64,000 nt of DNA. Source: an uncultured Sphaerobacteraceae bacterium (GTDB lineage: Bacteria > Chloroflexota > Chloroflexia > Thermomicrobiales > UBA6265). The stretch spans positions 9,814 to 73,813 of the forward strand of contig CAZGML010000006.1 of the NCBI GenBank assembly GCA_964526965.1, given 5' to 3'. Below, piece by piece: positions 1-64,000 of the stretch. The position numbers and the translations under genes are program-made. Position 1 is the first letter of the stretch, and each line of letters starts with the position of its first letter. The notes beneath the pieces were generated by a model, which searched no databases, was not told where the DNA came from, and worked only from the letters and a program-made list of their open reading frames with translations.

Positions 1-248
1 TGGCTATAGAGGCCAGCGGCGGCGAGGCCGTAGACGATTCCGCCGATAAGCCACCGCGCAAACACCGGGCCGTTCACGGTTGCTCCGTTGGCGATGTCTC
101 CGAGAATCACCAGCACAAGCGCCATCACAATGGCCGCGAGGCCGGCGAGACGCACCGGTAATCCGAGTTGCTTGGCGACCTCCACCAGTGGTGGTGTCAG
201 CACCAGTATGGAAACGCCGGTGATAATCTCAATCGAATCGGTCATCAT
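1..248 (-). CDS. holin-like small membrane protein (3' end cut by window edge)
   Basis: Not in ORF track because it runs off the window. My translation from ATG at 248: MMTDSIEIITGVSILVLTPPLVEVAKQLGLPVRLAGLAAIVMALVLVILGDIANGATVNGPVFARWLIGGIVYGLAAAGLYS.., with no stop. It has 2-3 hydrophobic helices, GGAGG just upstream, and an ATGA overlap with the stop of the amidase gene. Confidence 0.5.
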   Translation of the reverse strand, partial: MMTDSIEIITGVSILVLTPPLVEVAKQLGLPVRLAGLAAIVMALVLVILGDIANGATVNGPVFARWLIGGIVYGLAAAGLYS

Positions 249-1231
249 GCTGCCTCCTTCGTTGGTATGTCGAGAATCTGTTCGACGCTGCGGTCGGTGC
301 CTCCACTCCAGACTCGCCAGAGCAGGTCGGTTTTGGCGCCGCGGCCCATAATCCACCAGACCGGATTTCCATCCACGCGTTCACCCACAATCCAGCCACG
401 GGCGTAGAAGCTGTTGCCCTTGTAGAGCACACGCATAATCGGTTGATCCGTCTCCGCCCACTTGCGCACATTGAGCGCATCGACGTTGACGTTCACGAGC
501 ACCGGAGCGGCAAATTCCGTAATGGTTCCGAAGGGTGGAAGCGTCGGCTCCGCCTTCGATATCGGCACAATGGGTGCGATTCCAGCCACGCGCTCTATTC
601 CGTTGACCACGCCCTGTGCGGCGCGATCATAGAAGCCTGGCGACTGGATGATGTCTGCGTCACCGCGGATATTGCCGAGTTCCAGTACCAGGCGCACCAT
701 GCGGTGTCGTACCTGGGCGGTGTATCCGAACATCGCCAGGCGATACCCGTTGCCGCCAACGTAGGTCTGCTTTTCGCTCATGACGCCAGGTTTCACGACC
801 CCGGCCCGGCGAATCGGCAACCCGGTTGTTTCGCTCACCGCCTGGGCTATGGCTTCGGCGTAGCGAAGATCCAGCGTGTTGGTTTCCATGGAATCGGTGC
901 CGCTGTATGGGCTGTAGGAATGTAATCCATCGCCATCGGGCACAATCGCGAACACACCGCGGGTGTTGTTGGCATCGCCTTCGAAGTGGATATCCAGCAT
1001 GATGTCGTACGGATTACCGTTGTGCCGACGAACGATTTCCCGTCCCACGGCATCGAGCGACCCGGCGAACCAGTTGTTGGTGTTTTGCAGCATGTCTGCC
1101 GTGTGGCCGGCCGCGTTCAGCGCGCGTTGGATTGCCCGTGCTGCCAATGGTGTTATTGCGATTTCGGCGGGATTTCCGCCGCTTGTATTGCGATGTCCCT
1201 GAACGAGAAGAATACGAAGTTTGCGAGTCAT
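245..1231 (-). CDS. cell-wall hydrolase / endolysin (amidase-like N-terminal domain plus SH3b-like C-terminal domain)
   Basis: Internal ATG at 1231 (MTRKLRILLVQGHRNTSGG..) lies directly after the stop of the upstream gene. N-terminal half resembles N-acetylmuramoyl-L-alanine amidases. C-terminal VNVDALNVRKWAETDQPIMRVLYKGNSFYARGWIVGE..NPVWW looks like a bacterial SH3 wall-binding domain. Sits between a phage structural gene and the holin. Confidence 0.55.
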   Translation of the reverse strand: MTRKLRILLVQGHRNTSGGNPAEIAITPLAARAIQRALNAAGHTADMLQNTNNWFAGSLDAVGREIVRRHNGNPYDIMLDIHFEGDANNTRGVFAIVPDGDGLHSYSPYSGTDSMETNTLDLRYAEAIAQAVSETTGLPIRRAGVVKPGVMSEKQTYVGGNGYRLAMFGYTAQVRHRMVRLVLELGNIRGDADIIQSPGFYDRAAQGVVNGIERVAGIAPIVPISKAEPTLPPFGTITEFAAPVLVNVNVDALNVRKWAETDQPIMRVLYKGNSFYARGWIVGERVDGNPVWWIMGRGAKTDLLWRVWSGGTDRSVEQILDIPTKEAA

Positions 1232-1233
1232 AT

Positions 1234-3126
1234 CTATACCTCCACGAGGTTGAGGGTGATCATGCTGTCGCCCCAGTTGTTGGCGTCGGCCGGGAGTGCG
1301 ACGTGCTCCTGGATGCCGACGATGCGGACGGTGCGCTCGGTGGGGTCGGCGTCGTAGTCGATATCCCGGAAGGGGATGGGGGTATCGGTTTCCCAGGATT
1401 GCCATAGTTCATCTATGAGTTGGCGACCGGTGCGCTGGATGACCATGCCGTCGCGGTCGATTTCCTGATCGCGTGCGTGGATGCGGAGTTGCCACTTGCG
1501 ACGCCTGGCGGGTGAGCTCAATGCTTCGTGCTCGACCCAGAGCCCGGTGAGGATGGGTGCCCAATCGCTGACGCTGCCCCAGCGGACGCGAAGCTGGATG
1601 AATCGGGACGTGACGCCTTGCAGGACTTCTTCGATATCGAAGTTCATGGCTGCAAGGGAGTTGCCGTTGCTGCCAGCCCAGACCTGGCTGTAATCGCTGA
1701 ACACGGTGTGCCAGGTTTCGCCGGCGTTGGTGGAGTAGTCGAGTGCGACGAGGACGTTATCGCCGCTGGTGGTGTTGCCGTGGAGCTCGGGGCTGGAAAA
1801 GACGGCTCCGATCTTTCGCCATGCCTTGATCTTGTCGCGGTCGCCTGCATCGATGAGCGGTGTGACGAGCTCGGCGGTGGATGGATAGTTGTCGCCGTCG
1901 TTGAGTGGTTGGAGCCGGTAGGCGTGGTTGGTCTCCTCGCCGTGGCGGTGTACTTGCAGGTTCCATCCGGAGAGTGTGGTTCCGACGCTTAGTGGCCAAC
2001 ACCAGGTGGGTTCGGTCATGGGTTGGCGATCGAAGCACCACCAGCCGTTGCCGTCGTAGGCCCAGAGTTCGTTGTTGCCGCTGTGCGATTCGATGCTGAC
2101 GATAGCGTAGCCGGCGGCGATGCAGCCTCCGAAACATCGTTTGCCGGTCAGGCCGGTGGAGCGCCAGCCGGCGCGATCGCCGGACGGGACGAATTCGTGG
2201 ACGCCGCCGGAGATCCAGGCGATGGGTTTGCCTCCGTAGGATTCGAAGAAGCTGAAGTCTGATTGTTCGGTGTAGACGCCTTGCTGGAAGAAGGGTGTGA
2301 ATTCACCTGTCCAGGACTGGCCGGGCATTTGGGGTGGTGAAGCTGGGTCGTTGGGGTCGTAGCCGGGGTTGGGGCGCATGATATCGGCGACGCGGCCGGA
2401 AAAGGAGAAGAGCGCCTGTTTGGTGACGAGCATGATTTTCCCGTCGACGGGTGCCATATCGAACACGTCGTAGCTGACGTGCCTGCTGTCGACGCCGTCG
2501 CCGGTGACCATGCGGATGATGGTGGGGGTGGCGTTGGCGCGTGCATCTGTCCACATGGCGTAGCCTGCGTAGGCTTCGACGCGGTGGGCGCGCTCGCCCT
2601 GGAAGAGTTCGACTTCGGAGTCGAGCACGGTGTGCCGGAAGAGCAGGTCGGATGCGGAGCCGAAGGCAATGAGGATGCCGATGCTGCCGTAGATGGTGAG
2701 GTCTGTGATGGTGTGCGGGTAGGTTTTGATGAGTGTTGGACCGAGCGCGCCGTTGGCGACGCCTCCGCGGTAGAGGTCTCGGCCGATAGCGAAGTAGAGC
2801 GCATCGCGGACGGTGACGTGCGGGATGCGTGTGTTGCGGTCGGGCATGGTGTTCCCGGTGAGATCGAGGGACGACTCGACGCGAAGTCCCCACGGCGTGA
2901 CGCCTTGGCCGCCGAGGACTGGCCCGACGGCGCGGGAGTCGTAGAACTTGTCGCGTTCGAGCTGGTGTGATCGATGTTGGCCGCCGAAGAAGTCGGTTAT
3001 GGCGGTGCGATGCGTCAATCCCTCGGGGTAGCCGTCCTGGAGTTTGCGATAGCCGGGGTTGGTGGGTGTGCCTGGCTCGATCATGTAGCCGGCGTTGTTG
3101 AGGACGATATCGGTGGGTTGCGCCAT
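1234..3126 (-). CDS. large phage-associated structural protein, function unknown (630 aa)
   Basis: Long ORF with ATG at 3126 and GGAGG RBS, in the same operon-like string as portal, MuF fragment and endolysin. I recognise no motif. Confidence 0.6.
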   Translation of the reverse strand: MAQPTDIVLNNAGYMIEPGTPTNPGYRKLQDGYPEGLTHRTAITDFFGGQHRSHQLERDKFYDSRAVGPVLGGQGVTPWGLRVESSLDLTGNTMPDRNTRIPHVTVRDALYFAIGRDLYRGGVANGALGPTLIKTYPHTITDLTIYGSIGILIAFGSASDLLFRHTVLDSEVELFQGERAHRVEAYAGYAMWTDARANATPTIIRMVTGDGVDSRHVSYDVFDMAPVDGKIMLVTKQALFSFSGRVADIMRPNPGYDPNDPASPPQMPGQSWTGEFTPFFQQGVYTEQSDFSFFESYGGKPIAWISGGVHEFVPSGDRAGWRSTGLTGKRCFGGCIAAGYAIVSIESHSGNNELWAYDGNGWWCFDRQPMTEPTWCWPLSVGTTLSGWNLQVHRHGEETNHAYRLQPLNDGDNYPSTAELVTPLIDAGDRDKIKAWRKIGAVFSSPELHGNTTSGDNVLVALDYSTNAGETWHTVFSDYSQVWAGSNGNSLAAMNFDIEEVLQGVTSRFIQLRVRWGSVSDWAPILTGLWVEHEALSSPARRRKWQLRIHARDQEIDRDGMVIQRTGRQLIDELWQSWETDTPIPFRDIDYDADPTERTVRIVGIQEHVALPADANNWGDSMITLNLVEV

Positions 3127-3245
3127 GGAAAACCTCCGTTTTTGGTGAATGGCCGTAGAAGGCGTTTATTTGGCCTGTACGCGTTTGAACCCCCGTTCTG
3201 GGGTCAACACTCATTGAGCGGGGGTATCTGTTGGTGGTGGTGGTG

Positions 3246-3617
3246 TTACTGCGTGCGCTGCCAGCGATAGTCGATGCTGGTTGTCCAGACCTGTCGTTGT
3301 TGCCATTCCTCGATGAGGCGGACGTTGAACTCGGTGTGGTGGTAGACGCGCTCGCATCGGCAGTTGTCGTGGGCGGGTGGCTCGAAGCCTTCGCCCTGTT
3401 GCCAGACGTGGCCGTTGAGTTGGCCGCAGACGGGGCAGGTTCGTTCGTCGTCCTGTGTTTGCCAGACCTCGTAGCGGATGGGGTCGAAGCGTTCGGTGGT
3501 GACGCGGACCCATTCGATAGTCCATGAGCCGATGGTGTGGCCGATGAGGTTCCATCGTGGTTCTGGTTGGCGGACGGCGTCGCGGACGTGGGAGCCGATG
3601 ATCTGCCCGAGGTTCAT
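3246..3617 (-). CDS. phage head-morphogenesis (Mu F / SPP1 gp7-like) C-terminal zinc-ribbon domain protein
   Basis: ATG at 3617 with GGAGG RBS. CPVCGQLNG...PPAHDNCRCE matches the CxxC...HxNCRC signature at the C-terminus of the Phage_Mu_F family. Only 123 aa, so much shorter than full MuF proteins. Confidence 0.6.
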   Translation of the reverse strand: MNLGQIIGSHVRDAVRQPEPRWNLIGHTIGSWTIEWVRVTTERFDPIRYEVWQTQDDERTCPVCGQLNGHVWQQGEGFEPPAHDNCRCERVYHHTEFNVRLIEEWQQRQVWTTSIDYRWQRTQ

Positions 3618-3657
3618 GGGACAACCTCCATTCGAGACGCCGACAGGCACGACCCAC

Positions 3658-4317
3658 TCATTGGCCACTCCCATCGGCGAAGGATCCCGCTTTGAGCTTG
3701 TGAGTGCGACTCCAGAACATGCGGTCCGCATCCACCTGCGCGGTGCGGGCGGCCGCTGCCAGCGGATGCACACCGCTCTTGCCGGTGTATCGCTTGCCTT
3801 CGCTGATCGCACGGCGACTCAGGGCCACCGAAAGCGAGAGCGCCACCAGGATGTCTTCATCGTTCGGCTGGATATCCAGCGGCTCGAAATCATCTGTGGG
3901 TGGTTCGCGGTGCACCATGTGTTCGATGCGCCACACACCGCTGCGGGTAACCACACGCCCGAGCAGGATCGAGTTCGCCCAGGCGCGCCAGGTAGGAACA
4001 TCGCCGCTGGTGGAGGAGGTCGCTCCGCCAGGCACAGGCGGATGCGCGCCGGAACCTTCCCACCGCGGGATCAGTTGGCCCCGATCATCGAACACCCGCA
4101 CGATGCGCAGCACGTTCACATCGTCTGGCATTTCGATTTCCTGATCGCCGTTCAACACGGCAATCGCGCTTACTGCCTGTCGTGGCATGGACGTGCTGTA
4201 ACGTCGCACCGCTTCCGCGATGGCATCGTTGAGGAACTCGTCATCCCACAACGGGTCGGGTCCGTGGTCCTGAAGGCGATTGCGGAGCATATCGCGCAGT
4301 TGGGAGCGATTGGTCAT
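3658..4317 (-). CDS. hypothetical phage protein
   Basis: ORF 3658..4344. Preferred ATG is at 4317 (MTNRSQLRDML..) with an AAAGGA RBS. Lies between portal and MuF-like genes. Confidence 0.5.
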   Translation of the reverse strand: MTNRSQLRDMLRNRLQDHGPDPLWDDEFLNDAIAEAVRRYSTSMPRQAVSAIAVLNGDQEIEMPDDVNVLRIVRVFDDRGQLIPRWEGSGAHPPVPGGATSSTSGDVPTWRAWANSILLGRVVTRSGVWRIEHMVHREPPTDDFEPLDIQPNDEDILVALSLSVALSRRAISEGKRYTGKSGVHPLAAAARTAQVDADRMFWSRTHKLKAGSFADGSGQ

Positions 4318-4364
4318 GAGTGAGGTCCTTTCTCTGGTTGGCATCCTGAGTGACAGCCTGGCGA

Positions 4365-5837
4365 TTATTGAGGTGACGATTTTTCTGCCTGCATTTGCTG
4401 CAATTCGGCATCGGGGTCATGCTCGCCAAGCATGCTCATGGCGCTGCGGCGGCTCATTAATCCGTGTTCCACGCGGGCAACGGCGTTCCGCACGGAGGTA
4501 TTGACATCGCTGGGGAGAATCGGCGGCCAAATTGCGGTCGGCGTGCCAAAGCCAGATGTATCCAGGCCCTGGTGATGCGCCATCATCCGCAGCATCAACG
4601 TGGCGCGCTGGCTCAGCGCGGTATCCCATTGCCGCCGTTTGCGCTGGACCTTTTGCACCAGCGGCTGGATTTCAACCTCCAGCGCCGCACCGCTGAGATC
4701 GCGACCGCTATCGCCAAATGCCGTACGCGGCGTCTCGCTGAGGTCGTGAAGCATGCGGAAGAGCAGGTCCATGTACTTCATATGAATCTCGGCACCGCCG
4801 CCCTGCATCAGGTCGAGCAGGTAGGCGCGGGCACCTTCGGGGAGCTCCCATTTGGCGCCGGGCCCAATACGAATGCCTTCCGTACCATCCACGCCTTCCA
4901 ACACCGTGATCGGCGCGCCGGAGAGATCGAGGATCTGGCTAAACACATTCATGCGGCGATTGATCTCGGTGCAAACCGACATCAGGTCTTCGAGGTCAGA
5001 TTGCCCCCAGAACCGATCAGGGAGTGGATCGTTGGCGATGATGACGTACGGGATCATTCCATACGGATTTGTGAAGTTCGCCAACGTTTGCCCGTTCACC
5101 AGCACGCGGAAGCGGGAATCGGTCCAGACCTCCAGTGTGTTGACGGGCGCATCCAAATCCGTGGAGGCATCAAATTTTGCACCGAACTGATCCTGTAGCT
5201 GGCGTGGGGTTGCGCGATAGAGGTGCCGCACCTGCTCCACCTGCCGGGGATGATCGGCAGAGGTGCGTACGGTGATGCTGGCAGGATCCACAGCAACTAC
5301 GCTCGGCGTGGAGCGCCTGGTGTTCCAGGTGACTTTCATGGCAGCGTCACCCTGGATCATCGCCTGCAATGCCAGCGAGATATCCAGCCGGGTGAGGCCG
5401 AGTGCATCTCGCCAGCCGGCAAGCAGGTGCTCTGCCTCGTTCGCGCGTTCGAGCGCAGGCGCATCCGCCGGGATAGTGATTCCCACCGGCGCGTTGAAGA
5501 TGTAACTCACCGTTTTGCGGAGGAGCGTGCGAGCATAGTTAAACGTAAGCGCTTCCGGTTTCGAGCCGCGCTGTTGCCAACCTTCGGCGTAGGCGTTGAA
5601 CTCGTTGTAGCGCTGTAGCCGGGCATCATCGGCGGGAGACCGGGTGCCGGCGGGCCATCCGCTACCGATAGCCGCATGGCCAATAGCAGTGATGTTCACG
5701 TGCGCAAACCATCCTTTCCTGGCGGCAAAGGGTCGCTGATAGGCCCCCTTGCCACTGCGTACAGAGACGAAACAGAATGGAGCAGCTGCTTCCCGCAAGG
5801 AACGTGTATCGACCCGATTCCGACCGGTGCGCCGCAC
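4365..5837 (-). CDS. phage portal protein (SPP1 gp6-like)
   Basis: 490-aa ORF whose size and sequence pattern (..DLEDLMSVCTEINRRMNVFSQILDLSGAP.., ..LSGAALEVEIQPLVQKVQRKRRQW..) resemble portal proteins. Start is uncertain: GTG at 5837, or in-frame GTG at 5699. Confidence 0.6.
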   Translation of the reverse strand: MRRTGRNRVDTRSLREAAAPFCFVSVRSGKGAYQRPFAARKGWFAHVNITAIGHAAIGSGWPAGTRSPADDARLQRYNEFNAYAEGWQQRGSKPEALTFNYARTLLRKTVSYIFNAPVGITIPADAPALERANEAEHLLAGWRDALGLTRLDISLALQAMIQGDAAMKVTWNTRRSTPSVVAVDPASITVRTSADHPRQVEQVRHLYRATPRQLQDQFGAKFDASTDLDAPVNTLEVWTDSRFRVLVNGQTLANFTNPYGMIPYVIIANDPLPDRFWGQSDLEDLMSVCTEINRRMNVFSQILDLSGAPITVLEGVDGTEGIRIGPGAKWELPEGARAYLLDLMQGGGAEIHMKYMDLLFRMLHDLSETPRTAFGDSGRDLSGAALEVEIQPLVQKVQRKRRQWDTALSQRATLMLRMMAHHQGLDTSGFGTPTAIWPPILPSDVNTSVRNAVARVEHGLMSRRSAMSMLGEHDPDAELQQMQAEKSSPQ

Positions 5838-5894
5838 TGCATCCGTGATGACCGCTCTGGCGGATTGATGATTACATCAGGTGCACGCCAAGAT

Positions 5895-5910
5895 TAGAAC
5901 ACATGTTCTA
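5895..5910. promoter_or_regulatory. candidate LexA (Cheo-type) SOS box TAGAACA-CA-TGTTCTA
   Basis: Perfect 7+7 palindrome with the GAAC-N4-GTTC core. On the minus strand it overlaps a possible TAGAAA-17-TCTAAT promoter pointing into the portal operon. The same 14-mer TAGAACACATGTTC recurs at 15334. Confidence 0.5.
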
Positions 5911-6278
5911 TTCTGTTTCTACTAACTATACGCATCGGGGAGGATGTTCGCGCTATTCCCCGGCATGCAAGATGCGTATGAAGGGGCAGGAAATCGGCGA
6001 CGAGCGAACCTGCCATGCAGATGTGTACTGCATACAAAAGCCGACCCAGATGCTCGAAATGTGGGGGAACCCCCGAGACGACGCGCATTTTCGGCTATTG
6101 CAGTGCCGCTGGGCACTTGCAAAGGCACTTGATCATTTTCGTGAATCATTTCACCATACAGGTGTCGTTCGTTCCGCCAAAGCATCGTACGATGGCGGGG
6201 CGAAACACGGCCCGCGCAAAAATCCCACGGCCGCAACCCCAGGAAAAGCGACCTGGACCAGAAAGGACACGGTACGCG

Positions 6279-7826
6279 ATGAACTCCGAGATTTCCGCTC
6301 CTGAAGTCTTAAGCAATCTCAATAACGATGAGCTTGTGGAAATGGCTGTCAAACGAGGCGAGGGCGAGGTGGCTTCCACCGGCGCACTGGCAGTTCGTAC
6401 CGGTACGTTTACAGGCCGATCACCCAGGGACAAGTTTGTGGTGCGGGAGCCCGAAAGTCGGGATGCTATCTGGTGGGGAGACGTTAACCAACCAGTGGAG
6501 CCGGAGAAATTCGAGGCGTTTAAGGCCGATGTCATTAAGTATCTCGACGGCAAGGATATGGTCTTCGCTCAGGATCTCAGCATCGGCGCCGACGAGGAAT
6601 ATGCTTATCCGGTGAACCTCACCACGGAGAGCGCCTACGCTGCGCTTTTCTGCCGACATCTCTTCATCACCGGAGAACGAAACCTCACCAGCAAGCCGAT
6701 CACCATTCTGCACGCGCCCGGTTTCGAGGCCGATCCGGAGCGCCATGGCTGCGCCAGCAGTACAGCCGTAATGATGCATCCCACCAGCCAGGAGATCGTC
6801 ATTGCCGGCACGCTCTATTCTGGAGAATTGAAGAAGGGCGTCTTCACGATGATGCAGTACCTGCTGCCGAATCGCGATGTTGCCACCATGCACTGCTCTG
6901 CCAACTACACAGATACCGAAAAGGAGGTCACCCTTTTCTTTGGCCTCTCTGGTACTGGCAAAACCACATTGAGTAACGACCCGGCTGCCACGCTGATCGG
7001 CGATGATGAGCATGGCTGGAGCGAGAACGGCGTCTTCAATTTCGAAGGCGGCTGCTACGCAAAAACCATCAACCTTTCGAAGGAAGACGAGCCCACCATC
7101 TGGCACGCCACCAATATGAAGAACACCGTGTTGGAGAATGTCCCCCTTGATCCGGAAACGAAAGAACCGGATTTCAGCGACATGAGTCTCACGGAGAATA
7201 CGCGCTCGGCGTTTAGCGTCGACCAGGTACCGAATGTCGACAACGATGGTACCGGCGGCCACGCGAAGCGTATTGTGTTGCTCACGGCCGATGCCACGGG
7301 CGTACTCCCGCCGGTGAGCAGGCTGGACCGAGGCCAGGCGCTCAGCCTTTACCTGCTCGGGTTCACGAGCAAGGTGGCCGGTACAGAACGCGGCATCACC
7401 GAACCGGAGCTGACCTTTAGCCCATGCTTTGGGTCACCGTTCCTGCCGCTGCCGCCGGAGCGCTACGCTGAACTGCTGGGCAAGCGCATCGATGAACATC
7501 AGCCGCGCCTGTGGCTGGTAAACACCGGCTGGGGCGGTGGCGATTACCTCACCGGCAAGCGCATCAGTATTGAAGATACCCGGGCCATTATCACAGCGAT
7601 CAATAACGATAGCCTGGCTGAATCGGAGACGGAGAAGCATCCGATTTTCAACCTCGATATGCCGATCGAGGCCAGTGGTGTCAAACCGGGGGTACTGAAT
7701 CCTCGCGAGGGCTGGGCGGATAAAGACGCCTATGATGTTGCGGCCAAAAAGCTGATGGATGCCTTCCGCAACCGCGCGAAGGAGATGGATATCAACCCCG
7801 AATGGACCCGCTGGCTGCAAGGGTAG
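6279..7826 (+). CDS. pckA: phosphoenolpyruvate carboxykinase (ATP)
   Basis: ATG at 6279 after GAAAGGA. RSPRDKF, kinase-1a GLSGTGKTTLS and IGDDEHGW motifs. 515 aa, typical of ATP-dependent PEPCK. Confidence 0.92.
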   Translation: MNSEISAPEVLSNLNNDELVEMAVKRGEGEVASTGALAVRTGTFTGRSPRDKFVVREPESRDAIWWGDVNQPVEPEKFEAFKADVIKYLDGKDMVFAQDLSIGADEEYAYPVNLTTESAYAALFCRHLFITGERNLTSKPITILHAPGFEADPERHGCASSTAVMMHPTSQEIVIAGTLYSGELKKGVFTMMQYLLPNRDVATMHCSANYTDTEKEVTLFFGLSGTGKTTLSNDPAATLIGDDEHGWSENGVFNFEGGCYAKTINLSKEDEPTIWHATNMKNTVLENVPLDPETKEPDFSDMSLTENTRSAFSVDQVPNVDNDGTGGHAKRIVLLTADATGVLPPVSRLDRGQALSLYLLGFTSKVAGTERGITEPELTFSPCFGSPFLPLPPERYAELLGKRIDEHQPRLWLVNTGWGGGDYLTGKRISIEDTRAIITAINNDSLAESETEKHPIFNLDMPIEASGVKPGVLNPREGWADKDAYDVAAKKLMDAFRNRAKEMDINPEWTRWLQG

Positions 7827-7849
7827 CCACCGGCCTGGGAAACAAAGTT

Positions 7850-7904
7850 ATAGCGGCTTCGTCCGTGGTGCCGTGCCAAACGCCTTCCCGGACGAAGCCG
7901 CTAT
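7850..7904. terminator. long hairpin between convergent pckA and the DUF2277 gene
   Basis: ATAGCGGCTTCGTCCG ... CGGACGAAGCCGCTAT forms a 16-bp stem. The minus-strand reading is followed by AACTTTGTTT. Confidence 0.5.
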
Positions 7905-7960
7905 TGTGCAGATTCGCCTCCTGAGCGCTTTGCACCGTGCCTTTACCAAAGCAGGGCAGG

Positions 7961-8227
7961 TTAGCCAAACCGCTGCAGATTACGCTCCCGTGCCTTTGCG
8001 ATTTCTGTTTCGCGGTTCCGCGGAGGCGCCTTCGTCACCAGCTGATCCAGCAATCTGGCCGTCGCCTCAGCCACCTCATCCACGGCGCGGTCAAACGCCT
8101 CCTGGTTTGCCTGGCTCGGTTTCGTGCTACCGCTCACCTTGCGCACATACTGCAGGGCAGCAGCGCGTACGTCATCTTCCGTAGAGGGCGGATCATAGTT
8201 GAATAGCGGACGGATGTTACGGCACAT
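7961..8227 (-). CDS. DUF2277-family small protein
   Basis: MCRNIRPLFNYDPPSTEDDVRAAALQYVRKVSG.. matches my memory of the conserved N-terminus of DUF2277 proteins. The ATG at 8227 shares 1 nt with the TGA of the upstream MFS gene. Confidence 0.6.
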   Translation of the reverse strand: MCRNIRPLFNYDPPSTEDDVRAAALQYVRKVSGSTKPSQANQEAFDRAVDEVAEATARLLDQLVTKAPPRNRETEIAKARERNLQRFG

Positions 8228-9654
8228 CAGGAGCTTCCTTTGGTTTGCATCGTTTCGGCGGCATCTTCGTCCGGAACACGTCGCGCAAAAAGGCCACCGA
8301 TGAACGTTAATATGGCAGCAACCACAAACGCAGTTTGCCATGCAAAGAGGTTGGTTTCATTACCGCCATCCGAACCGGTGGTGTAAATGCCGATAACCGA
8401 GAGCACGGTACTCATAATCGCCACGCCGATAGCACCGGCCATTTGCCGCTGCACGCTGTAGAGCATGCTGGCTCCGCTCAGCTTGGACGATGGAATGGTC
8501 GCCATACTTGCCGCCTGGTTTGGCAGGAAGATGCCAGCCATAGCCACACCAATCACGAACATACCAATCGCCACGAGCCACAGCGGTGTCTCCAGGTTGA
8601 TCCGGCTTAGTCCGAAGATCGCGATAGAAACAAGCAGAAGGCTGCCGGTCATGAGACGGCTCGGGCCGATTTTTGGATAAATGCGCGCCACGATCTGTGT
8701 GCTGAGTACCACCCCAATCGCTTCTGGCATGGTGACGAGCCCGGCCGCGAGAGGCGACTCGCCCCGCACGTCCTGCAGGAAGAGCGGTACCAGGAAGAGC
8801 GTGCCGAGAAACCCTGCCGTGGCGAAGAATCCAACGCGTATGATGGCGAGAAAGAGTCGATTCATGAGCAACCGGAGGTCGACCATCGGCGCCGGTGTGC
8901 GCAGCTCATGCCACACAAATACGATCAACGATGTGATGCCGATGGCGGCTGGAGTGAGGATGCCCGGGCTTGTCCAGCCGAGGTCTGGTCCTTCCAGTGC
9001 CGCATACATTGTGCTGCCCAGCCCGACACCGCCCAGCATGAATCCGAGCCAGTCGAGCTTGCCGGCTTCGTTATCGGTTGGTTCGTCGTTTAGGAAAAAG
9101 AGGCCGTAAACCAGCGCGACAGTAGCCACAGGCACTTTCACGAAGAAGGTCCACGGCCAGGAGGAAATTTCCAGCACCACGCCCCCAATTACCGGGCCAA
9201 GTGCGGGCCCGAGAATCGTCGCGAACATGAGCACTCGTCCAACCGAAATGCGCTCACTCGGCGGGAATGTGCGGAAGAGCAACGCCATGCCAACCGGAAC
9301 GATAAGTCCACCACCCAGGCCCTGCAGTATTCGTGCGAGCACGAGTTGGTCGAGCGTTTGTGAAAAGCCGGCAAGCAGATTGGTACTGGCGTAGATACCG
9401 AGCGCTGTCAGCAGCACTTTCTTCGGCCCAAACCTGTCGGAAAGCCAACCGCTGGCCGGCATGATCACCGCCAGGCTGACGAGATAGGCCACCGAGACCG
9501 CTTCGATTTCGCTCGCTTCCACACCAAACTCTCGGCCCAACGTGGCAAGGGTGACGTTAACGATCGTTGAATCGAGCGCGTTGAGGATCATGCCGGCGAC
9601 ATAGACAGTCGCCACCACCCATTTTTGGTTTTGCGTGAGGTTACGTAAGAACAC
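8227..9654 (-). CDS. MFS transporter, DHA2 (EmrB/QacA-like, 14-TMS) family
   Basis: 475 aa and many TM helices. LDSTIVNVTL and GWLSDRFGPKKVLL motifs typical of DHA2 drug:H+ antiporters. GTG start with GGAG RBS. Confidence 0.8.
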   Translation of the reverse strand: MFLRNLTQNQKWVVATVYVAGMILNALDSTIVNVTLATLGREFGVEASEIEAVSVAYLVSLAVIMPASGWLSDRFGPKKVLLTALGIYASTNLLAGFSQTLDQLVLARILQGLGGGLIVPVGMALLFRTFPPSERISVGRVLMFATILGPALGPVIGGVVLEISSWPWTFFVKVPVATVALVYGLFFLNDEPTDNEAGKLDWLGFMLGGVGLGSTMYAALEGPDLGWTSPGILTPAAIGITSLIVFVWHELRTPAPMVDLRLLMNRLFLAIIRVGFFATAGFLGTLFLVPLFLQDVRGESPLAAGLVTMPEAIGVVLSTQIVARIYPKIGPSRLMTGSLLLVSIAIFGLSRINLETPLWLVAIGMFVIGVAMAGIFLPNQAASMATIPSSKLSGASMLYSVQRQMAGAIGVAIMSTVLSVIGIYTTGSDGGNETNLFAWQTAFVVAAILTFIGGLFARRVPDEDAAETMQTKGSS

Positions 9655-9841
9655 AGAATCTCCGATTGAACAGTGAAATTGGCGGCAAGACCGCCGTTGC
9701 TATGGTCGCACAGAAAGTGGAACGGCGAAAACGTACACCCGGTAATCGAAGATGCTTGGAAAGCCATGCATCAAGTAACTGCACAGCTGTAACCACACCA
9801 CGCTTGAACAGCTCACCTAAACGTATCAACGTGATGACTTG

Positions 9842-11017
9842 TTAATTTGAGAGTTCCTGCGAAGATGCCGACCCTTCGGCAAACGTCGGGCCGACGGGGA
9901 AGACGTAAATCGTGTACTCAAGCACGCCGGTGTTTTCATCGATCGTCACGTCGAACGAGCTCGCGCCGGGTTCGGTAATCGAATTCTCGGCCGTTTGCTC
10001 CATGGCAGAAGGAACAATCAGCACATCTGTACTTTGTGTGTACGATTCGATATTGGCGTAATCCGGCTGCAGTTCATACGTGCGTGCTTCAAGGTTGGTA
10101 ATCGCCATCTCCGAGCCCTGCCGCGTTACGTGCGGGTGTCGCCATGTGCGCGTGCCTTCGGGCGATTGCTCAAGCACAAGCGGGGCCGACACATCCATCT
10201 GTGTGCATTCCGATGCGTCGAAGTTGCGCACGGTTTGTCCGCTACATTCGCGCACATCGAAGCGGATAGAGGCGCTCTCAATGGCCGGGTTGGCAGAGAG
10301 GTAAAACGCCACCTGAACCGTCGCGATGTCGTCATCAATCGGCAGCCGAGCGCTCCAGCGGAGCCGCTCGGTTTCGATATCCATAAAGGGCCGGAACGTA
10401 CCGAGGCGAACGGAATCATTCTCACGCTGCCCTACAGCCTCGACCGCAACGGTATCCGGGGGACCATCCACCGTCAGCATCGTCTGCCAATCGCCGCCGG
10501 GCAAGTTGTGGAACTCACGAACCAGGTTGTCTGTCGCGGAATCCGGCACCCACTGATCGTCGCTTTCTACGCCCTGCAGTAGCACGATGGTGTCAACCGA
10601 ATCCTGCTCGCAGTTGGCGAGGACGGGTCCACCGGTATTGCGAAGCTCCTCGGCGTCGCACGTCATGGAGACCACGCGGAGGTCACGCTCGCTGTTGATC
10701 GATTGCCAGGCGAAAAGCGGAGTAATAACCAGCAGAATTGCCGCCCCAACGGCAACCACAATCGTCAGGATGTCGCGCATGCCGAGGTTTCTCACCAGCC
10801 AAATGAGCCAGCCCAGGGCGAGTACATGCAATCCGCCGCATACCAGTGGCACTACGGGAAGCGCGGTCGCTGCGTCCTCGATGGTACGTCCATCGGCGAT
10901 CTCGAGGCGATGGAGAACGATAACGACGACGCCACCAATTACCAGCAGAACGGTGAGCACAGCTGCGATGAATGGCAGCGAGAACATCGATGAAGTGGGT
11001 TGTTTCTGGGTGCTCAT
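9842..11017 (-). CDS. membrane-anchored hypothetical protein (3 N-terminal TM helices plus about 270-aa extracytoplasmic domain)
   Basis: ATG with GGAG RBS. Hydrophobic N-terminus, then a Cys-containing soluble domain (..MTCDAEELRNTGGPVLANCEQ..). Confidence 0.6.
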   Translation of the reverse strand: MSTQKQPTSSMFSLPFIAAVLTVLLVIGGVVVIVLHRLEIADGRTIEDAATALPVVPLVCGGLHVLALGWLIWLVRNLGMRDILTIVVAVGAAILLVITPLFAWQSINSERDLRVVSMTCDAEELRNTGGPVLANCEQDSVDTIVLLQGVESDDQWVPDSATDNLVREFHNLPGGDWQTMLTVDGPPDTVAVEAVGQRENDSVRLGTFRPFMDIETERLRWSARLPIDDDIATVQVAFYLSANPAIESASIRFDVRECSGQTVRNFDASECTQMDVSAPLVLEQSPEGTRTWRHPHVTRQGSEMAITNLEARTYELQPDYANIESYTQSTDVLIVPSAMEQTAENSITEPGASSFDVTIDENTGVLEYTIYVFPVGPTFAEGSASSQELSN

Positions 11018-11069
11018 AGTGCTCCGTCCAGGCGCAACATCGCCGGGGGAATCATATCACCGGGGACTG

Positions 11070-11222
11070 TTAGAAGAGTTGATCCCACACCTGGTTCCCG
11101 GCGATGGCGAACACCAGCGCCAGCACCACAATCACCGCAACAATGGTGTAGATCCGGCGCGCCTTGCCCGGTTCGCGTGGATCAAAAAGCTCATCATCAT
11201 TCGGGGAATTCGGATCGTGCAT
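11070..11222 (-). CDS. possible 50-aa single-TM micro-protein
   Basis: Below the ORF-track cutoff. My translation: MHDPNSPNDDELFDPREPGKARRIYTIVAVIVVLALVFAIAGNQVWDQLF*. Overlaps the last 26 nt of the upstream gene. Confidence 0.3.
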   Translation of the reverse strand: MHDPNSPNDDELFDPREPGKARRIYTIVAVIVVLALVFAIAGNQVWDQLF

Positions 11223-12003
11223 AGAGTATCTGCCTCATATCGTGCGGCCCGGAGCTGATTGGTTCCGGCGTACCGATATCAATCGGCGCACCCGGTTCGG
11301 CTTCGACGAAAAAGATTCGCAGGTTCCGGGTTTCGTTCGGATCAAATTGTGCACTCCAGTTGCCGCCTGGCACGGATTCCTGCGAACCGGCTGTCAGCGA
11401 TGCGTCGGGATCGCTACTCGCCAGATACAACGAATTTACCCGCGAAGGCCAACGCGTTTGTAGTGTGGACAATCCCTCGCCCGGCACAATCCAGCGCCAG
11501 TGATGTTCATCGTCTGCGCTCCACAGGAAGATATCGCCCCCAAGGCGGATATCCGCGCCCATATCTGCCCGTGAGCAGGAAGCGAGAAACTCCTCAGTCA
11601 CAGTCTGGGCATTGGGTGCCTCATCACAATGGAAGGTGGTGACGTGAAGCTGATCGACATCGATGAACGACCAGATGAGCACGCCGGTGGTCCAGAGAAC
11701 CGTAAGCGTGCCGATCACCAGGTGCACTTTCCACGCAGAGGTGGGCCTAATCCACCAGGTGAACGCCATAAATCCGATCGTCGCCACCAGCCAAATGGCG
11801 TGAATCACCATCGCTTTGGTGAACGCTGCGGTGGCATCCACAGTGCTCAGGCGCGGCTGTTGCAGGCTGAGCCAGGTATCCTGCGCCATAATAACGCCCA
11901 CACTTAATGTGATAAGCAGCCACAGGTAGAACCCGGTCGATCCACTGGATTCCAGGGTCGGTGGATCTTCGTTTTCGTCTGGTTCATGAGAAACGGCTGA
12001 CAT
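11197..12003 (-). CDS. membrane-anchored hypothetical protein, architectural paralog of 9842..11017
   Basis: 3 TM helices followed by ..TFHCDEAPNAQTVTEEFLASCSR.., which parallels the C-x(n)-C segment of the neighbouring protein. Confidence 0.6.
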   Translation of the reverse strand: MSAVSHEPDENEDPPTLESSGSTGFYLWLLITLSVGVIMAQDTWLSLQQPRLSTVDATAAFTKAMVIHAIWLVATIGFMAFTWWIRPTSAWKVHLVIGTLTVLWTTGVLIWSFIDVDQLHVTTFHCDEAPNAQTVTEEFLASCSRADMGADIRLGGDIFLWSADDEHHWRWIVPGEGLSTLQTRWPSRVNSLYLASSDPDASLTAGSQESVPGGNWSAQFDPNETRNLRIFFVEAEPGAPIDIGTPEPISSGPHDMRQILYARSEFPE

Positions 12004-12134
12004 ATCGGTATCCTGTTGTTATCTGGCTGATGCCAGCTGGTTCCAATAGTGCCAGAACTTTCAACATGCGGAAACTGGAAGCGCGTATAGTTAAGGAACA
12101 GAGACCGAAGAAATACCCACCCGGAGGTAGAGAT

Positions 12135-12824
12135 ATGTACATCAGACGGCTCTTCGCAATTGGCGCGTTAATCCTGATCGGTGGAATCCTGGTTGCTTGC
12201 GGGGCTGAAGATGAGGATCCCGAGCCGACGACTGCTCCAACAACAGATGTCGCATCGGACGAAGATGCCCAGACCGAAGCAACTGAGGCCGCTACTGAAG
12301 AAACGGAAGAGGCCCCAATGGAAGCAAGTCCGGCAGCAACTCCGGTTGAACCTGCAGCAACTGCATTAGCGGCAACGGCCGTGGTGGAAGAAAGTGGAAC
12401 CCCGCAAGCCACGCCTGCGATGGATTCCGTTGTACCGGCAGTAAGCGAAGCCGAAGAAGCCACCCCGCAGGCAGCATCGCCAGAGGCCATCATCGATCCG
12501 ATGACAGAGGTCTCCGGCACGCTCACGCTGGATGGCAGCACCCAGCAGGACTTTACGCTCTCTGGAGAAGGCTGCGTCGGCCTCGGTGAGTGGCGCCAGC
12601 TGAGTCCCGGCTCACAGGTGATCGTGCGCAATGCATACGGCACAGTGGTTGATATTGGTGAACTGGAAGCCGTGGAGTCCGAAGATACCTGCAACTGGAC
12701 ATTCTCCGTGGAGGTACCCGAAGCAGACTACTTCAGCATCAGCATCCCAATGGTGACGGAAGTTTGGTTCGACCAAAACGATCCGGCAATTGAATCCGGC
12801 GAGCTGGAGCTGATGGTCCCGTAG
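12135..12824 (+). CDS. lipoprotein with acidic Ala/Thr/Glu/Pro-rich linker
   Basis: ATG at 12135 after GGAGG. MYIRRLFAIGALILIGGILVAC lipobox, a low-complexity linker, then a roughly 90-aa C-terminal globular part. Confidence 0.65.
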   Translation: MYIRRLFAIGALILIGGILVACGAEDEDPEPTTAPTTDVASDEDAQTEATEAATEETEEAPMEASPAATPVEPAATALAATAVVEESGTPQATPAMDSVVPAVSEAEEATPQAASPEAIIDPMTEVSGTLTLDGSTQQDFTLSGEGCVGLGEWRQLSPGSQVIVRNAYGTVVDIGELEAVESEDTCNWTFSVEVPEADYFSISIPMVTEVWFDQNDPAIESGELELMVP

Positions 12825-12855
12825 CGGCGAACCTGTGTGTTCACCCTCGAAATCT

Positions 12856-12889
12856 AAAAAGGAGGTCGGCAAACGCCGACCTCCTTTTC
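12856..12889. terminator. bidirectional rho-independent terminator
   Basis: AAAAA-GGAGGTCGGC-AAAC-GCCGACCTCC-TTTT between convergent genes. Confidence 0.85.
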
Positions 12890-12907
12890 GTTGACGGGTT
12901 ACTCAAC

Positions 12908-13498
12908 CTACCAGTGCCGCATTGCGCCGGCGTAGTGAGCACCATAATAGTCGCTCCACAGCCAACCAATGGTGACGCCGGTACCCGGGTTCTCCGCGTG
13001 GACGAACTGACCATCGCCGATGTACACACCGGTGTGAGTGATTCCGGGTCCATACGTGCCGGCAAAGAAGACCAGGTCTCCCGGCTGCAGGTTGCCCGCA
13101 TCTACCCAGGCGCCATAGTTCATCTGCCCGTAACTGGCGTGACCGATATTGGTACCAACGGTGTTGAGGATCACGTACTGCGTGAAACCGCTGCAATCAA
13201 ACCCGGCCGGAGTGTTGCCCGCCCACACGTAGGGGTAGCCAACAAACTGCAACGCGAAATCCGCGATGAACTGTCCGCTCCGGACCGGGGTCTCGGCCGG
13301 TTCCCCGGCAGGCTCTTCTGCCGTGTTACCGTCCCATGCAGACCCGGTCTTCGTAACCCCGGTTTCCTGGGCAAGTGCTGATGTGGCGAGCGATCCGCCA
13401 GTGAAGGCTGCGAGCGCGGCCAGACCACGCCGGGCAAAACCACGGCGAGACATAACAGACGGCGTAGCAGTGCGCACCGTCTTCTCGGAAAACGACAT
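12908..13498 (-). CDS. NlpC/P60 family peptidoglycan endopeptidase with Tat-type signal
   Basis: YPYVWAGNTPAGFDCSGF (catalytic Cys), ..HTGVYIGDGQFVHA.. (His), and an SRRGFARRGLAALAAF twin-arginine signal. Start taken at ATG 13498 (GGAAGGA RBS); 13452 is also possible. Confidence 0.85.
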   Translation of the reverse strand: MSFSEKTVRTATPSVMSRRGFARRGLAALAAFTGGSLATSALAQETGVTKTGSAWDGNTAEEPAGEPAETPVRSGQFIADFALQFVGYPYVWAGNTPAGFDCSGFTQYVILNTVGTNIGHASYGQMNYGAWVDAGNLQPGDLVFFAGTYGPGITHTGVYIGDGQFVHAENPGTGVTIGWLWSDYYGAHYAGAMRHW

Positions 13499-13816
13499 AG
13501 AGGAATAATTCCTTCCCTCGAAAGAACGAGCGCAAGGAGGTTGCGCCCACTGGAACAACGCATCAATCCGAACCACCAGCCATGGCATGTACCGGATTGA
13601 CTTTTTCTCCCCTGGACGGGGAATTGAAAAGACTGTTTGAACACGCGTTACATGAACGTGCGCTCTAATCAGCCTCGCGGAGCATAACACAGTCTGTGAA
13701 AAGATTCGCAAGGCGTACGTACAGTCACAACATGAATGATTTCAGCGCGCCAGACGTTTTCTGTTCCGTTGGTACAATAGCCACAGCAATTAGCCTGACG
13801 CAGGGGAGAGGCAACC

Positions 13817-14779
13817 ATGCCCTATCGGTTCCAGCTGGAAGTTCCGGAAGAGCTCTACGAGCAAGCAAACGTTGTTATCAATCAAACGCACGATGCCGCT
13901 GTCAACGACACGCACGTGGGTATCGGCGGGGATTTTGACAATCCGGGCATCACGATCACGGTTTCTGCCCACTCACTGGATGTGGTGTGGAATATTCGGG
14001 AGTGGTGCGACGATGTGGTCGATAACATCCCGGATGCCCGCCCTGTGAACTACCTGTTCACAACCGGGGAGCGGGTGCCCGCACGAGATATCGAACCCGA
14101 AGCGGTGGTCGCTGCTATTCGTCGAGACCAACCGTGGGTCGATCGGACTATTCCGAAACTGGGTGAGCATGATTTCCGCTCCGGTCCGCCCGAGGCACTG
14201 AAGCCGGCGATGGCATCAGTTGAAACGGCGGTTTCCGAACCGACACCAGGCGTTGTCAACCCGCCGCGAATTGGAAACATCACCATCCTTGCAACGGATG
14301 AACCAACCGATCACCCCACACTCACCATCGATGGCGCCACCATGCTGCACCTGCCGATGATCGATCTTTTCCGCGCAGAGCAGGCGTATGGCGAAGTATT
14401 TGGTGCCCGACTTGTAGACCGTGCTGATCGTGACGGCCGCGGTGGCTACGTGTGGCACAATGCCGATCCGGACCAACGGGATCTGGTTCGTACCGTGCCC
14501 GAAGCCGATTTCGCGTTCCTGCAAAACGGACCACTCACGCTCGCGCTGGAGCGCCTTGGCCGCGCAGTGCCACTTGAAGTGCACGGCAATGTGCCCGCGC
14601 CAGTGAAGCTGCTGGTGTCGGATGATAGCCTGGAAACCATCAAGGCCGAGGCAATGGTGCGAAACTGGACCGTAATGGATGACAAGACACCCGGCATTTT
14701 CTTGTTCCGGGATCCATTTGGTTTCACCTGGGAAGTCCACGCAGAATCATTCGAAAAGGAAGTACTTGCCGATGCTTGA
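13817..14779 (+). CDS. hypothetical protein with C-terminal glyoxalase/VOC-like fold
   Basis: ATG at 13817 with GGGGAGAGG RBS. The C-terminal ..KLLVSDDSLETIKAEAMVRNWTV..IFLFRDPFGFTWEVH resembles VOC domains. Confidence 0.5.
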   Translation: MPYRFQLEVPEELYEQANVVINQTHDAAVNDTHVGIGGDFDNPGITITVSAHSLDVVWNIREWCDDVVDNIPDARPVNYLFTTGERVPARDIEPEAVVAAIRRDQPWVDRTIPKLGEHDFRSGPPEALKPAMASVETAVSEPTPGVVNPPRIGNITILATDEPTDHPTLTIDGATMLHLPMIDLFRAEQAYGEVFGARLVDRADRDGRGGYVWHNADPDQRDLVRTVPEADFAFLQNGPLTLALERLGRAVPLEVHGNVPAPVKLLVSDDSLETIKAEAMVRNWTVMDDKTPGIFLFRDPFGFTWEVHAESFEKEVLADA

Positions 14780-15212
14780 CGCCTATCAGGACCTGATCGA
14801 GGGTCTCACAGAGGAGAGCAACACTCTCCGTCAATTACTGGGGGATCCCGTTCCGGACGACCTGGATCCAGAAGTGTTGGCACTACTCAAGGAAGCACGA
14901 GCGCGCGAAGGCGCAATTCGGGCCCGAACGCAAAAGATCATGCGCGGCGAGAACGTGAACCTCCGCTCCATGGACAATGAACCGGCTGTGCGCAACTCCG
15001 CAGATATGGAAGGCACGCCAGAAGAAATTCTGCAAGCGTTTATCCTGGACCGCGGCGAGGTGGTAAGCCTGCTCATAAACCTCACCCTCAAGGATTGGGA
15101 GCGCAAGGTTCCCCACTGGGTATCAGGCGAAACAACCATTGCCGAGGAGGTAGAAGAGCACCTCGCCTGGGAAGACGAAGCGCTCGATAAATTTGAGGCC
15201 TCACTCGGCTAG
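14772..15212 (+). CDS. DinB-superfamily-like helical protein (tentative)
   Basis: ATG at 14772 overlaps the upstream stop (ATGCTTGA). 146 aa, helical and acidic. The family call is weak. Confidence 0.4.
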   Translation: MLDAYQDLIEGLTEESNTLRQLLGDPVPDDLDPEVLALLKEARAREGAIRARTQKIMRGENVNLRSMDNEPAVRNSADMEGTPEEILQAFILDRGEVVSLLINLTLKDWERKVPHWVSGETTIAEEVEEHLAWEDEALDKFEASLG

Positions 15213-15216
15213 TGCG

Positions 15217-15254
15217 AAAAAAAGCGAGCCGCCAGGCGGAACTCCGGCGGCTCG
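15217..15254 (-). terminator. rho-independent terminator whose U-tract is on the minus strand
   Basis: Minus-strand reading is CGAGCCGCC-(12 nt)-GGCGGCTCG followed by CTTTTTTT. On the plus strand there is no T-run after the stem. Confidence 0.7.
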
Positions 15255-15323
15255 GGAAGAGAAGGGTGTCACGTTAGCCAGATGGAAGCTGGAAAGGTGG
15301 GGATCGTCCTCCATCGGCGTGAC
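15217..15323 (-). ncRNA. candidate SOS-regulated small RNA (about 105 nt, predicted only)
   Basis: Bounded by the minus-strand promoter TTGCGC-17-TATACT (15330..15358) and the terminator at 15217..15254. Internal stems GUCACG/CGUGAC, GAUGGA/UCCAUC and CCAG/CUGG, plus a C/U-rich single-stranded CCCUUCUCUUCCC stretch. Confidence 0.4.
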
Positions 15324-15329
15324 AACATC

Positions 15330-15358
15330 AGTATAGAACACATGTTCGTACAGCGCAA
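15330..15358 (-). promoter_or_regulatory. sigma-70-like promoter with a LexA (Cheo) box filling the spacer
   Basis: Minus strand: TTGCGC (15358..15353), 17-nt spacer TGTACGAACATGTGTTC, TATACT (15335..15330). The spacer contains GAAC-N4-GTTC, the same 14-mer as at 5895. Confidence 0.5.
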
Positions 15359-15372
15359 GAGGTTACCTAATT

Positions 15373-15660
15373 ATGCATGGCGAATATAAAACCCCCGGCG
15401 GGAAGCTGGTGGTGGTGGACTTTGATGTCGTTGACGGTCGGTTCAAGAATATGGTTATCAGTGGCGATTTCTTCCTTTATCCGGAGGAAGAACTCAAACC
15501 CCTGACCGAGGCGCTTGAGGGTGTGGATGTCGATCTTGATGATGAGAGCTTCGCCGAACGTATCCGCATGGATCTCCACCCTGATACCCAGCTACTCGGG
15601 ACCTCGCCTGAGGGGATCGTTATCGCCGTACGCCGCGCACTTGATGGAGTGGAATCATGA
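15373..15660 (+). CDS. lipoate-protein ligase C-terminal accessory domain protein (LplB-like)
   Basis: 95 aa. GGKLVVVDFDVVDG..ISGDFFLYPEE pattern of the Lip_prot_lig_C domain. ATGA overlap with the downstream catalytic subunit. Confidence 0.7.
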   Translation: MHGEYKTPGGKLVVVDFDVVDGRFKNMVISGDFFLYPEEELKPLTEALEGVDVDLDDESFAERIRMDLHPDTQLLGTSPEGIVIAVRRALDGVES

Positions 15661-16472
15661 GTGATCGGGTTCAGCCAACCCCGGAACAACGCGCTGATTG
15701 GGAGCGACGATTCAAAAGCGTTAAGTGGACACTGCTTCCAAATCCAAAGCTCGCCCCACGCGCACAAAACGCCATGGACGAAGTGATTCTCGATGAGATG
15801 GCTGCCGGCCGCCGCGGGCCACACATCCGCTTCTGGAACTGGAACGCAAACGCCGTCATCATCGGGCGCTTCCAGAGTGTCAAAAACGAAGTGCACGAAG
15901 ACGCCGCGCGCGAAGGTGGTGTCACCATCAGCCGTCGTATGACCGGCGGCGGTGCCATGCTGATTGAGCCGCAGAACGCCATTACCTACACGATCGCGGC
16001 ACCAGAGGAACTGGTAAAGGGGATGAACTTCGCCGAAAGCTATCAGTTTTTCGATAGCTGGGTGCTGGACTCCCTGCGAGAGCTCGGCGTAGATGCCTGG
16101 TATGTTCCGCTCAACGACATCACAAGTAGCAACGGTAAAATTGGTGGCGCGGCCCAGGCTCGCAAGAAGGGCATTGCCCTGCACCACACCACCTCTGCCT
16201 ATGACATGACCGACGGCGCCCTTACCCGTATCCTCCGCATCGGCAAGGAAAAGCTGAGCGATAAGGGAGTCACCAGCGCAGAACGGCGCGTTGCACCTTT
16301 GCGCCAACAAACGGAACTGGACCGCGACGTGATCATCAATCATATGATCGGCTACTTCCGCGGCCAGTACGGGTTAGAGGACGATACCTTCCGCCCGGAG
16401 GAACTGGAACGGCTCGATGAACTGGTCACCACCAAGTACGACACAGACGAGTGGGTATATTCCTTGCCCTGA
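15657..16472 (+). CDS. lplA: lipoate-protein ligase catalytic subunit (LplA-N type)
   Basis: BPL_LplA_LipB features: ..RRMTGGGAMLIEP.. and NGKIGGAAQARKKGIALHHT (lipoyl-AMP-binding Lys region). Lacks its own C-terminal domain. Confidence 0.8.
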   Translation: MSDRVQPTPEQRADWERRFKSVKWTLLPNPKLAPRAQNAMDEVILDEMAAGRRGPHIRFWNWNANAVIIGRFQSVKNEVHEDAAREGGVTISRRMTGGGAMLIEPQNAITYTIAAPEELVKGMNFAESYQFFDSWVLDSLRELGVDAWYVPLNDITSSNGKIGGAAQARKKGIALHHTTSAYDMTDGALTRILRIGKEKLSDKGVTSAERRVAPLRQQTELDRDVIINHMIGYFRGQYGLEDDTFRPEELERLDELVTTKYDTDEWVYSLP

Positions 16473-16595
16473 CGCCTGGTTTTCCCATCAAATCGAATAG
16501 CTGCGTACGTACTACTTGATTGTCAACGTCGTACACACCATAATAGGTTTTGCGTTTCAATTTCGCAGGGCTATTTCGTCAAGTCAGGGGTACGC

Positions 16596-17906
16596 GTGCC
16601 GACTGCCAAACGAACAACACCTTTCGTGCTGCTCGCAGTATTGCTCATGCCTCTTCTCCTGGCATGCAGCGAAGAGGCTGCTACCCAATCGGCAGCAACC
16701 AGCGTAGCTGGCACTCCAGCCACCGTTGTCAGCAGTCCTGCCGCAACGGCGGAAACGGAAGCAATCCCAATCGATGTAGCCACGCCATCCACCCCGGAGC
16801 CGGCCGGGTTCGTACCGCAAGAGCTCACTCCGGAAGAACTGGTGGAGCACCAGCCAAATGAGTTGGGTGCCATTCCCATCTTCATGTATCACAACATCGT
16901 GACCGATCCGAGCCTGGAAGGACACCTCTACCGCACCGTGGATGAGTTCTATAACGACCTGCAATGGCTCTACGACAACAACTTCTACCTGGTTGGAATG
17001 AACGCCGTCGTGCGTGGGTACTTTGAAGTACCGGCCGGAAAACACCCGGTGGTGCTGACCTTCGATGACAGTTCAAGCATGCATTTCAGCTTTGAGCTCG
17101 GACCGGACGGCCAGCCGCTACTCGATTCCAATGGTGATTACGTTGTTACGCCGAACTCTGCGGTAGGCATCATCGAAAAGTTCACCGCCGAGCATCCGGA
17201 TTTCGGCAAGGCCGCACATTTCTCCACGATCCCGCAATTCAAGTTCTCATGGCCGGAGTACGAGCAGGATGAATGGTACGAAACCAAGGTGCAATGGCTA
17301 CTGGATAACAACTATGAAATCGGCAACCATACCTCGGATCATATCGACCTGACGCAAGCGGATTCCGAGACGTTCGCTCGCAACATCGCCGAGCCATATA
17401 TCTTGATCAGCGGCATAGTTGATCCGAACGACCCCAACTTCGCCATGGGTGTGCTGACGTTGCCGTACGGCGCATATCCGGAAGGAGGTTGGACGGGCGA
17501 CAAGTTCAACTACCTCGCCAATGGATTCGTTTGGGATGGATATGAAATTCCGGTCGAAGGTGCGCTGTTGGTGTGCTGTGGAGCCAATCCCAGCCCGTTC
17601 CATGACGACTATCGCCGTCTCTGGATAGCGCGCATCCGTGGCGATGATCCCGATTTCGAGCGCTTTGCGGAAGAGATCGAAAACGGGTGGGTGATTCTGT
17701 ACACCAGCGATGGAAATCCGGATACCGTTACCGTTCCGTGGCCACTTCCAGAGTCGCAATGGGGTAAGCTAAATGAAGACGCGATCACAAATCGCGGTCT
17801 TACGCTGGTCAAGTACTATCCGGAAACAGGCAGGATTTTTACTGCTATCCGGCCCCGTGACCAACAATCGTATAATTGTGTTGAACGAGCACACGTATCT
17901 GCCTGA
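16596..17906 (+). CDS. polysaccharide deacetylase (NodB-homology) lipoprotein
   Basis: GTG start, LLLAC lipobox, FMYHNI, LTFDDSS and GNHTSDH motifs of the carbohydrate esterase 4 fold. Confidence 0.75.
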   Translation: MPTAKRTTPFVLLAVLLMPLLLACSEEAATQSAATSVAGTPATVVSSPAATAETEAIPIDVATPSTPEPAGFVPQELTPEELVEHQPNELGAIPIFMYHNIVTDPSLEGHLYRTVDEFYNDLQWLYDNNFYLVGMNAVVRGYFEVPAGKHPVVLTFDDSSSMHFSFELGPDGQPLLDSNGDYVVTPNSAVGIIEKFTAEHPDFGKAAHFSTIPQFKFSWPEYEQDEWYETKVQWLLDNNYEIGNHTSDHIDLTQADSETFARNIAEPYILISGIVDPNDPNFAMGVLTLPYGAYPEGGWTGDKFNYLANGFVWDGYEIPVEGALLVCCGANPSPFHDDYRRLWIARIRGDDPDFERFAEEIENGWVILYTSDGNPDTVTVPWPLPESQWGKLNEDAITNRGLTLVKYYPETGRIFTAIRPRDQQSYNCVERAHVSA

Positions 17907-17952
17907 TACTTGCATTGTGTTCTTGCCCGATATACGAACAGGACATTCCACC

Positions 17953-18960
17953 ATGGCAACTGTATCGACAACCGCAACCCCTCCCGTCCATGAGCCGGCC
18001 CGTGAAAGCAAAATCATCGTGGCCAAGGAGCTCGGCTATTGTTGGGGTGTTCGGCGCGCCGTAAATCTCATTGAAGAGGCAGCCTCTCCAGAATCGCGCG
18101 TGGCCCCCATCGGCGATATCATCCATAATCCGCAGGTCGTACAGCGGCTTCGCGAGCATGGCGTTGAAGGTGCCACATCGGTAGACGAGGCCAGGGGCCG
18201 CGGATTCAACCGCGTGGCAATCACTGCGCACGGCATGGGTCCACACCTCGCCGAGCAGGCCGAAGCCAACAATATGGAACTCATCGACACCACCTGCCCG
18301 CTGGTGATCAAGGTTCAGCGCCTTGCCCAGAAGCTGGTGCGTCAGGGCTACTTCATCGTGATGTATGGCGATGATTACCATCCCGAGGTGAAGGGCGTGC
18401 TGGCGTGGGCGAACACTTCCAAGAGTTGCGCCGCCAAGCACATTGAAGATCTCCCCTGGAACGCACCACGAGGCAGCACCGATCCGGATGCGATCGTGCC
18501 GCCGCGCAAGGTTGCACTCGTAAGCCAGACCACCAAGAACATCGCCGAGCTGATGGAGTTCAGTAATCAGCTGCAGGCCATGGTGATCCCGGAAGGTGGT
18601 GAGTTCCGACTCTGCAACACCATCTGCGAGCCCACCACCGAGCGCCAGAACGCACTGAAGGAGCTTACCTCCCAGACACACCTGATTCTGGCCATCGGCG
18701 GAAAGAAGAGCTCCAACACCGCTCGCCTGGCCGATGTCGGAAATCAGGAAGGTGTACAGAGCTATCACATCGAAAGCCAGGATGATATCGATCCTGCATG
18801 GCTGGAGACCGTGGGCGATGGCAATATCGGCATCACCGCTGGTGCTTCCACCCCAGACGATGTGATTGAAGAAGTTGTCGAATACCTCGTCGAGCGTGGC
18901 TACACCCCGCCAGAAGGCGGTATTCGCCCGGTCGATCCGGATTACGAACCCAGGTTCTAG
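17953..18960 (+). CDS. ispH: 4-hydroxy-3-methylbut-2-enyl diphosphate reductase
   Basis: GYCWGVRRAV, TCPLV, VSQTT, NTICEPT and GGKKSSNT motifs (three Fe-S Cys). Confidence 0.92.
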   Translation: MATVSTTATPPVHEPARESKIIVAKELGYCWGVRRAVNLIEEAASPESRVAPIGDIIHNPQVVQRLREHGVEGATSVDEARGRGFNRVAITAHGMGPHLAEQAEANNMELIDTTCPLVIKVQRLAQKLVRQGYFIVMYGDDYHPEVKGVLAWANTSKSCAAKHIEDLPWNAPRGSTDPDAIVPPRKVALVSQTTKNIAELMEFSNQLQAMVIPEGGEFRLCNTICEPTTERQNALKELTSQTHLILAIGGKKSSNTARLADVGNQEGVQSYHIESQDDIDPAWLETVGDGNIGITAGASTPDDVIEEVVEYLVERGYTPPEGGIRPVDPDYEPRF

Positions 18961-18985
18961 GCAAAAACAGGCACATTGTACTGTT

Positions 18986-19023
18986 CTGATCCGGCGTCTT
19001 TAGACGCCGGATCAGTTGGTTTT
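18986..19023 (+). terminator. rho-independent terminator of ispH
   Basis: CTGATCCGGCGTC-TTTA-GACGCCGGATCAG followed by TTGGTTTT. Confidence 0.85.
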
Positions 19024-19258
19024 CACGGCCGTTCAGTAACGCAATGTCGTGTCAGCCGGTTCCGGACAATCCCATCGGCTGGGCCAGGCACGTGGCGTCG
19101 AGATAGCGGACGCCGCATCATATGAAGCTTAACTCGTCAAGCCGCCTCATATACCAATGCACGAATTCACATACGCCTGTCCCCGAAAATACATTTCACG
19201 GGTATGATGCTGGGTACCTGCACAACTGCAGCACGAAATAGTAGCAAGAGAATCGCTT

Positions 19259-20452
19259 ATGGCACCGTCACCTCATCGTATGCACGATGCTCCAGATCCC
19301 CTTGCCCGGCCAGCGTCTGCGCGATCAGGTGTGAGCTTCGCGCCGGATTGGTCGACCGCAACCGGGGACGTGATTAAAGATGTAACTGCGTGCAACTACT
19401 CCGCACCAGACCTGCTCATCGTGTTCATTACGTCTGCCTGGAGCGACTACTACGAGGAGATCCTGCACCGTATTCGCACCGAAACGGGCTGTCGTACCCT
19501 TATCGGCTGCTCGGCTTCAGGGGTTATCTCCGGTGCCACCTGTCACGAATCGGCTCCGGGTATTTCGATCATGGGGTTGTGGTTGCCGGGCGCCAGGCTC
19601 ACCCCGCTGCACATCCCCACAATGCCGTATTCCTGGCCATGGAACGGCCAGGTTGCCCAGGATGATGTGCGCGGCATCATCATGTTTTCCGATCCATACC
19701 GCGTGGATGCCCAAAACATCCTTATCGGATTGCGGAATAGCTGCCCGGGTATCCCGATGATCGGTGCACTTGCCAGCACTACCCAACCGGATCGCCAGGC
19801 CTGGGTCTTTCTGGATGATCGTATTTACACATCAGGAGCAGTCGCCCTCACGCTGGAAGGCCCGTACGACCTGCTGGTGCAAGTCAGCCAGGGCGGCACG
19901 CCAATCGGCGAGATGTGGACGATTACGGCAATCGATCACAACCGCATCCTTAGCATCTCCAACCGCCCGGCCGTTGAAGTGCTGGCCAACACCCTCAATA
20001 TGCCTGTCAATCGCGGCCTCAGCATGCGCGATCTCATGATCGGTTTACCGATGAATGAGTATCAGGACGATTTCGCGCAGGAAGACTTTGTTGCCCGCGG
20101 CATTATCGGCACGGACGACGATGGCGCTATTCGGGTTGGTGGTATTCCACGGCGGGGGCAATCCGTGCAGTTCCTCAAACGGAACCCGGCGCTGGCCTCA
20201 AGCTATCTCGAAGAGCGCCTGCAGTACTTCCGCGACCTGGATCGCGAGATTATTGGTGGCATTCTCAGCACCTGTAAGGGTAGGGGGACAGCAATGTTCG
20301 GCCGCAACGATCATGATGCCGCTGCAGTAGCCCAGGCATTGCCGGATGTACCGGTGGTTGGCCTCTACTCACTGGGCGAACTCGCGCCGGTGCGCGGGGT
20401 GCCAGCATACAACGCCTTCGCTGCCGCACTGGCCGCGATTGTTGAGCGTTAA
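19259..20452 (+). CDS. FIST-domain (FIST_N/FIST_C) sensory protein
   Basis: 397 aa. ..LLIVFITSAW..GCSASGVI.. and the C-terminal ..GLYSLGELAP.. pattern recall FIST domains. Motif-level call only. Confidence 0.55.
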   Translation: MAPSPHRMHDAPDPLARPASARSGVSFAPDWSTATGDVIKDVTACNYSAPDLLIVFITSAWSDYYEEILHRIRTETGCRTLIGCSASGVISGATCHESAPGISIMGLWLPGARLTPLHIPTMPYSWPWNGQVAQDDVRGIIMFSDPYRVDAQNILIGLRNSCPGIPMIGALASTTQPDRQAWVFLDDRIYTSGAVALTLEGPYDLLVQVSQGGTPIGEMWTITAIDHNRILSISNRPAVEVLANTLNMPVNRGLSMRDLMIGLPMNEYQDDFAQEDFVARGIIGTDDDGAIRVGGIPRRGQSVQFLKRNPALASSYLEERLQYFRDLDREIIGGILSTCKGRGTAMFGRNDHDAAAVAQALPDVPVVGLYSLGELAPVRGVPAYNAFAAALAAIVER

Positions 20453-20472
20453 TACTTAGGTAGGCCCAGAGT

Positions 20473-21438
20473 TCATCCCCGGTCGAGCATGCGCTGACCC
20501 AACGCCGTGGCCAACAAATGCAACGCCGCCTGCGTGCTGTGGCCGGAAGAATCCAGCATGGGATTTAGCTCCACGAAGTCCATCGAACGGATCGGCACCT
20601 CTGTCCACGTCCCCAGATACCGCAGTACCTGGCTTGCTTCCCGAATGGTGAGTCCGCCCGGGTAGCGAGTACCCGTTCCCGGGAAGATACCTGGATCCAG
20701 CACATCGACATCAAACGAGAGATGAATCGCATCAACCCCCGTGCTCACGAGATGATCGAGCGCAGCCTCGAGACCGGCGATGATACCGTCGTCGCTCCAT
20801 TCGTCCATGGTACGCGCGAAGATGTTGCGCTCCACGATGAGGTCTTCCTCAAACAGATCAATATCACGGATACCGAGATAGGCGATCTGCTCGGGCTGCA
20901 GCATGGGCGAAAATCCGGCGAGCCCGGTGCTCCGGGGAAGGTCATCTTTCGCAGCGCCAATGGCCACGGCCAGCGGCATGCCGTGAATGTGCCCGCTCAG
21001 GCTCCCCTCCGGTGTATTGATATCCGGGTGGGTATCGATCCAGAGGACGCCGACCTTTTCGGCGTTGCGCACCGCGCCCGCAATCGACCCTGCGGCAATG
21101 GAATGGTCTCCGCCCAGGATAATCGGCAAGTGTCCTTTTTTGATGGTGGTATCAACTGCATCCCTGAGCAATTCATTGGCGTTATCAATCGCCTCCAGGA
21201 ACACGAGGTCGCGCTGGTTCAATCGGGCCCGGGCGCGGGGAACATCCTCCACCGGGATAGTGATCGGTGATTCCAGCCGGCTCAACAGCTTGTTGAAGTG
21301 ACCGTCCAACCAGCGCTGTTCCAGGCCATCACGCAGGGTGATGGCGCCATGGTCAGTACCTGGCACTTCGCAGCCGTACCAAAGCGGTACGGCAATCGGC
21401 TGCATGCGGGCGGTACGGAGGAAGTTGAATTCGGCCAT
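20473..21438 (-). CDS. rocF: arginase (ureohydrolase family)
   Basis: GGDHSIA, IDTHPDINTP, SGHIHGMPLA and SFDVDVLDP Mn-binding motifs. The GHxHGMP signature favours arginase over agmatinase. ATG shares 1 nt with the argS stop. Confidence 0.7.
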   Translation of the reverse strand: MAEFNFLRTARMQPIAVPLWYGCEVPGTDHGAITLRDGLEQRWLDGHFNKLLSRLESPITIPVEDVPRARARLNQRDLVFLEAIDNANELLRDAVDTTIKKGHLPIILGGDHSIAAGSIAGAVRNAEKVGVLWIDTHPDINTPEGSLSGHIHGMPLAVAIGAAKDDLPRSTGLAGFSPMLQPEQIAYLGIRDIDLFEEDLIVERNIFARTMDEWSDDGIIAGLEAALDHLVSTGVDAIHLSFDVDVLDPGIFPGTGTRYPGGLTIREASQVLRYLGTWTEVPIRSMDFVELNPMLDSSGHSTQAALHLLATALGQRMLDRG

Positions 21439-23657
21439 TACATTTTCTCCGGGGCCGCAATCCCGAGCAGTGCCAGTCCGTTGCGAATGGTGATGCGGGT
21501 GGCCGTCACGAGTGCGAGCCGTGCCTGCCGCACCTTCGGGTCGATCCCTTCAGCCAGGACCGGCGCTTCGTGATAGAAGTCGTTGAAGCGCTTGGCCAGT
21601 TCGAAGATGTAATTCGTGATGTGGAGCGGACGGTGCTCGTTTGCGGCGCGCTGAATAATTTCGGGTAACGCTGAAATCTGCTGCAGCAGGTTGAGTTCCT
21701 CTGGAATTGGGTTCGAGAAATCCGTGTTCTCCAGGTTTTCGAGCACCTCGGCATCGGAGACCTCGGCCCGTTCCAGAATGCGGCAGGCGCGGGCATGTGC
21801 GTATTGAATGTACGGCGCGGCGTGCCCCTCGAAGCTCAGGGCCTCATCGGGATCGAACACAATCACCTTGTTGCTGTCCCGCGCGAGCATGGCGTACTTA
21901 ATCGCGCCAATAGCGATATTGTGCGCTGCCTCCATTTGCTCATTCGGTGGCAGGGTTGGGTTCTTCTCTTTCACCACATCCAGGGCACGTGCAATCATGG
22001 CGTTGCGAACATCTTCCAGCAGCGGAGCATTGCCCGCGCGGCTGCTCATGATGCCGCTTGGCAGCGTCACAAACTCGTAGCCGAGGTGGATGTTCGCATT
22101 GGCCTCATCAAAGCCATACAGCTCGAGGATGCGTGTGATCTGGTCGAAATACAGAGATTGCCGCACATCGACAACCCAGATGGATTGATCCAGCTCGTAG
22201 TTGTCGAACTTCTTCTTCGCCAGTGCCAGGTCCTTGGTGGAGTAGAGCGTGCTGCCGTCGCTGCGCAGAATCGGCATCGTGCGATACGTTTCTTGCTCCA
22301 GGCCGAGCTTTTCGTCGATTTTGACGACGGGCAGCCCCTCGCTGATTTCGGCGATATCGCGCTCGAGCAGTTCGCGCACCATGGCGCGGCCCTCTTCTTC
22401 GACTTCACTTTCGGTGTACCAGACGTCGAATTCGGCACCGAACTCGTCAAAGATCTCGCGGAGTTCGTCCATGCTCCAGCCGCGGGTGGTTTCCCACAGT
22501 TGTACGAAGTTCGGATCCTGATCCTCCCAAAGCTGGAAGGTGGCCTTTTCATCGGCGATCCACTTTGGCACCTGTGGCCACCATTCGATGTTTGGAACCA
22601 ACTGCTGCCAGTCGGCATAGCGTTCCCGGGCTGCGGCTGCCACCTCTTCATCATCTGTTTCGGCTTCTGCCTGGTTCTTGAGATGGTCGCCCAGCAATTT
22701 GAAGTACGGAACGATAACGTTGTCGTCGATCAGTTCCTCCGGCTTAATCTGGCCCCGGTTGGTCGCCTTGCCGAGCAGGTAGGCGATATCCTCCCCATCG
22801 ATCGGATCTTCGTCGTTCCAGATCTGCTTCAACACGCGGTCGATTGCATCGGGGAAGGTAGGATCGTTTTCATTGAGGTCGTTAAGCAGCTTCAGCACAT
22901 CGTCGCGGTAGGCGAGACGCGTGCGCGCCTCGACGTAGATCTCGCCGAGCCAACGGCCACGGCTGACGCCCTCGCGCGGCTCTTCACCATCATGGAACGC
23001 ACGAAGCGCCCACAGGCACATCACCACGTGTCGGCCGATATCGCCGATGTATGTGACGGGAATTGTGCTGATTCCGCTGGCCTTGCTGATATTGGTGAGC
23101 GCCACACCGAGGCAGATATTGCGCAGGTGACCCACGTGGGCTGCCTTGTGCGTGTTGAGCTGGCTGTGCTCAATCATCACCTTTTGATCGCGGCTATCCT
23201 CCGGAGCGTGGCCGTAGGTTTCATCCAGCTCCATTACCTCGCGCACCAGGCGATTGGTAGTGGCATCGGCGTCGTAACCGATATTGATGTATCCGTTCAC
23301 GGCTTCTACAGACGCGAACCGATTGGTATCCGCGATGTGTGCAGCCAGTTTTTCGGCCAGCTCCTGGCTGGCGGTGCCCACGCGCTGGTTAACGAGCTTT
23401 TTTGTTTCCTTTTTGCTCAGGCCTTCGAGCGCGCCTTCGGATTCCAACTGCTGCTGAACGATCTCACCGGCCGCCATCCGGGCGATGGTGCTGGCGCTGC
23501 CCCAAGTGCCTTCAAAAGGAAGTGGGCGTAGGTCGATCGGCCGCGAGCCGATATCCACGCCTTCGGTGGCGAGCGCGGAGCGAATCGCCTCAATGGCGGC
23601 TTCTTCTTCCCGGGCGATAACTCCAGTGGTAACGATATGGGCGGGCTGGTCTGTCAT
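21438..23657 (-). CDS. argS: arginine--tRNA ligase (unusually long, 739 aa)
   Basis: Class I HIGH-like AAHVGHLRN, KMSKS-like IMSSRAGN, C-terminal DALR anticodon-binding pattern ending ..PEKM. AGGAGA RBS. Confidence 0.85.
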   Translation of the reverse strand: MTDQPAHIVTTGVIAREEEAAIEAIRSALATEGVDIGSRPIDLRPLPFEGTWGSASTIARMAAGEIVQQQLESEGALEGLSKKETKKLVNQRVGTASQELAEKLAAHIADTNRFASVEAVNGYINIGYDADATTNRLVREVMELDETYGHAPEDSRDQKVMIEHSQLNTHKAAHVGHLRNICLGVALTNISKASGISTIPVTYIGDIGRHVVMCLWALRAFHDGEEPREGVSRGRWLGEIYVEARTRLAYRDDVLKLLNDLNENDPTFPDAIDRVLKQIWNDEDPIDGEDIAYLLGKATNRGQIKPEELIDDNVIVPYFKLLGDHLKNQAEAETDDEEVAAAARERYADWQQLVPNIEWWPQVPKWIADEKATFQLWEDQDPNFVQLWETTRGWSMDELREIFDEFGAEFDVWYTESEVEEEGRAMVRELLERDIAEISEGLPVVKIDEKLGLEQETYRTMPILRSDGSTLYSTKDLALAKKKFDNYELDQSIWVVDVRQSLYFDQITRILELYGFDEANANIHLGYEFVTLPSGIMSSRAGNAPLLEDVRNAMIARALDVVKEKNPTLPPNEQMEAAHNIAIGAIKYAMLARDSNKVIVFDPDEALSFEGHAAPYIQYAHARACRILERAEVSDAEVLENLENTDFSNPIPEELNLLQQISALPEIIQRAANEHRPLHITNYIFELAKRFNDFYHEAPVLAEGIDPKVRQARLALVTATRITIRNGLALLGIAAPEKM

Positions 23658-23761
23658 TGAATGGATTGGTCTCCTGATATGGAATACGCGTGCAGCAGTA
23701 CTGCCGCTACCCCGCCCGTGGCGGGCGATGAGAACGTGCTACATCAATAATAAGCGGTTGG

Positions 23762-24019
23762 CTAGCTATCGGTGTCTGGCTCGTCGTGGGTGAAGTCGTC
23801 CGGGCCATTATCTGAGGTTCGGTTACCGATAATGACGAGGATACCGATGAGAAAGATCACAATTCCGGCGATGAGGACGATCATTTGGTAATAGCCGAAC
23901 CCCCGGCCGGTACCGATATTGATCGTATCCGCCAGTATTGCAATGGCGGCTATCACCAGGCCGGTGAGCATAAGTGCCACGCTCAGCACACGCTGGGATT
24001 GCGGGGGTGTTGGTTGCAC
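23762..24019 (-). CDS. small 2-TM membrane protein
   Basis: 85-aa ORF with two long hydrophobic helices and an acidic tail. GTG start is uncertain. Confidence 0.45.
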   Translation of the reverse strand: MQPTPPQSQRVLSVALMLTGLVIAAIAILADTINIGTGRGFGYYQMIVLIAGIVIFLIGILVIIGNRTSDNGPDDFTHDEPDTDS

Positions 24020-24468
24020 TGTTGCAGCTCCGAAAATGGGTGTTCATCCAGCGCGATGCGGGGCACTGGTCTGCGGTCTCTCCTCTTGGGTGAGTATACA
24101 TTAGGTACCAATGCTCTGGTTGTGGGGGAATGTAGAAAGAAGTGCTATCCTCAGAGCGTACTTAACGGAGACCTCACACGGTCTCCACAGGTGCTTTCTC
24201 TGGCAGGTACTGCCGGGTATTCCCGCACATGTGCTTGACCGGCAGCAAGGTATTTGGGTATATGTACTTACACGCGAGACGAGGCGCTCGCGGCTGTGTC
24301 AGTTACCTCTGTGAAGACCTTCCGTGGGTGGAGTGGTTCATACGCAACATTGCACAGGCAAAGCAAGTAGAAGAATGCGTGGCTCATGGGTAAGAGAGAA
24401 CCTGTGCGGCCAATACGTGTTGGATTTAGGTTCGTTGTAGAGACAACGGGCAAATATGGGGAGGCAGA

Positions 24469-25719
24469 ATGGACGAGCAGCGCCACGATCGGCAAAACAG
24501 CTCGGCACGGCGAGGGGTAACCCGCAAACTGGTTTCGCTTGGCGTTCTTGCAATGTCCGCTGTGCTTGTGCTCAGCGCTTGTGGTCCGGATGTCGAGAAG
24601 CCATATTCCACCGTCGATCCGGCTTCTATCACCGCCGGAGACACTCATGACCTCTACAAGCTGGTTTTCTGGCTATCACTGGTCGTCTTCGTTGGTGTGC
24701 AGTTCTCTGTCGTTTACCTTTCCTTGCGCTTCCGCCGCAAGAAGAACGAAACCCGACGACCACCCCAGATTCACGGTAACAAGCAGCTGGAGCTGATCTG
24801 GACCATTATTCCGGCCGTCGTTCTCCTTATCCTGCTGATCCCGACTCTGAACACCTTGTTCGACCACGATGCCCAGGCGCAGGAAGGCGACCTGCAGGTA
24901 GACGTATACGGCAAGCAGTGGTGGTGGGAGTTCCACCTCGGTGAAGACCAGGTTCAGAACGGTGACAGCCTGGATGTTGTAACCGCCAATGAGATCGTTA
25001 TTCCGGTTGGCCGCAACACCGTCTTCAATATGTATTCGAACAACGTCATTCACAGCTTCTGGGTGCCACAGCTCACTGGTAAGCTCGATGTGATCCCCGG
25101 GCACGTAAACAGCCTTTCCATCACACCAACTGAAACCGGCGAATTCTATGGAGAATGTGCGGAGTACTGCGGTGCCCAGCACGCCTGGATGCGCTTCAAA
25201 ATCAATGTGGTGGAAGAGGACGAATTCTACAACTGGGTGAACAACTGGCGCACGAGCCCCGCTGCTTCCACGCAGGAGCAGGAAGCTGACAGCGATATCG
25301 TAGAGGCGCCGGCCATGTTCAGCGTTTGCCTCAGCTGCCACACCTTCAACGGTTTCGAGGGTGCACCCCAGCTCACCGGTATCGACGCCCCGGCGACGTT
25401 CGGACCCGACCTCACCATGATGGTGTGCCGCGAAACCTTTGCTGCAGGATTAATGGAAACAACACCGGAGAACCTCAAGCAATGGTTGTTAGACCCCGGC
25501 GCAGTGAAACCGGAAAACTACATGGCTACGCAAGTCGGGCCAGGTATGCCGGTGGATCTCACCGAGGAGCAAGCTGAAGAATTTGTGGACTTCCTCTACG
25601 CCATGGCGCCGGAAGGAGGGTGTACAGCCGCAGAAGGCTGGGACTCCTCTGGTGACGACGGAGCAGCAACTCCGCAGGCAACACCTGCGGAAGAGGAACA
25701 GGCAACACCGGCCGCCTGA
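24469..25719 (+). CDS. ctaC: cytochrome c oxidase subunit II with fused cytochrome c domain (caa3 type)
   Basis: LSAC lipobox, CuA site HSFWVPQL..CAEYCGAQHAWM, and a C-terminal CLSCH heme-c motif. Confidence 0.9.
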   Translation: MDEQRHDRQNSSARRGVTRKLVSLGVLAMSAVLVLSACGPDVEKPYSTVDPASITAGDTHDLYKLVFWLSLVVFVGVQFSVVYLSLRFRRKKNETRRPPQIHGNKQLELIWTIIPAVVLLILLIPTLNTLFDHDAQAQEGDLQVDVYGKQWWWEFHLGEDQVQNGDSLDVVTANEIVIPVGRNTVFNMYSNNVIHSFWVPQLTGKLDVIPGHVNSLSITPTETGEFYGECAEYCGAQHAWMRFKINVVEEDEFYNWVNNWRTSPAASTQEQEADSDIVEAPAMFSVCLSCHTFNGFEGAPQLTGIDAPATFGPDLTMMVCRETFAAGLMETTPENLKQWLLDPGAVKPENYMATQVGPGMPVDLTEEQAEEFVDFLYAMAPEGGCTAAEGWDSSGDDGAATPQATPAEEEQATPAA

Positions 25720-25791
25720 TAACTGGCCGCAATGGATACATCACAATCGCGGGCTCGTTAGTATTTAGTGGGCCACGGGTAGGAGCGCGAT

Positions 25792-27714
25792 ATGTCATCA
25801 ATTGCACAGCCTCACGCGACGCCATCGGTGCAAACCGATGTCAGTACGCAAACTGGCAAGCAACAACGAAGCGGTGTGTGGGACTGGCTCACCACCATTG
25901 ATCACAAGAAGATCGGCATCATGTATGGTGTTGCCTCTGTCTTCTTCCTTATGCTCGGTGGTCTCGAGGCGCTGATCATCCGCACCCAGCTGATCACAGA
26001 CGGCAACAGCCTGATTGATGAAAAGCTCTATAACGAGCTCTTCACCATGCACGGCACCACCATGATCTTCCTGGGAGTTATGCCCCTGACGGTGGCATTC
26101 TGGAACTACGTCATGCCGTTACAAATCGGCGCACGTGACGTAGCAATGCCACGGCTGAACGCCTTCAGCTTCTGGCTGTTCCTCTCCGCAGGATTTGTGC
26201 TCAACCTGAGCTGGTTCTTCGGCGAAGCCCCGAACCAGGGTTGGTACGCCTACGCACCATTGACTGACCTGGCCTGGAACCCGACCCGTGCCGTTGACTT
26301 CTGGATCGTCGGACTTTCCATTGCCGGTATCTCTTCGATGCTGGGTGCGTTCAACTTTATCGTCACCATTCTCAATATGCGTGCGCCGGGCATGACCCTG
26401 ATGCGTATGCCGATCTTTACCTGGACAACGCTGATCACCGGTATCCTGCTGATCATGGCCTTCCCGGCCATCACCATTGCGATCATCTTCCTGATGCTCG
26501 ATCGCTGGCTCGGCACCAACTTCTACGTTGTAGCAGCGGGCGGTGACCCCCTGTTGTGGCAGCACCTCTTCTGGATCTTCGGTCACCCCGAGGTCTACAT
26601 CATGATTCTGCCGGTCTTCGGAATTGTCTCCGAGATCGTGCCGACCTTTAGCCGCAAGCCACTCTTTGGTTACAGCATCATGGTGTATGCAACCGCAGCC
26701 ATTGCCTTCCTGGGCTTCGGCGTGTGGGCGCACCACATGTTCACCACCGGTATGGGCCCAACGGCCAACGCGGTGTTTAGTGCAACAACCATGACCATCG
26801 CCATTCCCACCGGCGTGAAGATCTTCAACTGGCTGGGAACCATGGCGCTAGGCCAGGTGAGGTTTACCACGCCCATGATGTTCGTCGTGGGTATGGTCAG
26901 TATGTTCACTATTGGCGGTATCTCGGGTGTTATGCACTCCGTTGTGCCGATCGACGCACACCACAACGACAGCTACTTCCTTATCGCTCACTTCCACTAC
27001 GTACTCTTCGGTGGATCCATGTTCGGTCTCATCGGCGGAATCTACTACTGGTTCCCGAAGATCACCGGACGCATTATGGATGAGACCGTCGGCAAGTGGA
27101 ACTTCTGGCTCACGTTTATTGGCTTCAACGCCACCTTCTTCCCGATGCACTTCCTTGGCCTGGAAGGTATGCCACGCCGCTACTACACCTACGGTGAAGG
27201 AGCCGGCTGGAACTTCTGGAACCTGGTTGTCACCATCGGCGCGTACATTCTCGGCTTCGCCATGCTGATGTTGCTCTACAACATCGGTACCAGCCTGAAG
27301 AAGGGTCGACGCGTAGGCGCCAACCCGTGGGACGCACCAACGCTGGAATGGGCTACCACCAGCCCGCCGCCGGTCTACAACTTTGCCGAGCAGCCTGAAG
27401 TCGCCAGCCGCGACCCGCTGTGGGCGGAGAAGTACGGCCATACTGGCGATGCCCCGGCGTACATTGAGAGTGAAGAGATCGTGTTCCCGCCAGACGCGGG
27501 CGACAAGATTCACCTGCCGAACCCGAGCTTCTGGCCGTTCTTCTCGGCTATTGGCATGCTGCTGATGCAGGGCGGGTTCCTGTTCGAAACCATCACACTC
27601 TTCTATCTTGGCCCGTTGGCCATTTCGATAGTGACGATGGCTGGATTGATTATGCTGCTATGGGGCATCTTCGCCTGGGCCTTTGAGCCTACCGGCGTCG
27701 AAGGCTTGCATTAG
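25792..27714 (+). CDS. ctaD: cytochrome c oxidase subunit I
   Basis: WFFGHPEVY-type motif (LFWIFGHPEVYIMILP) and HHMFT. 640 aa with additional C-terminal TM helices. Confidence 0.95.
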   Translation: MSSIAQPHATPSVQTDVSTQTGKQQRSGVWDWLTTIDHKKIGIMYGVASVFFLMLGGLEALIIRTQLITDGNSLIDEKLYNELFTMHGTTMIFLGVMPLTVAFWNYVMPLQIGARDVAMPRLNAFSFWLFLSAGFVLNLSWFFGEAPNQGWYAYAPLTDLAWNPTRAVDFWIVGLSIAGISSMLGAFNFIVTILNMRAPGMTLMRMPIFTWTTLITGILLIMAFPAITIAIIFLMLDRWLGTNFYVVAAGGDPLLWQHLFWIFGHPEVYIMILPVFGIVSEIVPTFSRKPLFGYSIMVYATAAIAFLGFGVWAHHMFTTGMGPTANAVFSATTMTIAIPTGVKIFNWLGTMALGQVRFTTPMMFVVGMVSMFTIGGISGVMHSVVPIDAHHNDSYFLIAHFHYVLFGGSMFGLIGGIYYWFPKITGRIMDETVGKWNFWLTFIGFNATFFPMHFLGLEGMPRRYYTYGEGAGWNFWNLVVTIGAYILGFAMLMLLYNIGTSLKKGRRVGANPWDAPTLEWATTSPPPVYNFAEQPEVASRDPLWAEKYGHTGDAPAYIESEEIVFPPDAGDKIHLPNPSFWPFFSAIGMLLMQGGFLFETITLFYLGPLAISIVTMAGLIMLLWGIFAWAFEPTGVEGLH

Positions 27715-27734
27715 TCTGCCTGGGAGGACGAAAC

Positions 27735-28463
27735 ATGGCTCAGACACTTGACGCCAACACTGCCGCAGCCGGGCAAGGTCAAATTGATGACCACGGCGGC
27801 GGCCATGGCCACGGAGGCGAGGGAACGGGCGTCGAAAACCGCAAGTTAATGATGTGGATGTTCCTCGCCAGTGACTGTATGTTCTTTGGTGCGCTCATCG
27901 CCACCTTCATGATCTACCGAGACCGCGCGATGGAAGTGGGCGTTGGCCCCTTCCCGCACGAGCTGATCGATATTCCGTTTACCTCCGTGAGCGCGTTTGT
28001 ACTGCTCATGAGCTCGCTCACCATGGTGCTTAGCCTGGGAAGCCTGCAGAAGGGGCACATCCGCAACTCCCGCATCTGGCTCGCTGCCACGGCGATCCTT
28101 GGCCTTACCTTCCTGGGTGGCCAGGTGTTCGAGTTCACCGAGTTCTACAACGCCGGCCTCACCCTGCAGGGCAACATCTTCGGTAGCGCGTTCTTCACGC
28201 TCACCGGTTTCCACGGTATTCACGTGGGTCTTGGGGTTCTGTGGCTGGGTGCATTGCTCTTCGTGAGCCTGCGCGGTGGATTGAAACAGGAAAACGCTGT
28301 AACGCTGGAAATCGCTGGCCTGTATTGGCACTTTGTGGATATCGTCTGGATCGTTATCTTCACACTGGTCTACCTGCTTCCATACAACGAGGGCGATGAA
28401 TCCACGAGCGAAACCGCCTCGCAGGGCATGGACATTGCACTAACGCTGTTACAGCGCTTCTAG
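27735..28463 (+). CDS. ctaE: cytochrome c oxidase subunit III
   Basis: Size, TM pattern, FTLTGFHGIHV and LYWHFVD motifs. Confidence 0.9.
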   Translation: MAQTLDANTAAAGQGQIDDHGGGHGHGGEGTGVENRKLMMWMFLASDCMFFGALIATFMIYRDRAMEVGVGPFPHELIDIPFTSVSAFVLLMSSLTMVLSLGSLQKGHIRNSRIWLAATAILGLTFLGGQVFEFTEFYNAGLTLQGNIFGSAFFTLTGFHGIHVGLGVLWLGALLFVSLRGGLKQENAVTLEIAGLYWHFVDIVWIVIFTLVYLLPYNEGDESTSETASQGMDIALTLLQRF

Positions 28464-28478
28464 CGGGAGGAATTAACA

Positions 28479-28847
28479 ATGGCAAGCGTACCCAGTACAC
28501 ACGGGCACGAGCATCACGATGATCATCCCCCACTTTCATTGTGGGTAAACATCGCGATATTCCTGGCAATCGCTACCGCTGTCGAAGTCGCTATCTATTA
28601 CATCCCGGCGGTGGAAGGCATTCTGGTGCCGCTGCTGGTGGCTCTCTCGGCAGTCAAGTTCGCATTCGTTATCTGGTACTTCATGCACCTGAAGTACGAC
28701 AACAAAATCCTGGCTGGCACGTTTATCGCGGCGCTTACAGTCAGCCTCATCGTGTTTATCGCCCTTTGGGTGATCATGTACTACGACAACCCGACAGTGT
28801 TCCACCCGAACACCAGTATTTTCGATCAAAAGCCGTCTGGTCCGTAA
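28479..28847 (+). CDS. ctaF: cytochrome c oxidase subunit IV (prokaryotic type)
   Basis: 122 aa, 3 TM helices, KFAFVIWYFMHLK motif. Position is right after ctaE. Confidence 0.8.
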   Translation: MASVPSTHGHEHHDDHPPLSLWVNIAIFLAIATAVEVAIYYIPAVEGILVPLLVALSAVKFAFVIWYFMHLKYDNKILAGTFIAALTVSLIVFIALWVIMYYDNPTVFHPNTSIFDQKPSGP

Positions 28848-28871
28848 CCGGGCCACAGGCTAACGGATAGA

Positions 28872-29807
28872 GTGATTTCATACATGCTGCAATCGCTGCA
28901 CTTACTGCCACTCCTGCACGTAGGGGGTCCCGAGCCAATCGGGTTCCCCTACACGCACTGGATCATTGAACCCGCGGTAGCGGTGGCCATGATGATCATG
29001 ACCATCGGGTATTTCCTTGTGGTTGGCCCGCTGAATCGGCGTCGTCCCGGCGTTGAGAACCGGCCAGTCACCAACGCGCAAATCCGCTGGTTCATTCTCG
29101 GACAGGTCTTCCTGCTTATTTCGCTCGGTCCGCCGCTGGACGACTGGAGTTACCACTTCTTTGCCAGTGTGCATATGGTGCAGCACTTGCTGCTGATGTT
29201 TGCCGTGGTGCCGTGCTGGATCAAGGGCACACCGCCATGGGTGTTGCGATCACTGCTGAATAACGCACTTGGTCGCTTCTTGCTTACCAAGGCACCAAAG
29301 GTACTGCCTGGCTTTGTAATGGCCACCATGATCATCGTGCTGTGGCACTTCCCGGCGCTGTATAACCTCACACTCGAGAATCAGTTCGTCCACGCAATGC
29401 AGCACATTGCTTTCCTGGTGGCGGGGTTCCTGTTCTTCTGGCCGATTATGAGCCCATTACCGGAAGCTCCACAGCTGCCGCCGCTGCTCAAGTGCCTCTA
29501 TCTCTTCCTGCAGACCCTGCCGAGCGGTATCGTTGGCGCCATGATTGTGTACGCCAGCCCCGGTTTGTACCCGCATTACGCCAAAGCGGTACAGCGGCCA
29601 TTTGGCTTGAGTCTTGCTGAGGATCAGGTGCTAAGCGGCATGATTATGTGGGTTGGTATGAATACCGTTTTCCTGGCAATGATTACCGTTATCTTCCTGA
29701 AATACGCAGCCGCTGAAGAGAAGAAAGATCAGGAAGCGATTGAATCGGGTACAGCGACTACACGCATCGTGCCCGTGAAAGAGCCGACAGGCGCTCATAC
29801 CGCCTGA
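28872..29807 (+). CDS. ctaG: cytochrome c oxidase assembly factor CtaG (Caa3_CtaG family)
   Basis: Polytopic membrane protein with HMVQHLLLM and HAMQHIAFL His motifs. GTG at 28872, or ATG at 28884. Confidence 0.75.
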   Translation: MISYMLQSLHLLPLLHVGGPEPIGFPYTHWIIEPAVAVAMMIMTIGYFLVVGPLNRRRPGVENRPVTNAQIRWFILGQVFLLISLGPPLDDWSYHFFASVHMVQHLLLMFAVVPCWIKGTPPWVLRSLLNNALGRFLLTKAPKVLPGFVMATMIIVLWHFPALYNLTLENQFVHAMQHIAFLVAGFLFFWPIMSPLPEAPQLPPLLKCLYLFLQTLPSGIVGAMIVYASPGLYPHYAKAVQRPFGLSLAEDQVLSGMIMWVGMNTVFLAMITVIFLKYAAAEEKKDQEAIESGTATTRIVPVKEPTGAHTA

Positions 29808-29828
29808 TACCCGGAAGGGGGTGCGGAC

Positions 29829-30257
29829 ATGGCAGTTCCAACACAGAACCCGCCGCCACCTTCACAAGCTGATCTGGCTGTGCAACGCATGGAAGCGGAA
29901 CACAGGATGCTTGCCGATGAGCGTTTCACCGGATGGGCAGTTATCTGGACACTGTTCGGGTTCAAAATCGGCACCGTGGTGCTCATCGTCATCCTCGGTG
30001 CTCGGAACGCCGAGGCAGGTAGCGACAAGTGGTGGGCGTATATTTTGTCGACAACCTGGTACTGGTTTATCATCCCGGTCGTCGCGCTTAGCGGTATTGT
30101 CGCCTGGCGTTTACGATTGCGAAAGGCGCGCAAACAGGCCGAGAAGCTGAGACAAAGCGAGTTCTCGCTTGTGCATGACTCGGAGCTGGAACCACTTACC
30201 GAGGAAGAGAAGGCCCGGCTGCGACAGCTTAAACAGCCGGATGAGTATAGGGGTTAG
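29829..30257 (+). CDS. hypothetical 2-TM membrane protein, co-oriented with the cta operon
   Basis: ATG with purine-rich RBS. Two TM helices and a basic/acidic coiled C-terminus. Confidence 0.55.
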   Translation: MAVPTQNPPPPSQADLAVQRMEAEHRMLADERFTGWAVIWTLFGFKIGTVVLIVILGARNAEAGSDKWWAYILSTTWYWFIIPVVALSGIVAWRLRLRKARKQAEKLRQSEFSLVHDSELEPLTEEEKARLRQLKQPDEYRG

Positions 30258-30287
30258 TGCAAATGGGGAAGTCAGGGGAGAGTAGAG

Positions 30288-30920
30288 ATGAATAAGTTTC
30301 GGCAACAATACATTGATTCAGTAATCCTGCCAGTTGGGGGATTGATCAGCATCGGGATCATCATCACGCTTATAGGGCGCACATTTATTAGCGTTTATGA
30401 AGGCGGAAATCCAGACCGGATCGACCGGCCAGAACTCTGGATCGGTGTCGGAATCCTTCTGGGCGTGATCATCCTCATGGGCCTCCTCTCCCGCCAGCCG
30501 GAAGACGCCGGCTTCCTCGGTAAGGAGGTCGCGCTCGGCGATACAGGTATGTGGGACGACTCCCTGCCACCGGTTGATCCAGGCGCCCGCACCGGTGAGC
30601 AAGGCACGACCGCCGATATCACGGAAGGCTATACGCTTTACGCCTCAAGTGGCGCGCTCGCAGTAGTGCGCGGAATCATGCCCGGCGGCGTCGATTACGG
30701 ACGACGCTACAGCGGTATGATGTACGCCACCGGCATCAAGAGCGCCTCCAAGGAGCTCTGGATTCCCTTCGAAGCCGTGCTTGCCGTATACCCAGAAACC
30801 AAATCGGCCTTCCTCGCCATGAGTGGCGACGAAACCGAAACCTTCGGCTGGACCTCCCCGCCAGAAGGCATGACCCGCGGCTTCCAGAAGCCCGTTCGCC
30901 CCGAGGACAAGATTAAGTAA
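30288..30920 (+). CDS. hypothetical membrane protein (2 TM plus soluble C-terminal domain)
   Basis: ATG after GGGGAGAG. Last gene before the terminator at 30964. Confidence 0.55.
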   Translation: MNKFRQQYIDSVILPVGGLISIGIIITLIGRTFISVYEGGNPDRIDRPELWIGVGILLGVIILMGLLSRQPEDAGFLGKEVALGDTGMWDDSLPPVDPGARTGEQGTTADITEGYTLYASSGALAVVRGIMPGGVDYGRRYSGMMYATGIKSASKELWIPFEAVLAVYPETKSAFLAMSGDETETFGWTSPPEGMTRGFQKPVRPEDKIK

Positions 30921-30963
30921 GTCAGTGTCCGCATCGCTCCGGCGATATGATATTGAGCCAGCA

Positions 30964-31011
30964 GGTAACCCGTATCTCGCGTCATAATGCGAGGTACGGG
31001 TTACCGCTTTT
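30964..31011 (+). terminator. rho-independent terminator
   Basis: GGTAACCCGTA..(loop)..TACGGGTTACC followed by GCTTTTC. Confidence 0.75.
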
Positions 31012-31124
31012 CAGGGCGCAGGGCTTCACGAAAATGGCAGAATCCTGGCCTGCGTGGCGTGCAGCTTGCGCCTGGCAGGAATTCGGGAATGATGAGACTG
31101 GCCGAAAATGTTGGTTCAAAGAGG

Positions 31125-31655
31125 ATGATAAACGTGGATAAGAGACAAGCCATCATCATCACTGGCCCGGTTGGCTCCGGCAAAACCACTGTCATGGCAA
31201 CAATCACTGAGATCCTGGAGGAGCAGAATCGCCCTTGTGCTGGCGTAGATATGGATCATCTGCGCTGGTTCTACCCAAAACAACCTGGCGATCCCTTTGG
31301 TGGAGAAGTCGGCAGGAAGAACCTCGCATTCGTTGCGGCAAACTATCGATCGATGGGAGTGTCCATCATAGCGATCGCCGATATGGTGGAGAGCGACGAT
31401 GATCGCCAGAAGCTGGCAGAAGCCCTTCCAGATTTCGAGGTACATGTCGTTCGCTTGCGCGTACCACTGTCACTGGTGGAGGAGCGTCTCCGCCAGCGCG
31501 AGACCATCGATCGCCTGCCGTGGTACCTCGACCGGGCCCCGGAGTTGGAAAGCATCATGGACGCCCGCAACATCGGCGATACGGTTATCGAAGTGGGCGA
31601 GCGCACACCCCGTGAAGTAGCGCTGGAAATCTGCCGTCGGGTGGGCATCATGTAA
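31125..31655 (+). CDS. P-loop kinase-like protein (AAA_33 / small-molecule kinase-like)
   Basis: Walker A ITGPVGSGKTT near the N-terminus. Start ambiguous (ATG 31125 or GTG 31134 after AAGAGGA). Confidence 0.55.
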   Translation: MINVDKRQAIIITGPVGSGKTTVMATITEILEEQNRPCAGVDMDHLRWFYPKQPGDPFGGEVGRKNLAFVAANYRSMGVSIIAIADMVESDDDRQKLAEALPDFEVHVVRLRVPLSLVEERLRQRETIDRLPWYLDRAPELESIMDARNIGDTVIEVGERTPREVALEICRRVGIM

Positions 31656-31704
31656 CGCCCACCTTAGGTAGTAGCATCGTAACGAACCCGGAAACTGGTA
31701 TGAG

Positions 31705-32037
31705 CTAAAGCGTCAGACTATCCAGGAACTGCTGCAAGTGCTGCAGGCGCCCGGGAGTCAGGCTAAACCATGCCCACTTGCCTCGCTGCTCCCGCGTAAG
31801 GATGCCTGCCTCCGTAAGTCGCTTGAGGTGATGCGAGGCCGTGGACTGTGAGATCCCCAGGGCGTCCGGAAAATCACACGCGCAAACGGCATTCCCACCA
31901 CGCGAAATGAGGATACGCAGAATACTGAGTCGCATCGGCTCTGCCAATACCTTGAGCAACTGGGCATATTCCATCAACGCCTCGTCTGGCGCGTACGGTG
32001 CAACTTGTGGAACTGGGCGAGACGTCAGTGTTTTCAT
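31705..32037 (-). CDS. arsR: ArsR/SmtB family metalloregulator
   Basis: LKVLAEPMRLSILRIL.., the AVCACDF Cys pair at the As(III)-site position, and QSTASHHLKRL recognition helix. Divergent from arsM. Confidence 0.85.
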   Translation of the reverse strand: MKTLTSRPVPQVAPYAPDEALMEYAQLLKVLAEPMRLSILRILISRGGNAVCACDFPDALGISQSTASHHLKRLTEAGILTREQRGKWAWFSLTPGRLQHLQQFLDSLTL

Positions 32038-32064
32038 GCCAATCAGTATGCCACATATTGACGT

Positions 32065-32105
32065 TCATCGATATGAGATGTTACTCTCCTGCCAAATATC
32101 GATGA
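32065..32105. promoter_or_regulatory. inverted repeat TCATCGATAT-N21-ATATCGATGA in the arsR/arsM divergent region (candidate ArsR operator)
   Basis: Perfect 10-bp arms at 32065..32074 and 32096..32105, each containing an ATCGAT palindrome. Confidence 0.45.
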
Positions 32106-32144
32106 TTGTCGATACGAGTCGCATACCCTGGAAGGATACGAGTC

Positions 32145-32999
32145 ATGAGCGCCAGCCAAAATCCAAAGCTCGATGCTGTTCGCGATCGTTATGCGCGTGC
32201 CGCTCGAGCAGTGGGAACTGCCACTGACACCAAATGTTGTAACATCCAGCCTGATCCCATCACTGGTAACCTGTACTCTGCAGAGGAAACTGGCCTCGTG
32301 CCGATGGATGCGATCTCCGGCTCCCTCGGATGCGGTAACCCTACCGCCCTGGCGGAACTGCATGAGGGCGAAATCGTGCTGGATCTCGGTAGCGGGGGCG
32401 GAATTGATGTCCTGCTCAGTGCGCGCCGGGTCGGCTCCACCGGCCACGCCTACGGTGTTGATATGACCGACGAAATGCTTGCCCTCGCGGAGAAGAACAA
32501 GAGAGAGGCCGGCGCGGAAAACGTCACCTTCCTCAAGGGAAGCGTCGAAAACGTCCCACTTGAAGACCAGGCAGTGGATGTCATTATTTCCAACTGTGTG
32601 ATCAACCTCGCTGTCGAGAAGTCGGTGGTGCTGCGTGAGGCTTTCCGGCTCCTCAAGCCCGGTGGGCGGTTCGCAGTGAGCGATGTAGTCTCCCGTGGCC
32701 AACTGCCGGAGGATCTTCGCCACGATATGGAGGCTTGGGTCGGCTGCATTGCAGGAGCGCTGGAAGAGAACGAGTTCCGATCGCTGCTTGCCGAGGCAGG
32801 ATTTGAAGATATCGAGATTCAGGAAACACGGCTCTATGATCCTCGCGAACTTGCCAGTGCTGCCGGCAATGGCGAGCAGGCGTGCTGCTCTGGTGGCGAG
32901 TCCGGGCCCGTAGCGTGGGATGGCTCTGCCCTGGACCGGTATGAGAAGAGCGGTGGACAGTTATTGAGCGCCTTTATACGCGCTCGCAAGCCGGAGTAG
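32145..32999 (+). CDS. arsM: arsenite S-adenosylmethionine methyltransferase
   Basis: ATG at 32145 after GGAAGGA. N-terminal CC pair, LGCGNP, SAM motif VLDLGSGGGIDV and ..IISNCVINL.. are typical of ArsM. Confidence 0.85.
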   Translation: MSASQNPKLDAVRDRYARAARAVGTATDTKCCNIQPDPITGNLYSAEETGLVPMDAISGSLGCGNPTALAELHEGEIVLDLGSGGGIDVLLSARRVGSTGHAYGVDMTDEMLALAEKNKREAGAENVTFLKGSVENVPLEDQAVDVIISNCVINLAVEKSVVLREAFRLLKPGGRFAVSDVVSRGQLPEDLRHDMEAWVGCIAGALEENEFRSLLAEAGFEDIEIQETRLYDPRELASAAGNGEQACCSGGESGPVAWDGSALDRYEKSGGQLLSAFIRARKPE

Positions 33000-33001
33000 A
33001 C

Positions 33002-34072
33002 ATGTCACAAGGTAATCCGAACGCAAGGTTGAGTGTTGTTGATCGATTTCTTCCCGTGTGGATCGTTGCCGCGATGGCGTTGGGAATCCTGCTGGGTAAA
33101 GTCTTCCCGAATCTGGGTGTCGCGCTGGATAAGGTGAAAATCGCTGGCGTATCGCTGCCCATCGCTATCGGACTGCTCTGGATGATGTATCCGGTGCTGG
33201 CCAAGGTGAAGTATGGCCGGGCAGCGTCCATGCTCTCCAACGGTAAGTTGTTAGGCACCACAACGGTGTTGAACTGGGTGATTGGGCCACTATTGATGTT
33301 CATTCTGGCGTGGTCATTCCTGCCGGACGAACCTGCTTTCCGCACTGGCCTGATCCTGATCGGTCTCGCCCGATGTATCGCCATGGTGCTGATCTGGAAC
33401 ATGCTCGCCTGTGGCGATGGCGAAGTCGCCGCCATATTGGTAGCGATTAACTCCGTCTTCCAGATTGTGATGTATTCGATTCTCGGGTGGTTCTACCTGG
33501 TGCAAGTGCCTGAATGGCTCGGTCTCGACCAAACCGGATTCGATGTCAGCATGGGCATGATTGCCCGTAATGTCGCCATCTTCCTCGGTATCCCGCTGGT
33601 TGCCGGAGCGTTGACTCGCGTTTGGCTGACTCGGCGCAAGACTGAGGCGTGGTACGAGAACGAGTTCCTGCCGCGAATCGGCCCTACGGCTTTGCTCGGA
33701 TTGCTCTACACAATCGTGCTGATGTTCGCCATGCAGGGTGAGCGCATCGTCGAGCAACCATTCGCCATCGTGCGAATCGCCATACCACTGTTGATCTATT
33801 TTGTACTGATGTTCTTCATCGCCTTCTTCTACGCTCGTGCACAGGGATTTGCCTACGAAGAGACCACCGCCATCGCGTTCACTGCGGCCGGAAACAATTT
33901 CGAACTCGCAATTGCTGTAGCCGTCGGTCTGTTCGGCATCGCTTCTGGAGAGGCACTGGCCGGGGTTATCGGTCCATTGATTGAGGTGCCCGTACTGGTG
34001 GCGTTGGCCTACGTTGCGCTGTGGATGCGTGACCGGTTGGAATTTCCTCGCACCAGAGAGGCCTTGGTATGA
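33002..34072 (+). CDS. acr3: ACR3-family arsenite efflux permease
   Basis: About 10-TM protein. N-terminal LSVVDRFLPVWI and ..LIGLARCIAMV.. (conserved Cys) are typical of Acr3. Confidence 0.85.
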   Translation: MSQGNPNARLSVVDRFLPVWIVAAMALGILLGKVFPNLGVALDKVKIAGVSLPIAIGLLWMMYPVLAKVKYGRAASMLSNGKLLGTTTVLNWVIGPLLMFILAWSFLPDEPAFRTGLILIGLARCIAMVLIWNMLACGDGEVAAILVAINSVFQIVMYSILGWFYLVQVPEWLGLDQTGFDVSMGMIARNVAIFLGIPLVAGALTRVWLTRRKTEAWYENEFLPRIGPTALLGLLYTIVLMFAMQGERIVEQPFAIVRIAIPLLIYFVLMFFIAFFYARAQGFAYEETTAIAFTAAGNNFELAIAVAVGLFGIASGEALAGVIGPLIEVPVLVALAYVALWMRDRLEFPRTREALV

Positions 34073-34806
34073 CCAGAATCGCGTTCTTCGGCGACTTGCA
34101 CGGAAATGTTCAGGCGACCGAGGTGGTGCTGGCAGATATTGACGCTCACGAACCTGATCACATCATCTGCCTCGGCGATCTCGTCGGGTACGGCGCGAAT
34201 CCGAACGAGGTGATCGATCATATTCGGAACCGAAATATCCCCGTCATCATGGGCAACTATGATGACGGGATCGGTTTTGATCGAGGTGATTGTGGATGCG
34301 CCTATCAGGACGAGACCGACAAGGCAAACGGCGACAAATCTGTTGCTTGGACCGCTGCCGCAGTGACAACTACGAACAAGGTCTGGCTCCAGACATTGTT
34401 GCCGGAGTACCGTCTGGAGGTTGACGGTCACCGCATTAGGGTGGTGCACGGCAGCCCTCGTCGCATCAACGAGTACCTGTTCGAAGACCGCAATGAAGCA
34501 TCACTGGAGCGCATCGCTCGCTCAGCGAATTGTGATGTGCTCGTGTTTGGGCATACCCATAAACCCTGGACGCGTGACATCGATAGGGTTCGCTTCATCA
34601 ACGCAGGAAGTGTAGGTAAGCCAAAGGACGGTGATCCCAGAACTTGTTGGGCTATGTTAGATGTCAGTGAGCCGGGTGAAACGGAAGTGACGTTCCACCG
34701 GGTTGAGTACGATATACACTCTGCAGCAGCCGCAATTCGCACCGCGACAGGTTTGCCTGATGTGTATGCGAGCGATATAGAAACCGGTGGCGCTACACCA
34801 GTTTAA
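34069..34806 (+). CDS. metallophosphoesterase (YfcE/MJ0936-like), translationally coupled to acr3
   Basis: GDLHGN, GDLVGYG, GNYD, VHGSP and GHTH motifs. Carries an insert with DCGCAY. ATGA overlap with the acr3 stop. Confidence 0.75.
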   Translation: MTRIAFFGDLHGNVQATEVVLADIDAHEPDHIICLGDLVGYGANPNEVIDHIRNRNIPVIMGNYDDGIGFDRGDCGCAYQDETDKANGDKSVAWTAAAVTTTNKVWLQTLLPEYRLEVDGHRIRVVHGSPRRINEYLFEDRNEASLERIARSANCDVLVFGHTHKPWTRDIDRVRFINAGSVGKPKDGDPRTCWAMLDVSEPGETEVTFHRVEYDIHSAAAAIRTATGLPDVYASDIETGGATPV

Positions 34807-35248
34807 GCTTGTACCCAATGTGGCTTGGTTCGAATCCCAGGCGATCATAGAAGCGATGTGCATCTTCGCGAGATTTGTCTGTCGTGAGCTCAACCAGGCC
34901 ACAGCCCTGTTCGCGGGCGTACTCAATTGCCCACTCAAACATCTTTTGGCCAATACCGGCACCGCGGACTGCGGAACTCACGCGCACCCCTTCGATATTC
35001 GCCCGGCTCATTCCCTTGCGGGACAGGCCGGGTGTAATTGATACCTGCATCGTGCCGGCAATCTCCCCATCGCGCTCGCAGATTACCTGTATCAGCAGAG
35101 GGTCGTTTATGATCTGCTCCAATGCAGCATGGTATGGCGAGAGGTCGTCTGGCGATTCGCGCTGGGCTCCCAGGTGATCGTCCGCGAGCATGGCGACGAT
35201 TGCAGGCAGGTCGGCTTCGGTGGCTGGTCGGAAGACAAGGTCGCTCAT
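34793..35248 (-). CDS. GNAT family N-acetyltransferase
   Basis: RGAGIGQKMFEWAIEYAREQG acetyl-CoA binding motif. 151 aa. Confidence 0.8.
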   Translation of the reverse strand: MSDLVFRPATEADLPAIVAMLADDHLGAQRESPDDLSPYHAALEQIINDPLLIQVICERDGEIAGTMQVSITPGLSRKGMSRANIEGVRVSSAVRGAGIGQKMFEWAIEYAREQGCGLVELTTDKSREDAHRFYDRLGFEPSHIGYKLKLV

Positions 35249-35700
35249 GTACCCTCCGGTTCAATCGCGTACTGGATCAATCCAGTCGGTGGTGCGAACT
35301 GGTCATATAGCCGACGTGCGGTTGCATTTGAATCTTGCGTGAGCCAGTGGATTTTATCCCATCCCTTCTCGGCAGCGAGACGTTGAATATGTTGAATCAT
35401 CGCCTTGCCAGCGCCACTGCCTCGCGCTGAGGGATCAACAAAGAGGTCGTTCAGGTAACAACGCTGTGCAATCGCCCAGGTGGTGCCGTGCAGGACGCAG
35501 TTGGCAATGCCGATCACCTCGCCATCGCGCTCGGCGACCATGCCGAAGAAATCCGGTGTGGCATCGTCCAGCAGGCGCTCCCAGCTTTTGGCAGTCACAT
35601 TTGCTGGCATGTCTACGTTGTAGAAATCGCAGTAGCCATCCCACAAGCGATGCCAGGCGTCATAGTCGGTTTCTTCAAGTGGTCTTACGATGGTGCTCAT
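35245..35700 (-). CDS. GNAT family N-acetyltransferase
   Basis: ARGSGAGKAMIQHIQRLAAEKG motif. ATGA overlaps at both ends. Confidence 0.8.
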   Translation of the reverse strand: MSTIVRPLEETDYDAWHRLWDGYCDFYNVDMPANVTAKSWERLLDDATPDFFGMVAERDGEVIGIANCVLHGTTWAIAQRCYLNDLFVDPSARGSGAGKAMIQHIQRLAAEKGWDKIHWLTQDSNATARRLYDQFAPPTGLIQYAIEPEGT

Positions 35701-36848
35701 TTGAAGGCCTCCTTCACGGCCTTCCAGATGACACCGTTCATCAGGCCATAGTTATACACATCCACGCCGGTGACGCCGGCTTCCTGCCACGCCTTGAGGC
35801 GAGGCGCGATTTGGCCGGGATCAGTAGTGTCCGGTGTAATAGCGCGGATGGCACCGCGTACAGGACGTCCTAACTGGGCGGCGTCGCGCGCGCGGTCGGC
35901 AGCATCTTCCTCTGACTGGGCATAGCCAGCCAGAGAGCCATCACCGGTGGCGACCTGCGCGGCAGCGTCCGGGCTGCCATCGAGCTTGGCGAAGTGCCAG
36001 ATTTCCGTGTTTGGGTTTACGGATTTCACGGCATCCCGAATTTCCTCTGCGAGACTGAGTTCTTGCTGTTTCAGCCAGGTCATGTATTGTGGAAGTCCGC
36101 CTTCGATCATCGATTTCACAGTGGACGTTGGCTCGCCGTTTTCGTCTGCGAGCTTCACTCCCTGATTCAGGCTGGCATCCAGCACACTGGCGGCGAGCCC
36201 ACGCAGCATCTCGGCAGGCACGCCATCCTCGCCGGCCTTTGCCACTTCGTAGTCGCTGAATGAGAGGTTGAGCAGATCCCGCTGCACCGCATCGAAGTCG
36301 GTACCGATGATCTCGTGGTGCTCACCGTGCATGAATCCCATATAGCCCGGCGATTCCAGCATGATCGCGTGGAGATCATAGCGACTGGCCATATCGGTAA
36401 CATGTGCAATCATGTACTCGCGCGCCAACGGATGTGCCGGGCTAAGCGAGTTGTACAGCGGATCCGCGAACACGGTGTGCTGAACCGCCTCCGGAAACTG
36501 CTCGCCCAGCCAGCGGTTGTGCAAGCACACCGTCCACGCAACGAGATTGAGTCCCAGCTTGTCCTTCCGCTTGTTTACCTCGTCGGCCGGACTCGAATCC
36601 TCCGTCACCAGGCTGTGGAGTCGCGGCTTCATTTCCCCGTACCGGCTCATATCCGGACGATAACTGATGGCACCATCCTCGGCGTAATAGACGCGCCGCT
36701 TTGGATTGCGAGGCAACAGGAACTTGCCAGCGTGATACTGCATTGCCAGGTTCACGTTGGTGAAGCCGGATTTGGCGATCTCGCCGAGGGCGGCATCGTA
36801 GCCGTGATCCGCAAGGTCCCAGGGATAGGTGAAGATTCCGTGTTCCAT
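35697..36848 (-). CDS. hypothetical protein (possibly TIM-barrel glycosidase-like)
   Basis: 383-aa ORF with GGAGG RBS. I recognise no diagnostic motif. Confidence 0.5.
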   Translation of the reverse strand: MEHGIFTYPWDLADHGYDAALGEIAKSGFTNVNLAMQYHAGKFLLPRNPKRRVYYAEDGAISYRPDMSRYGEMKPRLHSLVTEDSSPADEVNKRKDKLGLNLVAWTVCLHNRWLGEQFPEAVQHTVFADPLYNSLSPAHPLAREYMIAHVTDMASRYDLHAIMLESPGYMGFMHGEHHEIIGTDFDAVQRDLLNLSFSDYEVAKAGEDGVPAEMLRGLAASVLDASLNQGVKLADENGEPTSTVKSMIEGGLPQYMTWLKQQELSLAEEIRDAVKSVNPNTEIWHFAKLDGSPDAAAQVATGDGSLAGYAQSEEDAADRARDAAQLGRPVRGAIRAITPDTTDPGQIAPRLKAWQEAGVTGVDVYNYGLMNGVIWKAVKEAFK

Positions 36849-36933
36849 TCATCCTCCTACGGCAGTTGACCTGTGGGTCATCTGAATTTGTAGCGGAGGA
36901 CCGATGTGTCCTCCCTCTTTGCGTTGTGGTTTG

Positions 36934-37689
36934 CTACGGCAGGTAGGTGAGATGTCCACCATCCACCAGCAACGTTTGCCCGGTTACCCAGCTCGATTCA
37001 TCCTGGCAGAAGAACGTGACCGCATTGGCGATGCCATCAGATGTGCCCCAACGACCAGTCGGCACGCGTTTCTCCGCACCTTCCAGATGCTCGTCCAGCC
37101 CCGGGCGGTAGGGAACCGCTCCCGGCGCAACGCAGTTCGTGGTGATACCGTACTTCCCGAGCTCGAGGGCCATGTTCTTCGTCATCATTTGCACGCCGGC
37201 CTTGGCGATATCGTAGATGATCTGCTGGTGATGCGGTGCAAAAACCCCGATAGTACCGATGTTTACGATTCTGCCATTGATGTTTTGCTCGAGCATGGAA
37301 CGGGCAACGTGTTGGGCGAGTATGTACGGGGCACGCACATTCACGTTCATTTCTGCATCTCAATCCGTATCGGTTGTTTCAAGGAATGGCTTTGGCTTTG
37401 AGAAGCCGGCGTTGTTGATGAGGATATCGAACGGGCCCATTTGCTCCAGGGCGGTTTGCGCCAGGTGATGGGTCTCTTCCCGATCCTGCAGGTCGGCCGG
37501 TGCACCCTGGATGTTGGTGCCAAATTGCTGCAGTTCGGAGATGGCCTGATCGATATCTTCCTGTTTGCGACCACTGATAAAAACATCTGCGCCATCGCGT
37601 GCGAGCCATTCGGCAATCGTGCGGCCAAGGCCACGCGTGCTTCCGGTAACGAGCGCACGTTTGTTCGCGAAACGAGGTTTATTAGTCAT
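36934..37689 (-). pseudogene. short-chain dehydrogenase/reductase interrupted by a single in-frame TGA
   Basis: The N-terminal ORF (TGSTRGLG Rossmann motif, NNAG) ends ..ETTDTD-TGA. The same frame continues DAEMNVNVRAPY.. with the YDIAK catalytic Tyr/Lys. The TGA (37360..37362) sits where SDRs usually have Trp (TGG). Confidence 0.7.
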
Positions 37690-37711
37690 CCCTGCAACTC
37701 CAATTTGAGGG

Positions 37712-38305
37712 TCAGTGTGTCGAGTTAGCTTCAGGCGATTGTACCCGTAACCAGTCCAGGAACCGTTCGGTCACTTCCTCAATCCGTTCTGGTGAAGGTG
37801 CGGTGCCAAAAAATGCCACTTGCATGAATAATGGCCCCGCCAGCAGCATGATTCCATCAGCCTTACGGATCGAAGGAAGTCGGTTCCAGCCATGCGTATC
37901 GCCCAGGGCCGTATCAAGGTGGCTCATGAGTTCTGCGATGCGGTTTGCGCGCAGCTGGTTTGCGCGGTCATCTGATGCGCTCCTCGAAAGCACGTGCAGG
38001 ATCACCGACCGTCGTTGCGGATCCGCAAGCAGAGTGGTCACCCACTCGAGCCAGGTCAACAGCCGTTCCTCCACTGGCGCATCGGGTTCAGCCGTCAGCA
38101 ATTGGAACGGATTCTCGTCCAACAGTGCGTAGACCATGTCATCGGACGATTTCCAGTGGCGGTAAACCGTGGCGCGACCCACCCCGGCCACCTCGGCGAC
38201 TCGTTGATGGGTCACTGCTTCGGCTCCTTCTGCGAACAGAATCTCGCGCACAGCATCAAGGATTTTCGCGCGGGATCGTGCCGCCCGCGGATCGACATTG
38301 CTCAT
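37712..38305 (-). CDS. TetR family transcriptional regulator
   Basis: N-terminal HTH ..THQRVAEVAGVGRATVYRHWKS... Divergent from the MFS gene. Confidence 0.85.
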   Translation of the reverse strand: MSNVDPRAARSRAKILDAVREILFAEGAEAVTHQRVAEVAGVGRATVYRHWKSSDDMVYALLDENPFQLLTAEPDAPVEERLLTWLEWVTTLLADPQRRSVILHVLSRSASDDRANQLRANRIAELMSHLDTALGDTHGWNRLPSIRKADGIMLLAGPLFMQVAFFGTAPSPERIEEVTERFLDWLRVQSPEANSTH

Positions 38306-38379
38306 TCATGCACTTTCTGTATGCTCCCGGTTCAGGACACTCCCTGTCATTTTACCAATCACTCTGTGATACGATTTGA

Positions 38380-38414
38380 CTCATAGACATCTATGAGATA
38401 AAGTGTCTCATAGA
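38380..38414. promoter_or_regulatory. candidate TetR operator: palindrome CTCATAGA-CA-TCTATGAG plus an extra CTCATAGA half-site
   Basis: Perfect 8+8 palindrome at 38380..38397. The half-site repeats at 38407..38414, just upstream of the MFS start. Confidence 0.55.
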
Positions 38415-38431
38415 AAGAGAGGGCCCTCCTC

Positions 38432-40021
38432 GTGTCCACTTCAGCTATACCCGGCAGGAGTCAAGACTTCATCGGTCAGAGAAAACGCATCCTGGCGTCG
38501 ATGTCTCTGGCGCTCCTGGTAATTGTCGCAACAATTACGTCTATCAACCTGGCACTGCCTGAAATGGCAGTGGATCTTGGAGCGTCGTTCACGCAAGTCA
38601 CCTGGATTGCCGATGCCTACACGGTAAGCATTGCGGCCCTCGTTCTGCCGTTCGGCGCGATTTCAGATCGCGTCGGGCGCAGACGACTTATGGTCGCCGG
38701 ACTGGTTCTCTTCGGAATCATTTCTGCCTTCGCAGTGTTTCAAACGACACCGGGCGGAATCATCATCAGTCGCGCCTTAATGGGTGTGACCGGTGCCATG
38801 ATCATGCCAGGAACCCTGGCTACCATCACCAGTACCTTCCCGGATGAGGAACGGACTCGTGGCGTGGCAACCTGGGCCGGAATTGCCGGGGCAGGCGCAG
38901 TTTTCGGCCTGGTCACCTCCGGGCTGCTGCTGGAAATTTGGAGTTGGAAATCGATTTTTGTGTTCACGACAATTATGGCTGCAATCGCCGCCATCGTCGT
39001 TTGGAGCGGTGCTCCCGAAACAGGCGGGCACCACGTGAAGTTTGATTGGGTCGGATCCATCCTGAGTGCGGTCGGCCTCGGCTCGCTGGTGTGGGGCATC
39101 ATCGATGCCGGTGGAGCATCATGGGGCGACCCGATCGCCCTTGGCGCCATTGGCCTGGGAATCACACTTCTCGCGTTGTGGGTGCTTTACTCATTGCGGG
39201 CGAGTTCGCCACTTCTGGATATGCGCGTGTTTGGGAACAAGCGGTTCACCGTCGGCACCATTACCGTGACATCGCAGTTCCTCGCCCAGTTCGGATTCTT
39301 CTTCATCGCTATGCAGTACCTGCAGCTGGTTCTGGAATACGGCCCTCTCCGTTCAGCGATCAGCATGTTTCCACTGGCGCTGGTGGTGATGCCGCTTTCG
39401 CAAGTAGTACCCAGGGTCATCAAAGTTGTTCCGGTAAGAATTGTCCTCCCGGTCGGGATACTTTTTCTCATGTCCGGTTTGATTGTGCTCTCGACCATGG
39501 ATGTGAATAGTAGCTATCTCCGCTTTGCGGTTGGCCTGATGGTGCTTGGAACTGGAATCGCCCTCACCGCGCCACCGGCCACAACCGCTATTACCGAAGG
39601 CCTCCCGCGAGACAAGCAGGGAACGGCATCTGCTGTGAATGATGTCACTCGCGAGCTCGGTGCCGCCCTGGGTATCGCACTCATAGGGTCGGTGTTCACC
39701 TCCACCTACCGAGGTAGCGTTGCGCCCATTGCCGTGCGCCTACCAGCAGAGGTCGGTGAAACTGTCGAGCGTTCGCCAGCTGCGGGTATGCAGGTTGCCG
39801 AGAGGCTCGGGCCGATGGGCCAGAGCCTGCAGGACGGCGTGATGACCGGATTCATGGAGGGCACCCGGACATCGTTGACTATCGTGGCGGTCTATCTCGG
39901 AATCGTTGCTGTTTGCATGGCCGTGCTCCTGTTCCGCGACGACAAGGAGCGTGCCGCACCACGGGAAGCTACACAGCCTGTCTCGTCGGCAGCGGGCGAA
40001 TCAGGAGTGCCCCGGCGATGA
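38432..40021 (+). CDS. MFS transporter, DHA2 (EmrB/QacA) family
   Basis: 529 aa, about 14 TMS, motifs LPEMAVDLG and GAISDRVGRRRLM. GTG start. Confidence 0.8.
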   Translation: MSTSAIPGRSQDFIGQRKRILASMSLALLVIVATITSINLALPEMAVDLGASFTQVTWIADAYTVSIAALVLPFGAISDRVGRRRLMVAGLVLFGIISAFAVFQTTPGGIIISRALMGVTGAMIMPGTLATITSTFPDEERTRGVATWAGIAGAGAVFGLVTSGLLLEIWSWKSIFVFTTIMAAIAAIVVWSGAPETGGHHVKFDWVGSILSAVGLGSLVWGIIDAGGASWGDPIALGAIGLGITLLALWVLYSLRASSPLLDMRVFGNKRFTVGTITVTSQFLAQFGFFFIAMQYLQLVLEYGPLRSAISMFPLALVVMPLSQVVPRVIKVVPVRIVLPVGILFLMSGLIVLSTMDVNSSYLRFAVGLMVLGTGIALTAPPATTAITEGLPRDKQGTASAVNDVTRELGAALGIALIGSVFTSTYRGSVAPIAVRLPAEVGETVERSPAAGMQVAERLGPMGQSLQDGVMTGFMEGTRTSLTIVAVYLGIVAVCMAVLLFRDDKERAAPREATQPVSSAAGESGVPRR

Positions 40022-41192
40022 TAACCACCCCCAGTATCGCGAACATCAGCGAGAGCGAGATCCCGGCCAGCCACCCGAGCACGATTCCGCCAAGGCTGAT
40101 ATAGACCGTCACCACACCGCTCACGAGGCTAAGCGTGGTAGCGCGCGAACCCTCTGCGATGTGCTCGTTGTAAAGACCGGAGAAGAGCGGAATGGCAACC
40201 TGCACCACGCCCCACTGCACCACAAACAGCACCACCGCCAGCACCGGATTCGTCACAATAGCCATTAACAGGTAGAGGACTCCCGGCACCCCGGTGGCCA
40301 CGAGCATCGCCTTGCGATCTCCCAGCCAGCCGGAGAGCCTCCACGCGTGAATTTGGGTGAAGAATGCGACTCCCGACCCCAGTGCCAAACCGAGTCCGAG
40401 CCAAACAGCCGGCACCTCGCTGACGAGGAAGTATTCCTGGTAGAAGATCAGCAGGTGCGGCATAAACGCGTTGGTGGCGATGTTCAGCACCATCAGGCGT
40501 TGAAGTGGCCGGCTGTGTCGCATCGTGTGCCAGCCGGATCTCAGCAGGTCGAGGCTGCGCAACCGCTCTGCTACGACTTCCCGCGCTGGTTCGCGAATGA
40601 AGAGGGCGAGCATTGCTGCGAAACCAACAAAAATGACATCGAGTTTGAGCGTGAAGCGCATGTTCTCGAACGTCAGCTCGCGTGTAAGTAGGCCACCGAC
40701 GGTAAACGCCACCAGCGATGCGGCCTGCATTGCTCCGCCGAGGAGGCCTTTGGCCTTCTGCATGCCAAGCGTACGATCCTTCTTCGGAAGCGATTCATAA
40801 AGCAGGGCATCTACGGAGCCACTTGCGAAGGCAGCACCCGTGCCGGCTACGAACTGCCCGAAGAGGAACTCCGGATACGTATCGGCGAGGAGCGTGACAA
40901 GCTCACCGAGCGCAGCCATCGCCATGCTGATCTGGTAGCTGCGGCGGTGCCCAAGCCGATCCGCCAGTACGCCGGTGGGTATTTCCATCGCCAGCATGCT
41001 CACCATCAACATGGTTTGCATACCTGCGATCTGGGCGAGGTTGAGTCCTTTCGCCTGCAGGTAGGGCGTCATCACGGGCACGAAGAAATAGAGTTGCCCG
41101 AAGAATGCAACAAGCGCCACCATTTTGGGCGTGGAGAGCGACCCGAGCCGGGTCAACCAGGAGTATGGAGAAAACATGAAGACCTCAGACAC
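39969..41192 (-). CDS. MFS transporter (12-TMS type)
   Basis: 407 aa with GVLADRLGHRRS motif. Its 3' end overlaps the convergent MFS gene by 53 nt. Start is GTG 41192 or ATG 41177. Confidence 0.7.
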   Translation of the reverse strand: MSEVFMFSPYSWLTRLGSLSTPKMVALVAFFGQLYFFVPVMTPYLQAKGLNLAQIAGMQTMLMVSMLAMEIPTGVLADRLGHRRSYQISMAMAALGELVTLLADTYPEFLFGQFVAGTGAAFASGSVDALLYESLPKKDRTLGMQKAKGLLGGAMQAASLVAFTVGGLLTRELTFENMRFTLKLDVIFVGFAAMLALFIREPAREVVAERLRSLDLLRSGWHTMRHSRPLQRLMVLNIATNAFMPHLLIFYQEYFLVSEVPAVWLGLGLALGSGVAFFTQIHAWRLSGWLGDRKAMLVATGVPGVLYLLMAIVTNPVLAVVLFVVQWGVVQVAIPLFSGLYNEHIAEGSRATTLSLVSGVVTVYISLGGIVLGWLAGISLSLMFAILGVVIIAGALLIRPLPTRQAV

Positions 41193-41351
41193 AAGCCGAC
41201 GTGCATCGGCTCAGACACCAGGAATCATCGCGGTGAAACCGCAATGGAAAGTGGGGTTATCTGTCCGTGTCTCCCATGAAGGCCCTCATGCGTGAAACGT
41301 CTACATACGTAACGTGATTGTACCAGCAGCCCATCCCATTGGGGGGTGGGT

Positions 41352-43412
41352 CTACTCCACGAATTTGAACCCGCGCAGGGTCTGTGCGTTGAGCGCGACC
41401 ACAATGGTGCTCAGGCTCATAAGGATGGCCGCCAGCGCCGGAGGCATGTTGATTCCCCACGGGGCGAGAACACCGGCAGCGAGGGGAATTGCCAGAATAT
41501 TGTACCCGCCCGCCCAGGCGAGGTTCTGCAACATCTTGCGATACATCGCCTTGCTCAACCGACGTGTCGCAGGCACGGTGCGTGGATCATCGGAGGCGAG
41601 GATGATTCCGGCTGATTGAATCGCCACATCGGTTCCGGCCCCGATCGCCAAACCGACATCGGCCATCGCGAGCGCGGGTGCATCGTTCACACCGTCGCCC
41701 ACCATCGCAACCACTTCACCATCCTCCTGTCGACCCTTCACGACATTCTGCTTGTGCTCCGGCAAGACTTCCGCCTGGACGACGTCGATGCCAATCTCGC
41801 CAGCCACAGTGTTGGCGACAGCGCTGGCATCACCGGTCATCATCTCGTTGGTAACACCCTCGCTGGAGAGCTCGGCAATGGCTTCTGCGGATTCGGGGCG
41901 AACCGCATCGGCCAGGGCGATTGCTCCCTGAACCTCATTCTCCTTCAGTACATAGAGCAGCGCTGACCCCTGGTTGCGCCAGTCGGTCTGCCACGTTTCA
42001 ACCTCAGCTGGCAGGCTTGCATCGGATTCTTCCAGCACCCTGCTGCCGCCGATCGTCCATTTCGCGCCATTAACCGTTGCACTCACTCCACGGCCAGCTT
42101 TCGCGACGAAATCTTCAGCACCGGGGATCGACAGTGAGCGCTCCTCGGCTGCAGTCCAGATCGCTTCTGCCAGGGGGTGCTCGGAATCGCGTTCGACAGC
42201 TGCAGCCACTGCCAGCAATGTATCCTCATCGCCATCCAGGCTCGCGAGTTCCTGTACCTCGTGCGAGCCCTGCGTGAGGGTGCCGGTTTTGTCCCACAGC
42301 ACTGTTGATACCTCACGCATGCGCTCCAACTGCAAGCGATCGCGAATCAAAACACCGTGCTTTGCACCGATTTCGGTCGTAATCGCTATCACCAGCGGAA
42401 TCGCCAACCCCAGCGCGTGCGGACAGGCAATGACTAGCAGCGTCACCGTGCGCACAATCGCGCTATCCAGGTCTCCCACAACGAGCCACCATACCAGGAA
42501 CGTGATAATCGCCGCCCCGGCGGAGATGTAAAAGAGCAGCGCCGCGAACCTGTCGGCCAGCGCCTGTGTGCGGGATCGGCTCTGCTGCGCTTCGGCGACC
42601 ATCCGCTGGATTCCGGCCAGCACCGTGTCATCGCCGCGAGCATCCACCCGCACGCGGATGGATGATCCACCCACCACAGAACCAGCGATTGCCCGGTCAC
42701 CTTCCATGCGTTCCACAGGCGTGGATTCGCCGGTAATCATCGATTCATTGAGTTCGGCACTGCCCGAATCGATCACACCGTCCGCCGGCACGCTTCCGCC
42801 GGGGCGGACCAGAACGATATCGTCCAATTGCAGTTCGGATACGGGCACCATCTCCGTGGTGTTGTCAGTGACACGCTCCGCTTCATCCGGAACCAGGTCT
42901 GCCAGCGCCTGCAGTGCATTCTGGCTTTCGCCCAACGCACGCATCTCGAACCAATGCCCAAGCAGCATGACGGTGACGAGCAGGGCGAGCTCCCACCAGA
43001 AATCGAGGCCGAGCCAACCGAGCGTCGTTGCCCAACTGGCAACGAACGCAACCGTGATCGCGAGGCTGATAAGCGTCATCATGCCCGGTTGTCGCGATTT
43101 CAGTTCGGAGACCGCACCCTCGATAAAAACACGACCGCCATACACGAAGATGACCGTCCCGAGAACAGGTGCTACCCAATCGGCGCCGGGGAAGGAGGGC
43201 AGGGAGTAGTTGAACCAGTCCTGCACCATGGGTGAGAAGAGCACAACCGGGATTGTAAGGATGAGCGACACCCAAAAGAGTTGACGGAACTCCGCGGCAT
43301 GATCCCCGTGACCGCCATGGCCGTGATGATCGTGCCCATGGTGGGCATGTGCTCCACTTCCAGGATGATCCTCGTGGGCGTCATGTTCGTGATGATGGTG
43401 GTCGTCGGACAA
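41352..43412 (-). CDS. copB: P1B-3-type (CopB-like) copper-translocating P-type ATPase with His-rich N-terminus
   Basis: TM6 CPH motif (IACPHALGL), DKTGTLT, GDGVNDAPAL, and an N-terminal HHHHEHDAHEDH..HHGHDHHGHGGHGDH tract. TTG start after GGGAGAG. Confidence 0.85.
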   Translation of the reverse strand: MSDDHHHHEHDAHEDHPGSGAHAHHGHDHHGHGGHGDHAAEFRQLFWVSLILTIPVVLFSPMVQDWFNYSLPSFPGADWVAPVLGTVIFVYGGRVFIEGAVSELKSRQPGMMTLISLAITVAFVASWATTLGWLGLDFWWELALLVTVMLLGHWFEMRALGESQNALQALADLVPDEAERVTDNTTEMVPVSELQLDDIVLVRPGGSVPADGVIDSGSAELNESMITGESTPVERMEGDRAIAGSVVGGSSIRVRVDARGDDTVLAGIQRMVAEAQQSRSRTQALADRFAALLFYISAGAAIITFLVWWLVVGDLDSAIVRTVTLLVIACPHALGLAIPLVIAITTEIGAKHGVLIRDRLQLERMREVSTVLWDKTGTLTQGSHEVQELASLDGDEDTLLAVAAAVERDSEHPLAEAIWTAAEERSLSIPGAEDFVAKAGRGVSATVNGAKWTIGGSRVLEESDASLPAEVETWQTDWRNQGSALLYVLKENEVQGAIALADAVRPESAEAIAELSSEGVTNEMMTGDASAVANTVAGEIGIDVVQAEVLPEHKQNVVKGRQEDGEVVAMVGDGVNDAPALAMADVGLAIGAGTDVAIQSAGIILASDDPRTVPATRRLSKAMYRKMLQNLAWAGGYNILAIPLAAGVLAPWGINMPPALAAILMSLSTIVVALNAQTLRGFKFVE

Positions 43413-43480
43413 TTATCTCTCCCTCGTCGTAACTCCAGGGGCCATCTCCCTGTCTGTACAGCATAGTCTGGGCCAGAGCA

Positions 43481-43514
43481 CAAAAAAGAGGCCATGGTTC
43501 AAAACCATGGCCTC
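43481..43514 (-). terminator. rho-independent terminator (minus strand)
   Basis: Minus-strand reading is GAGGCCATGG-TTTTGAA-CCATGGCCTC-TTTTTTG, downstream of 43536..43913. Confidence 0.85.
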
Positions 43515-43535
43515 ACTCCGGAGGGATCTGGGAAT

Positions 43536-43913
43536 CTATACGTCGTCTGCGCGGAATCCGCGTGGCCCCTTCGCCGCACTCTCCCGTGCTTCGGAGCTCA
43601 CGAACACCAGCGCACCGATGTCGTTGCCTTCCCAGTGGATGATCGTCTCGTGCTCGGGGTCATTCAGGGCGGATTCCAACTCGGCGTCGGCGTCTACATC
43701 CTCAGATGATGCCACCACATATACCGCTGCCGGCACACGATACGCGCGGCCAAGTACGGCCCCGGAGTCATCCCGGATCAGCTCACCATCAAGTGGATCG
43801 CTCGTTTGCTCCACGTATTGAACTTCACCATCTTCGTCTTCCACCTCTTCGGGGCGGAAGATTTCATCCTTAACCTTGTTGGCGATATACATGCCGATTG
43901 AACGCTGCATCAT
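43536..43913 (-). CDS. hypothetical acidic protein
   Basis: 125-aa ORF followed by a strong terminator. No recognisable motif. Confidence 0.5.
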   Translation of the reverse strand: MMQRSIGMYIANKVKDEIFRPEEVEDEDGEVQYVEQTSDPLDGELIRDDSGAVLGRAYRVPAAVYVVASSEDVDADAELESALNDPEHETIIHWEGNDIGALVFVSSEARESAAKGPRGFRADDV

Positions 43914-43957
43914 GGCTGGCTGCTCCTGAAAGAAAGACCGTTTTGGTTTTCTTTATT

Positions 43958-44707
43958 TTACCCGATATGCATGTATCGAAATGCTTCCGAGTATTCGCCG
44001 GCATCTGCCGGGTGATTCGGGTTCAGGCCGGAATTCCCTTTGGCCCACTCGCGGACGAATTCGAGATCGGCGTCAGCACCAACCTGGGTAACGTGCTTGC
44101 GTAGCGCCTCGATTTTGGTGTCAATGTGGTCGCTGATATCGATCCATGTGTCTGCCTGCTGGGCGGCAAAGAGATAAACCGACGGTACCTCGATCGGCTC
44201 GAGTCCTTCGTCCAGCAGTTCCGGGAATGTTCGTCGGTCCCGGCAACTGGGGAAAACCGCCGCCAGGCTTGCTTCACCGGAGGCGATATGGTCCGGATGG
44301 TTGATGTAGCCATCACCGCTCAACCGCATGGTGGGATCAAAGCACATCAACGCCGTGGGGCGTACCTGACGAATCACGCGGGTGAGCTCCCGGCGGAGAT
44401 CCAGGTTCGGCTCCAGGGTGGCATCGAGCCGACGCAGGAAGATGACATCTTTGACGCCGAGCACTTTGGCGGCTTCCAGCTGTTCCTGCTCGCGCAGGGC
44501 CGAGAGTTCCTCGCCGGAAATGTCCGGATCTTTCGTCCCCTTGTCGCCACTGGTAATGGAGCAATAGTAAATCTCGCTCCCGTTCGCTGCCCATTTGGCG
44601 ATGGTGCCGCCAATGCCGAACTCGGCATCATCGGGATGCGCCTGTACCATCAGCACCCGTTCCGGAACCGTTGTGGCAGGATCGGGATATCGTGGTTCCT
44701 CGCTCAT
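43958..44707 (-). CDS. PIG-L/LmbE family deacetylase
   Basis: ATG at 44707 (AGAGGGA RBS). VLMVQAHPDDAEFGIGGT.. zinc-binding signature (AHPDD). Confidence 0.8.
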   Translation of the reverse strand: MSEEPRYPDPATTVPERVLMVQAHPDDAEFGIGGTIAKWAANGSEIYYCSITSGDKGTKDPDISGEELSALREQEQLEAAKVLGVKDVIFLRRLDATLEPNLDLRRELTRVIRQVRPTALMCFDPTMRLSGDGYINHPDHIASGEASLAAVFPSCRDRRTFPELLDEGLEPIEVPSVYLFAAQQADTWIDISDHIDTKIEALRKHVTQVGADADLEFVREWAKGNSGLNPNHPADAGEYSEAFRYMHIG

Positions 44708-44848
44708 ATGTGGTGTTCCCTCTGTCGTCATTCTGAGTGGCGGCGCAGCCGACATCGAAGAATCTCGATGCAAGGCGGTGTGCTACCAGACTTTCCCCGA
44801 GATGCTTCGCCGTTCGCTACGCTCAGGACTCAGCATGACGTAGAATCG

Positions 44849-45496
44849 CTATCCGTTCAGCACACGCGTCAGGAGCGCAGTGTCGATTTCCTCCAGTGAT
44901 TCTACAGGGTGACGGTTTGGACTGTCTTCTATCGGCTGCGCGCCCGGCGCCACGATTACCTGTGCACCGGAGGCCTCGGCACTGGCAACACCGGCCGGAG
45001 AATCCTCGATGGCGATGCAACGGGCCGGATCAACATCGAGCCGCTCGGCAGCCAGCACGTACGGCTCCGGATCCGGCTTGGGATGGCTTACATCCCCGCC
45101 CGAAACAAGTTCCTGCAGCACGCCATCGCTCGCCTTCACAACCTGGCGCGCCACTGGCTCCCACGCCTGTGTCACGAGCGCACAGGGGATATCGGACTTT
45201 TTCATGCGCATCAGGAAATCCTGCGCACCCGGTAACCAGGGGATGCCTGCGCCAAGGCGCGTGGCAACCTCATCGACCAATGCCGAAAGTACCTCTTCGT
45301 CGCTGAGTGGAACCCCGGCTTGCTTGAGCGCGTCAATTGTCACCATCATCGACCGACCCACCAGTGGTGCTGCATCCTCTGCGGTGAAGGGGATGCCATG
45401 CTTGTGGGCAAGGCCGAGCTTGGCATCTTCCCAGTAGGGCTCGGTGTCGACCAGGGTGCCATCCATATCGATGAGAAGTGCCTGCGGAAGTGTCAT
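44849..45496 (-). CDS. HAD-superfamily hydrolase (beta-phosphoglucomutase-like subfamily IA)
   Basis: DMDGTLVDTE motif I and the C-terminal ..IEDSPAG.. motif. Confidence 0.8.
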   Translation of the reverse strand: MTLPQALLIDMDGTLVDTEPYWEDAKLGLAHKHGIPFTAEDAAPLVGRSMMVTIDALKQAGVPLSDEEVLSALVDEVATRLGAGIPWLPGAQDFLMRMKKSDIPCALVTQAWEPVARQVVKASDGVLQELVSGGDVSHPKPDPEPYVLAAERLDVDPARCIAIEDSPAGVASAEASGAQVIVAPGAQPIEDSPNRHPVESLEEIDTALLTRVLNG

Positions 45497-46176
45497 TCGC
45501 CTACCTCAGCAAGTTCCAGTTGCGCCCCGCTTACGATATCGCGCAGGCGATCGAGCGTGATGTCCGAGAGGTCGACCACCCGGCTACGATTTTTGCCCGG
45601 AGGCACGGGGGCGTGTCCACGAACCACCAGTACGGGCATGCCGGCTGCTTCCGCGCTGAGCGTGCCCGGCAGCGAATCCTCAATGACGATGCAGTTCTCC
45701 GGCTCCACACCCAGCACTTCGGCGGCGTGGGCGAACGGCCACGGATCGGGCTTTGCCACAATCATTTCATCGCCTGTGAGGATGTACTTCACCACGCCTT
45801 CGGGCAGGCCAGCAGCGGTTTTCTCCACCACCTTCCGCCAGGCGTTGCTCACAATGGCGCAGGGGATGTTCTGCTCGACGCATTCGGTGAATAGTTCCTG
45901 CACCCCGGGCATCCAGAGAATGCCTTTTTCGTCCATCAGCTGGTCAACCCGATCGACCAGCCAGTCGACGATCTCCTGCGGCTCCATGGGGACACCAGCT
46001 TCCTGGAGCAGGCGCCCGGTTTCGAGCATGGGGTTCCCGACACAGTTCAGTGCGTCTTCTTCGGTCCAGGTGACATCGAACTTCGCGGTGAGCTCCAGCT
46101 CAGCCTCAATCCAGTAGGGTTCGGTTTCAACGAGGGTTCCATCATGATCCCACAGGATCGCCTTCAGCTCGGCCAC
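45493..46176 (-). CDS. HAD-superfamily hydrolase, tandem paralog
   Basis: DHDGTLVETEPYW and ..IEDSLPG.. motifs. ATGA overlap with the downstream paralog. Confidence 0.8.
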   Translation of the reverse strand: MAELKAILWDHDGTLVETEPYWIEAELELTAKFDVTWTEEDALNCVGNPMLETGRLLQEAGVPMEPQEIVDWLVDRVDQLMDEKGILWMPGVQELFTECVEQNIPCAIVSNAWRKVVEKTAAGLPEGVVKYILTGDEMIVAKPDPWPFAHAAEVLGVEPENCIVIEDSLPGTLSAEAAGMPVLVVRGHAPVPPGKNRSRVVDLSDITLDRLRDIVSGAQLELAEVGE

Positions 46177-46313
46177 ATATACTCCTTTTATCAGCTTTGC
46201 CTTGCATCACCGATGATGCAGGCATACCAACCTCTATTCTAGGCCAGTTAGGATTTCCACCCACGAATAATCAGGTGCTACGCAGTGCACACTTGTGCAG
46301 AACGGAGGTGATA

Positions 46314-47156
46314 ATGGGAACACACGTACTTACCGGCGCGAATGGGGGCATTGGCAACGCAACGCACAGGGAACTTGAGAAGCGCGACCATACCGTTATT
46401 CCCCTCACGCGTTCAGATGCCGATCTTTCATTGATGCACGAGGTGAATCGCCTCGCCGATGAACTGATATCCCGGCACGATTCGCTCGATGGACTGGTGC
46501 TCAACGCTGGCCTGGCCACTCCTGTCTCCGAACTCACCAGCGAAGGGTTTGAAACCACCTTTGCCGTCAATCACCTTGGCGCGTTTCTGCTCGCACACCG
46601 GTTGTTGCCGTTGCTGGAGAGTGGGGAAAAGGGGAGAATCGTTCTCACCGGATCGTCGGATCACATGTCGGTGAGGGAGACGAGTGTTGCGAACATCGCC
46701 ACACGTACCGACCTGAGCTACACCCAGGCCTACGCACACAGTAAGGCTGTGGCCATGGCTGCGATGTTGGAGATGGCGCAGCGCCTGGTTCCGGATGATT
46801 ACGATGAGGGTGCGGATCCAGCGGATCAGCCATCCTTCGTACGCGTTAATGTCGCTGATCCGGGCTGGACCCGTACCGGCCTCACCCGCAACGCGCCGCT
46901 GCCGATTCGTGTGTTGGTAATCGCCGGGCGACCGCTACAGAATCGGCCGAAGCACTCTGCCCGGGTTCTGGCCGACCTTGCCAGCGAGACCGATGATTTT
47001 GGCCGCTATATCGGCCTCAAGGGACGGATGACCACCAGCGTGCTGCTCCGCGATAACGCCTTCCGCAGCGCTGCGTACGACGAATCCGTGCACCTGTTGG
47101 TGGATGGCGGTTTTGCCCAGGAGTCCGATTTCCTCACCGCCCGGATACATTCGTAG
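46314..47156 (+). CDS. short-chain dehydrogenase/reductase
   Basis: ATG at 46314 after GGAGG. TGANGGIG, NAG and YAHSK catalytic motifs. Confidence 0.75.
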   Translation: MGTHVLTGANGGIGNATHRELEKRDHTVIPLTRSDADLSLMHEVNRLADELISRHDSLDGLVLNAGLATPVSELTSEGFETTFAVNHLGAFLLAHRLLPLLESGEKGRIVLTGSSDHMSVRETSVANIATRTDLSYTQAYAHSKAVAMAAMLEMAQRLVPDDYDEGADPADQPSFVRVNVADPGWTRTGLTRNAPLPIRVLVIAGRPLQNRPKHSARVLADLASETDDFGRYIGLKGRMTTSVLLRDNAFRSAAYDESVHLLVDGGFAQESDFLTARIHS

Positions 47157-47206
47157 ACCCTCATTCAGGGCTGGAGTTCGTGCATGCTCGCACCGCCCGA
47201 TTCTTG

Positions 47207-47249
47207 AAAAACGCCAATCCCGGGCACGAGGCCCGGGATTGCGTTTATT
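47207..47249. terminator. bidirectional rho-independent terminator
   Basis: AAAAA..CAATCCCGGGC-ACGAG-GCCCGGGATTG..TTTATT between convergent genes. Confidence 0.8.
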
Positions 47250-47259
47250 CGAACTGCAA

Positions 47260-47670
47260 CTACTTCTTCTCGAAGTCCATTGCGATTGAGTTCATGCAAT
47301 AACGAGCGCCATTGAATTCTGCCGGACCGTCCGGGAAGACGTGTCCCAGATGGCTGTCGCAGCGGGCGCAGCGAACTTCGGTGCGAACCATACCGTGGGA
47401 TCGATCCTCGACATAGGTCACAGCATCCGGAAGGGCCTCGCCAAAGCTCGGCCAGCCGCAGTTATGCTCGAACTTGGTAGAGCTATCGAACAACTGGTTA
47501 CCACATGCGGCGCAGCGGTATGTACCTTCGTCCCACACGGCGTTGTACTCGCCGGTGAACGGGCGCTCGGTACCGGCCTGGCGCAGCACCTGGTACTGTT
47601 CTGGCCCCAGAATTTCTCGCCACTCTTCTTCGCTCTGTGGCAGTTCTCTCAGTTTGCTATCGGTGTTCAT
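47260..47670 (-). CDS. msrB: peptide-methionine (R)-S-oxide reductase
   Basis: Two CxxC pairs ([21 protein letters not shown]) and the catalytic region. GGAGGA RBS. ATG shares 1 nt with the msrA stop. Confidence 0.9.
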
Positions 47671-48377
47671 TAATTTCCTCCTGAATCCGGCAGTTCCAGC
47701 TCCTCGGTGAGGGTCACTGCGTCTTGCCGACTTGTTGCACATGTGATGCCAGTACCCTGGATACCGCAGTAGCCATTCGGCACCTTGTGCAGGTATTGCT
47801 GGTGATATTCCTCGGCGTAGTAAAAGTCCGCCGCCTCGGTGATTTCCGTTGTCATCTCCGGGTAGCCGGCGTTCTTGAGGAGACGGTTGTAGTTGGCTGC
47901 CATTTCCTCGGCAATCAACTTTTGCTCCTCGTTGTGATAGTAGATAGCACTACGGTATTGCGTACCGATATCGCCGCCCTGGCGCATGCCCTGCGTGGGA
48001 TCGTGGCTCTCGAAGAATGCCTTCACCAACTGGGCGTAGGTAACCTTGTTCGGATCGTAGATGACTTCAACCACCTCGGCGTGCCCGGTATTGCCGGTGC
48101 AAACCTCCTGGTAGGTGGGGTAGGGAGTGAAGCCGCCGGCGTACCCGACGAATGTGCTCCAGACGCCATCCATCTTCCAGAATATCCGCTCAGCGCCCCA
48201 GAAACACCCGAGAGCGAACGTCGCAGCCTCCGTCCCTTCCGGGAAAGGTGGCTGAATACGATTGCCATTAACGGCGTGATACTTGGGGATTTCGAATGCG
48301 TAGGTCTCCCGGCCCGGGAGAGCGGTTTCGGCTGTTGGCATGTTTGGTGATCGACCGAATAGTTTGTCCAAAACCAT
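47670..48377 (-). CDS. msrA: peptide-methionine (S)-S-oxide reductase
   Basis: GCFWGAE active-site motif. ATG at 48377 with GGAG RBS. Confidence 0.9.
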
Positions 48378-48493
48378 GATGATTACTCCGTGTTGAACGT
48401 ATAGGGCAGCACGTGCCCACATACTATCTTACCGAAAGTACGCAAGTGAGGCGATGTTGGCAGCGAGCCAGGGTTGGTTTGTTGTAAAGGTGG

Positions 48494-49765
48494 TTATCCC
48501 GTACGCGAGTGCATCAGGTACCGTGCCAGCAAACCTACCACGTACACAACTAACCCCATCAGAACGGATTGCCACGGAAGCATCACCACCAGCGTCACGC
48601 AGCCAATCAGGCCCAGCGCAAAGAGCCATCGCGGCCACCGACGGTAGTTGCCCGTCTGTGTCCATGCCGCCATGTTGGCGATGGAGTAGTAGACCAGCAC
48701 GCCAAACGACGAGAATCCAATAGCTCCGCGAATGTCGGCTATCAACAGGATGGTAATCACGATTGCCGCCAGCACCACTTCCGCCACGTGCGGCACTTTG
48801 TATTTGGGGTTGATTGAAGCGAGTTGCTTTGGCAAGTCGCCATGACGCGCCATTGCCAGCGACGTGCGCCCAATCCCCGCCATTAATCCGAGCAGCGCAC
48901 CCAGGCTGGCAACCATGGCACCGATGCGAAGTACCGGTTCGATCCACGCCTGGTCGGCCGCGTTGACGGCCGTAACGAGTGGAGTGGTAGAGTTGCCGAT
49001 CGCATCCGGCCCCGCAGCGCCCAGAATTACGATGCCAACAACCGCATACACGGCCATGGTAAGAAAGAGAGCCAGGGGAATGGCCCGCGGAATGGTGCTT
49101 TCAGGATCCTTCACTTCCTCGCCCATCGTCGCGATGCGAGCATATCCGGCGAAGGCAAAAAAGAGGAATCCTGCAGCCTGCAACACGCCAGTTGGAGAGA
49201 CGTTCTCCCAGTTCGCACTATCAGTGATGTGGACGAAATTCACACCTCCCGCGCCGATCAGGCCGATGACGAGGATGCCAAGCGACGTCAACGTCATAAC
49301 GATGAGAATGCGCGTCATCTGCACCGTACGCGTGATGCCGCGATAGTTGAGCGCTGCCAGGGCTGCGATCGCCACGATGGCAATCCATTTCTGCAGGTTT
49401 GGGTTGTCCGGTGCCGCATAGGCCGCAAATGCAAGGGACATCGCCGTGCAGGAGGCCGTCTTCCCGATCAGGAATCCCCAGCCAGCGATAAATCCGACCC
49501 AGTTGTTGATCCGCTCGCGACCGTATATATAGGTTCCACCGGAAACTGGATACTGCGCAGCCAGTTGCGCCGACGCCACTGCATTGCAGTATGCGATGAT
49601 CGCCGCAATCACCAGCGCCACCAGCATGCCATTGCCAGCCGCACTGGCAGCCGGGCCAAACGCCACAAATACGCCAGCACCGATCATGGAACCGAGCCCA
49701 ATGACGACTGCATCCGATAAGGAAAGTTGTCGGCTCAGCTTTGTGGATGTCTGGTTAGCTACCAT
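48494..49765 (-). CDS. APC-superfamily amino acid permease
   Basis: 423 aa, 12 TM. N-terminal ..LSDAVVIGLGSMIGAGVF.. signature. Confidence 0.8.
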   Translation of the reverse strand: MVANQTSTKLSRQLSLSDAVVIGLGSMIGAGVFVAFGPAASAAGNGMLVALVIAAIIAYCNAVASAQLAAQYPVSGGTYIYGRERINNWVGFIAGWGFLIGKTASCTAMSLAFAAYAAPDNPNLQKWIAIVAIAALAALNYRGITRTVQMTRILIVMTLTSLGILVIGLIGAGGVNFVHITDSANWENVSPTGVLQAAGFLFFAFAGYARIATMGEEVKDPESTIPRAIPLALFLTMAVYAVVGIVILGAAGPDAIGNSTTPLVTAVNAADQAWIEPVLRIGAMVASLGALLGLMAGIGRTSLAMARHGDLPKQLASINPKYKVPHVAEVVLAAIVITILLIADIRGAIGFSSFGVLVYYSIANMAAWTQTGNYRRWPRWLFALGLIGCVTLVVMLPWQSVLMGLVVYVVGLLARYLMHSRTG

Positions 49766-49945
49766 ATGATCGGGACCTTCATGTCTCTACGAACGTTCCC
49801 CGGCAGTATATGTTTATAAATGCCCGGAATTGCTAAAAATGTGTTGCACCAACTCGCGATGGTGCCGATGATGGCTGAGCAAGAATCAAGAAGGCCTGCC
49901 TCCCTTAATATTGGTACAGTATTGGTAGAGAAGTGAGGTGCATTA

Positions 49946-51082
49946 ATGACAACAACCTATAACGACCGCCTCAAACACCTGCGCGAAACGTTGCCGCACA
50001 CCTCGGTGGAGGAAGCCGTACAGCTCCTCGCCGAGGGGGCGACGTTGCTGGATGTGCGTGAGGCCGATGAAACCGCCCAGGGCATCGCACAGGATGCGAT
50101 CGCGATCACAAGGGGCCGGCTCGAATTGGATGTGCCAACGGATATTCCGGATCCGGATACTCCGATTGTGGTCTATTGTGCCTCCGGTGTGCGATCGCTC
50201 TTCGCAACGGATGCACTCCGCAACATCGGTTACACGAATGTGGTCAGCATGGATGGCGGCTTCGATGCCTGGAAGCAGGCCGGCCTGCCCATTGAGCAGC
50301 CAAAGCAACTCAACGCCCAGCAGAGTCAGCGCTACAGCCGACATCTCCGCATCCCGGAAATCGGCGTTGAAGGCCAGCAAAAGCTCCTCGATAGCAAGGT
50401 CTTGCTTATCGGTGCCGGTGGCCTCGGGAGCCCGGCCGGGCTCTATTTGGCGGCCGCCGGTGTCGGCACTATCGGCGTGATCGATGATGACGTCGTCGAT
50501 GCCAGTAACCTGCAGCGCCAGGTATTGCATCGCACGCACGATATCGGTACTCCAAAGGTAGACAGCGCCCGCCGCACGATGGAAGCGCTCAACCCCGATG
50601 TGCAGGTAAAGATGCACAGTGTTCGGCTCACGCATGACCATGCCGACGAGATCTTCGCCAACTACGACCTGATCGTGGATGGCTCAGATAGTTTCGAGAC
50701 GCGCTTCATCGTCAACGATGCATGCGTGCGCCTGGGCATTCCACAAGTGCACGGCAGCATCTTCCGGTTCGACGGGCAGATCACCACGTTCGATCCGCGC
50801 GAGGCGGAGAGTCCGTGCTATCGATGCCTCTTCCCCACCAGTCCACCACCGGAACTCGCACCGAATTGCGCCGTTGCCGGTGTACTTGGGGTGCTGCCAG
50901 GAGTGGTCGGCACCATTCAGGCAACTGAGGCGATTAAAATGCTACTCGGCATCGGCGATTCACTTGTTGGTCGCCTGTTGATGTACGACGCGCTCCGCAT
51001 GGATTTCCGTAGCCTCAAGGTCCGCCGCGATCGCACGTGCCCAACGTGTGGAACGGCAACAACCGCGCAGGTTGCTGATTAG
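49946..51082 (+). CDS. moeB: ThiF/MoeB-type adenylyltransferase with N-terminal rhodanese domain
   Basis: Rhodanese loop VVYCASGVRS. E1-like RYSRHLRIPEIG..LIGAGGLGSP..DDDVVDASNLQRQ, CYRCLFP and C-terminal CPTCG zinc Cys pairs. Confidence 0.8.
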   Translation: MTTTYNDRLKHLRETLPHTSVEEAVQLLAEGATLLDVREADETAQGIAQDAIAITRGRLELDVPTDIPDPDTPIVVYCASGVRSLFATDALRNIGYTNVVSMDGGFDAWKQAGLPIEQPKQLNAQQSQRYSRHLRIPEIGVEGQQKLLDSKVLLIGAGGLGSPAGLYLAAAGVGTIGVIDDDVVDASNLQRQVLHRTHDIGTPKVDSARRTMEALNPDVQVKMHSVRLTHDHADEIFANYDLIVDGSDSFETRFIVNDACVRLGIPQVHGSIFRFDGQITTFDPREAESPCYRCLFPTSPPPELAPNCAVAGVLGVLPGVVGTIQATEAIKMLLGIGDSLVGRLLMYDALRMDFRSLKVRRDRTCPTCGTATTAQVAD

Positions 51083-51140
51083 GCCGATCCCCGGCATCAA
51101 TCATTCCCTCTTTACCCACTCACTCTTGTGACAAATATAT

Positions 51141-51340
51141 GCCCGGGGTTGATCCCCGGGCACAATCCCGCAGGGATCGCCCGACCCGTCTTCGCCATGT
51201 CCGTTTCAAGCCACCTGTAGGCCCGGGGTTGATCCCCGGGCGTGATCCCGCAGGGATTACCCGACCCGTGTTCGCCGTGTCGGTTTCAAGCCACCTGTAG
51301 GCCCGGGGTTGATCCCCAGGTACGATTCCGCAGGGATCGT
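51141..51340. repeat. 2.5 tandem copies of an 80-nt structured palindromic repeat
   Basis: Copies start at 51141, 51221 and 51301. Copies 1 and 2 differ at 8 of 80 positions. Each begins with hairpin GCCCGGGG-TTGAT-CCCCGGGC, followed by a second hairpin with a GCA loop. Confidence 0.85.
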
Positions 51341-51802
51341 CTATCCCTTCTTCGCCTTCTCGATCTCTTCGCGAATAAGCAGATAATCCGGTTCCTCTAT
51401 TTTGTGGACGTTACCCTGGAACGCCAGGTGCCAGTGCTTCTCTGGCCAGCGCTTGGTGTGCTCCATTCTGAGCGCAATCGGCTCGACGTCGATCATCTCG
51501 TCGTCGTCCAGCCAGATATCCTTCTCGATTGGGAAACGATAGGGATAATCATCCTGCTTCTTGCCAGCGCCACTCTTCCAGATAGGGCTGTGATCCTCAA
51601 ATCCTTCATCAACAACGGTGGTGATGCCAGCGAACTTCTTGATCCCGGTGGTGTAGTAAATGAACTTGTCACCCGGGTTCACGTATTCCAGCTTCTTGCG
51701 CTGGCGCTGCTTCAGCCCTTGCAGGTCAAACCCGCGATCACGCGTGATGTGATGGTTCTCCAACGAGCTTACGATAATCCAGTATTGTGGTTCGGTACTC
51801 AT
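51341..51802 (-). CDS. EVE (PUA-like) domain protein
   Basis: ATG at 51802 after GGAGGG. YWIIVSS.., ..VNPGDKFIYY.., ..YPYRFPIE.. and ..EEPDYLLIREEI parallel archaeal PH1033-type EVE proteins as I remember them. Confidence 0.7.
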   Translation of the reverse strand: MSTEPQYWIIVSSLENHHITRDRGFDLQGLKQRQRKKLEYVNPGDKFIYYTTGIKKFAGITTVVDEGFEDHSPIWKSGAGKKQDDYPYRFPIEKDIWLDDDEMIDVEPIALRMEHTKRWPEKHWHLAFQGNVHKIEEPDYLLIREEIEKAKKG

Positions 51803-51854
51803 AGACCCTCCGTCAAAAACGATCCATTCCTTCATTCTACTTGTACACGCGATT

Positions 51855-51892
51855 GGAAAAAGTGAACGGACCCGGTTGTAGGAACCGGGCCC
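51855..51892 (-). terminator. rho-independent terminator (minus strand)
   Basis: Minus-strand reading is GGGCCCGGTT-CCTAC-AACCGGGTCC (1 mismatch) followed by GTTCACTTTTTCC, downstream of 52006..52272. Confidence 0.55.
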
Positions 51893-52005
51893 GATCGGGG
51901 TGGGGAGGAGAGAAATCAAGATGCTGTAGGTTCTGCATCTCAATGATCCAAATCTAAGGTAGTTGTCTGAATGTACGCTGATATGAACCTGAGTATTTGC
52001 TGAAA

Positions 52006-52272
52006 TCAATCTTTAATATCGAATGCGTTGACAACCTCGCGCTGAAGCGATGGATGTCGCTCCATCAGTTCGTCCATACTCACGCGTAAGAACGCCGCCA
52101 GCTGGATCAACTCCAGCGGACTCAGCGTTAGCGTCAGGAAATCGATGCTCAGTTGCACCTGGTCACCTTCACCCAGCGTATCCTTGGGTTTATCCGGCAC
52201 GTTCAGCGTCGTGCTCAGCCCACTTTCGGGCCAGATCATATCCAGCAGTTCAACCGACTTCTTCCCGCTCAT
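52006..52272 (-). CDS. hypothetical 88-aa protein
   Basis: ORF followed by its own terminator. Divergent from 52347..52952. No motif recognised. Confidence 0.45.
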   Translation of the reverse strand: MSGKKSVELLDMIWPESGLSTTLNVPDKPKDTLGEGDQVQLSIDFLTLTLSPLELIQLAAFLRVSMDELMERHPSLQREVVNAFDIKD

Positions 52273-52346
52273 ACAGCCTCCCTTTCGTATGGGAACATTG
52301 TGCCACCTCCGTAGCTTCTATAATGAAGGAAGAGAATGGAGACGAT

Positions 52347-52952
52347 ATGACTGAGCCTCGTTACCAGACGCCGCCAACCGATCCACAAGCCAGGCTGAAG
52401 GAACTGCAGGAATCCTCAACGATCTCGCCCGAGATCGCCGAGCTCCGCCTGGCGATTCTCCGCCGGGAGATCCCCGAAGCGCTCGTGCAGATCGATGCCG
52501 TTCGGGCCGACGACACCGCGATCGCCGTAAAGGCGACCATCGGGTTGCCGGGAGGCGCCCGCCACTCGGCAATTGCTGCGGAGGATGTTGATGCCGACCG
52601 TAATTGGGCGGATCAGCTGGAAATGGTGCAGGCGATTGCGATTGCCAGGGCCCTGGATGGCCTGGGATCCCGTTCCGCACGAGCCGCTGAAGTGCAGCCG
52701 CGGCGCCAGGCGCAGTCGGCTCCGTCATCCGCACAGTCGCCACCGCAATCATCACCTTCAGCGTCACCAGCACAAGCGCAGCCGTCGGCGGAGGGTGACC
52801 ACTTGCCGGAATATTCCTGGAACGCCTTCTGGCAAACAATGAACAGCCGCAACATCACCCGCGAGCAAGTGGAGCAAACGGTCGGCAAATCCGTACAAGA
52901 GACCACGCCCAAAGAAGCCGTCGATGCACTGAAGGCGGCGGGGCTGTTATAG
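52347..52952 (+). CDS. hypothetical protein with Ser/Pro/Gln/Ala-rich linker
   Basis: ATG at 52347 after GGAGA, with a TATAAT box at 52318..52323. N-terminal about 110-aa domain, low-complexity linker, and about 50-aa C-terminal domain. Confidence 0.5.
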   Translation: MTEPRYQTPPTDPQARLKELQESSTISPEIAELRLAILRREIPEALVQIDAVRADDTAIAVKATIGLPGGARHSAIAAEDVDADRNWADQLEMVQAIAIARALDGLGSRSARAAEVQPRRQAQSAPSSAQSPPQSSPSASPAQAQPSAEGDHLPEYSWNAFWQTMNSRNITREQVEQTVGKSVQETTPKEAVDALKAAGLL

Positions 52953-53513
52953 AGGCTGTTCCCGGTTCGAAATCCGGAGCCTGCTTTGATTTCCCATCGG
53001 CCCCGAACAACCTCGCGAGCCATGAGCCAGGCGTCTACAGAGACACTCATCCCACAACCAGAATTCACCGGATGCGACAACAAAATTCGCAGACTTTAAG
53101 TGACAAAGTGTCCGTACGGAATTATCAATACATCGATGAGTCAGATGAACGAACAGTCCATACAATCACACCTGAATGGATTGTACGTACTGAATAAATA
53201 AAAGCCTAACGCCTCAAAGCGCCGACTATCCTGTGCAGATTTCCCGTACGGACACTCAAAATTGTGCCGTATTAGTGGTGAACGTACTCTTGTTACATTC
53301 CATCCACAGCGGCACACTTGCTTTGCACGGGTGAGTCCTGTCTACCCCGCAATCCGCGACAGGCCCCCGGCCACCGGTCCCCGCCCGGTGAACGATCGAT
53401 GCCAGATCATGACCCGCGATGAGGCATCGGCCAGGAAAGATGCGCCCGCACGCATCTCCTCCCTGGCACCTACATATCGCGGTTTCGTCTGGTTCGGAGG
53501 GGAGTACGCTCAA

Positions 53514-54836
53514 ATGGCGACTGTCAACAACAACGGCCGGTCGGGATCATCGTCCCGCCCCGCTGCACAACTGCTCATCGGTACACCCGCTCGGGTGCTG
53601 TTCTCACTTACGCTCATCGCCGGCTTGCTGGCCGTCGTGCTCAATGTCGCCCTCGCGCAGGATCAGCCAGCTGACCTGACCGAGGCAGAGGCAACGCCCT
53701 CGGCGACACCAACGGCAGACATGCCACGCCTTGAGCTGGAGTTGGAAGAGGTAAACGAAAGCGATATCGGCGGAACGGTATCGCTCTATGACAATGGCGA
53801 TTCCACCATCGTCGAATTTGCCGCAACCGGCGCCGGAGGCGATCACCCAGCCGTTATCGTGCCTGGCGTGTGTGGCGAGGTTTCAGATGATCCGGTATCG
53901 GATCTTGAGCCTGTGGATAATACCGGCGAGAGCATCACAGTAGTGGATATCAGCCTGGATGACCTGCTCGATGAGGATCATTCCATCGAAATCCGCATGA
54001 GCGATGACGATTTCGATACGGTCATTGCCTGCGCGGTCATTGAAGGCGAACCGCTGGTGGATCCGGTTGCCACGCCCGATGCGTCACCAGAAGCGACTGA
54101 AGAGGCAGATGCAACAGTCGAATCGACGCCGGATGATGCCACCACCGAGGACGATGAAGAAGACGACCTCGACGGTGTCGGTGGTTCAACAACCGATGTC
54201 GATGGCACAGGTGGAGCTACGGAAGCGGAGTCGCTCACTATCAACCTGGTTGACTGGAGCGATACAGGCGTCACAGGTACCGCCACGCTCACCGAAGACG
54301 GCAGCGTGACCCGGGTCGATATCACGATCGATGGCCCCGGCGTGGTGGGCGACCATGAAGTGCACATCCATAACGGAACCTGCACCACACCCGGAACAGC
54401 CACCTACACGCTCAACCCGATCAACGCCAACGGCAGCAGCTCGTCCAGCATCAACCTTTCGCTGGATCAACTGACCGGTGGCAACTACTTCATCAACATC
54501 CACCCGGATGAAGAGAATTGGGACGAGTGGATGGTCTGCGGAAATATCACCGGCACCCCGACCTCCGTCGGCGATGACCAGTCAACCCCGGTGCCAGACC
54601 AAACGGGAGACGGTTCGGTTGGTGGAAATACCACCATGGTGACCACGAATGCCCAGGCGGGCGAGTTCCCGACGGCCGTCGGTGTGGGTGATGCCCTCCG
54701 TTGGCCGAGCGATGACCGCACAGCAGCCGTGTGGGCGATCTCGACCGTGGCTGTCACGATGCTGGCTGCCGGCGTGATCCTCCGGTTCGGACAACGACCG
54801 GGCAAGCGCGCTCGCTTCACCCGGCTCGGCCTGTAG
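53514..54836 (+). CDS. secreted, C-terminally anchored protein with two CHRD-like beta-sandwich repeats and an acidic linker
   Basis: ATG at 53514 after GGAGGGGAG. N-terminal TM/signal segment. Repeats ..IGGTVSLYDNGDSTIVEF..GDHPAVIVPGVCG.. and ..VTGTATLTEDGSVTRVDI..GDHEVHIHNGTCT..NYFINIHPDEEN. C-terminal TM helix plus basic tail. Confidence 0.5.
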   Translation: MATVNNNGRSGSSSRPAAQLLIGTPARVLFSLTLIAGLLAVVLNVALAQDQPADLTEAEATPSATPTADMPRLELELEEVNESDIGGTVSLYDNGDSTIVEFAATGAGGDHPAVIVPGVCGEVSDDPVSDLEPVDNTGESITVVDISLDDLLDEDHSIEIRMSDDDFDTVIACAVIEGEPLVDPVATPDASPEATEEADATVESTPDDATTEDDEEDDLDGVGGSTTDVDGTGGATEAESLTINLVDWSDTGVTGTATLTEDGSVTRVDITIDGPGVVGDHEVHIHNGTCTTPGTATYTLNPINANGSSSSSINLSLDQLTGGNYFINIHPDEENWDEWMVCGNITGTPTSVGDDQSTPVPDQTGDGSVGGNTTMVTTNAQAGEFPTAVGVGDALRWPSDDRTAAVWAISTVAVTMLAAGVILRFGQRPGKRARFTRLGL

Positions 54837-54930
54837 CATCGCATTGGCGAAGGCGGACGAGGCGCAACCTCGCAGCGGAGCGATCCCTGACATGCGGTGA
54901 CCGCTCCAACTCACCCTCGCGAACCTCAGC

Positions 54931-54967
54931 GTGCCCTGCCTTTCAGGCGGGGCACGTTCGCGTTTCC
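54931..54967 (+). terminator. probable terminator hairpin
   Basis: GTGCCCTGCC-TTTCA-GGCGGGGCAC, then GTTCGCGTTTCC. Confidence 0.45.
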
Positions 54968-55030
54968 TTCCACATACTGTTTAATAGAAGAAACGTGAAT
55001 TTCAGGCGACTGCCTGTATGAGGAGGATAT

Positions 55031-55717
55031 ATGCGGATTCTCTTGATTCGGCACGGACAATCCAAAGCGAATGTGAACGGCCGGATTCAGGGACCCGACG
55101 ATCCGTTGACGGATTTCGGCCGACACCAGGCAAAGCTGGTGGGAGAACATCTGGCCAGGGAGTACCACTTCGATCTCCTCGTCTCCAGTGCGCTACACCG
55201 TGCCCGCGAAACCGCATCCATCATTGCCGAATACACTGGTCACGATATTGACCACGACCCTCGCTTCGCCGAGATCATGAACGGCCATTCGGTTGGCATG
55301 CTCTGGACCGATTGGCGCGAAGCGAATCCCGAACTGGCTGCCGTGTGGGGGTGGGACGTTCGTCACGCCGATGCCGCCTGGCCAGGTGGCGAGAGCGGCC
55401 GGGACGTCTGTAACCGCGCCTTCGCTGCATGGGATGAGCTTGTAGAGAAGTACGCTGGTTCCGACAAGACCATCGCGATCGTCTCCCACGGGGGAGTTAT
55501 CGCCTGGTTCGCCGCCCGTATAAACGGGGACGATCTCGAATACTGGCCGGCGGAGTATGGCGATATCGCTAACTGCTCTATCACCGAGGTTGATATCTCC
55601 CCCGATGGCACAGCAACCATGCACGCCTGGAACCTGGTTGAACACCTCGGCGCAGCGTATGCGCCGCACGTTTCACCCGTTATTCCGGAAAAACCCGGGG
55701 AGCCGACCCCACCATGA
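55031..55717 (+). CDS. histidine phosphatase (phosphoglycerate-mutase-like) family protein
   Basis: LIRHGQS catalytic RHG motif and downstream SSALHRARETA. Confidence 0.8.
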   Translation: MRILLIRHGQSKANVNGRIQGPDDPLTDFGRHQAKLVGEHLAREYHFDLLVSSALHRARETASIIAEYTGHDIDHDPRFAEIMNGHSVGMLWTDWREANPELAAVWGWDVRHADAAWPGGESGRDVCNRAFAAWDELVEKYAGSDKTIAIVSHGGVIAWFAARINGDDLEYWPAEYGDIANCSITEVDISPDGTATMHAWNLVEHLGAAYAPHVSPVIPEKPGEPTPP

Positions 55718-56445
55718 TTCTGAAGGTGCTTGCCGTTACCGATGAAGTGGATCCACGCATCTACAGTAGCTCGTTGCGAGAGCGTATGGGCGATGTGGAT
55801 TTGGTTGTCAGTTGCGGAGACTTGCCGGCGAGCTACCTGGAATACCTCACCGATGCCCTCCACCGGGACGTCTATTACGTGTTGGGGAACCATGCCGAAG
55901 AACTCGTGCGCGAAGGACAGCGCGGCGAGGTGCGTCACCCGCTTGGCGGTATCGATGTAGGATTCAAAGTCGTTACGGATAAACGTACTGGCGTAATATT
56001 TGCCGGACTGCCGGGATCACCGCGTTATTCGGACGTCGCACCGGTGCAGTTCACCGAGCGTCAGATGACCCGGCGCATCCTGCGTATGATGCCCAGGCTC
56101 ATCTGGAACAAGATCCGTCACGGTCGTGCGATGGATATTTTGGTCACCCACGCGCCCCCGCGCGATGTCGGGGATCGGGAAGACCCTGCCCACCGCGGAT
56201 TCAAGGTAATGCGCAAACTCATCAAGTGGGCCAAACCGCGGTACCACCTGCATGGTCACATTCACTTGTATGATCGCAGTGAACCCAACACGCACAGGCT
56301 TCACGATACAGATGTGATTAACGTCTATCCTTTCCAACGCCTTGAGTTGGAACTGGTCCACCTGCCAGAGGCAGAGCCGTTTGCCGATTCCCACTCGGAA
56401 TCGCTGCGAGCAGCCATGGGCTCCGACGTAGTGGAAGGGTCGTGA
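55714..56445 (+). CDS. metallophosphoesterase (calcineurin-like)
   Basis: Metallophosphoesterase-like motifs (AVTDEV, SCGDL, GNHAEE, THAPP, LHGHIHL). ATGA overlap with the upstream gene. Confidence 0.7.
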   Translation: MILKVLAVTDEVDPRIYSSSLRERMGDVDLVVSCGDLPASYLEYLTDALHRDVYYVLGNHAEELVREGQRGEVRHPLGGIDVGFKVVTDKRTGVIFAGLPGSPRYSDVAPVQFTERQMTRRILRMMPRLIWNKIRHGRAMDILVTHAPPRDVGDREDPAHRGFKVMRKLIKWAKPRYHLHGHIHLYDRSEPNTHRLHDTDVINVYPFQRLELELVHLPEAEPFADSHSESLRAAMGSDVVEGS

Positions 56446-56446
56446 C

Positions 56447-57415
56447 ATGTATCAGGACCAGGCCAGAGCGGATTTTGATCGCGCCCGCAACAAGCAAATC
56501 GTCAACGATTGGCTCAGCACGATTCGTCGACGTGAAAACCAGCTGGTACCTCTGCACGAAATCACCCGTCGACTCCGCCCCGAAAACGAATCCTATCGCG
56601 GCATGCAGGTGGTGCCGGTCGAGCGCATTGTTGGCAGCATGGATCGCTGGCGCGATTTTGATCGAACCTTCCTCCCAATCAACAAACGCTCCCGCGGGCG
56701 TTGGAGTCGAATAGATATCGCCCATTACCAGGATATCAACCTGCCCGCTGTACAGCTTTACAAAGTCGGTGATATCTATTTCGTGAAGGATGGCAACCAT
56801 CGTGTTTCCGTCGCACGAGAACGGGGAGTGGAGTTCATCGATGCCGAGGTAATTGAGGCACACGTGCGCGTGCCACTCAGCCCGGAGATGAGCACGCAGG
56901 AGTTGCTCATGCAGGCCGAGTATGCCGAGTTCCTCCGGCGTACGGATCTGGACGTCCTGCAGCCGAATCACGACATCCGTCCCACGCAACTTGGCCGGTA
57001 CGATGAGATTTGGGGGCACATCCTCGGTCACCAGGAGTGGTTGAGCTACATCTGGAAACGTCCCGCCACCATTCATGAAACCGTGAACGACTGGTACATT
57101 TATAACTACATGCCGATTGTGCAGACGGTACGAGATCGCAACGTGCTGAATCAGTTTCCCCGCCTGACAGAAGCAGATATCTACCTGTGGGTAATGCGGA
57201 ACCGCCGGTTGCTGGAAGAAGAGACAGGTGAAGACGTTGGGCCTGTCGCCAGCGCTGAGGACTACGCAGATTTCATGACTGAACCCAAAGGCTGCTGGGA
57301 TCGTATCTCCAGCCTCATCGTTGGGCGTGGTTCGTTCCGTTCACCCGATCCGGAAGAAGAGCAAACCCGCCGCGGCCAGCGCTTCCGTCGATGGCTCAAG
57401 CCCCGCGCGAAGTAG
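56447..57415 (+). CDS. ParB/Srx-like (DGNHR motif) domain protein with uncharacterised C-terminal domain
   Basis: ..LYKVGDIYFVKDGNHRVSVARERG.. resembles the ParB-like nuclease/Srx fold motif. Starts 1 nt after the upstream stop. Its TAG stop lies inside a repeat element. Confidence 0.5.
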   Translation: MYQDQARADFDRARNKQIVNDWLSTIRRRENQLVPLHEITRRLRPENESYRGMQVVPVERIVGSMDRWRDFDRTFLPINKRSRGRWSRIDIAHYQDINLPAVQLYKVGDIYFVKDGNHRVSVARERGVEFIDAEVIEAHVRVPLSPEMSTQELLMQAEYAEFLRRTDLDVLQPNHDIRPTQLGRYDEIWGHILGHQEWLSYIWKRPATIHETVNDWYIYNYMPIVQTVRDRNVLNQFPRLTEADIYLWVMRNRRLLEEETGEDVGPVASAEDYADFMTEPKGCWDRISSLIVGRGSFRSPDPEEEQTRRGQRFRRWLKPRAK

Positions 57416-57838
57416 GCCCGGGTCACGGCCGAGGCGCAGCCGAGAAGCGCAAGCGAGCCCTTATTCCCGGGCAATCGACCGCAGGTCGATAATGTCGAGC
57501 GACTTCGAGATTTTCGTCATTCGAGGACGTAGGCCCGGGTCACGGCCGAGGCGCAGCCGAGAAGCGCAAGCGAGCCCTTATCCCCGGGCAATCGACCGCA
57601 GGTCGATATCGTGTTCGATGGTCACCGCATATGAAATGCGGTGCTACCACGGCTGCCGGGATCGTATCTCCAGCCTCATCGTTGGGCGTGGTTCGTTCCG
57701 TTCACCCGACCCGGAAGAAGAGCAAACCCGCCGCAGCCAGCGCTTCCGTCGATGGCTCAAGCCCCGCGCGAAGTAGGTCCGGGTCACGGCCGAGGGTAGG
57801 CCCGGGGTTTATCCCCGGGCAATCGACCGCAGGTCGTT
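57290..57838. repeat. composite repeat locus: 145-bp direct duplication of the gene 3' end, two long-form and one short-form copies of the palindromic element
   Basis: 57290..57434 and 57651..57795 differ at 4 positions. Long elements at 57412..57490 and 57529..57607. Short element GTAGGCCCGGGGTTTATCCCCGGGCAATCGACCGCAGGTCG at 57796..57836. Confidence 0.85.
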
Positions 57839-57965
57839 AATGAAACCGTCGAGAAAGGTCGCTTTTCAGGATATATAACTGAAGCATGGATTAATAGTGA
57901 ACAGCTGGTCAACGGGTTATGTTCATACTCACAAACAAGGTTATGTTGTGCACATGGTCAAGGTA

Positions 57966-57994
57966 TTGACAAATGATTTACGATCCACTAGGGT
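57966..57994 (+). promoter_or_regulatory. possible sigma-70 promoter TTGACA-17-TAGGGT upstream of 58083
   Basis: Perfect -35 hexamer, 17-nt spacer, weak -10. Followed by the palindrome GGAATCGATTCC (58005..58016). Confidence 0.3.
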
Positions 57995-58082
57995 GATGTA
58001 TACAGGAATCGATTCCCGAATAGACCGGTCGCTGATTGGCAGCTCTAATGAGCAGCACTGAATCAACGAGGAGAGATCGGAC

Positions 58083-58490
58083 ATGAAGTCGCTGTCGCTA
58101 AAAAGACTTGTTATTGTTGCGGGATTCTTGCTTGCAACCCTTTATCCTGGTGGAGCGAATGCCGCAGTTGTAACCTGGTACGACGGTGACACAACAATCT
58201 ACCAATACATGTACTTTTACGCTGCAGATCGCACGGTATCTTACGACCCATACGGCATCGCCATTTACAAGTATGATGGCCCCGCCATGCTTTGGGTAAC
58301 GCACGACTGTGTGGGGAATGAAAATGGGTTTTCTGTGGTTATACCTAACGATGACCCAACCGGGTGGCATCATTTGAAGCCCAATGGCTCTGGCCCAACG
58401 AACTTCAGATTCTGCCTGGGAATCCAGAACTATGGCAGCAACCAGACTGACAGTTTCCATGCCATGATGGAATGGGATGGTACCAACTGA
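58083..58490 (+). CDS. small secreted protein of unknown function (Sec signal, 2 Cys, Tyr/Trp-rich)
   Basis: GAGGAGAG RBS. Signal MKSLSLKRLVIVAGFLLATLYPGGANA|AV. Mature part is about 108 aa. AT-richer DNA than the flanks. Confidence 0.6.
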   Translation: MKSLSLKRLVIVAGFLLATLYPGGANAAVVTWYDGDTTIYQYMYFYAADRTVSYDPYGIAIYKYDGPAMLWVTHDCVGNENGFSVVIPNDDPTGWHHLKPNGSGPTNFRFCLGIQNYGSNQTDSFHAMMEWDGTN

Positions 58491-58497
58491 TCGTACG

Positions 58498-58527
58498 CCG
58501 TGGGATGACCAAGTGGCCATCCCACGG
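58498..58527 (+). terminator. intergenic hairpin (attenuator or partial terminator)
   Basis: CCGTGGGATG-(10 nt)-CATCCCACGG between 58083..58490 and the downstream operon. No clear U-tract. Confidence 0.4.
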
Positions 58528-58551
58528 CCCTCTCTCGAAAGTTTCTGATCT

Positions 58552-59328
58552 ATGTTGTTTCGTTCTGTCCGAGGCCTGTGTGTTTGTATTTTTGTTCTTC
58601 TATTGCTGGCAGCTTGTGGCACGGGAAATAGTAATAATGGCGAGGATGTTGAGCCACCGCCGAGAACTGATGAGTCTGTGGACTCCTCGAGTGATTCAAT
58701 GGCACCGAATGAACCTCCGATGTCTGATGATCCAGCCGACCGTTTGCTTCGTACCGGCGAGCAGAGCACATTTACCGAACCATCCACGACCAGTCCTCAT
58801 ACCGAGCGACCCGAAACCTGTGAGAAGGAAGAGCCCGAAGGCGGCATGACCTACGATCAAATGATCGATCAGCAGATTTGCGCGCGGGATCAGTTTCTCT
58901 GGCCGCCGGAGAATTATCCGATTATCGAACCATCGTCAAACTTGAGGTTTGTCGGTGGAGGATTCGAAGAATTTTACGGGTATCAACCTATGCGGATTGC
59001 CTACGAATGCGCCTGGATTGAATGGTGGTATACGGCCTGGACAGTTGGTGACCAGGAACTTACACGCTCTATTGAAACGTGGTTGGAAGACGATGGTCTG
59101 GCGCACCTTGAGGAAGTTACCAGCTACAACCCCGACCGCGCCGCAAACACGATTGAAGGGATAAACCGTTTCCTGGATGCCGCGCGACTTGAAGATATAA
59201 ATGCTGTAAATGAGATTCGTCAGGGTACCTGTTCTGCCTGGACGTGGACAACCGCTCCCTCTTTCACTATCCCTCCTGACTTTCAGGATGATTCGGCAGT
59301 ATTCGCATACCGGGAATTCGCTGTATGA
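58552..59328 (+). CDS. lipoprotein of unknown function
   Basis: LLLLAAC lipobox, Ser/Asp/Pro-rich linker, Trp-rich C-terminal domain. ATGA overlap with the downstream MFP gene. Confidence 0.6.
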   Translation: MLFRSVRGLCVCIFVLLLLAACGTGNSNNGEDVEPPPRTDESVDSSSDSMAPNEPPMSDDPADRLLRTGEQSTFTEPSTTSPHTERPETCEKEEPEGGMTYDQMIDQQICARDQFLWPPENYPIIEPSSNLRFVGGGFEEFYGYQPMRIAYECAWIEWWYTAWTVGDQELTRSIETWLEDDGLAHLEEVTSYNPDRAANTIEGINRFLDAARLEDINAVNEIRQGTCSAWTWTTAPSFTIPPDFQDDSAVFAYREFAV

Positions 59329-60002
59329 AACGTCCGGCATTCCTCATGTTCGTTCTCGGGATTGTTATCGCTGTCGCGGTTTCCTCAGGTGTTAGCTGGC
59401 TGATGATCAACCATCAATTGGAAGATCGTAGCCTGACAGCTGTCCCTCCGCGTTCACTCAATATGGAGCAACGTGACGTAATTACTCTTGAGACGCGCGA
59501 CCTTGTTACCACGTTCTCAGCAGAAGGCACGGTCTTAATCGATAGTGATACAGACCAGGCAACACTCCGCGCCCCGGTGACTGACGATGAGGTGGCCTAT
59601 CAACTCATGGATTCTCCTGATAGCATCCGCGCGGAAATCTTTGGCGGGCCGACCGGATTTGACTGCGCGTGGGAAGGGCTTGTCGACAGCGAACAGGGGC
59701 TCATGATCGAGTGTGCCATTCCGGACGATATTCGCGTGGTCTCCGGTCTGCGCGGCCGCATGGTACTTCGCCTTGGCGATGTTCGCGAGGTCGAGGCGCT
59801 CCCGTTGTCGGCCGTTTTCGGAGCAAACCAAACTGGTGAGGTTGTGGTCCGACGTTCGGACGACACCCTCGAACGACGAGCCGTGGAACTGGGCGCATCC
59901 GACGGATCAGTCATCGAAATTACCGGTGGGCTTGATCCGAATGAAGAGGTACTGCTGTACCCGACCGCGTCTGACCTCCAGATAGCGGAAGAAGAATCAT
60001 GA
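59325..60002 (+). CDS. short membrane-fusion (HlyD/MacA-like periplasmic adaptor) protein lacking an obvious coiled-coil hairpin
   Basis: N-terminal TM anchor. C-terminal ..RGRMVLRLGDVREVEALPLSAVF..GEVVVRR..RAVELGASDGSVIEITGGL..EEVLLYP matches the beta-barrel end of MFPs. Only 225 aa. Confidence 0.55.
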   Translation: MKRPAFLMFVLGIVIAVAVSSGVSWLMINHQLEDRSLTAVPPRSLNMEQRDVITLETRDLVTTFSAEGTVLIDSDTDQATLRAPVTDDEVAYQLMDSPDSIRAEIFGGPTGFDCAWEGLVDSEQGLMIECAIPDDIRVVSGLRGRMVLRLGDVREVEALPLSAVFGANQTGEVVVRRSDDTLERRAVELGASDGSVIEITGGLDPNEEVLLYPTASDLQIAEEES

Positions 60003-60697
60003 GCTCATCACTCTTGCTGGCCTGTAACCTCACTGGAATCACAAAGTCATTCATCGAAGCAAATGGAAACCCGGTCACCATTCTCCGTCACATTGATCTC
60101 ATGGTGAATGCTGGCGAATCCGTCGCTATCCTCGGAGCGTCTGGCTCGGGAAAATCCACGTTGTTGAATATCCTCGGTCTCCTTGATGTGCCTGATGGCG
60201 GGGTCATGAGCATCGCGGGCATTGATACGTCTTCCCTCAACACCCGGGAGCGGGCTCGATTTCGAAATCGGCACGTGGGTTTCATCTTTCAGGATTTCAG
60301 CCTGCTCGACCACCGATCCGCACTACACAACGTCGCCGAGCCGTGTCTCTATGGCACGCGGCAAGATATTCGCGAGCGGTTTGGCCGGGCGCAAACCATG
60401 TTGGAACGCGTCAACTTGACACATCGTTTTCACGCAATGCCAGATACCTTGAGCGGCGGAGAGCAGCAACGTGTCGCTATTGCCCGAGCACTTGTGCGGC
60501 AGCCTGATCTGATTCTCGCCGACGAGCCGACTGGCGCACTGGATCATGATACGAGTACATCCGTGCTTAGTTTGCTGTTCGAGCAAAGCCGTCAGCACAA
60601 CTCAAGCCTGATTATTGTGACGCATGACCGAGAGGTTGCAAGCCACGCGGACCGCATGCTGACACTCGTAAACGGGGAACTGGTAACAGCAGTATGA
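59999..60697 (+). CDS. ABC transporter ATP-binding protein (MacB/LolD-type)
   Basis: Walker [10 protein letters not shown], signature [15 protein letters not shown], Walker [13 protein letters not shown]. Confidence 0.9.
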
Positions 60698-61986
60698 ACG
60701 GTATGCTCCACCGGATCATAATCGCAGCCTGGAACGACCTCCGCGCGAAGCAAATGCGCGCCATTGCGGCCTTGCTCGGGATGGTCGTTGCCATTACCGC
60801 TGTAATAGTGTTGAACGCCGCTACCATACTGTCTCAAGCAGCGAATGAAGAGTTCGTCGCCCGGCAATACGGACGGCCAGCAACCGTCGCACTCATGGGC
60901 TCCGGCCAGGCGGATGCTCCTCAACAGCGCAGCATGGTTCGCGAACAGGAGAGCCCACCAACCACCGGTGAGGGCGGCGACCAGATTCTCTTTGCGCTCG
61001 ATCAAGAGCGGCTCCTTCGAACCAATGGTATCGAATCTGCGAGCCTTTTCGGGCGCACCAATCTCAACGTCATCTATCATGAGCAACTCTATTCTGCGGA
61101 AACCGCAGTCATATCTCCACGCTGGAACCAGATACACGTGGTAGAGCCGATTGCTGGCATATGGCCTGGTACAAACGTCATGGGCCACACGCCACGTGCT
61201 GTCGTATCCCCAGGATTTGCGTCGACCCTCGGCCTCTCTCCCGAATCAGCAATTGGCACGGTTTTCTTCTATGCCGAGTCTTCATCCACCAGTGGCGCCG
61301 AAAATGATCGACAAACTATGACACTGCGACCGGCGGTCATTGAAACCGTTGCCACCTGGTCTACTGGCGCGTCTCCGACACAGATCCTTCTGGTGACGGA
61401 AATGCCAGACTCGCTCGGATTGAACTTGCAACAAATTCGCGTGCTGGCAAACGTCCATCCAGACGATATTCCCATCCTTGAGGGTATGTATCAGCGTTGG
61501 GCAAGCACATCAAACTGGCATGTTAACGAAGCTGAGGTTGAACGTCTCGATCGCTTTACCGAATTAGGACCACTTCTGCGACAACAGGAGGTCACCGCCA
61601 CAATCGTGACTATCATTGCCCTGACTACTGCAGGATTCGGCATTCTCGGCGTGGGGCTGGCAAGTATTCGTGAGCGATCGAGGGATTTCGGAATTCGTGC
61701 CGCTTTGGGTGCCACGCCCGCTGATATTTTTTGGTCGGTCCAACTGCAGTCTATTTTCGAAAGTCTGGTTGCTGCGGTGATCGCTGTTCCGATTGCTGCT
61801 CTGATAGTGCTAGCGATTCCTCGTCAGTTGGTTGTTGCCGAACTCCCGCTCCCGAGCGTGACGCTCCTGCCGCTATCGAGCATTTTGCTCGGGGTGGGCG
61901 CAGCCGTGGTGGTGGGCTCCATCTCCGGTGTGTTACCCGCAGTTCGCGCGGCGCGCCTCAGCGTGATTCGCGCAGTTCGTTCATAA
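60694..61986 (+). CDS. ABC transporter permease (FtsX/MacB-type)
   Basis: N-terminal TM, large extracytoplasmic domain, and a C-terminal 3-TM FtsX-like block (..RERSRDFGIRAALGATPADIF..). Confidence 0.8.
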   Translation: MNGMLHRIIIAAWNDLRAKQMRAIAALLGMVVAITAVIVLNAATILSQAANEEFVARQYGRPATVALMGSGQADAPQQRSMVREQESPPTTGEGGDQILFALDQERLLRTNGIESASLFGRTNLNVIYHEQLYSAETAVISPRWNQIHVVEPIAGIWPGTNVMGHTPRAVVSPGFASTLGLSPESAIGTVFFYAESSSTSGAENDRQTMTLRPAVIETVATWSTGASPTQILLVTEMPDSLGLNLQQIRVLANVHPDDIPILEGMYQRWASTSNWHVNEAEVERLDRFTELGPLLRQQEVTATIVTIIALTTAGFGILGVGLASIRERSRDFGIRAALGATPADIFWSVQLQSIFESLVAAVIAVPIAALIVLAIPRQLVVAELPLPSVTLLPLSSILLGVGAAVVVGSISGVLPAVRAARLSVIRAVRS

Positions 61987-62055
61987 GCACGTGAGGCACC
62001 AACTTTCACGCAGCTTCTTACATCGAGCACCTATCGCCTTTCATGAGGCGCAAGG

Positions 62056-62886
62056 TCACATGACATCTTCCCCCATCAAATGCCATTTGAAAAACGGCAG
62101 GATAATCTCGCGCAGCCCCAACGGATCCGGATTTTCGGTGTAAATGCCGGCATCAACCGGGTGACCTTCCTCCGGATACTCCAGATACGTCATATCCACT
62201 CCGTGCTGCATCAATGCCGAGGTATACGCGCGCACCTGCCCGGCGGGGACCAGATCATCGGATCCACCCTGGATCACCAACTGAGGAACAGCGTCTCCCG
62301 AAACCTGCCAAAGTAGCGACGCCCGCCGCGCCAGCTCCGGCTGTTCAATCGGTAACCCTCCGAGCAAGCCAGTCACGCTCATCTCCGCCTCTTCATGCAC
62401 CGGCATGTTGCTGACGGCGTACCAATCCACCAGGAAATCGGTCGGAGGGCAAATCGGTACCGCGCACTGCACATCGCTGCTGGTCTCGAACTCGCCGCCC
62501 GCGTACCAGGCATCGCCATTCGTCACCGCACAGAGCGCAGAGAGGTGTCCGCCAGCGCTCGATCCCCACACCCCGATTTTCTCCGGATTGATGTTCCATT
62601 CATCGGCGTGGTCGCGCAGCCACCGAATCGCCGCCTTCACATCGTGGATTTGAGCAGGGAAGGGCGCCACATCCGTCAATCGATACTGCACGCTCGCGGT
62701 CACGAACCCCGCTTCAGCCAGCAGATCGTTGGCAGTTGTTGCTTTATCGCCACCGATCCAGCCACCACCATGCACGAAAAGGATCGCTGGTCGCGCCGGT
62801 CCAGAGGAACTCTCCGGAGCCAGAATATCCAAATTAAGTTCAGCACCATCCCGTGTGGCGTACGGTATATCTTGTTGTCTGAGCAA
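62056..62886 (-). CDS. alpha/beta hydrolase (esterase/lipase, HGGG type)
   Basis: Oxyanion FVHGGGW and nucleophile elbow GSSAGGH. The ORF extends to 62982, but I prefer TTG at 62886, 7 nt after GAGGA. Confidence 0.7.
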   Translation of the reverse strand: MLRQQDIPYATRDGAELNLDILAPESSSGPARPAILFVHGGGWIGGDKATTANDLLAEAGFVTASVQYRLTDVAPFPAQIHDVKAAIRWLRDHADEWNINPEKIGVWGSSAGGHLSALCAVTNGDAWYAGGEFETSSDVQCAVPICPPTDFLVDWYAVSNMPVHEEAEMSVTGLLGGLPIEQPELARRASLLWQVSGDAVPQLVIQGGSDDLVPAGQVRAYTSALMQHGVDMTYLEYPEEGHPVDAGIYTENPDPLGLREIILPFFKWHLMGEDVM

Positions 62887-63351
62887 ATGACAGTCCTCAA
62901 CGTCAATATAGAAGATTATCGAGAAACTGTGACTAAATGCATCGATAGTTGAGCTAGGAGTTGACATTAGGTATGTTGGCAAGTTCTGTCAGTTGTATAT
63001 GAGTTGGTTTGAGAACACGGAAGTTAGGAGTTCGGAGGTACCATATAGTTAAGGCTGACTGATCCAACTCTACAGCCTGATTTGCTTGTGGACATTCTTT
63101 TGAGGGTGTTCTGGTGAACTGGATTCGTTCAAATTGTGAAGACAGTGATCAATTGTGCCGAGCTAGATTCTTGAATCCATCTCCAAGAGCCACACCTACT
63201 TGTGGCTCCTGGAAAATTAGCGTTACTTCTCAATTGTAGAGCGAATAACTACTTGCTCATCATGGAACGTCGGAAACCGGGGAACTGAAGTGTAGTGAGG
63301 TGATGGCTTGAAGTGATGAGTGAAAACTATCAGATCTGGGGTAAGGGGCTC

Positions 63352-63615
63352 TCAGTAACATAGACTGTCCGGAACCTGGTACGAAGCGACGTAACTTTGT
63401 CCCCGACACAGCCCTCCATTGACCAGGTAAGTTTTCCATTGGGTCTGAAGGCAGTAGTGTCCAAATACACCATTGTAGACCCAGCGATTTGTGTAAACGA
63501 AATGACCGCATGGCTCGGGTACGGGTACAGGGTCTTGGCCAAACACCGCTTTGCCACCGGCAACAGCAGCCAGGGCACCACCGATAGCACTTCGGAAAAA
63601 GTCTCGTCTTCTCAT
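63352..63615 (-). CDS. small Tat-signal secreted protein with 4 Cys (87 aa)
   Basis: Strong RBS AAAGGAGATGAATA-ATG. MRRRDFFRSAIGGALAAVAGGKAVFG twin-arginine signal. Mature part is about 60 aa and Tyr/Trp/Cys-rich. AT-rich region. Confidence 0.6.
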   Translation of the reverse strand: MRRRDFFRSAIGGALAAVAGGKAVFGQDPVPVPEPCGHFVYTNRWVYNGVFGHYCLQTQWKTYLVNGGLCRGQSYVASYQVPDSLCY

Positions 63616-63735
63616 TATTCATCTCCTTTAGACGGTTGGTAATTGCTCTACGGTTGACGGGTGGTTGCAGCACCTCATGAATTAACGTAAAGCGGGTACT
63701 CCGGCGATGCGCAGGACATACCTTTGCAAAGAGTA

Positions 63736-63764
63736 TTGAGAAGTGACACTGTAGATACTATAAT
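63736..63764 (+). promoter_or_regulatory. sigma-70 promoter TTGAGA-17-TATAAT
   Basis: Near-consensus hexamers with 17-nt spacing, about 85 nt upstream of the ATG at 63850. Confidence 0.55.
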
Positions 63765-63795
63765 GTATTCATAGCAAGAAATCTATTATCGCATT

Positions 63796-63831
63796 TTGCA
63801 ATGTGTTGCGAACGCTCGTAACATATTGCAA
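63796..63831. promoter_or_regulatory. 36-bp inverted repeat TTGCAATGTGTT-N12-AACATATTGCAA (candidate operator or 5'-UTR hairpin)
   Basis: 12-nt arms with 1 mismatch between promoter and start codon. More TTGCAA-type motifs at about 63724 and 63826. Confidence 0.45.
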
Positions 63832-63849
63832 AGCTTCGGAGAGATACCG

Positions 63850-64000
63850 ATGGAATATCCAGCAATCGTTGGCAGGCAGAACAGATTTTGGCTCTTTGCC
63901 CTGAGTGTAGCGACGGTGGTCAACTCTGCTCTTGTGTTTCTAGTTTTGTCACGGCTAGGGCAACTGGTCACTTCCAAAGAAGCATCAATGTCCGGAAGGA
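63850..64000 (+). CDS. partial CDS, N-terminal TM segment (continues beyond window)
   Basis: My translation: MEYPAIVGRQNRFWLFALSVATVVNSALVFLVLSRLGQLVTSKEASMSGR.., no stop before the window end. GGAGAG RBS. Confidence 0.4.
   Translation, partial: MEYPAIVGRQNRFWLFALSVATVVNSALVFLVLSRLGQLVTSKEASMSGR

Follow-up and report, generated by a model that had tools for sequence, protein, structure and literature searches.

A structured RNA element of Thermomicrobiales behind a predicted LexA-repressed promoter: a candidate SOS-inducible small RNA

Our analysis identifies a structured RNA element on the minus strand of a Sphaerobacteraceae (Thermomicrobiales) genome, located between a convergent DinB_2-like gene and the divergent lplB-lplA pair. 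That this element is a genuine structured small RNA gene we regard as highly probable, and its repression by LexA, as predicted from the promoter sequence, as likely. On balance we favor the combined reading as a LexA-repressed, trans-acting sRNA gene of the anti-Shine-Dalgarno type, while the anti-Shine-Dalgarno mechanism in trans, taken specifically, is put forward tentatively. A fold that is kept in 12 genomes and matches no described family makes the element a credible candidate for a new regulatory RNA inducible in the SOS response. It is a new RNA family, by its sequence features presumably an sRNA of a stress regulon with pyrimidine-rich seeds. The case is a compact one, with a 14-bp operator in a 29-bp promoter, a covarying RNA of ~105 nt and two sharply defined candidate seeds. 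If the reading is true, a post-transcriptional arm would be added to the Chloroflexota SOS regulon and a new RNA family would become available for annotation.

Locus, distribution and fold of the RNA element

The window, i.e. the whole stretch of 64 kb that was analyzed, carries the element next to two plus-strand gene pairs. The first comprises the gene for protein X (320 aa, 13817-14779) and the DinB_2-like gene (14772..15212), the likely start of which is MLDAYQDL at 14772. The name "DinB-like" given in the initial annotation is backed by similarity to Pfam DinB_2, but the match stays below the cut-off (E = 2.7e-4; 21.8 bits vs 24.8 bits). The second pair (15373..16472) consists of lplB (15373-15660) and lplA (15657-16472), which together represent a split lipoate-protein ligase with Pfam matches to Lip_prot_lig_C and LplA-B_cat (1.2e-39). 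The nearest LplA homologues in a species-representative genome collection are found in Sphaerobacteraceae/Thermomicrobiales MAGs, at 94-59% identity.

BLASTN and nhmmer searches with the intergenic region placed the element upstream of lplB in nine loci. A covariance-model search in related genomes, which the initial annotation had suggested as a check, was conducted with a model that was built from five close sequences first and then rebuilt from eleven. It recovered 12 distinct Thermomicrobiales lineages (the window, L001-L009, L025 and L026), with E-values from 2e-23 to 6e-12 for eleven lineages and of 0.021 for L009. In all 12 the genes are ordered NlpC/P60(-), X(+), DinB-like(+), RNA(-), and the element, on the opposite strand to lplB, adjoins the DinB-like gene at its 3' end. 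In L009 a gene for a 436-aa oxidoreductase is located between the RNA and lplB, while promoter, LexA-type box and RNA stay together. This detachment from lplB rules out the box as a simple lplB operator.

The covariance model found neither a second copy of the element in the 64-kb window nor any copy in non-Thermomicrobiales loci. A pattern scan of metagenomes returned two contigs only, both identical to L006, and a scan of viral contigs returned seven pattern matches without any family member. One of the latter, L035, was rejected as merely an AT-rich phage terminator. The RNA family appears to be narrow and chromosomal.

The predicted RNA (15324-15217, minus strand) folds at -44.6 kcal/mol (z = -5.0), and none of 200 shuffles was as stable. 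Hairpin 1 (15267..15324, minus strand) is built from three helical segments, P1 UGUCAC/GUGACA, P2 GCC/GGC and P3 GAUGGAGG/CUUCCAUC, and is closed by an apical loop of 19 nt. Of the nested stems proposed in the initial annotation, CCAG/CUGG competes with GAUGGA/UCCAUC, so that the three cannot all nest, which is a minor correction. Independent folds of 10 homologues produced one and the same architecture (z -3.7 to -6.4), namely a long hairpin 1 in three segments, a pyrimidine linker that is single-stranded, and a hairpin 2.

Covariation was scored on an alignment of the 12 sequences, in which 92.9% of the pair cells are standard; this alignment was fitted to the minus-strand covariance model and favors the structure. 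Those checks of the initial annotation that sequence analysis could address, among them conservation and structure in relatives, all turned out in favor of its reading. Compensatory changes were found in 17 of 29 pairs, compared to 7.3±1.7 in shuffles, none of 500 shuffles reaching this count. In slid controls, with the 3' partners moved by 1-3 columns, pairing drops to 30-43%. Helices 1 and 2 together have 14 of their 17 pairs changed on both sides, and in helix 2 alone 10 of 11 pairs are compensated. RNAalifold, run on the same 12-sequence alignment, returned the same 29 pairs. Despite the model-fitted alignment we consider the fold convincing, because of the independent single-sequence folds and the many pair types seen in helix 2.

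With respect to the strand sense of pairing, 25 G-U cells stand against 13 A-C cells, and 274/296 cells are standard in the minus sense vs 262/296 in the plus sense, which is a modest difference in an alignment that was itself minus-fitted. The minus strand is favored by these two counts, together with the orientation of the promoter and the U-tract.

A small coding gene was rejected since the ORFs are unconserved on both strands. The minus strand holds an ORF of 37 codons here (ATG at 15314, stop at 15201) and the plus strand one of 35 codons, and neither is conserved, since frame, start and length vary from lineage to lineage. Sense ORFs of at least 20 codons are absent from L003, and the indels in loops between lineages are 1-2 nt long and not multiples of three. 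The initial annotation had judged a non-coding RNA to be likelier than translation of the 37-codon ORF, and the comparison across lineages agrees with this judgment. A 46-aa ORF had no Pfam match, and no conserved small hydrophobic toxin ORF adjoins the element on either strand. Rfam 15, searched at E<=10 with positions 14000-17000 of the window and seven homologous loci, returned only noise, and no tRNA or tmRNA was found.

Predicted promoter, LexA-type operator and terminator

On the minus strand, a -35 hexamer TTGCGC (15353..15358) and a -10 hexamer TATACT (15330..15335) can be read from the sequence, separated by the 17-nt spacer TGTACGAACATGTGTTC (15352-15336). The spacing of 17 nt is kept in all 12 orthologues. 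TTGC is present in 10 of the 12, the variants being TTGACA in L008 and TTGTCA in L009, and the -10 hexamer takes the forms TAyAcT, TATTCT or TAATTT at a constant distance to the box. Aligned on the palindrome, the 12 promoters read TTGC.c, 4 nt, CGAACA nnn GTtCT, AtacT. From this geometry, transcription would start ~7 nt past the -10 hexamer, at the foot of hairpin 1 (15321..15325, minus strand). The -35 hexamer is weak, matching TTGACA at 3/6 positions, the whole promoter matches at 8/12, and the sRNA promoter fell below the threshold of a generic promoter consensus scan. The promoter is credible because it is conserved, not because it is strong by consensus.

The LexA-type (Cheo-box-like) operator CGAACATGTGTTCT (15335..15348, minus strand), with its GAAC-N4-GTTC core at 15336-15347, fills the space between the two hexamers, and its final T doubles as the opening base of the predicted -10 hexamer in all 12 lineages. 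Promoter, box and terminator are all found in the sequence at the places that the initial annotation had given. The geometry of a LexA-repressed promoter, which it had also claimed, is confirmed at the level of the predicted promoter, where the box fills the 17-nt spacer and the arms are kept across the 12 lineages. The left arm CGAACA is kept in 11 of these, and the right arm reads GTTC in seven, GTAC in four (L005-L008) and GTGC in one (L009). The central 3 nt, in contrast, occur in seven different forms. Constant arms around a variable center are the pattern expected of a dimeric repressor site and not of a mere spacer. Ahead of the X/DinB-like operon, a LexA box occurs in L005, L006 and L007 only and is therefore not a general feature.

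GAAC-N4-GTTC occurs four times in the window, where 0.86 occurrences are expected, and none of 100 shuffles reached four. A weight matrix made from the 12 orthologous operators and scanned over the 64-kb window scored >20 bits at two sites only, the sRNA operator at 15335-15348 (21.2 bits) and a second operator, AGAACACATGTTCT, at 5896..5909 (21.9 bits); the next site scored 14.5 bits. Both strong sites are intergenic, in a window with an intergenic share of 11.5%. The second operator is separate from the sRNA gene and lies between an SPP1-type portal gene (phrog_64, 1.7e-31) and pckA, just upstream of the portal gene, which is a plausible SOS-controlled context. Judged by its sequence it probably belongs to one regulon with the sRNA operator, and it would help to define the LexA regulon of the clade.

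The operator CGAACATGTGTTCT matches the B. subtilis LexA consensus CGAACATATGTTCG at 12/14 positions. In the Chloroflexi, GAAC-N4-GTTC was reportedly described for Dehalococcoides by Fernandez de Henestrosa et al. 2002. Gram-positive bacteria have GAAC-N4-GTTC as their LexA motif, and the Sphaerobacteraceae were, at the time of that publication, without a well-defined LexA motif or enough genomes (PMC3323433). Our literature search did not find a Chloroflexi LexA motif. Searches by tblastn with E. coli LexA and RecA found no lexA or recA in the window and the fetched homologous loci, B. subtilis LexA as a protein query matched Bacillus entries only, and tblastn for lexA/recA against PLSDB hit no Thermomicrobia replicon.

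The sRNA could be a genuine structured RNA and its operator nevertheless be bound by a regulator other than LexA, with a signal other than DNA damage. In line with this idea, no SOS gene was recognized by Pfam and PHROGs among ~50 ORFs of the window, and none lies beside either strong operator site. We consider a non-LexA regulator improbable, however. The Cheo/LexA match extends beyond the GAAC/GTTC core (CGAACA...TGTTC, 12/14 of the consensus), and the geometry inside the core promoter is LexA-like. The change towards GTAC in the right arm also resembles that of LexA boxes, which are known to drift towards the cyanobacterial RGTAC-N3-DGTWCB form, and the second site precedes a phage portal gene, a typical context of SOS control. 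LexA is in our view the likely repressor of the sRNA.

Hairpin 2 (15225..15254, minus strand), located ~75 nt downstream of the promoter, is a stem-loop GAGCCGCCGG..CCUGGCGGCUC with 11 pairs, nine of them G-C, and was the best hairpin of the 5-kb region in a terminator scan. A U7 tract (15217..15223, minus strand) ends this predicted intrinsic terminator. Following the hairpin (15254-15225) the minus strand reads CTTTTTTT / CUUUUUUU, whereas the plus strand has A7 before the hairpin and GGGAAGAGAAGGG after it, without a U-tract. The initial annotation had rightly noted that the U-tract exists in the minus orientation only, and hairpin 2 is therefore read as a terminator in that orientation alone. 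Its stem is paired to 99.3% across the 12 sequences, with three compensated pairs and a G-U pair at 104/122 in five of them. The U-tract is clear in 7/12 lineages and weak in L005, L006, L007, L009 and L025, so that termination may be inefficient in these five. In its sequence, loop included, hairpin 2 is conserved to an unusual degree.

Candidate seeds, proposed mechanism and alternative explanations

Sequence conservation of the RNA is concentrated in unpaired elements, and two of these qualify as candidate seeds. The first is the motif UCCCCA (15298..15303, minus strand) in the apical loop of hairpin 1, within GAUCCCCAC (15305-15297), which is identical in all 12 sequences and has an unpaired probability of 0.84-1.00 in the 11 computed. 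The second is the single-stranded, G-free and C/U-rich linker CCCUUCUCUUCCC (15254..15266, minus strand), which is anti-Shine-Dalgarno-like. In 11 of the 12 lineages, for which it was measured, the linker before the terminator is G-free, 13-19 nt long and 78-100% C/U; the linker of L008, ACCCCUCCUCCACC, includes the anti-Shine-Dalgarno core CCUCC. The exposed C/U-rich stretch to which the initial annotation had pointed is hence a conserved feature, in the form of a G-free pyrimidine tract.

We propose that the element would be transcribed from the minus strand, under a sigma-70-type promoter, as a free-standing non-coding RNA of ~100-107 nt. As long as the DNA is undamaged, RNA polymerase would be blocked by a LexA dimer bound to CGAACA-N3-GTTCT. 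Upon DNA damage, RecA-stimulated self-cleavage of LexA would free the promoter and give rise to a burst of RNA, and the transcript would end at the GAGCC...GGCUC hairpin and its U-tract. The RNA would expose two conserved pyrimidine-rich elements, one being the apical UCCCCA of hairpin 1 and the other the C/U-rich linker, and these would most likely pair in trans with G-rich Shine-Dalgarno regions and thereby lower translation. Duplex scans of the 64-kb window and of the start regions of neighboring genes produced no match that stands out at ribosome-binding sites; such local target scans are uninformative because every Shine-Dalgarno region is purine-rich. Taking the proposal one step further, the RNA might be a dedicated SOS effector that builds up once LexA is cleaved and masks the Shine-Dalgarno regions of a set of mRNAs, e.g. 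of cell-division or replication genes, by means of its UCCCCA loop and its pyrimidine tract, which resembles the anti-Shine-Dalgarno of 16S rRNA (CCUCC in L008). It would so be an RNA counterpart of protein checkpoint factors such as SulA/YneA. We regard this extension as something of a long shot; to our knowledge, no SOS checkpoint effector has been described in Chloroflexota.

Instead of acting in trans, the RNA could regulate the X/DinB-like operon in cis, through antisense pairing or convergent transcription. The X/DinB-like mRNA may read through the sRNA gene and possibly into lplB-lplA; the minus-strand transcript would then pair with the read-through RNA, or the polymerases would collide, and this would set the 3' end of the operon or uncouple lplBA. 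Several observations fit such a role. The RNA is always tail-to-tail with the DinB-like gene, even in L009 where lplB is displaced, and the plus-strand hairpin is followed by GGGAAGAGAAGGG and not by U residues. Furthermore, lplB starts only 14 nt past the sRNA -35 hexamer, where our reading of the sequence revealed no convincing plus-strand promoter for lplB itself, and the weak U-tracts of five lineages would allow the minus-strand transcript to enter the DinB-like gene in antisense. A perfect antisense RNA needs no fold, however, whereas hairpin 1 is compensated and its 6-nt loop motif is invariant, which suggests that the folded RNA is itself functional. The tail-to-tail arrangement would also be predicted from the simple sharing of a terminator. 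We therefore judge the cis role to be unlikely and prefer an sRNA acting in trans.

A trans-acting RNA could also bind or titrate a protein via the UCCCCA loop and the pyrimidine tract, rather than pair with mRNAs. The invariant loop hexamer, the conservation of hairpin 2 beyond the needs of a terminator and the lack of a predicted target in local scans of the window and neighbor genes are all compatible with this possibility. Against it, there is no candidate partner protein and the RNA is without the repeated motifs of CsrB-type sponges, while C-rich loops and pyrimidine linkers are a hallmark of base-pairing anti-Shine-Dalgarno sRNAs. Protein titration is in our opinion very unlikely, and pairing with mRNAs is preferred.

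Finally, the scenario without any RNA gene, in which a terminator of the DinB-like gene would simply meet a divergent, LexA-regulated lplB promoter region or the element would encode a small protein, can draw on the position of the box in the window, 25 nt ahead of the lplB start codon, and on the existence of the two short ORFs, but it is next to negligible, given that a strongly covarying hairpin 1 separates the supposed terminator from the supposed promoter, that the block is detached from lplB in L009, that the U-tract is wrongly oriented for the DinB-like gene, and that the ORFs are unconserved with loop indels out of frame.

Comparison with known small RNAs and LexA-controlled promoters

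Judging from the Rfam scan and a limited search of the literature, we are not aware of any regulatory sRNA reported from Thermomicrobiales, nor, as far as we know, has a stress-regulon sRNA with pyrimidine seeds been described in Chloroflexota. Small RNAs directly under LexA are, as far as we know, rare in general, the examples being toxin-antitoxin RNAs of E. coli and the partly LexA-dependent 6C RNA of Corynebacterium. 6C and RoxS/RsaE are both C-rich sRNAs that pair with Shine-Dalgarno regions to lower translation.

The 6C RNA (RF01066, Actinobacteria) is functionally the closest to the RNA described here. Both are small, stand-alone and structured, with C-rich single-stranded parts, 6C measuring ~80-100 nt. 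In C. glutamicum, a LexA operator lies in the promoter region of 6C, and de-repression amounts to 2-3 fold when mitomycin C is added or lexA is lost (PMC5014011). The 6C covariance model, however, had no match at E<=10 in the window and seven homologues. 6C forms two hairpins with at least 6 Cs in each loop, whereas the present RNA has a single C-rich loop with 4-5 Cs, and combines one long three-part hairpin, carrying the UCCCCA loop, with a C/U-rich linker. The 6C operator is located upstream of the -35 hexamer, while the present operator fills the spacer of the core promoter; 6C is actinobacterial and the present RNA belongs to Chloroflexota. We do not assign the RNA to 6C because of the missing model match, the different fold and the operator inside the core promoter.

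RoxS/RsaE (RF01820) and other UCCC-motif sRNAs of Firmicutes have the logic of a C-rich seed in common with the present RNA. They expose several UCCC/CCCC stretches, which probably pair with G-rich Shine-Dalgarno sequences, and they end in a Rho-independent terminator. Here, too, the covariance model had no match in the window and seven homologues, and the fold differs. RoxS/RsaE are, moreover, controlled by ResDE/SrrAB/Rex in response to NO and redox state, and not by LexA.

The small E. coli RNAs IstR (tisB) and AgrB (dinQ) are linked to the LexA regulon (PMC5014011). They are antitoxin RNAs encoded beside LexA-controlled genes for toxin peptides and pair with that one mRNA, whereas the present RNA has neither a conserved small ORF nor a toxin gene beside it. 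The LexA motif differs as well, being CTGT-N8-ACAG in E. coli and GAAC-N4-GTTC here. In this respect the predicted promoter resembles the Cheo-box din promoters of B. subtilis, in which a CGAACA-N-TGTTC-like palindrome lies over the core promoter as it does here (PMC3323433). The B. subtilis din promoters drive protein genes, in contrast to the predicted promoter described here, which would drive an RNA gene.

A second operator-type site next to a phage-like stretch

The highest score in the window (21.9 bits, using the weight matrix built from the 12 orthologous sRNA operators) belongs to AGAACACATGTTCT at 5896-5909, a site of the same type as the putative LexA-type operator of the sRNA gene. 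Beside it, -10-like hexamers are present on either strand (TATTCT on plus, TAATCT on minus). Its neighbours are an SPP1-type phage portal gene on the minus strand (4365-5837) and pckA on the plus strand (about 6279-7826). Besides the portal gene, the stretch 245-5837 carries an endolysin-like ORF (245-1405, minus strand) with a weak match to phrog_435 (2.7e-5); all its other ORFs are without a Pfam or PHROGs match. The stretch may be a decayed prophage or another phage-derived element, and the putative operator at 5896-5909 may mark an SOS-controlled phage-derived cluster. Alternatively, the site may serve an unrecognised transcript within the 365 nt preceding pckA.

The X/DinB-like operon and variants of the sRNA locus

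As listed, the DinB_2-like ORF (14679-15212, 177 aa) overlaps gene X (13817-14779) by 100 nt. Because alignments with homologues begin only at residue 32, the true start is probably the ATG at 14772 (MLDAYQDL). With that start, the ORF would overlap the X stop by 8 nt, an arrangement suggestive of translational coupling between the two genes.

Upstream of this operon, three related Thermomicrobiales loci share a perfect palindrome, GGAACGTACGTTCC (L005:1756-1769, L006:1133-1146 and L007:1740-1753), located in the intergenic region of ~640 nt between the NlpC/P60 gene and the operon, about 130 nt upstream of a conserved promoter-like element, TTGGTACAAT. The palindrome is not present in the window or in L001-L004, where the same intergenic region comprises only 105-458 nt. 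On the other side of the locus, in L009 (1926-2090 and 2302-3612), an inserted ORF of 436 aa, an FAD-type oxidoreductase, separates the sRNA gene from lplB, and the right arm of its putative sRNA operator is degenerate (GTGC).

Minor observations

MicroRNA precursor models from plants and animals matched L006:194-266 on both strands far below gathering (best E = 0.0015); this short segment is presumably a long perfect inverted repeat rather than a member of an RNA family. In the window, a 109-aa ORF next to a TetR regulator (37360-37689, minus strand) matches short-chain dehydrogenase (SDR) models in their N-terminal half only (positions 1-99 of 195); it may represent an SDR gene that has been truncated or frameshifted. 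Inside it lies a 14-bit operator-like site, CGCACGTTTGTTCG at 37654, probably a chance occurrence. The genes for a caa3-type cytochrome c oxidase also form a complete operon in the window (24469-29807; COX2, COX1, COX3, COX4_pro, CtaG).
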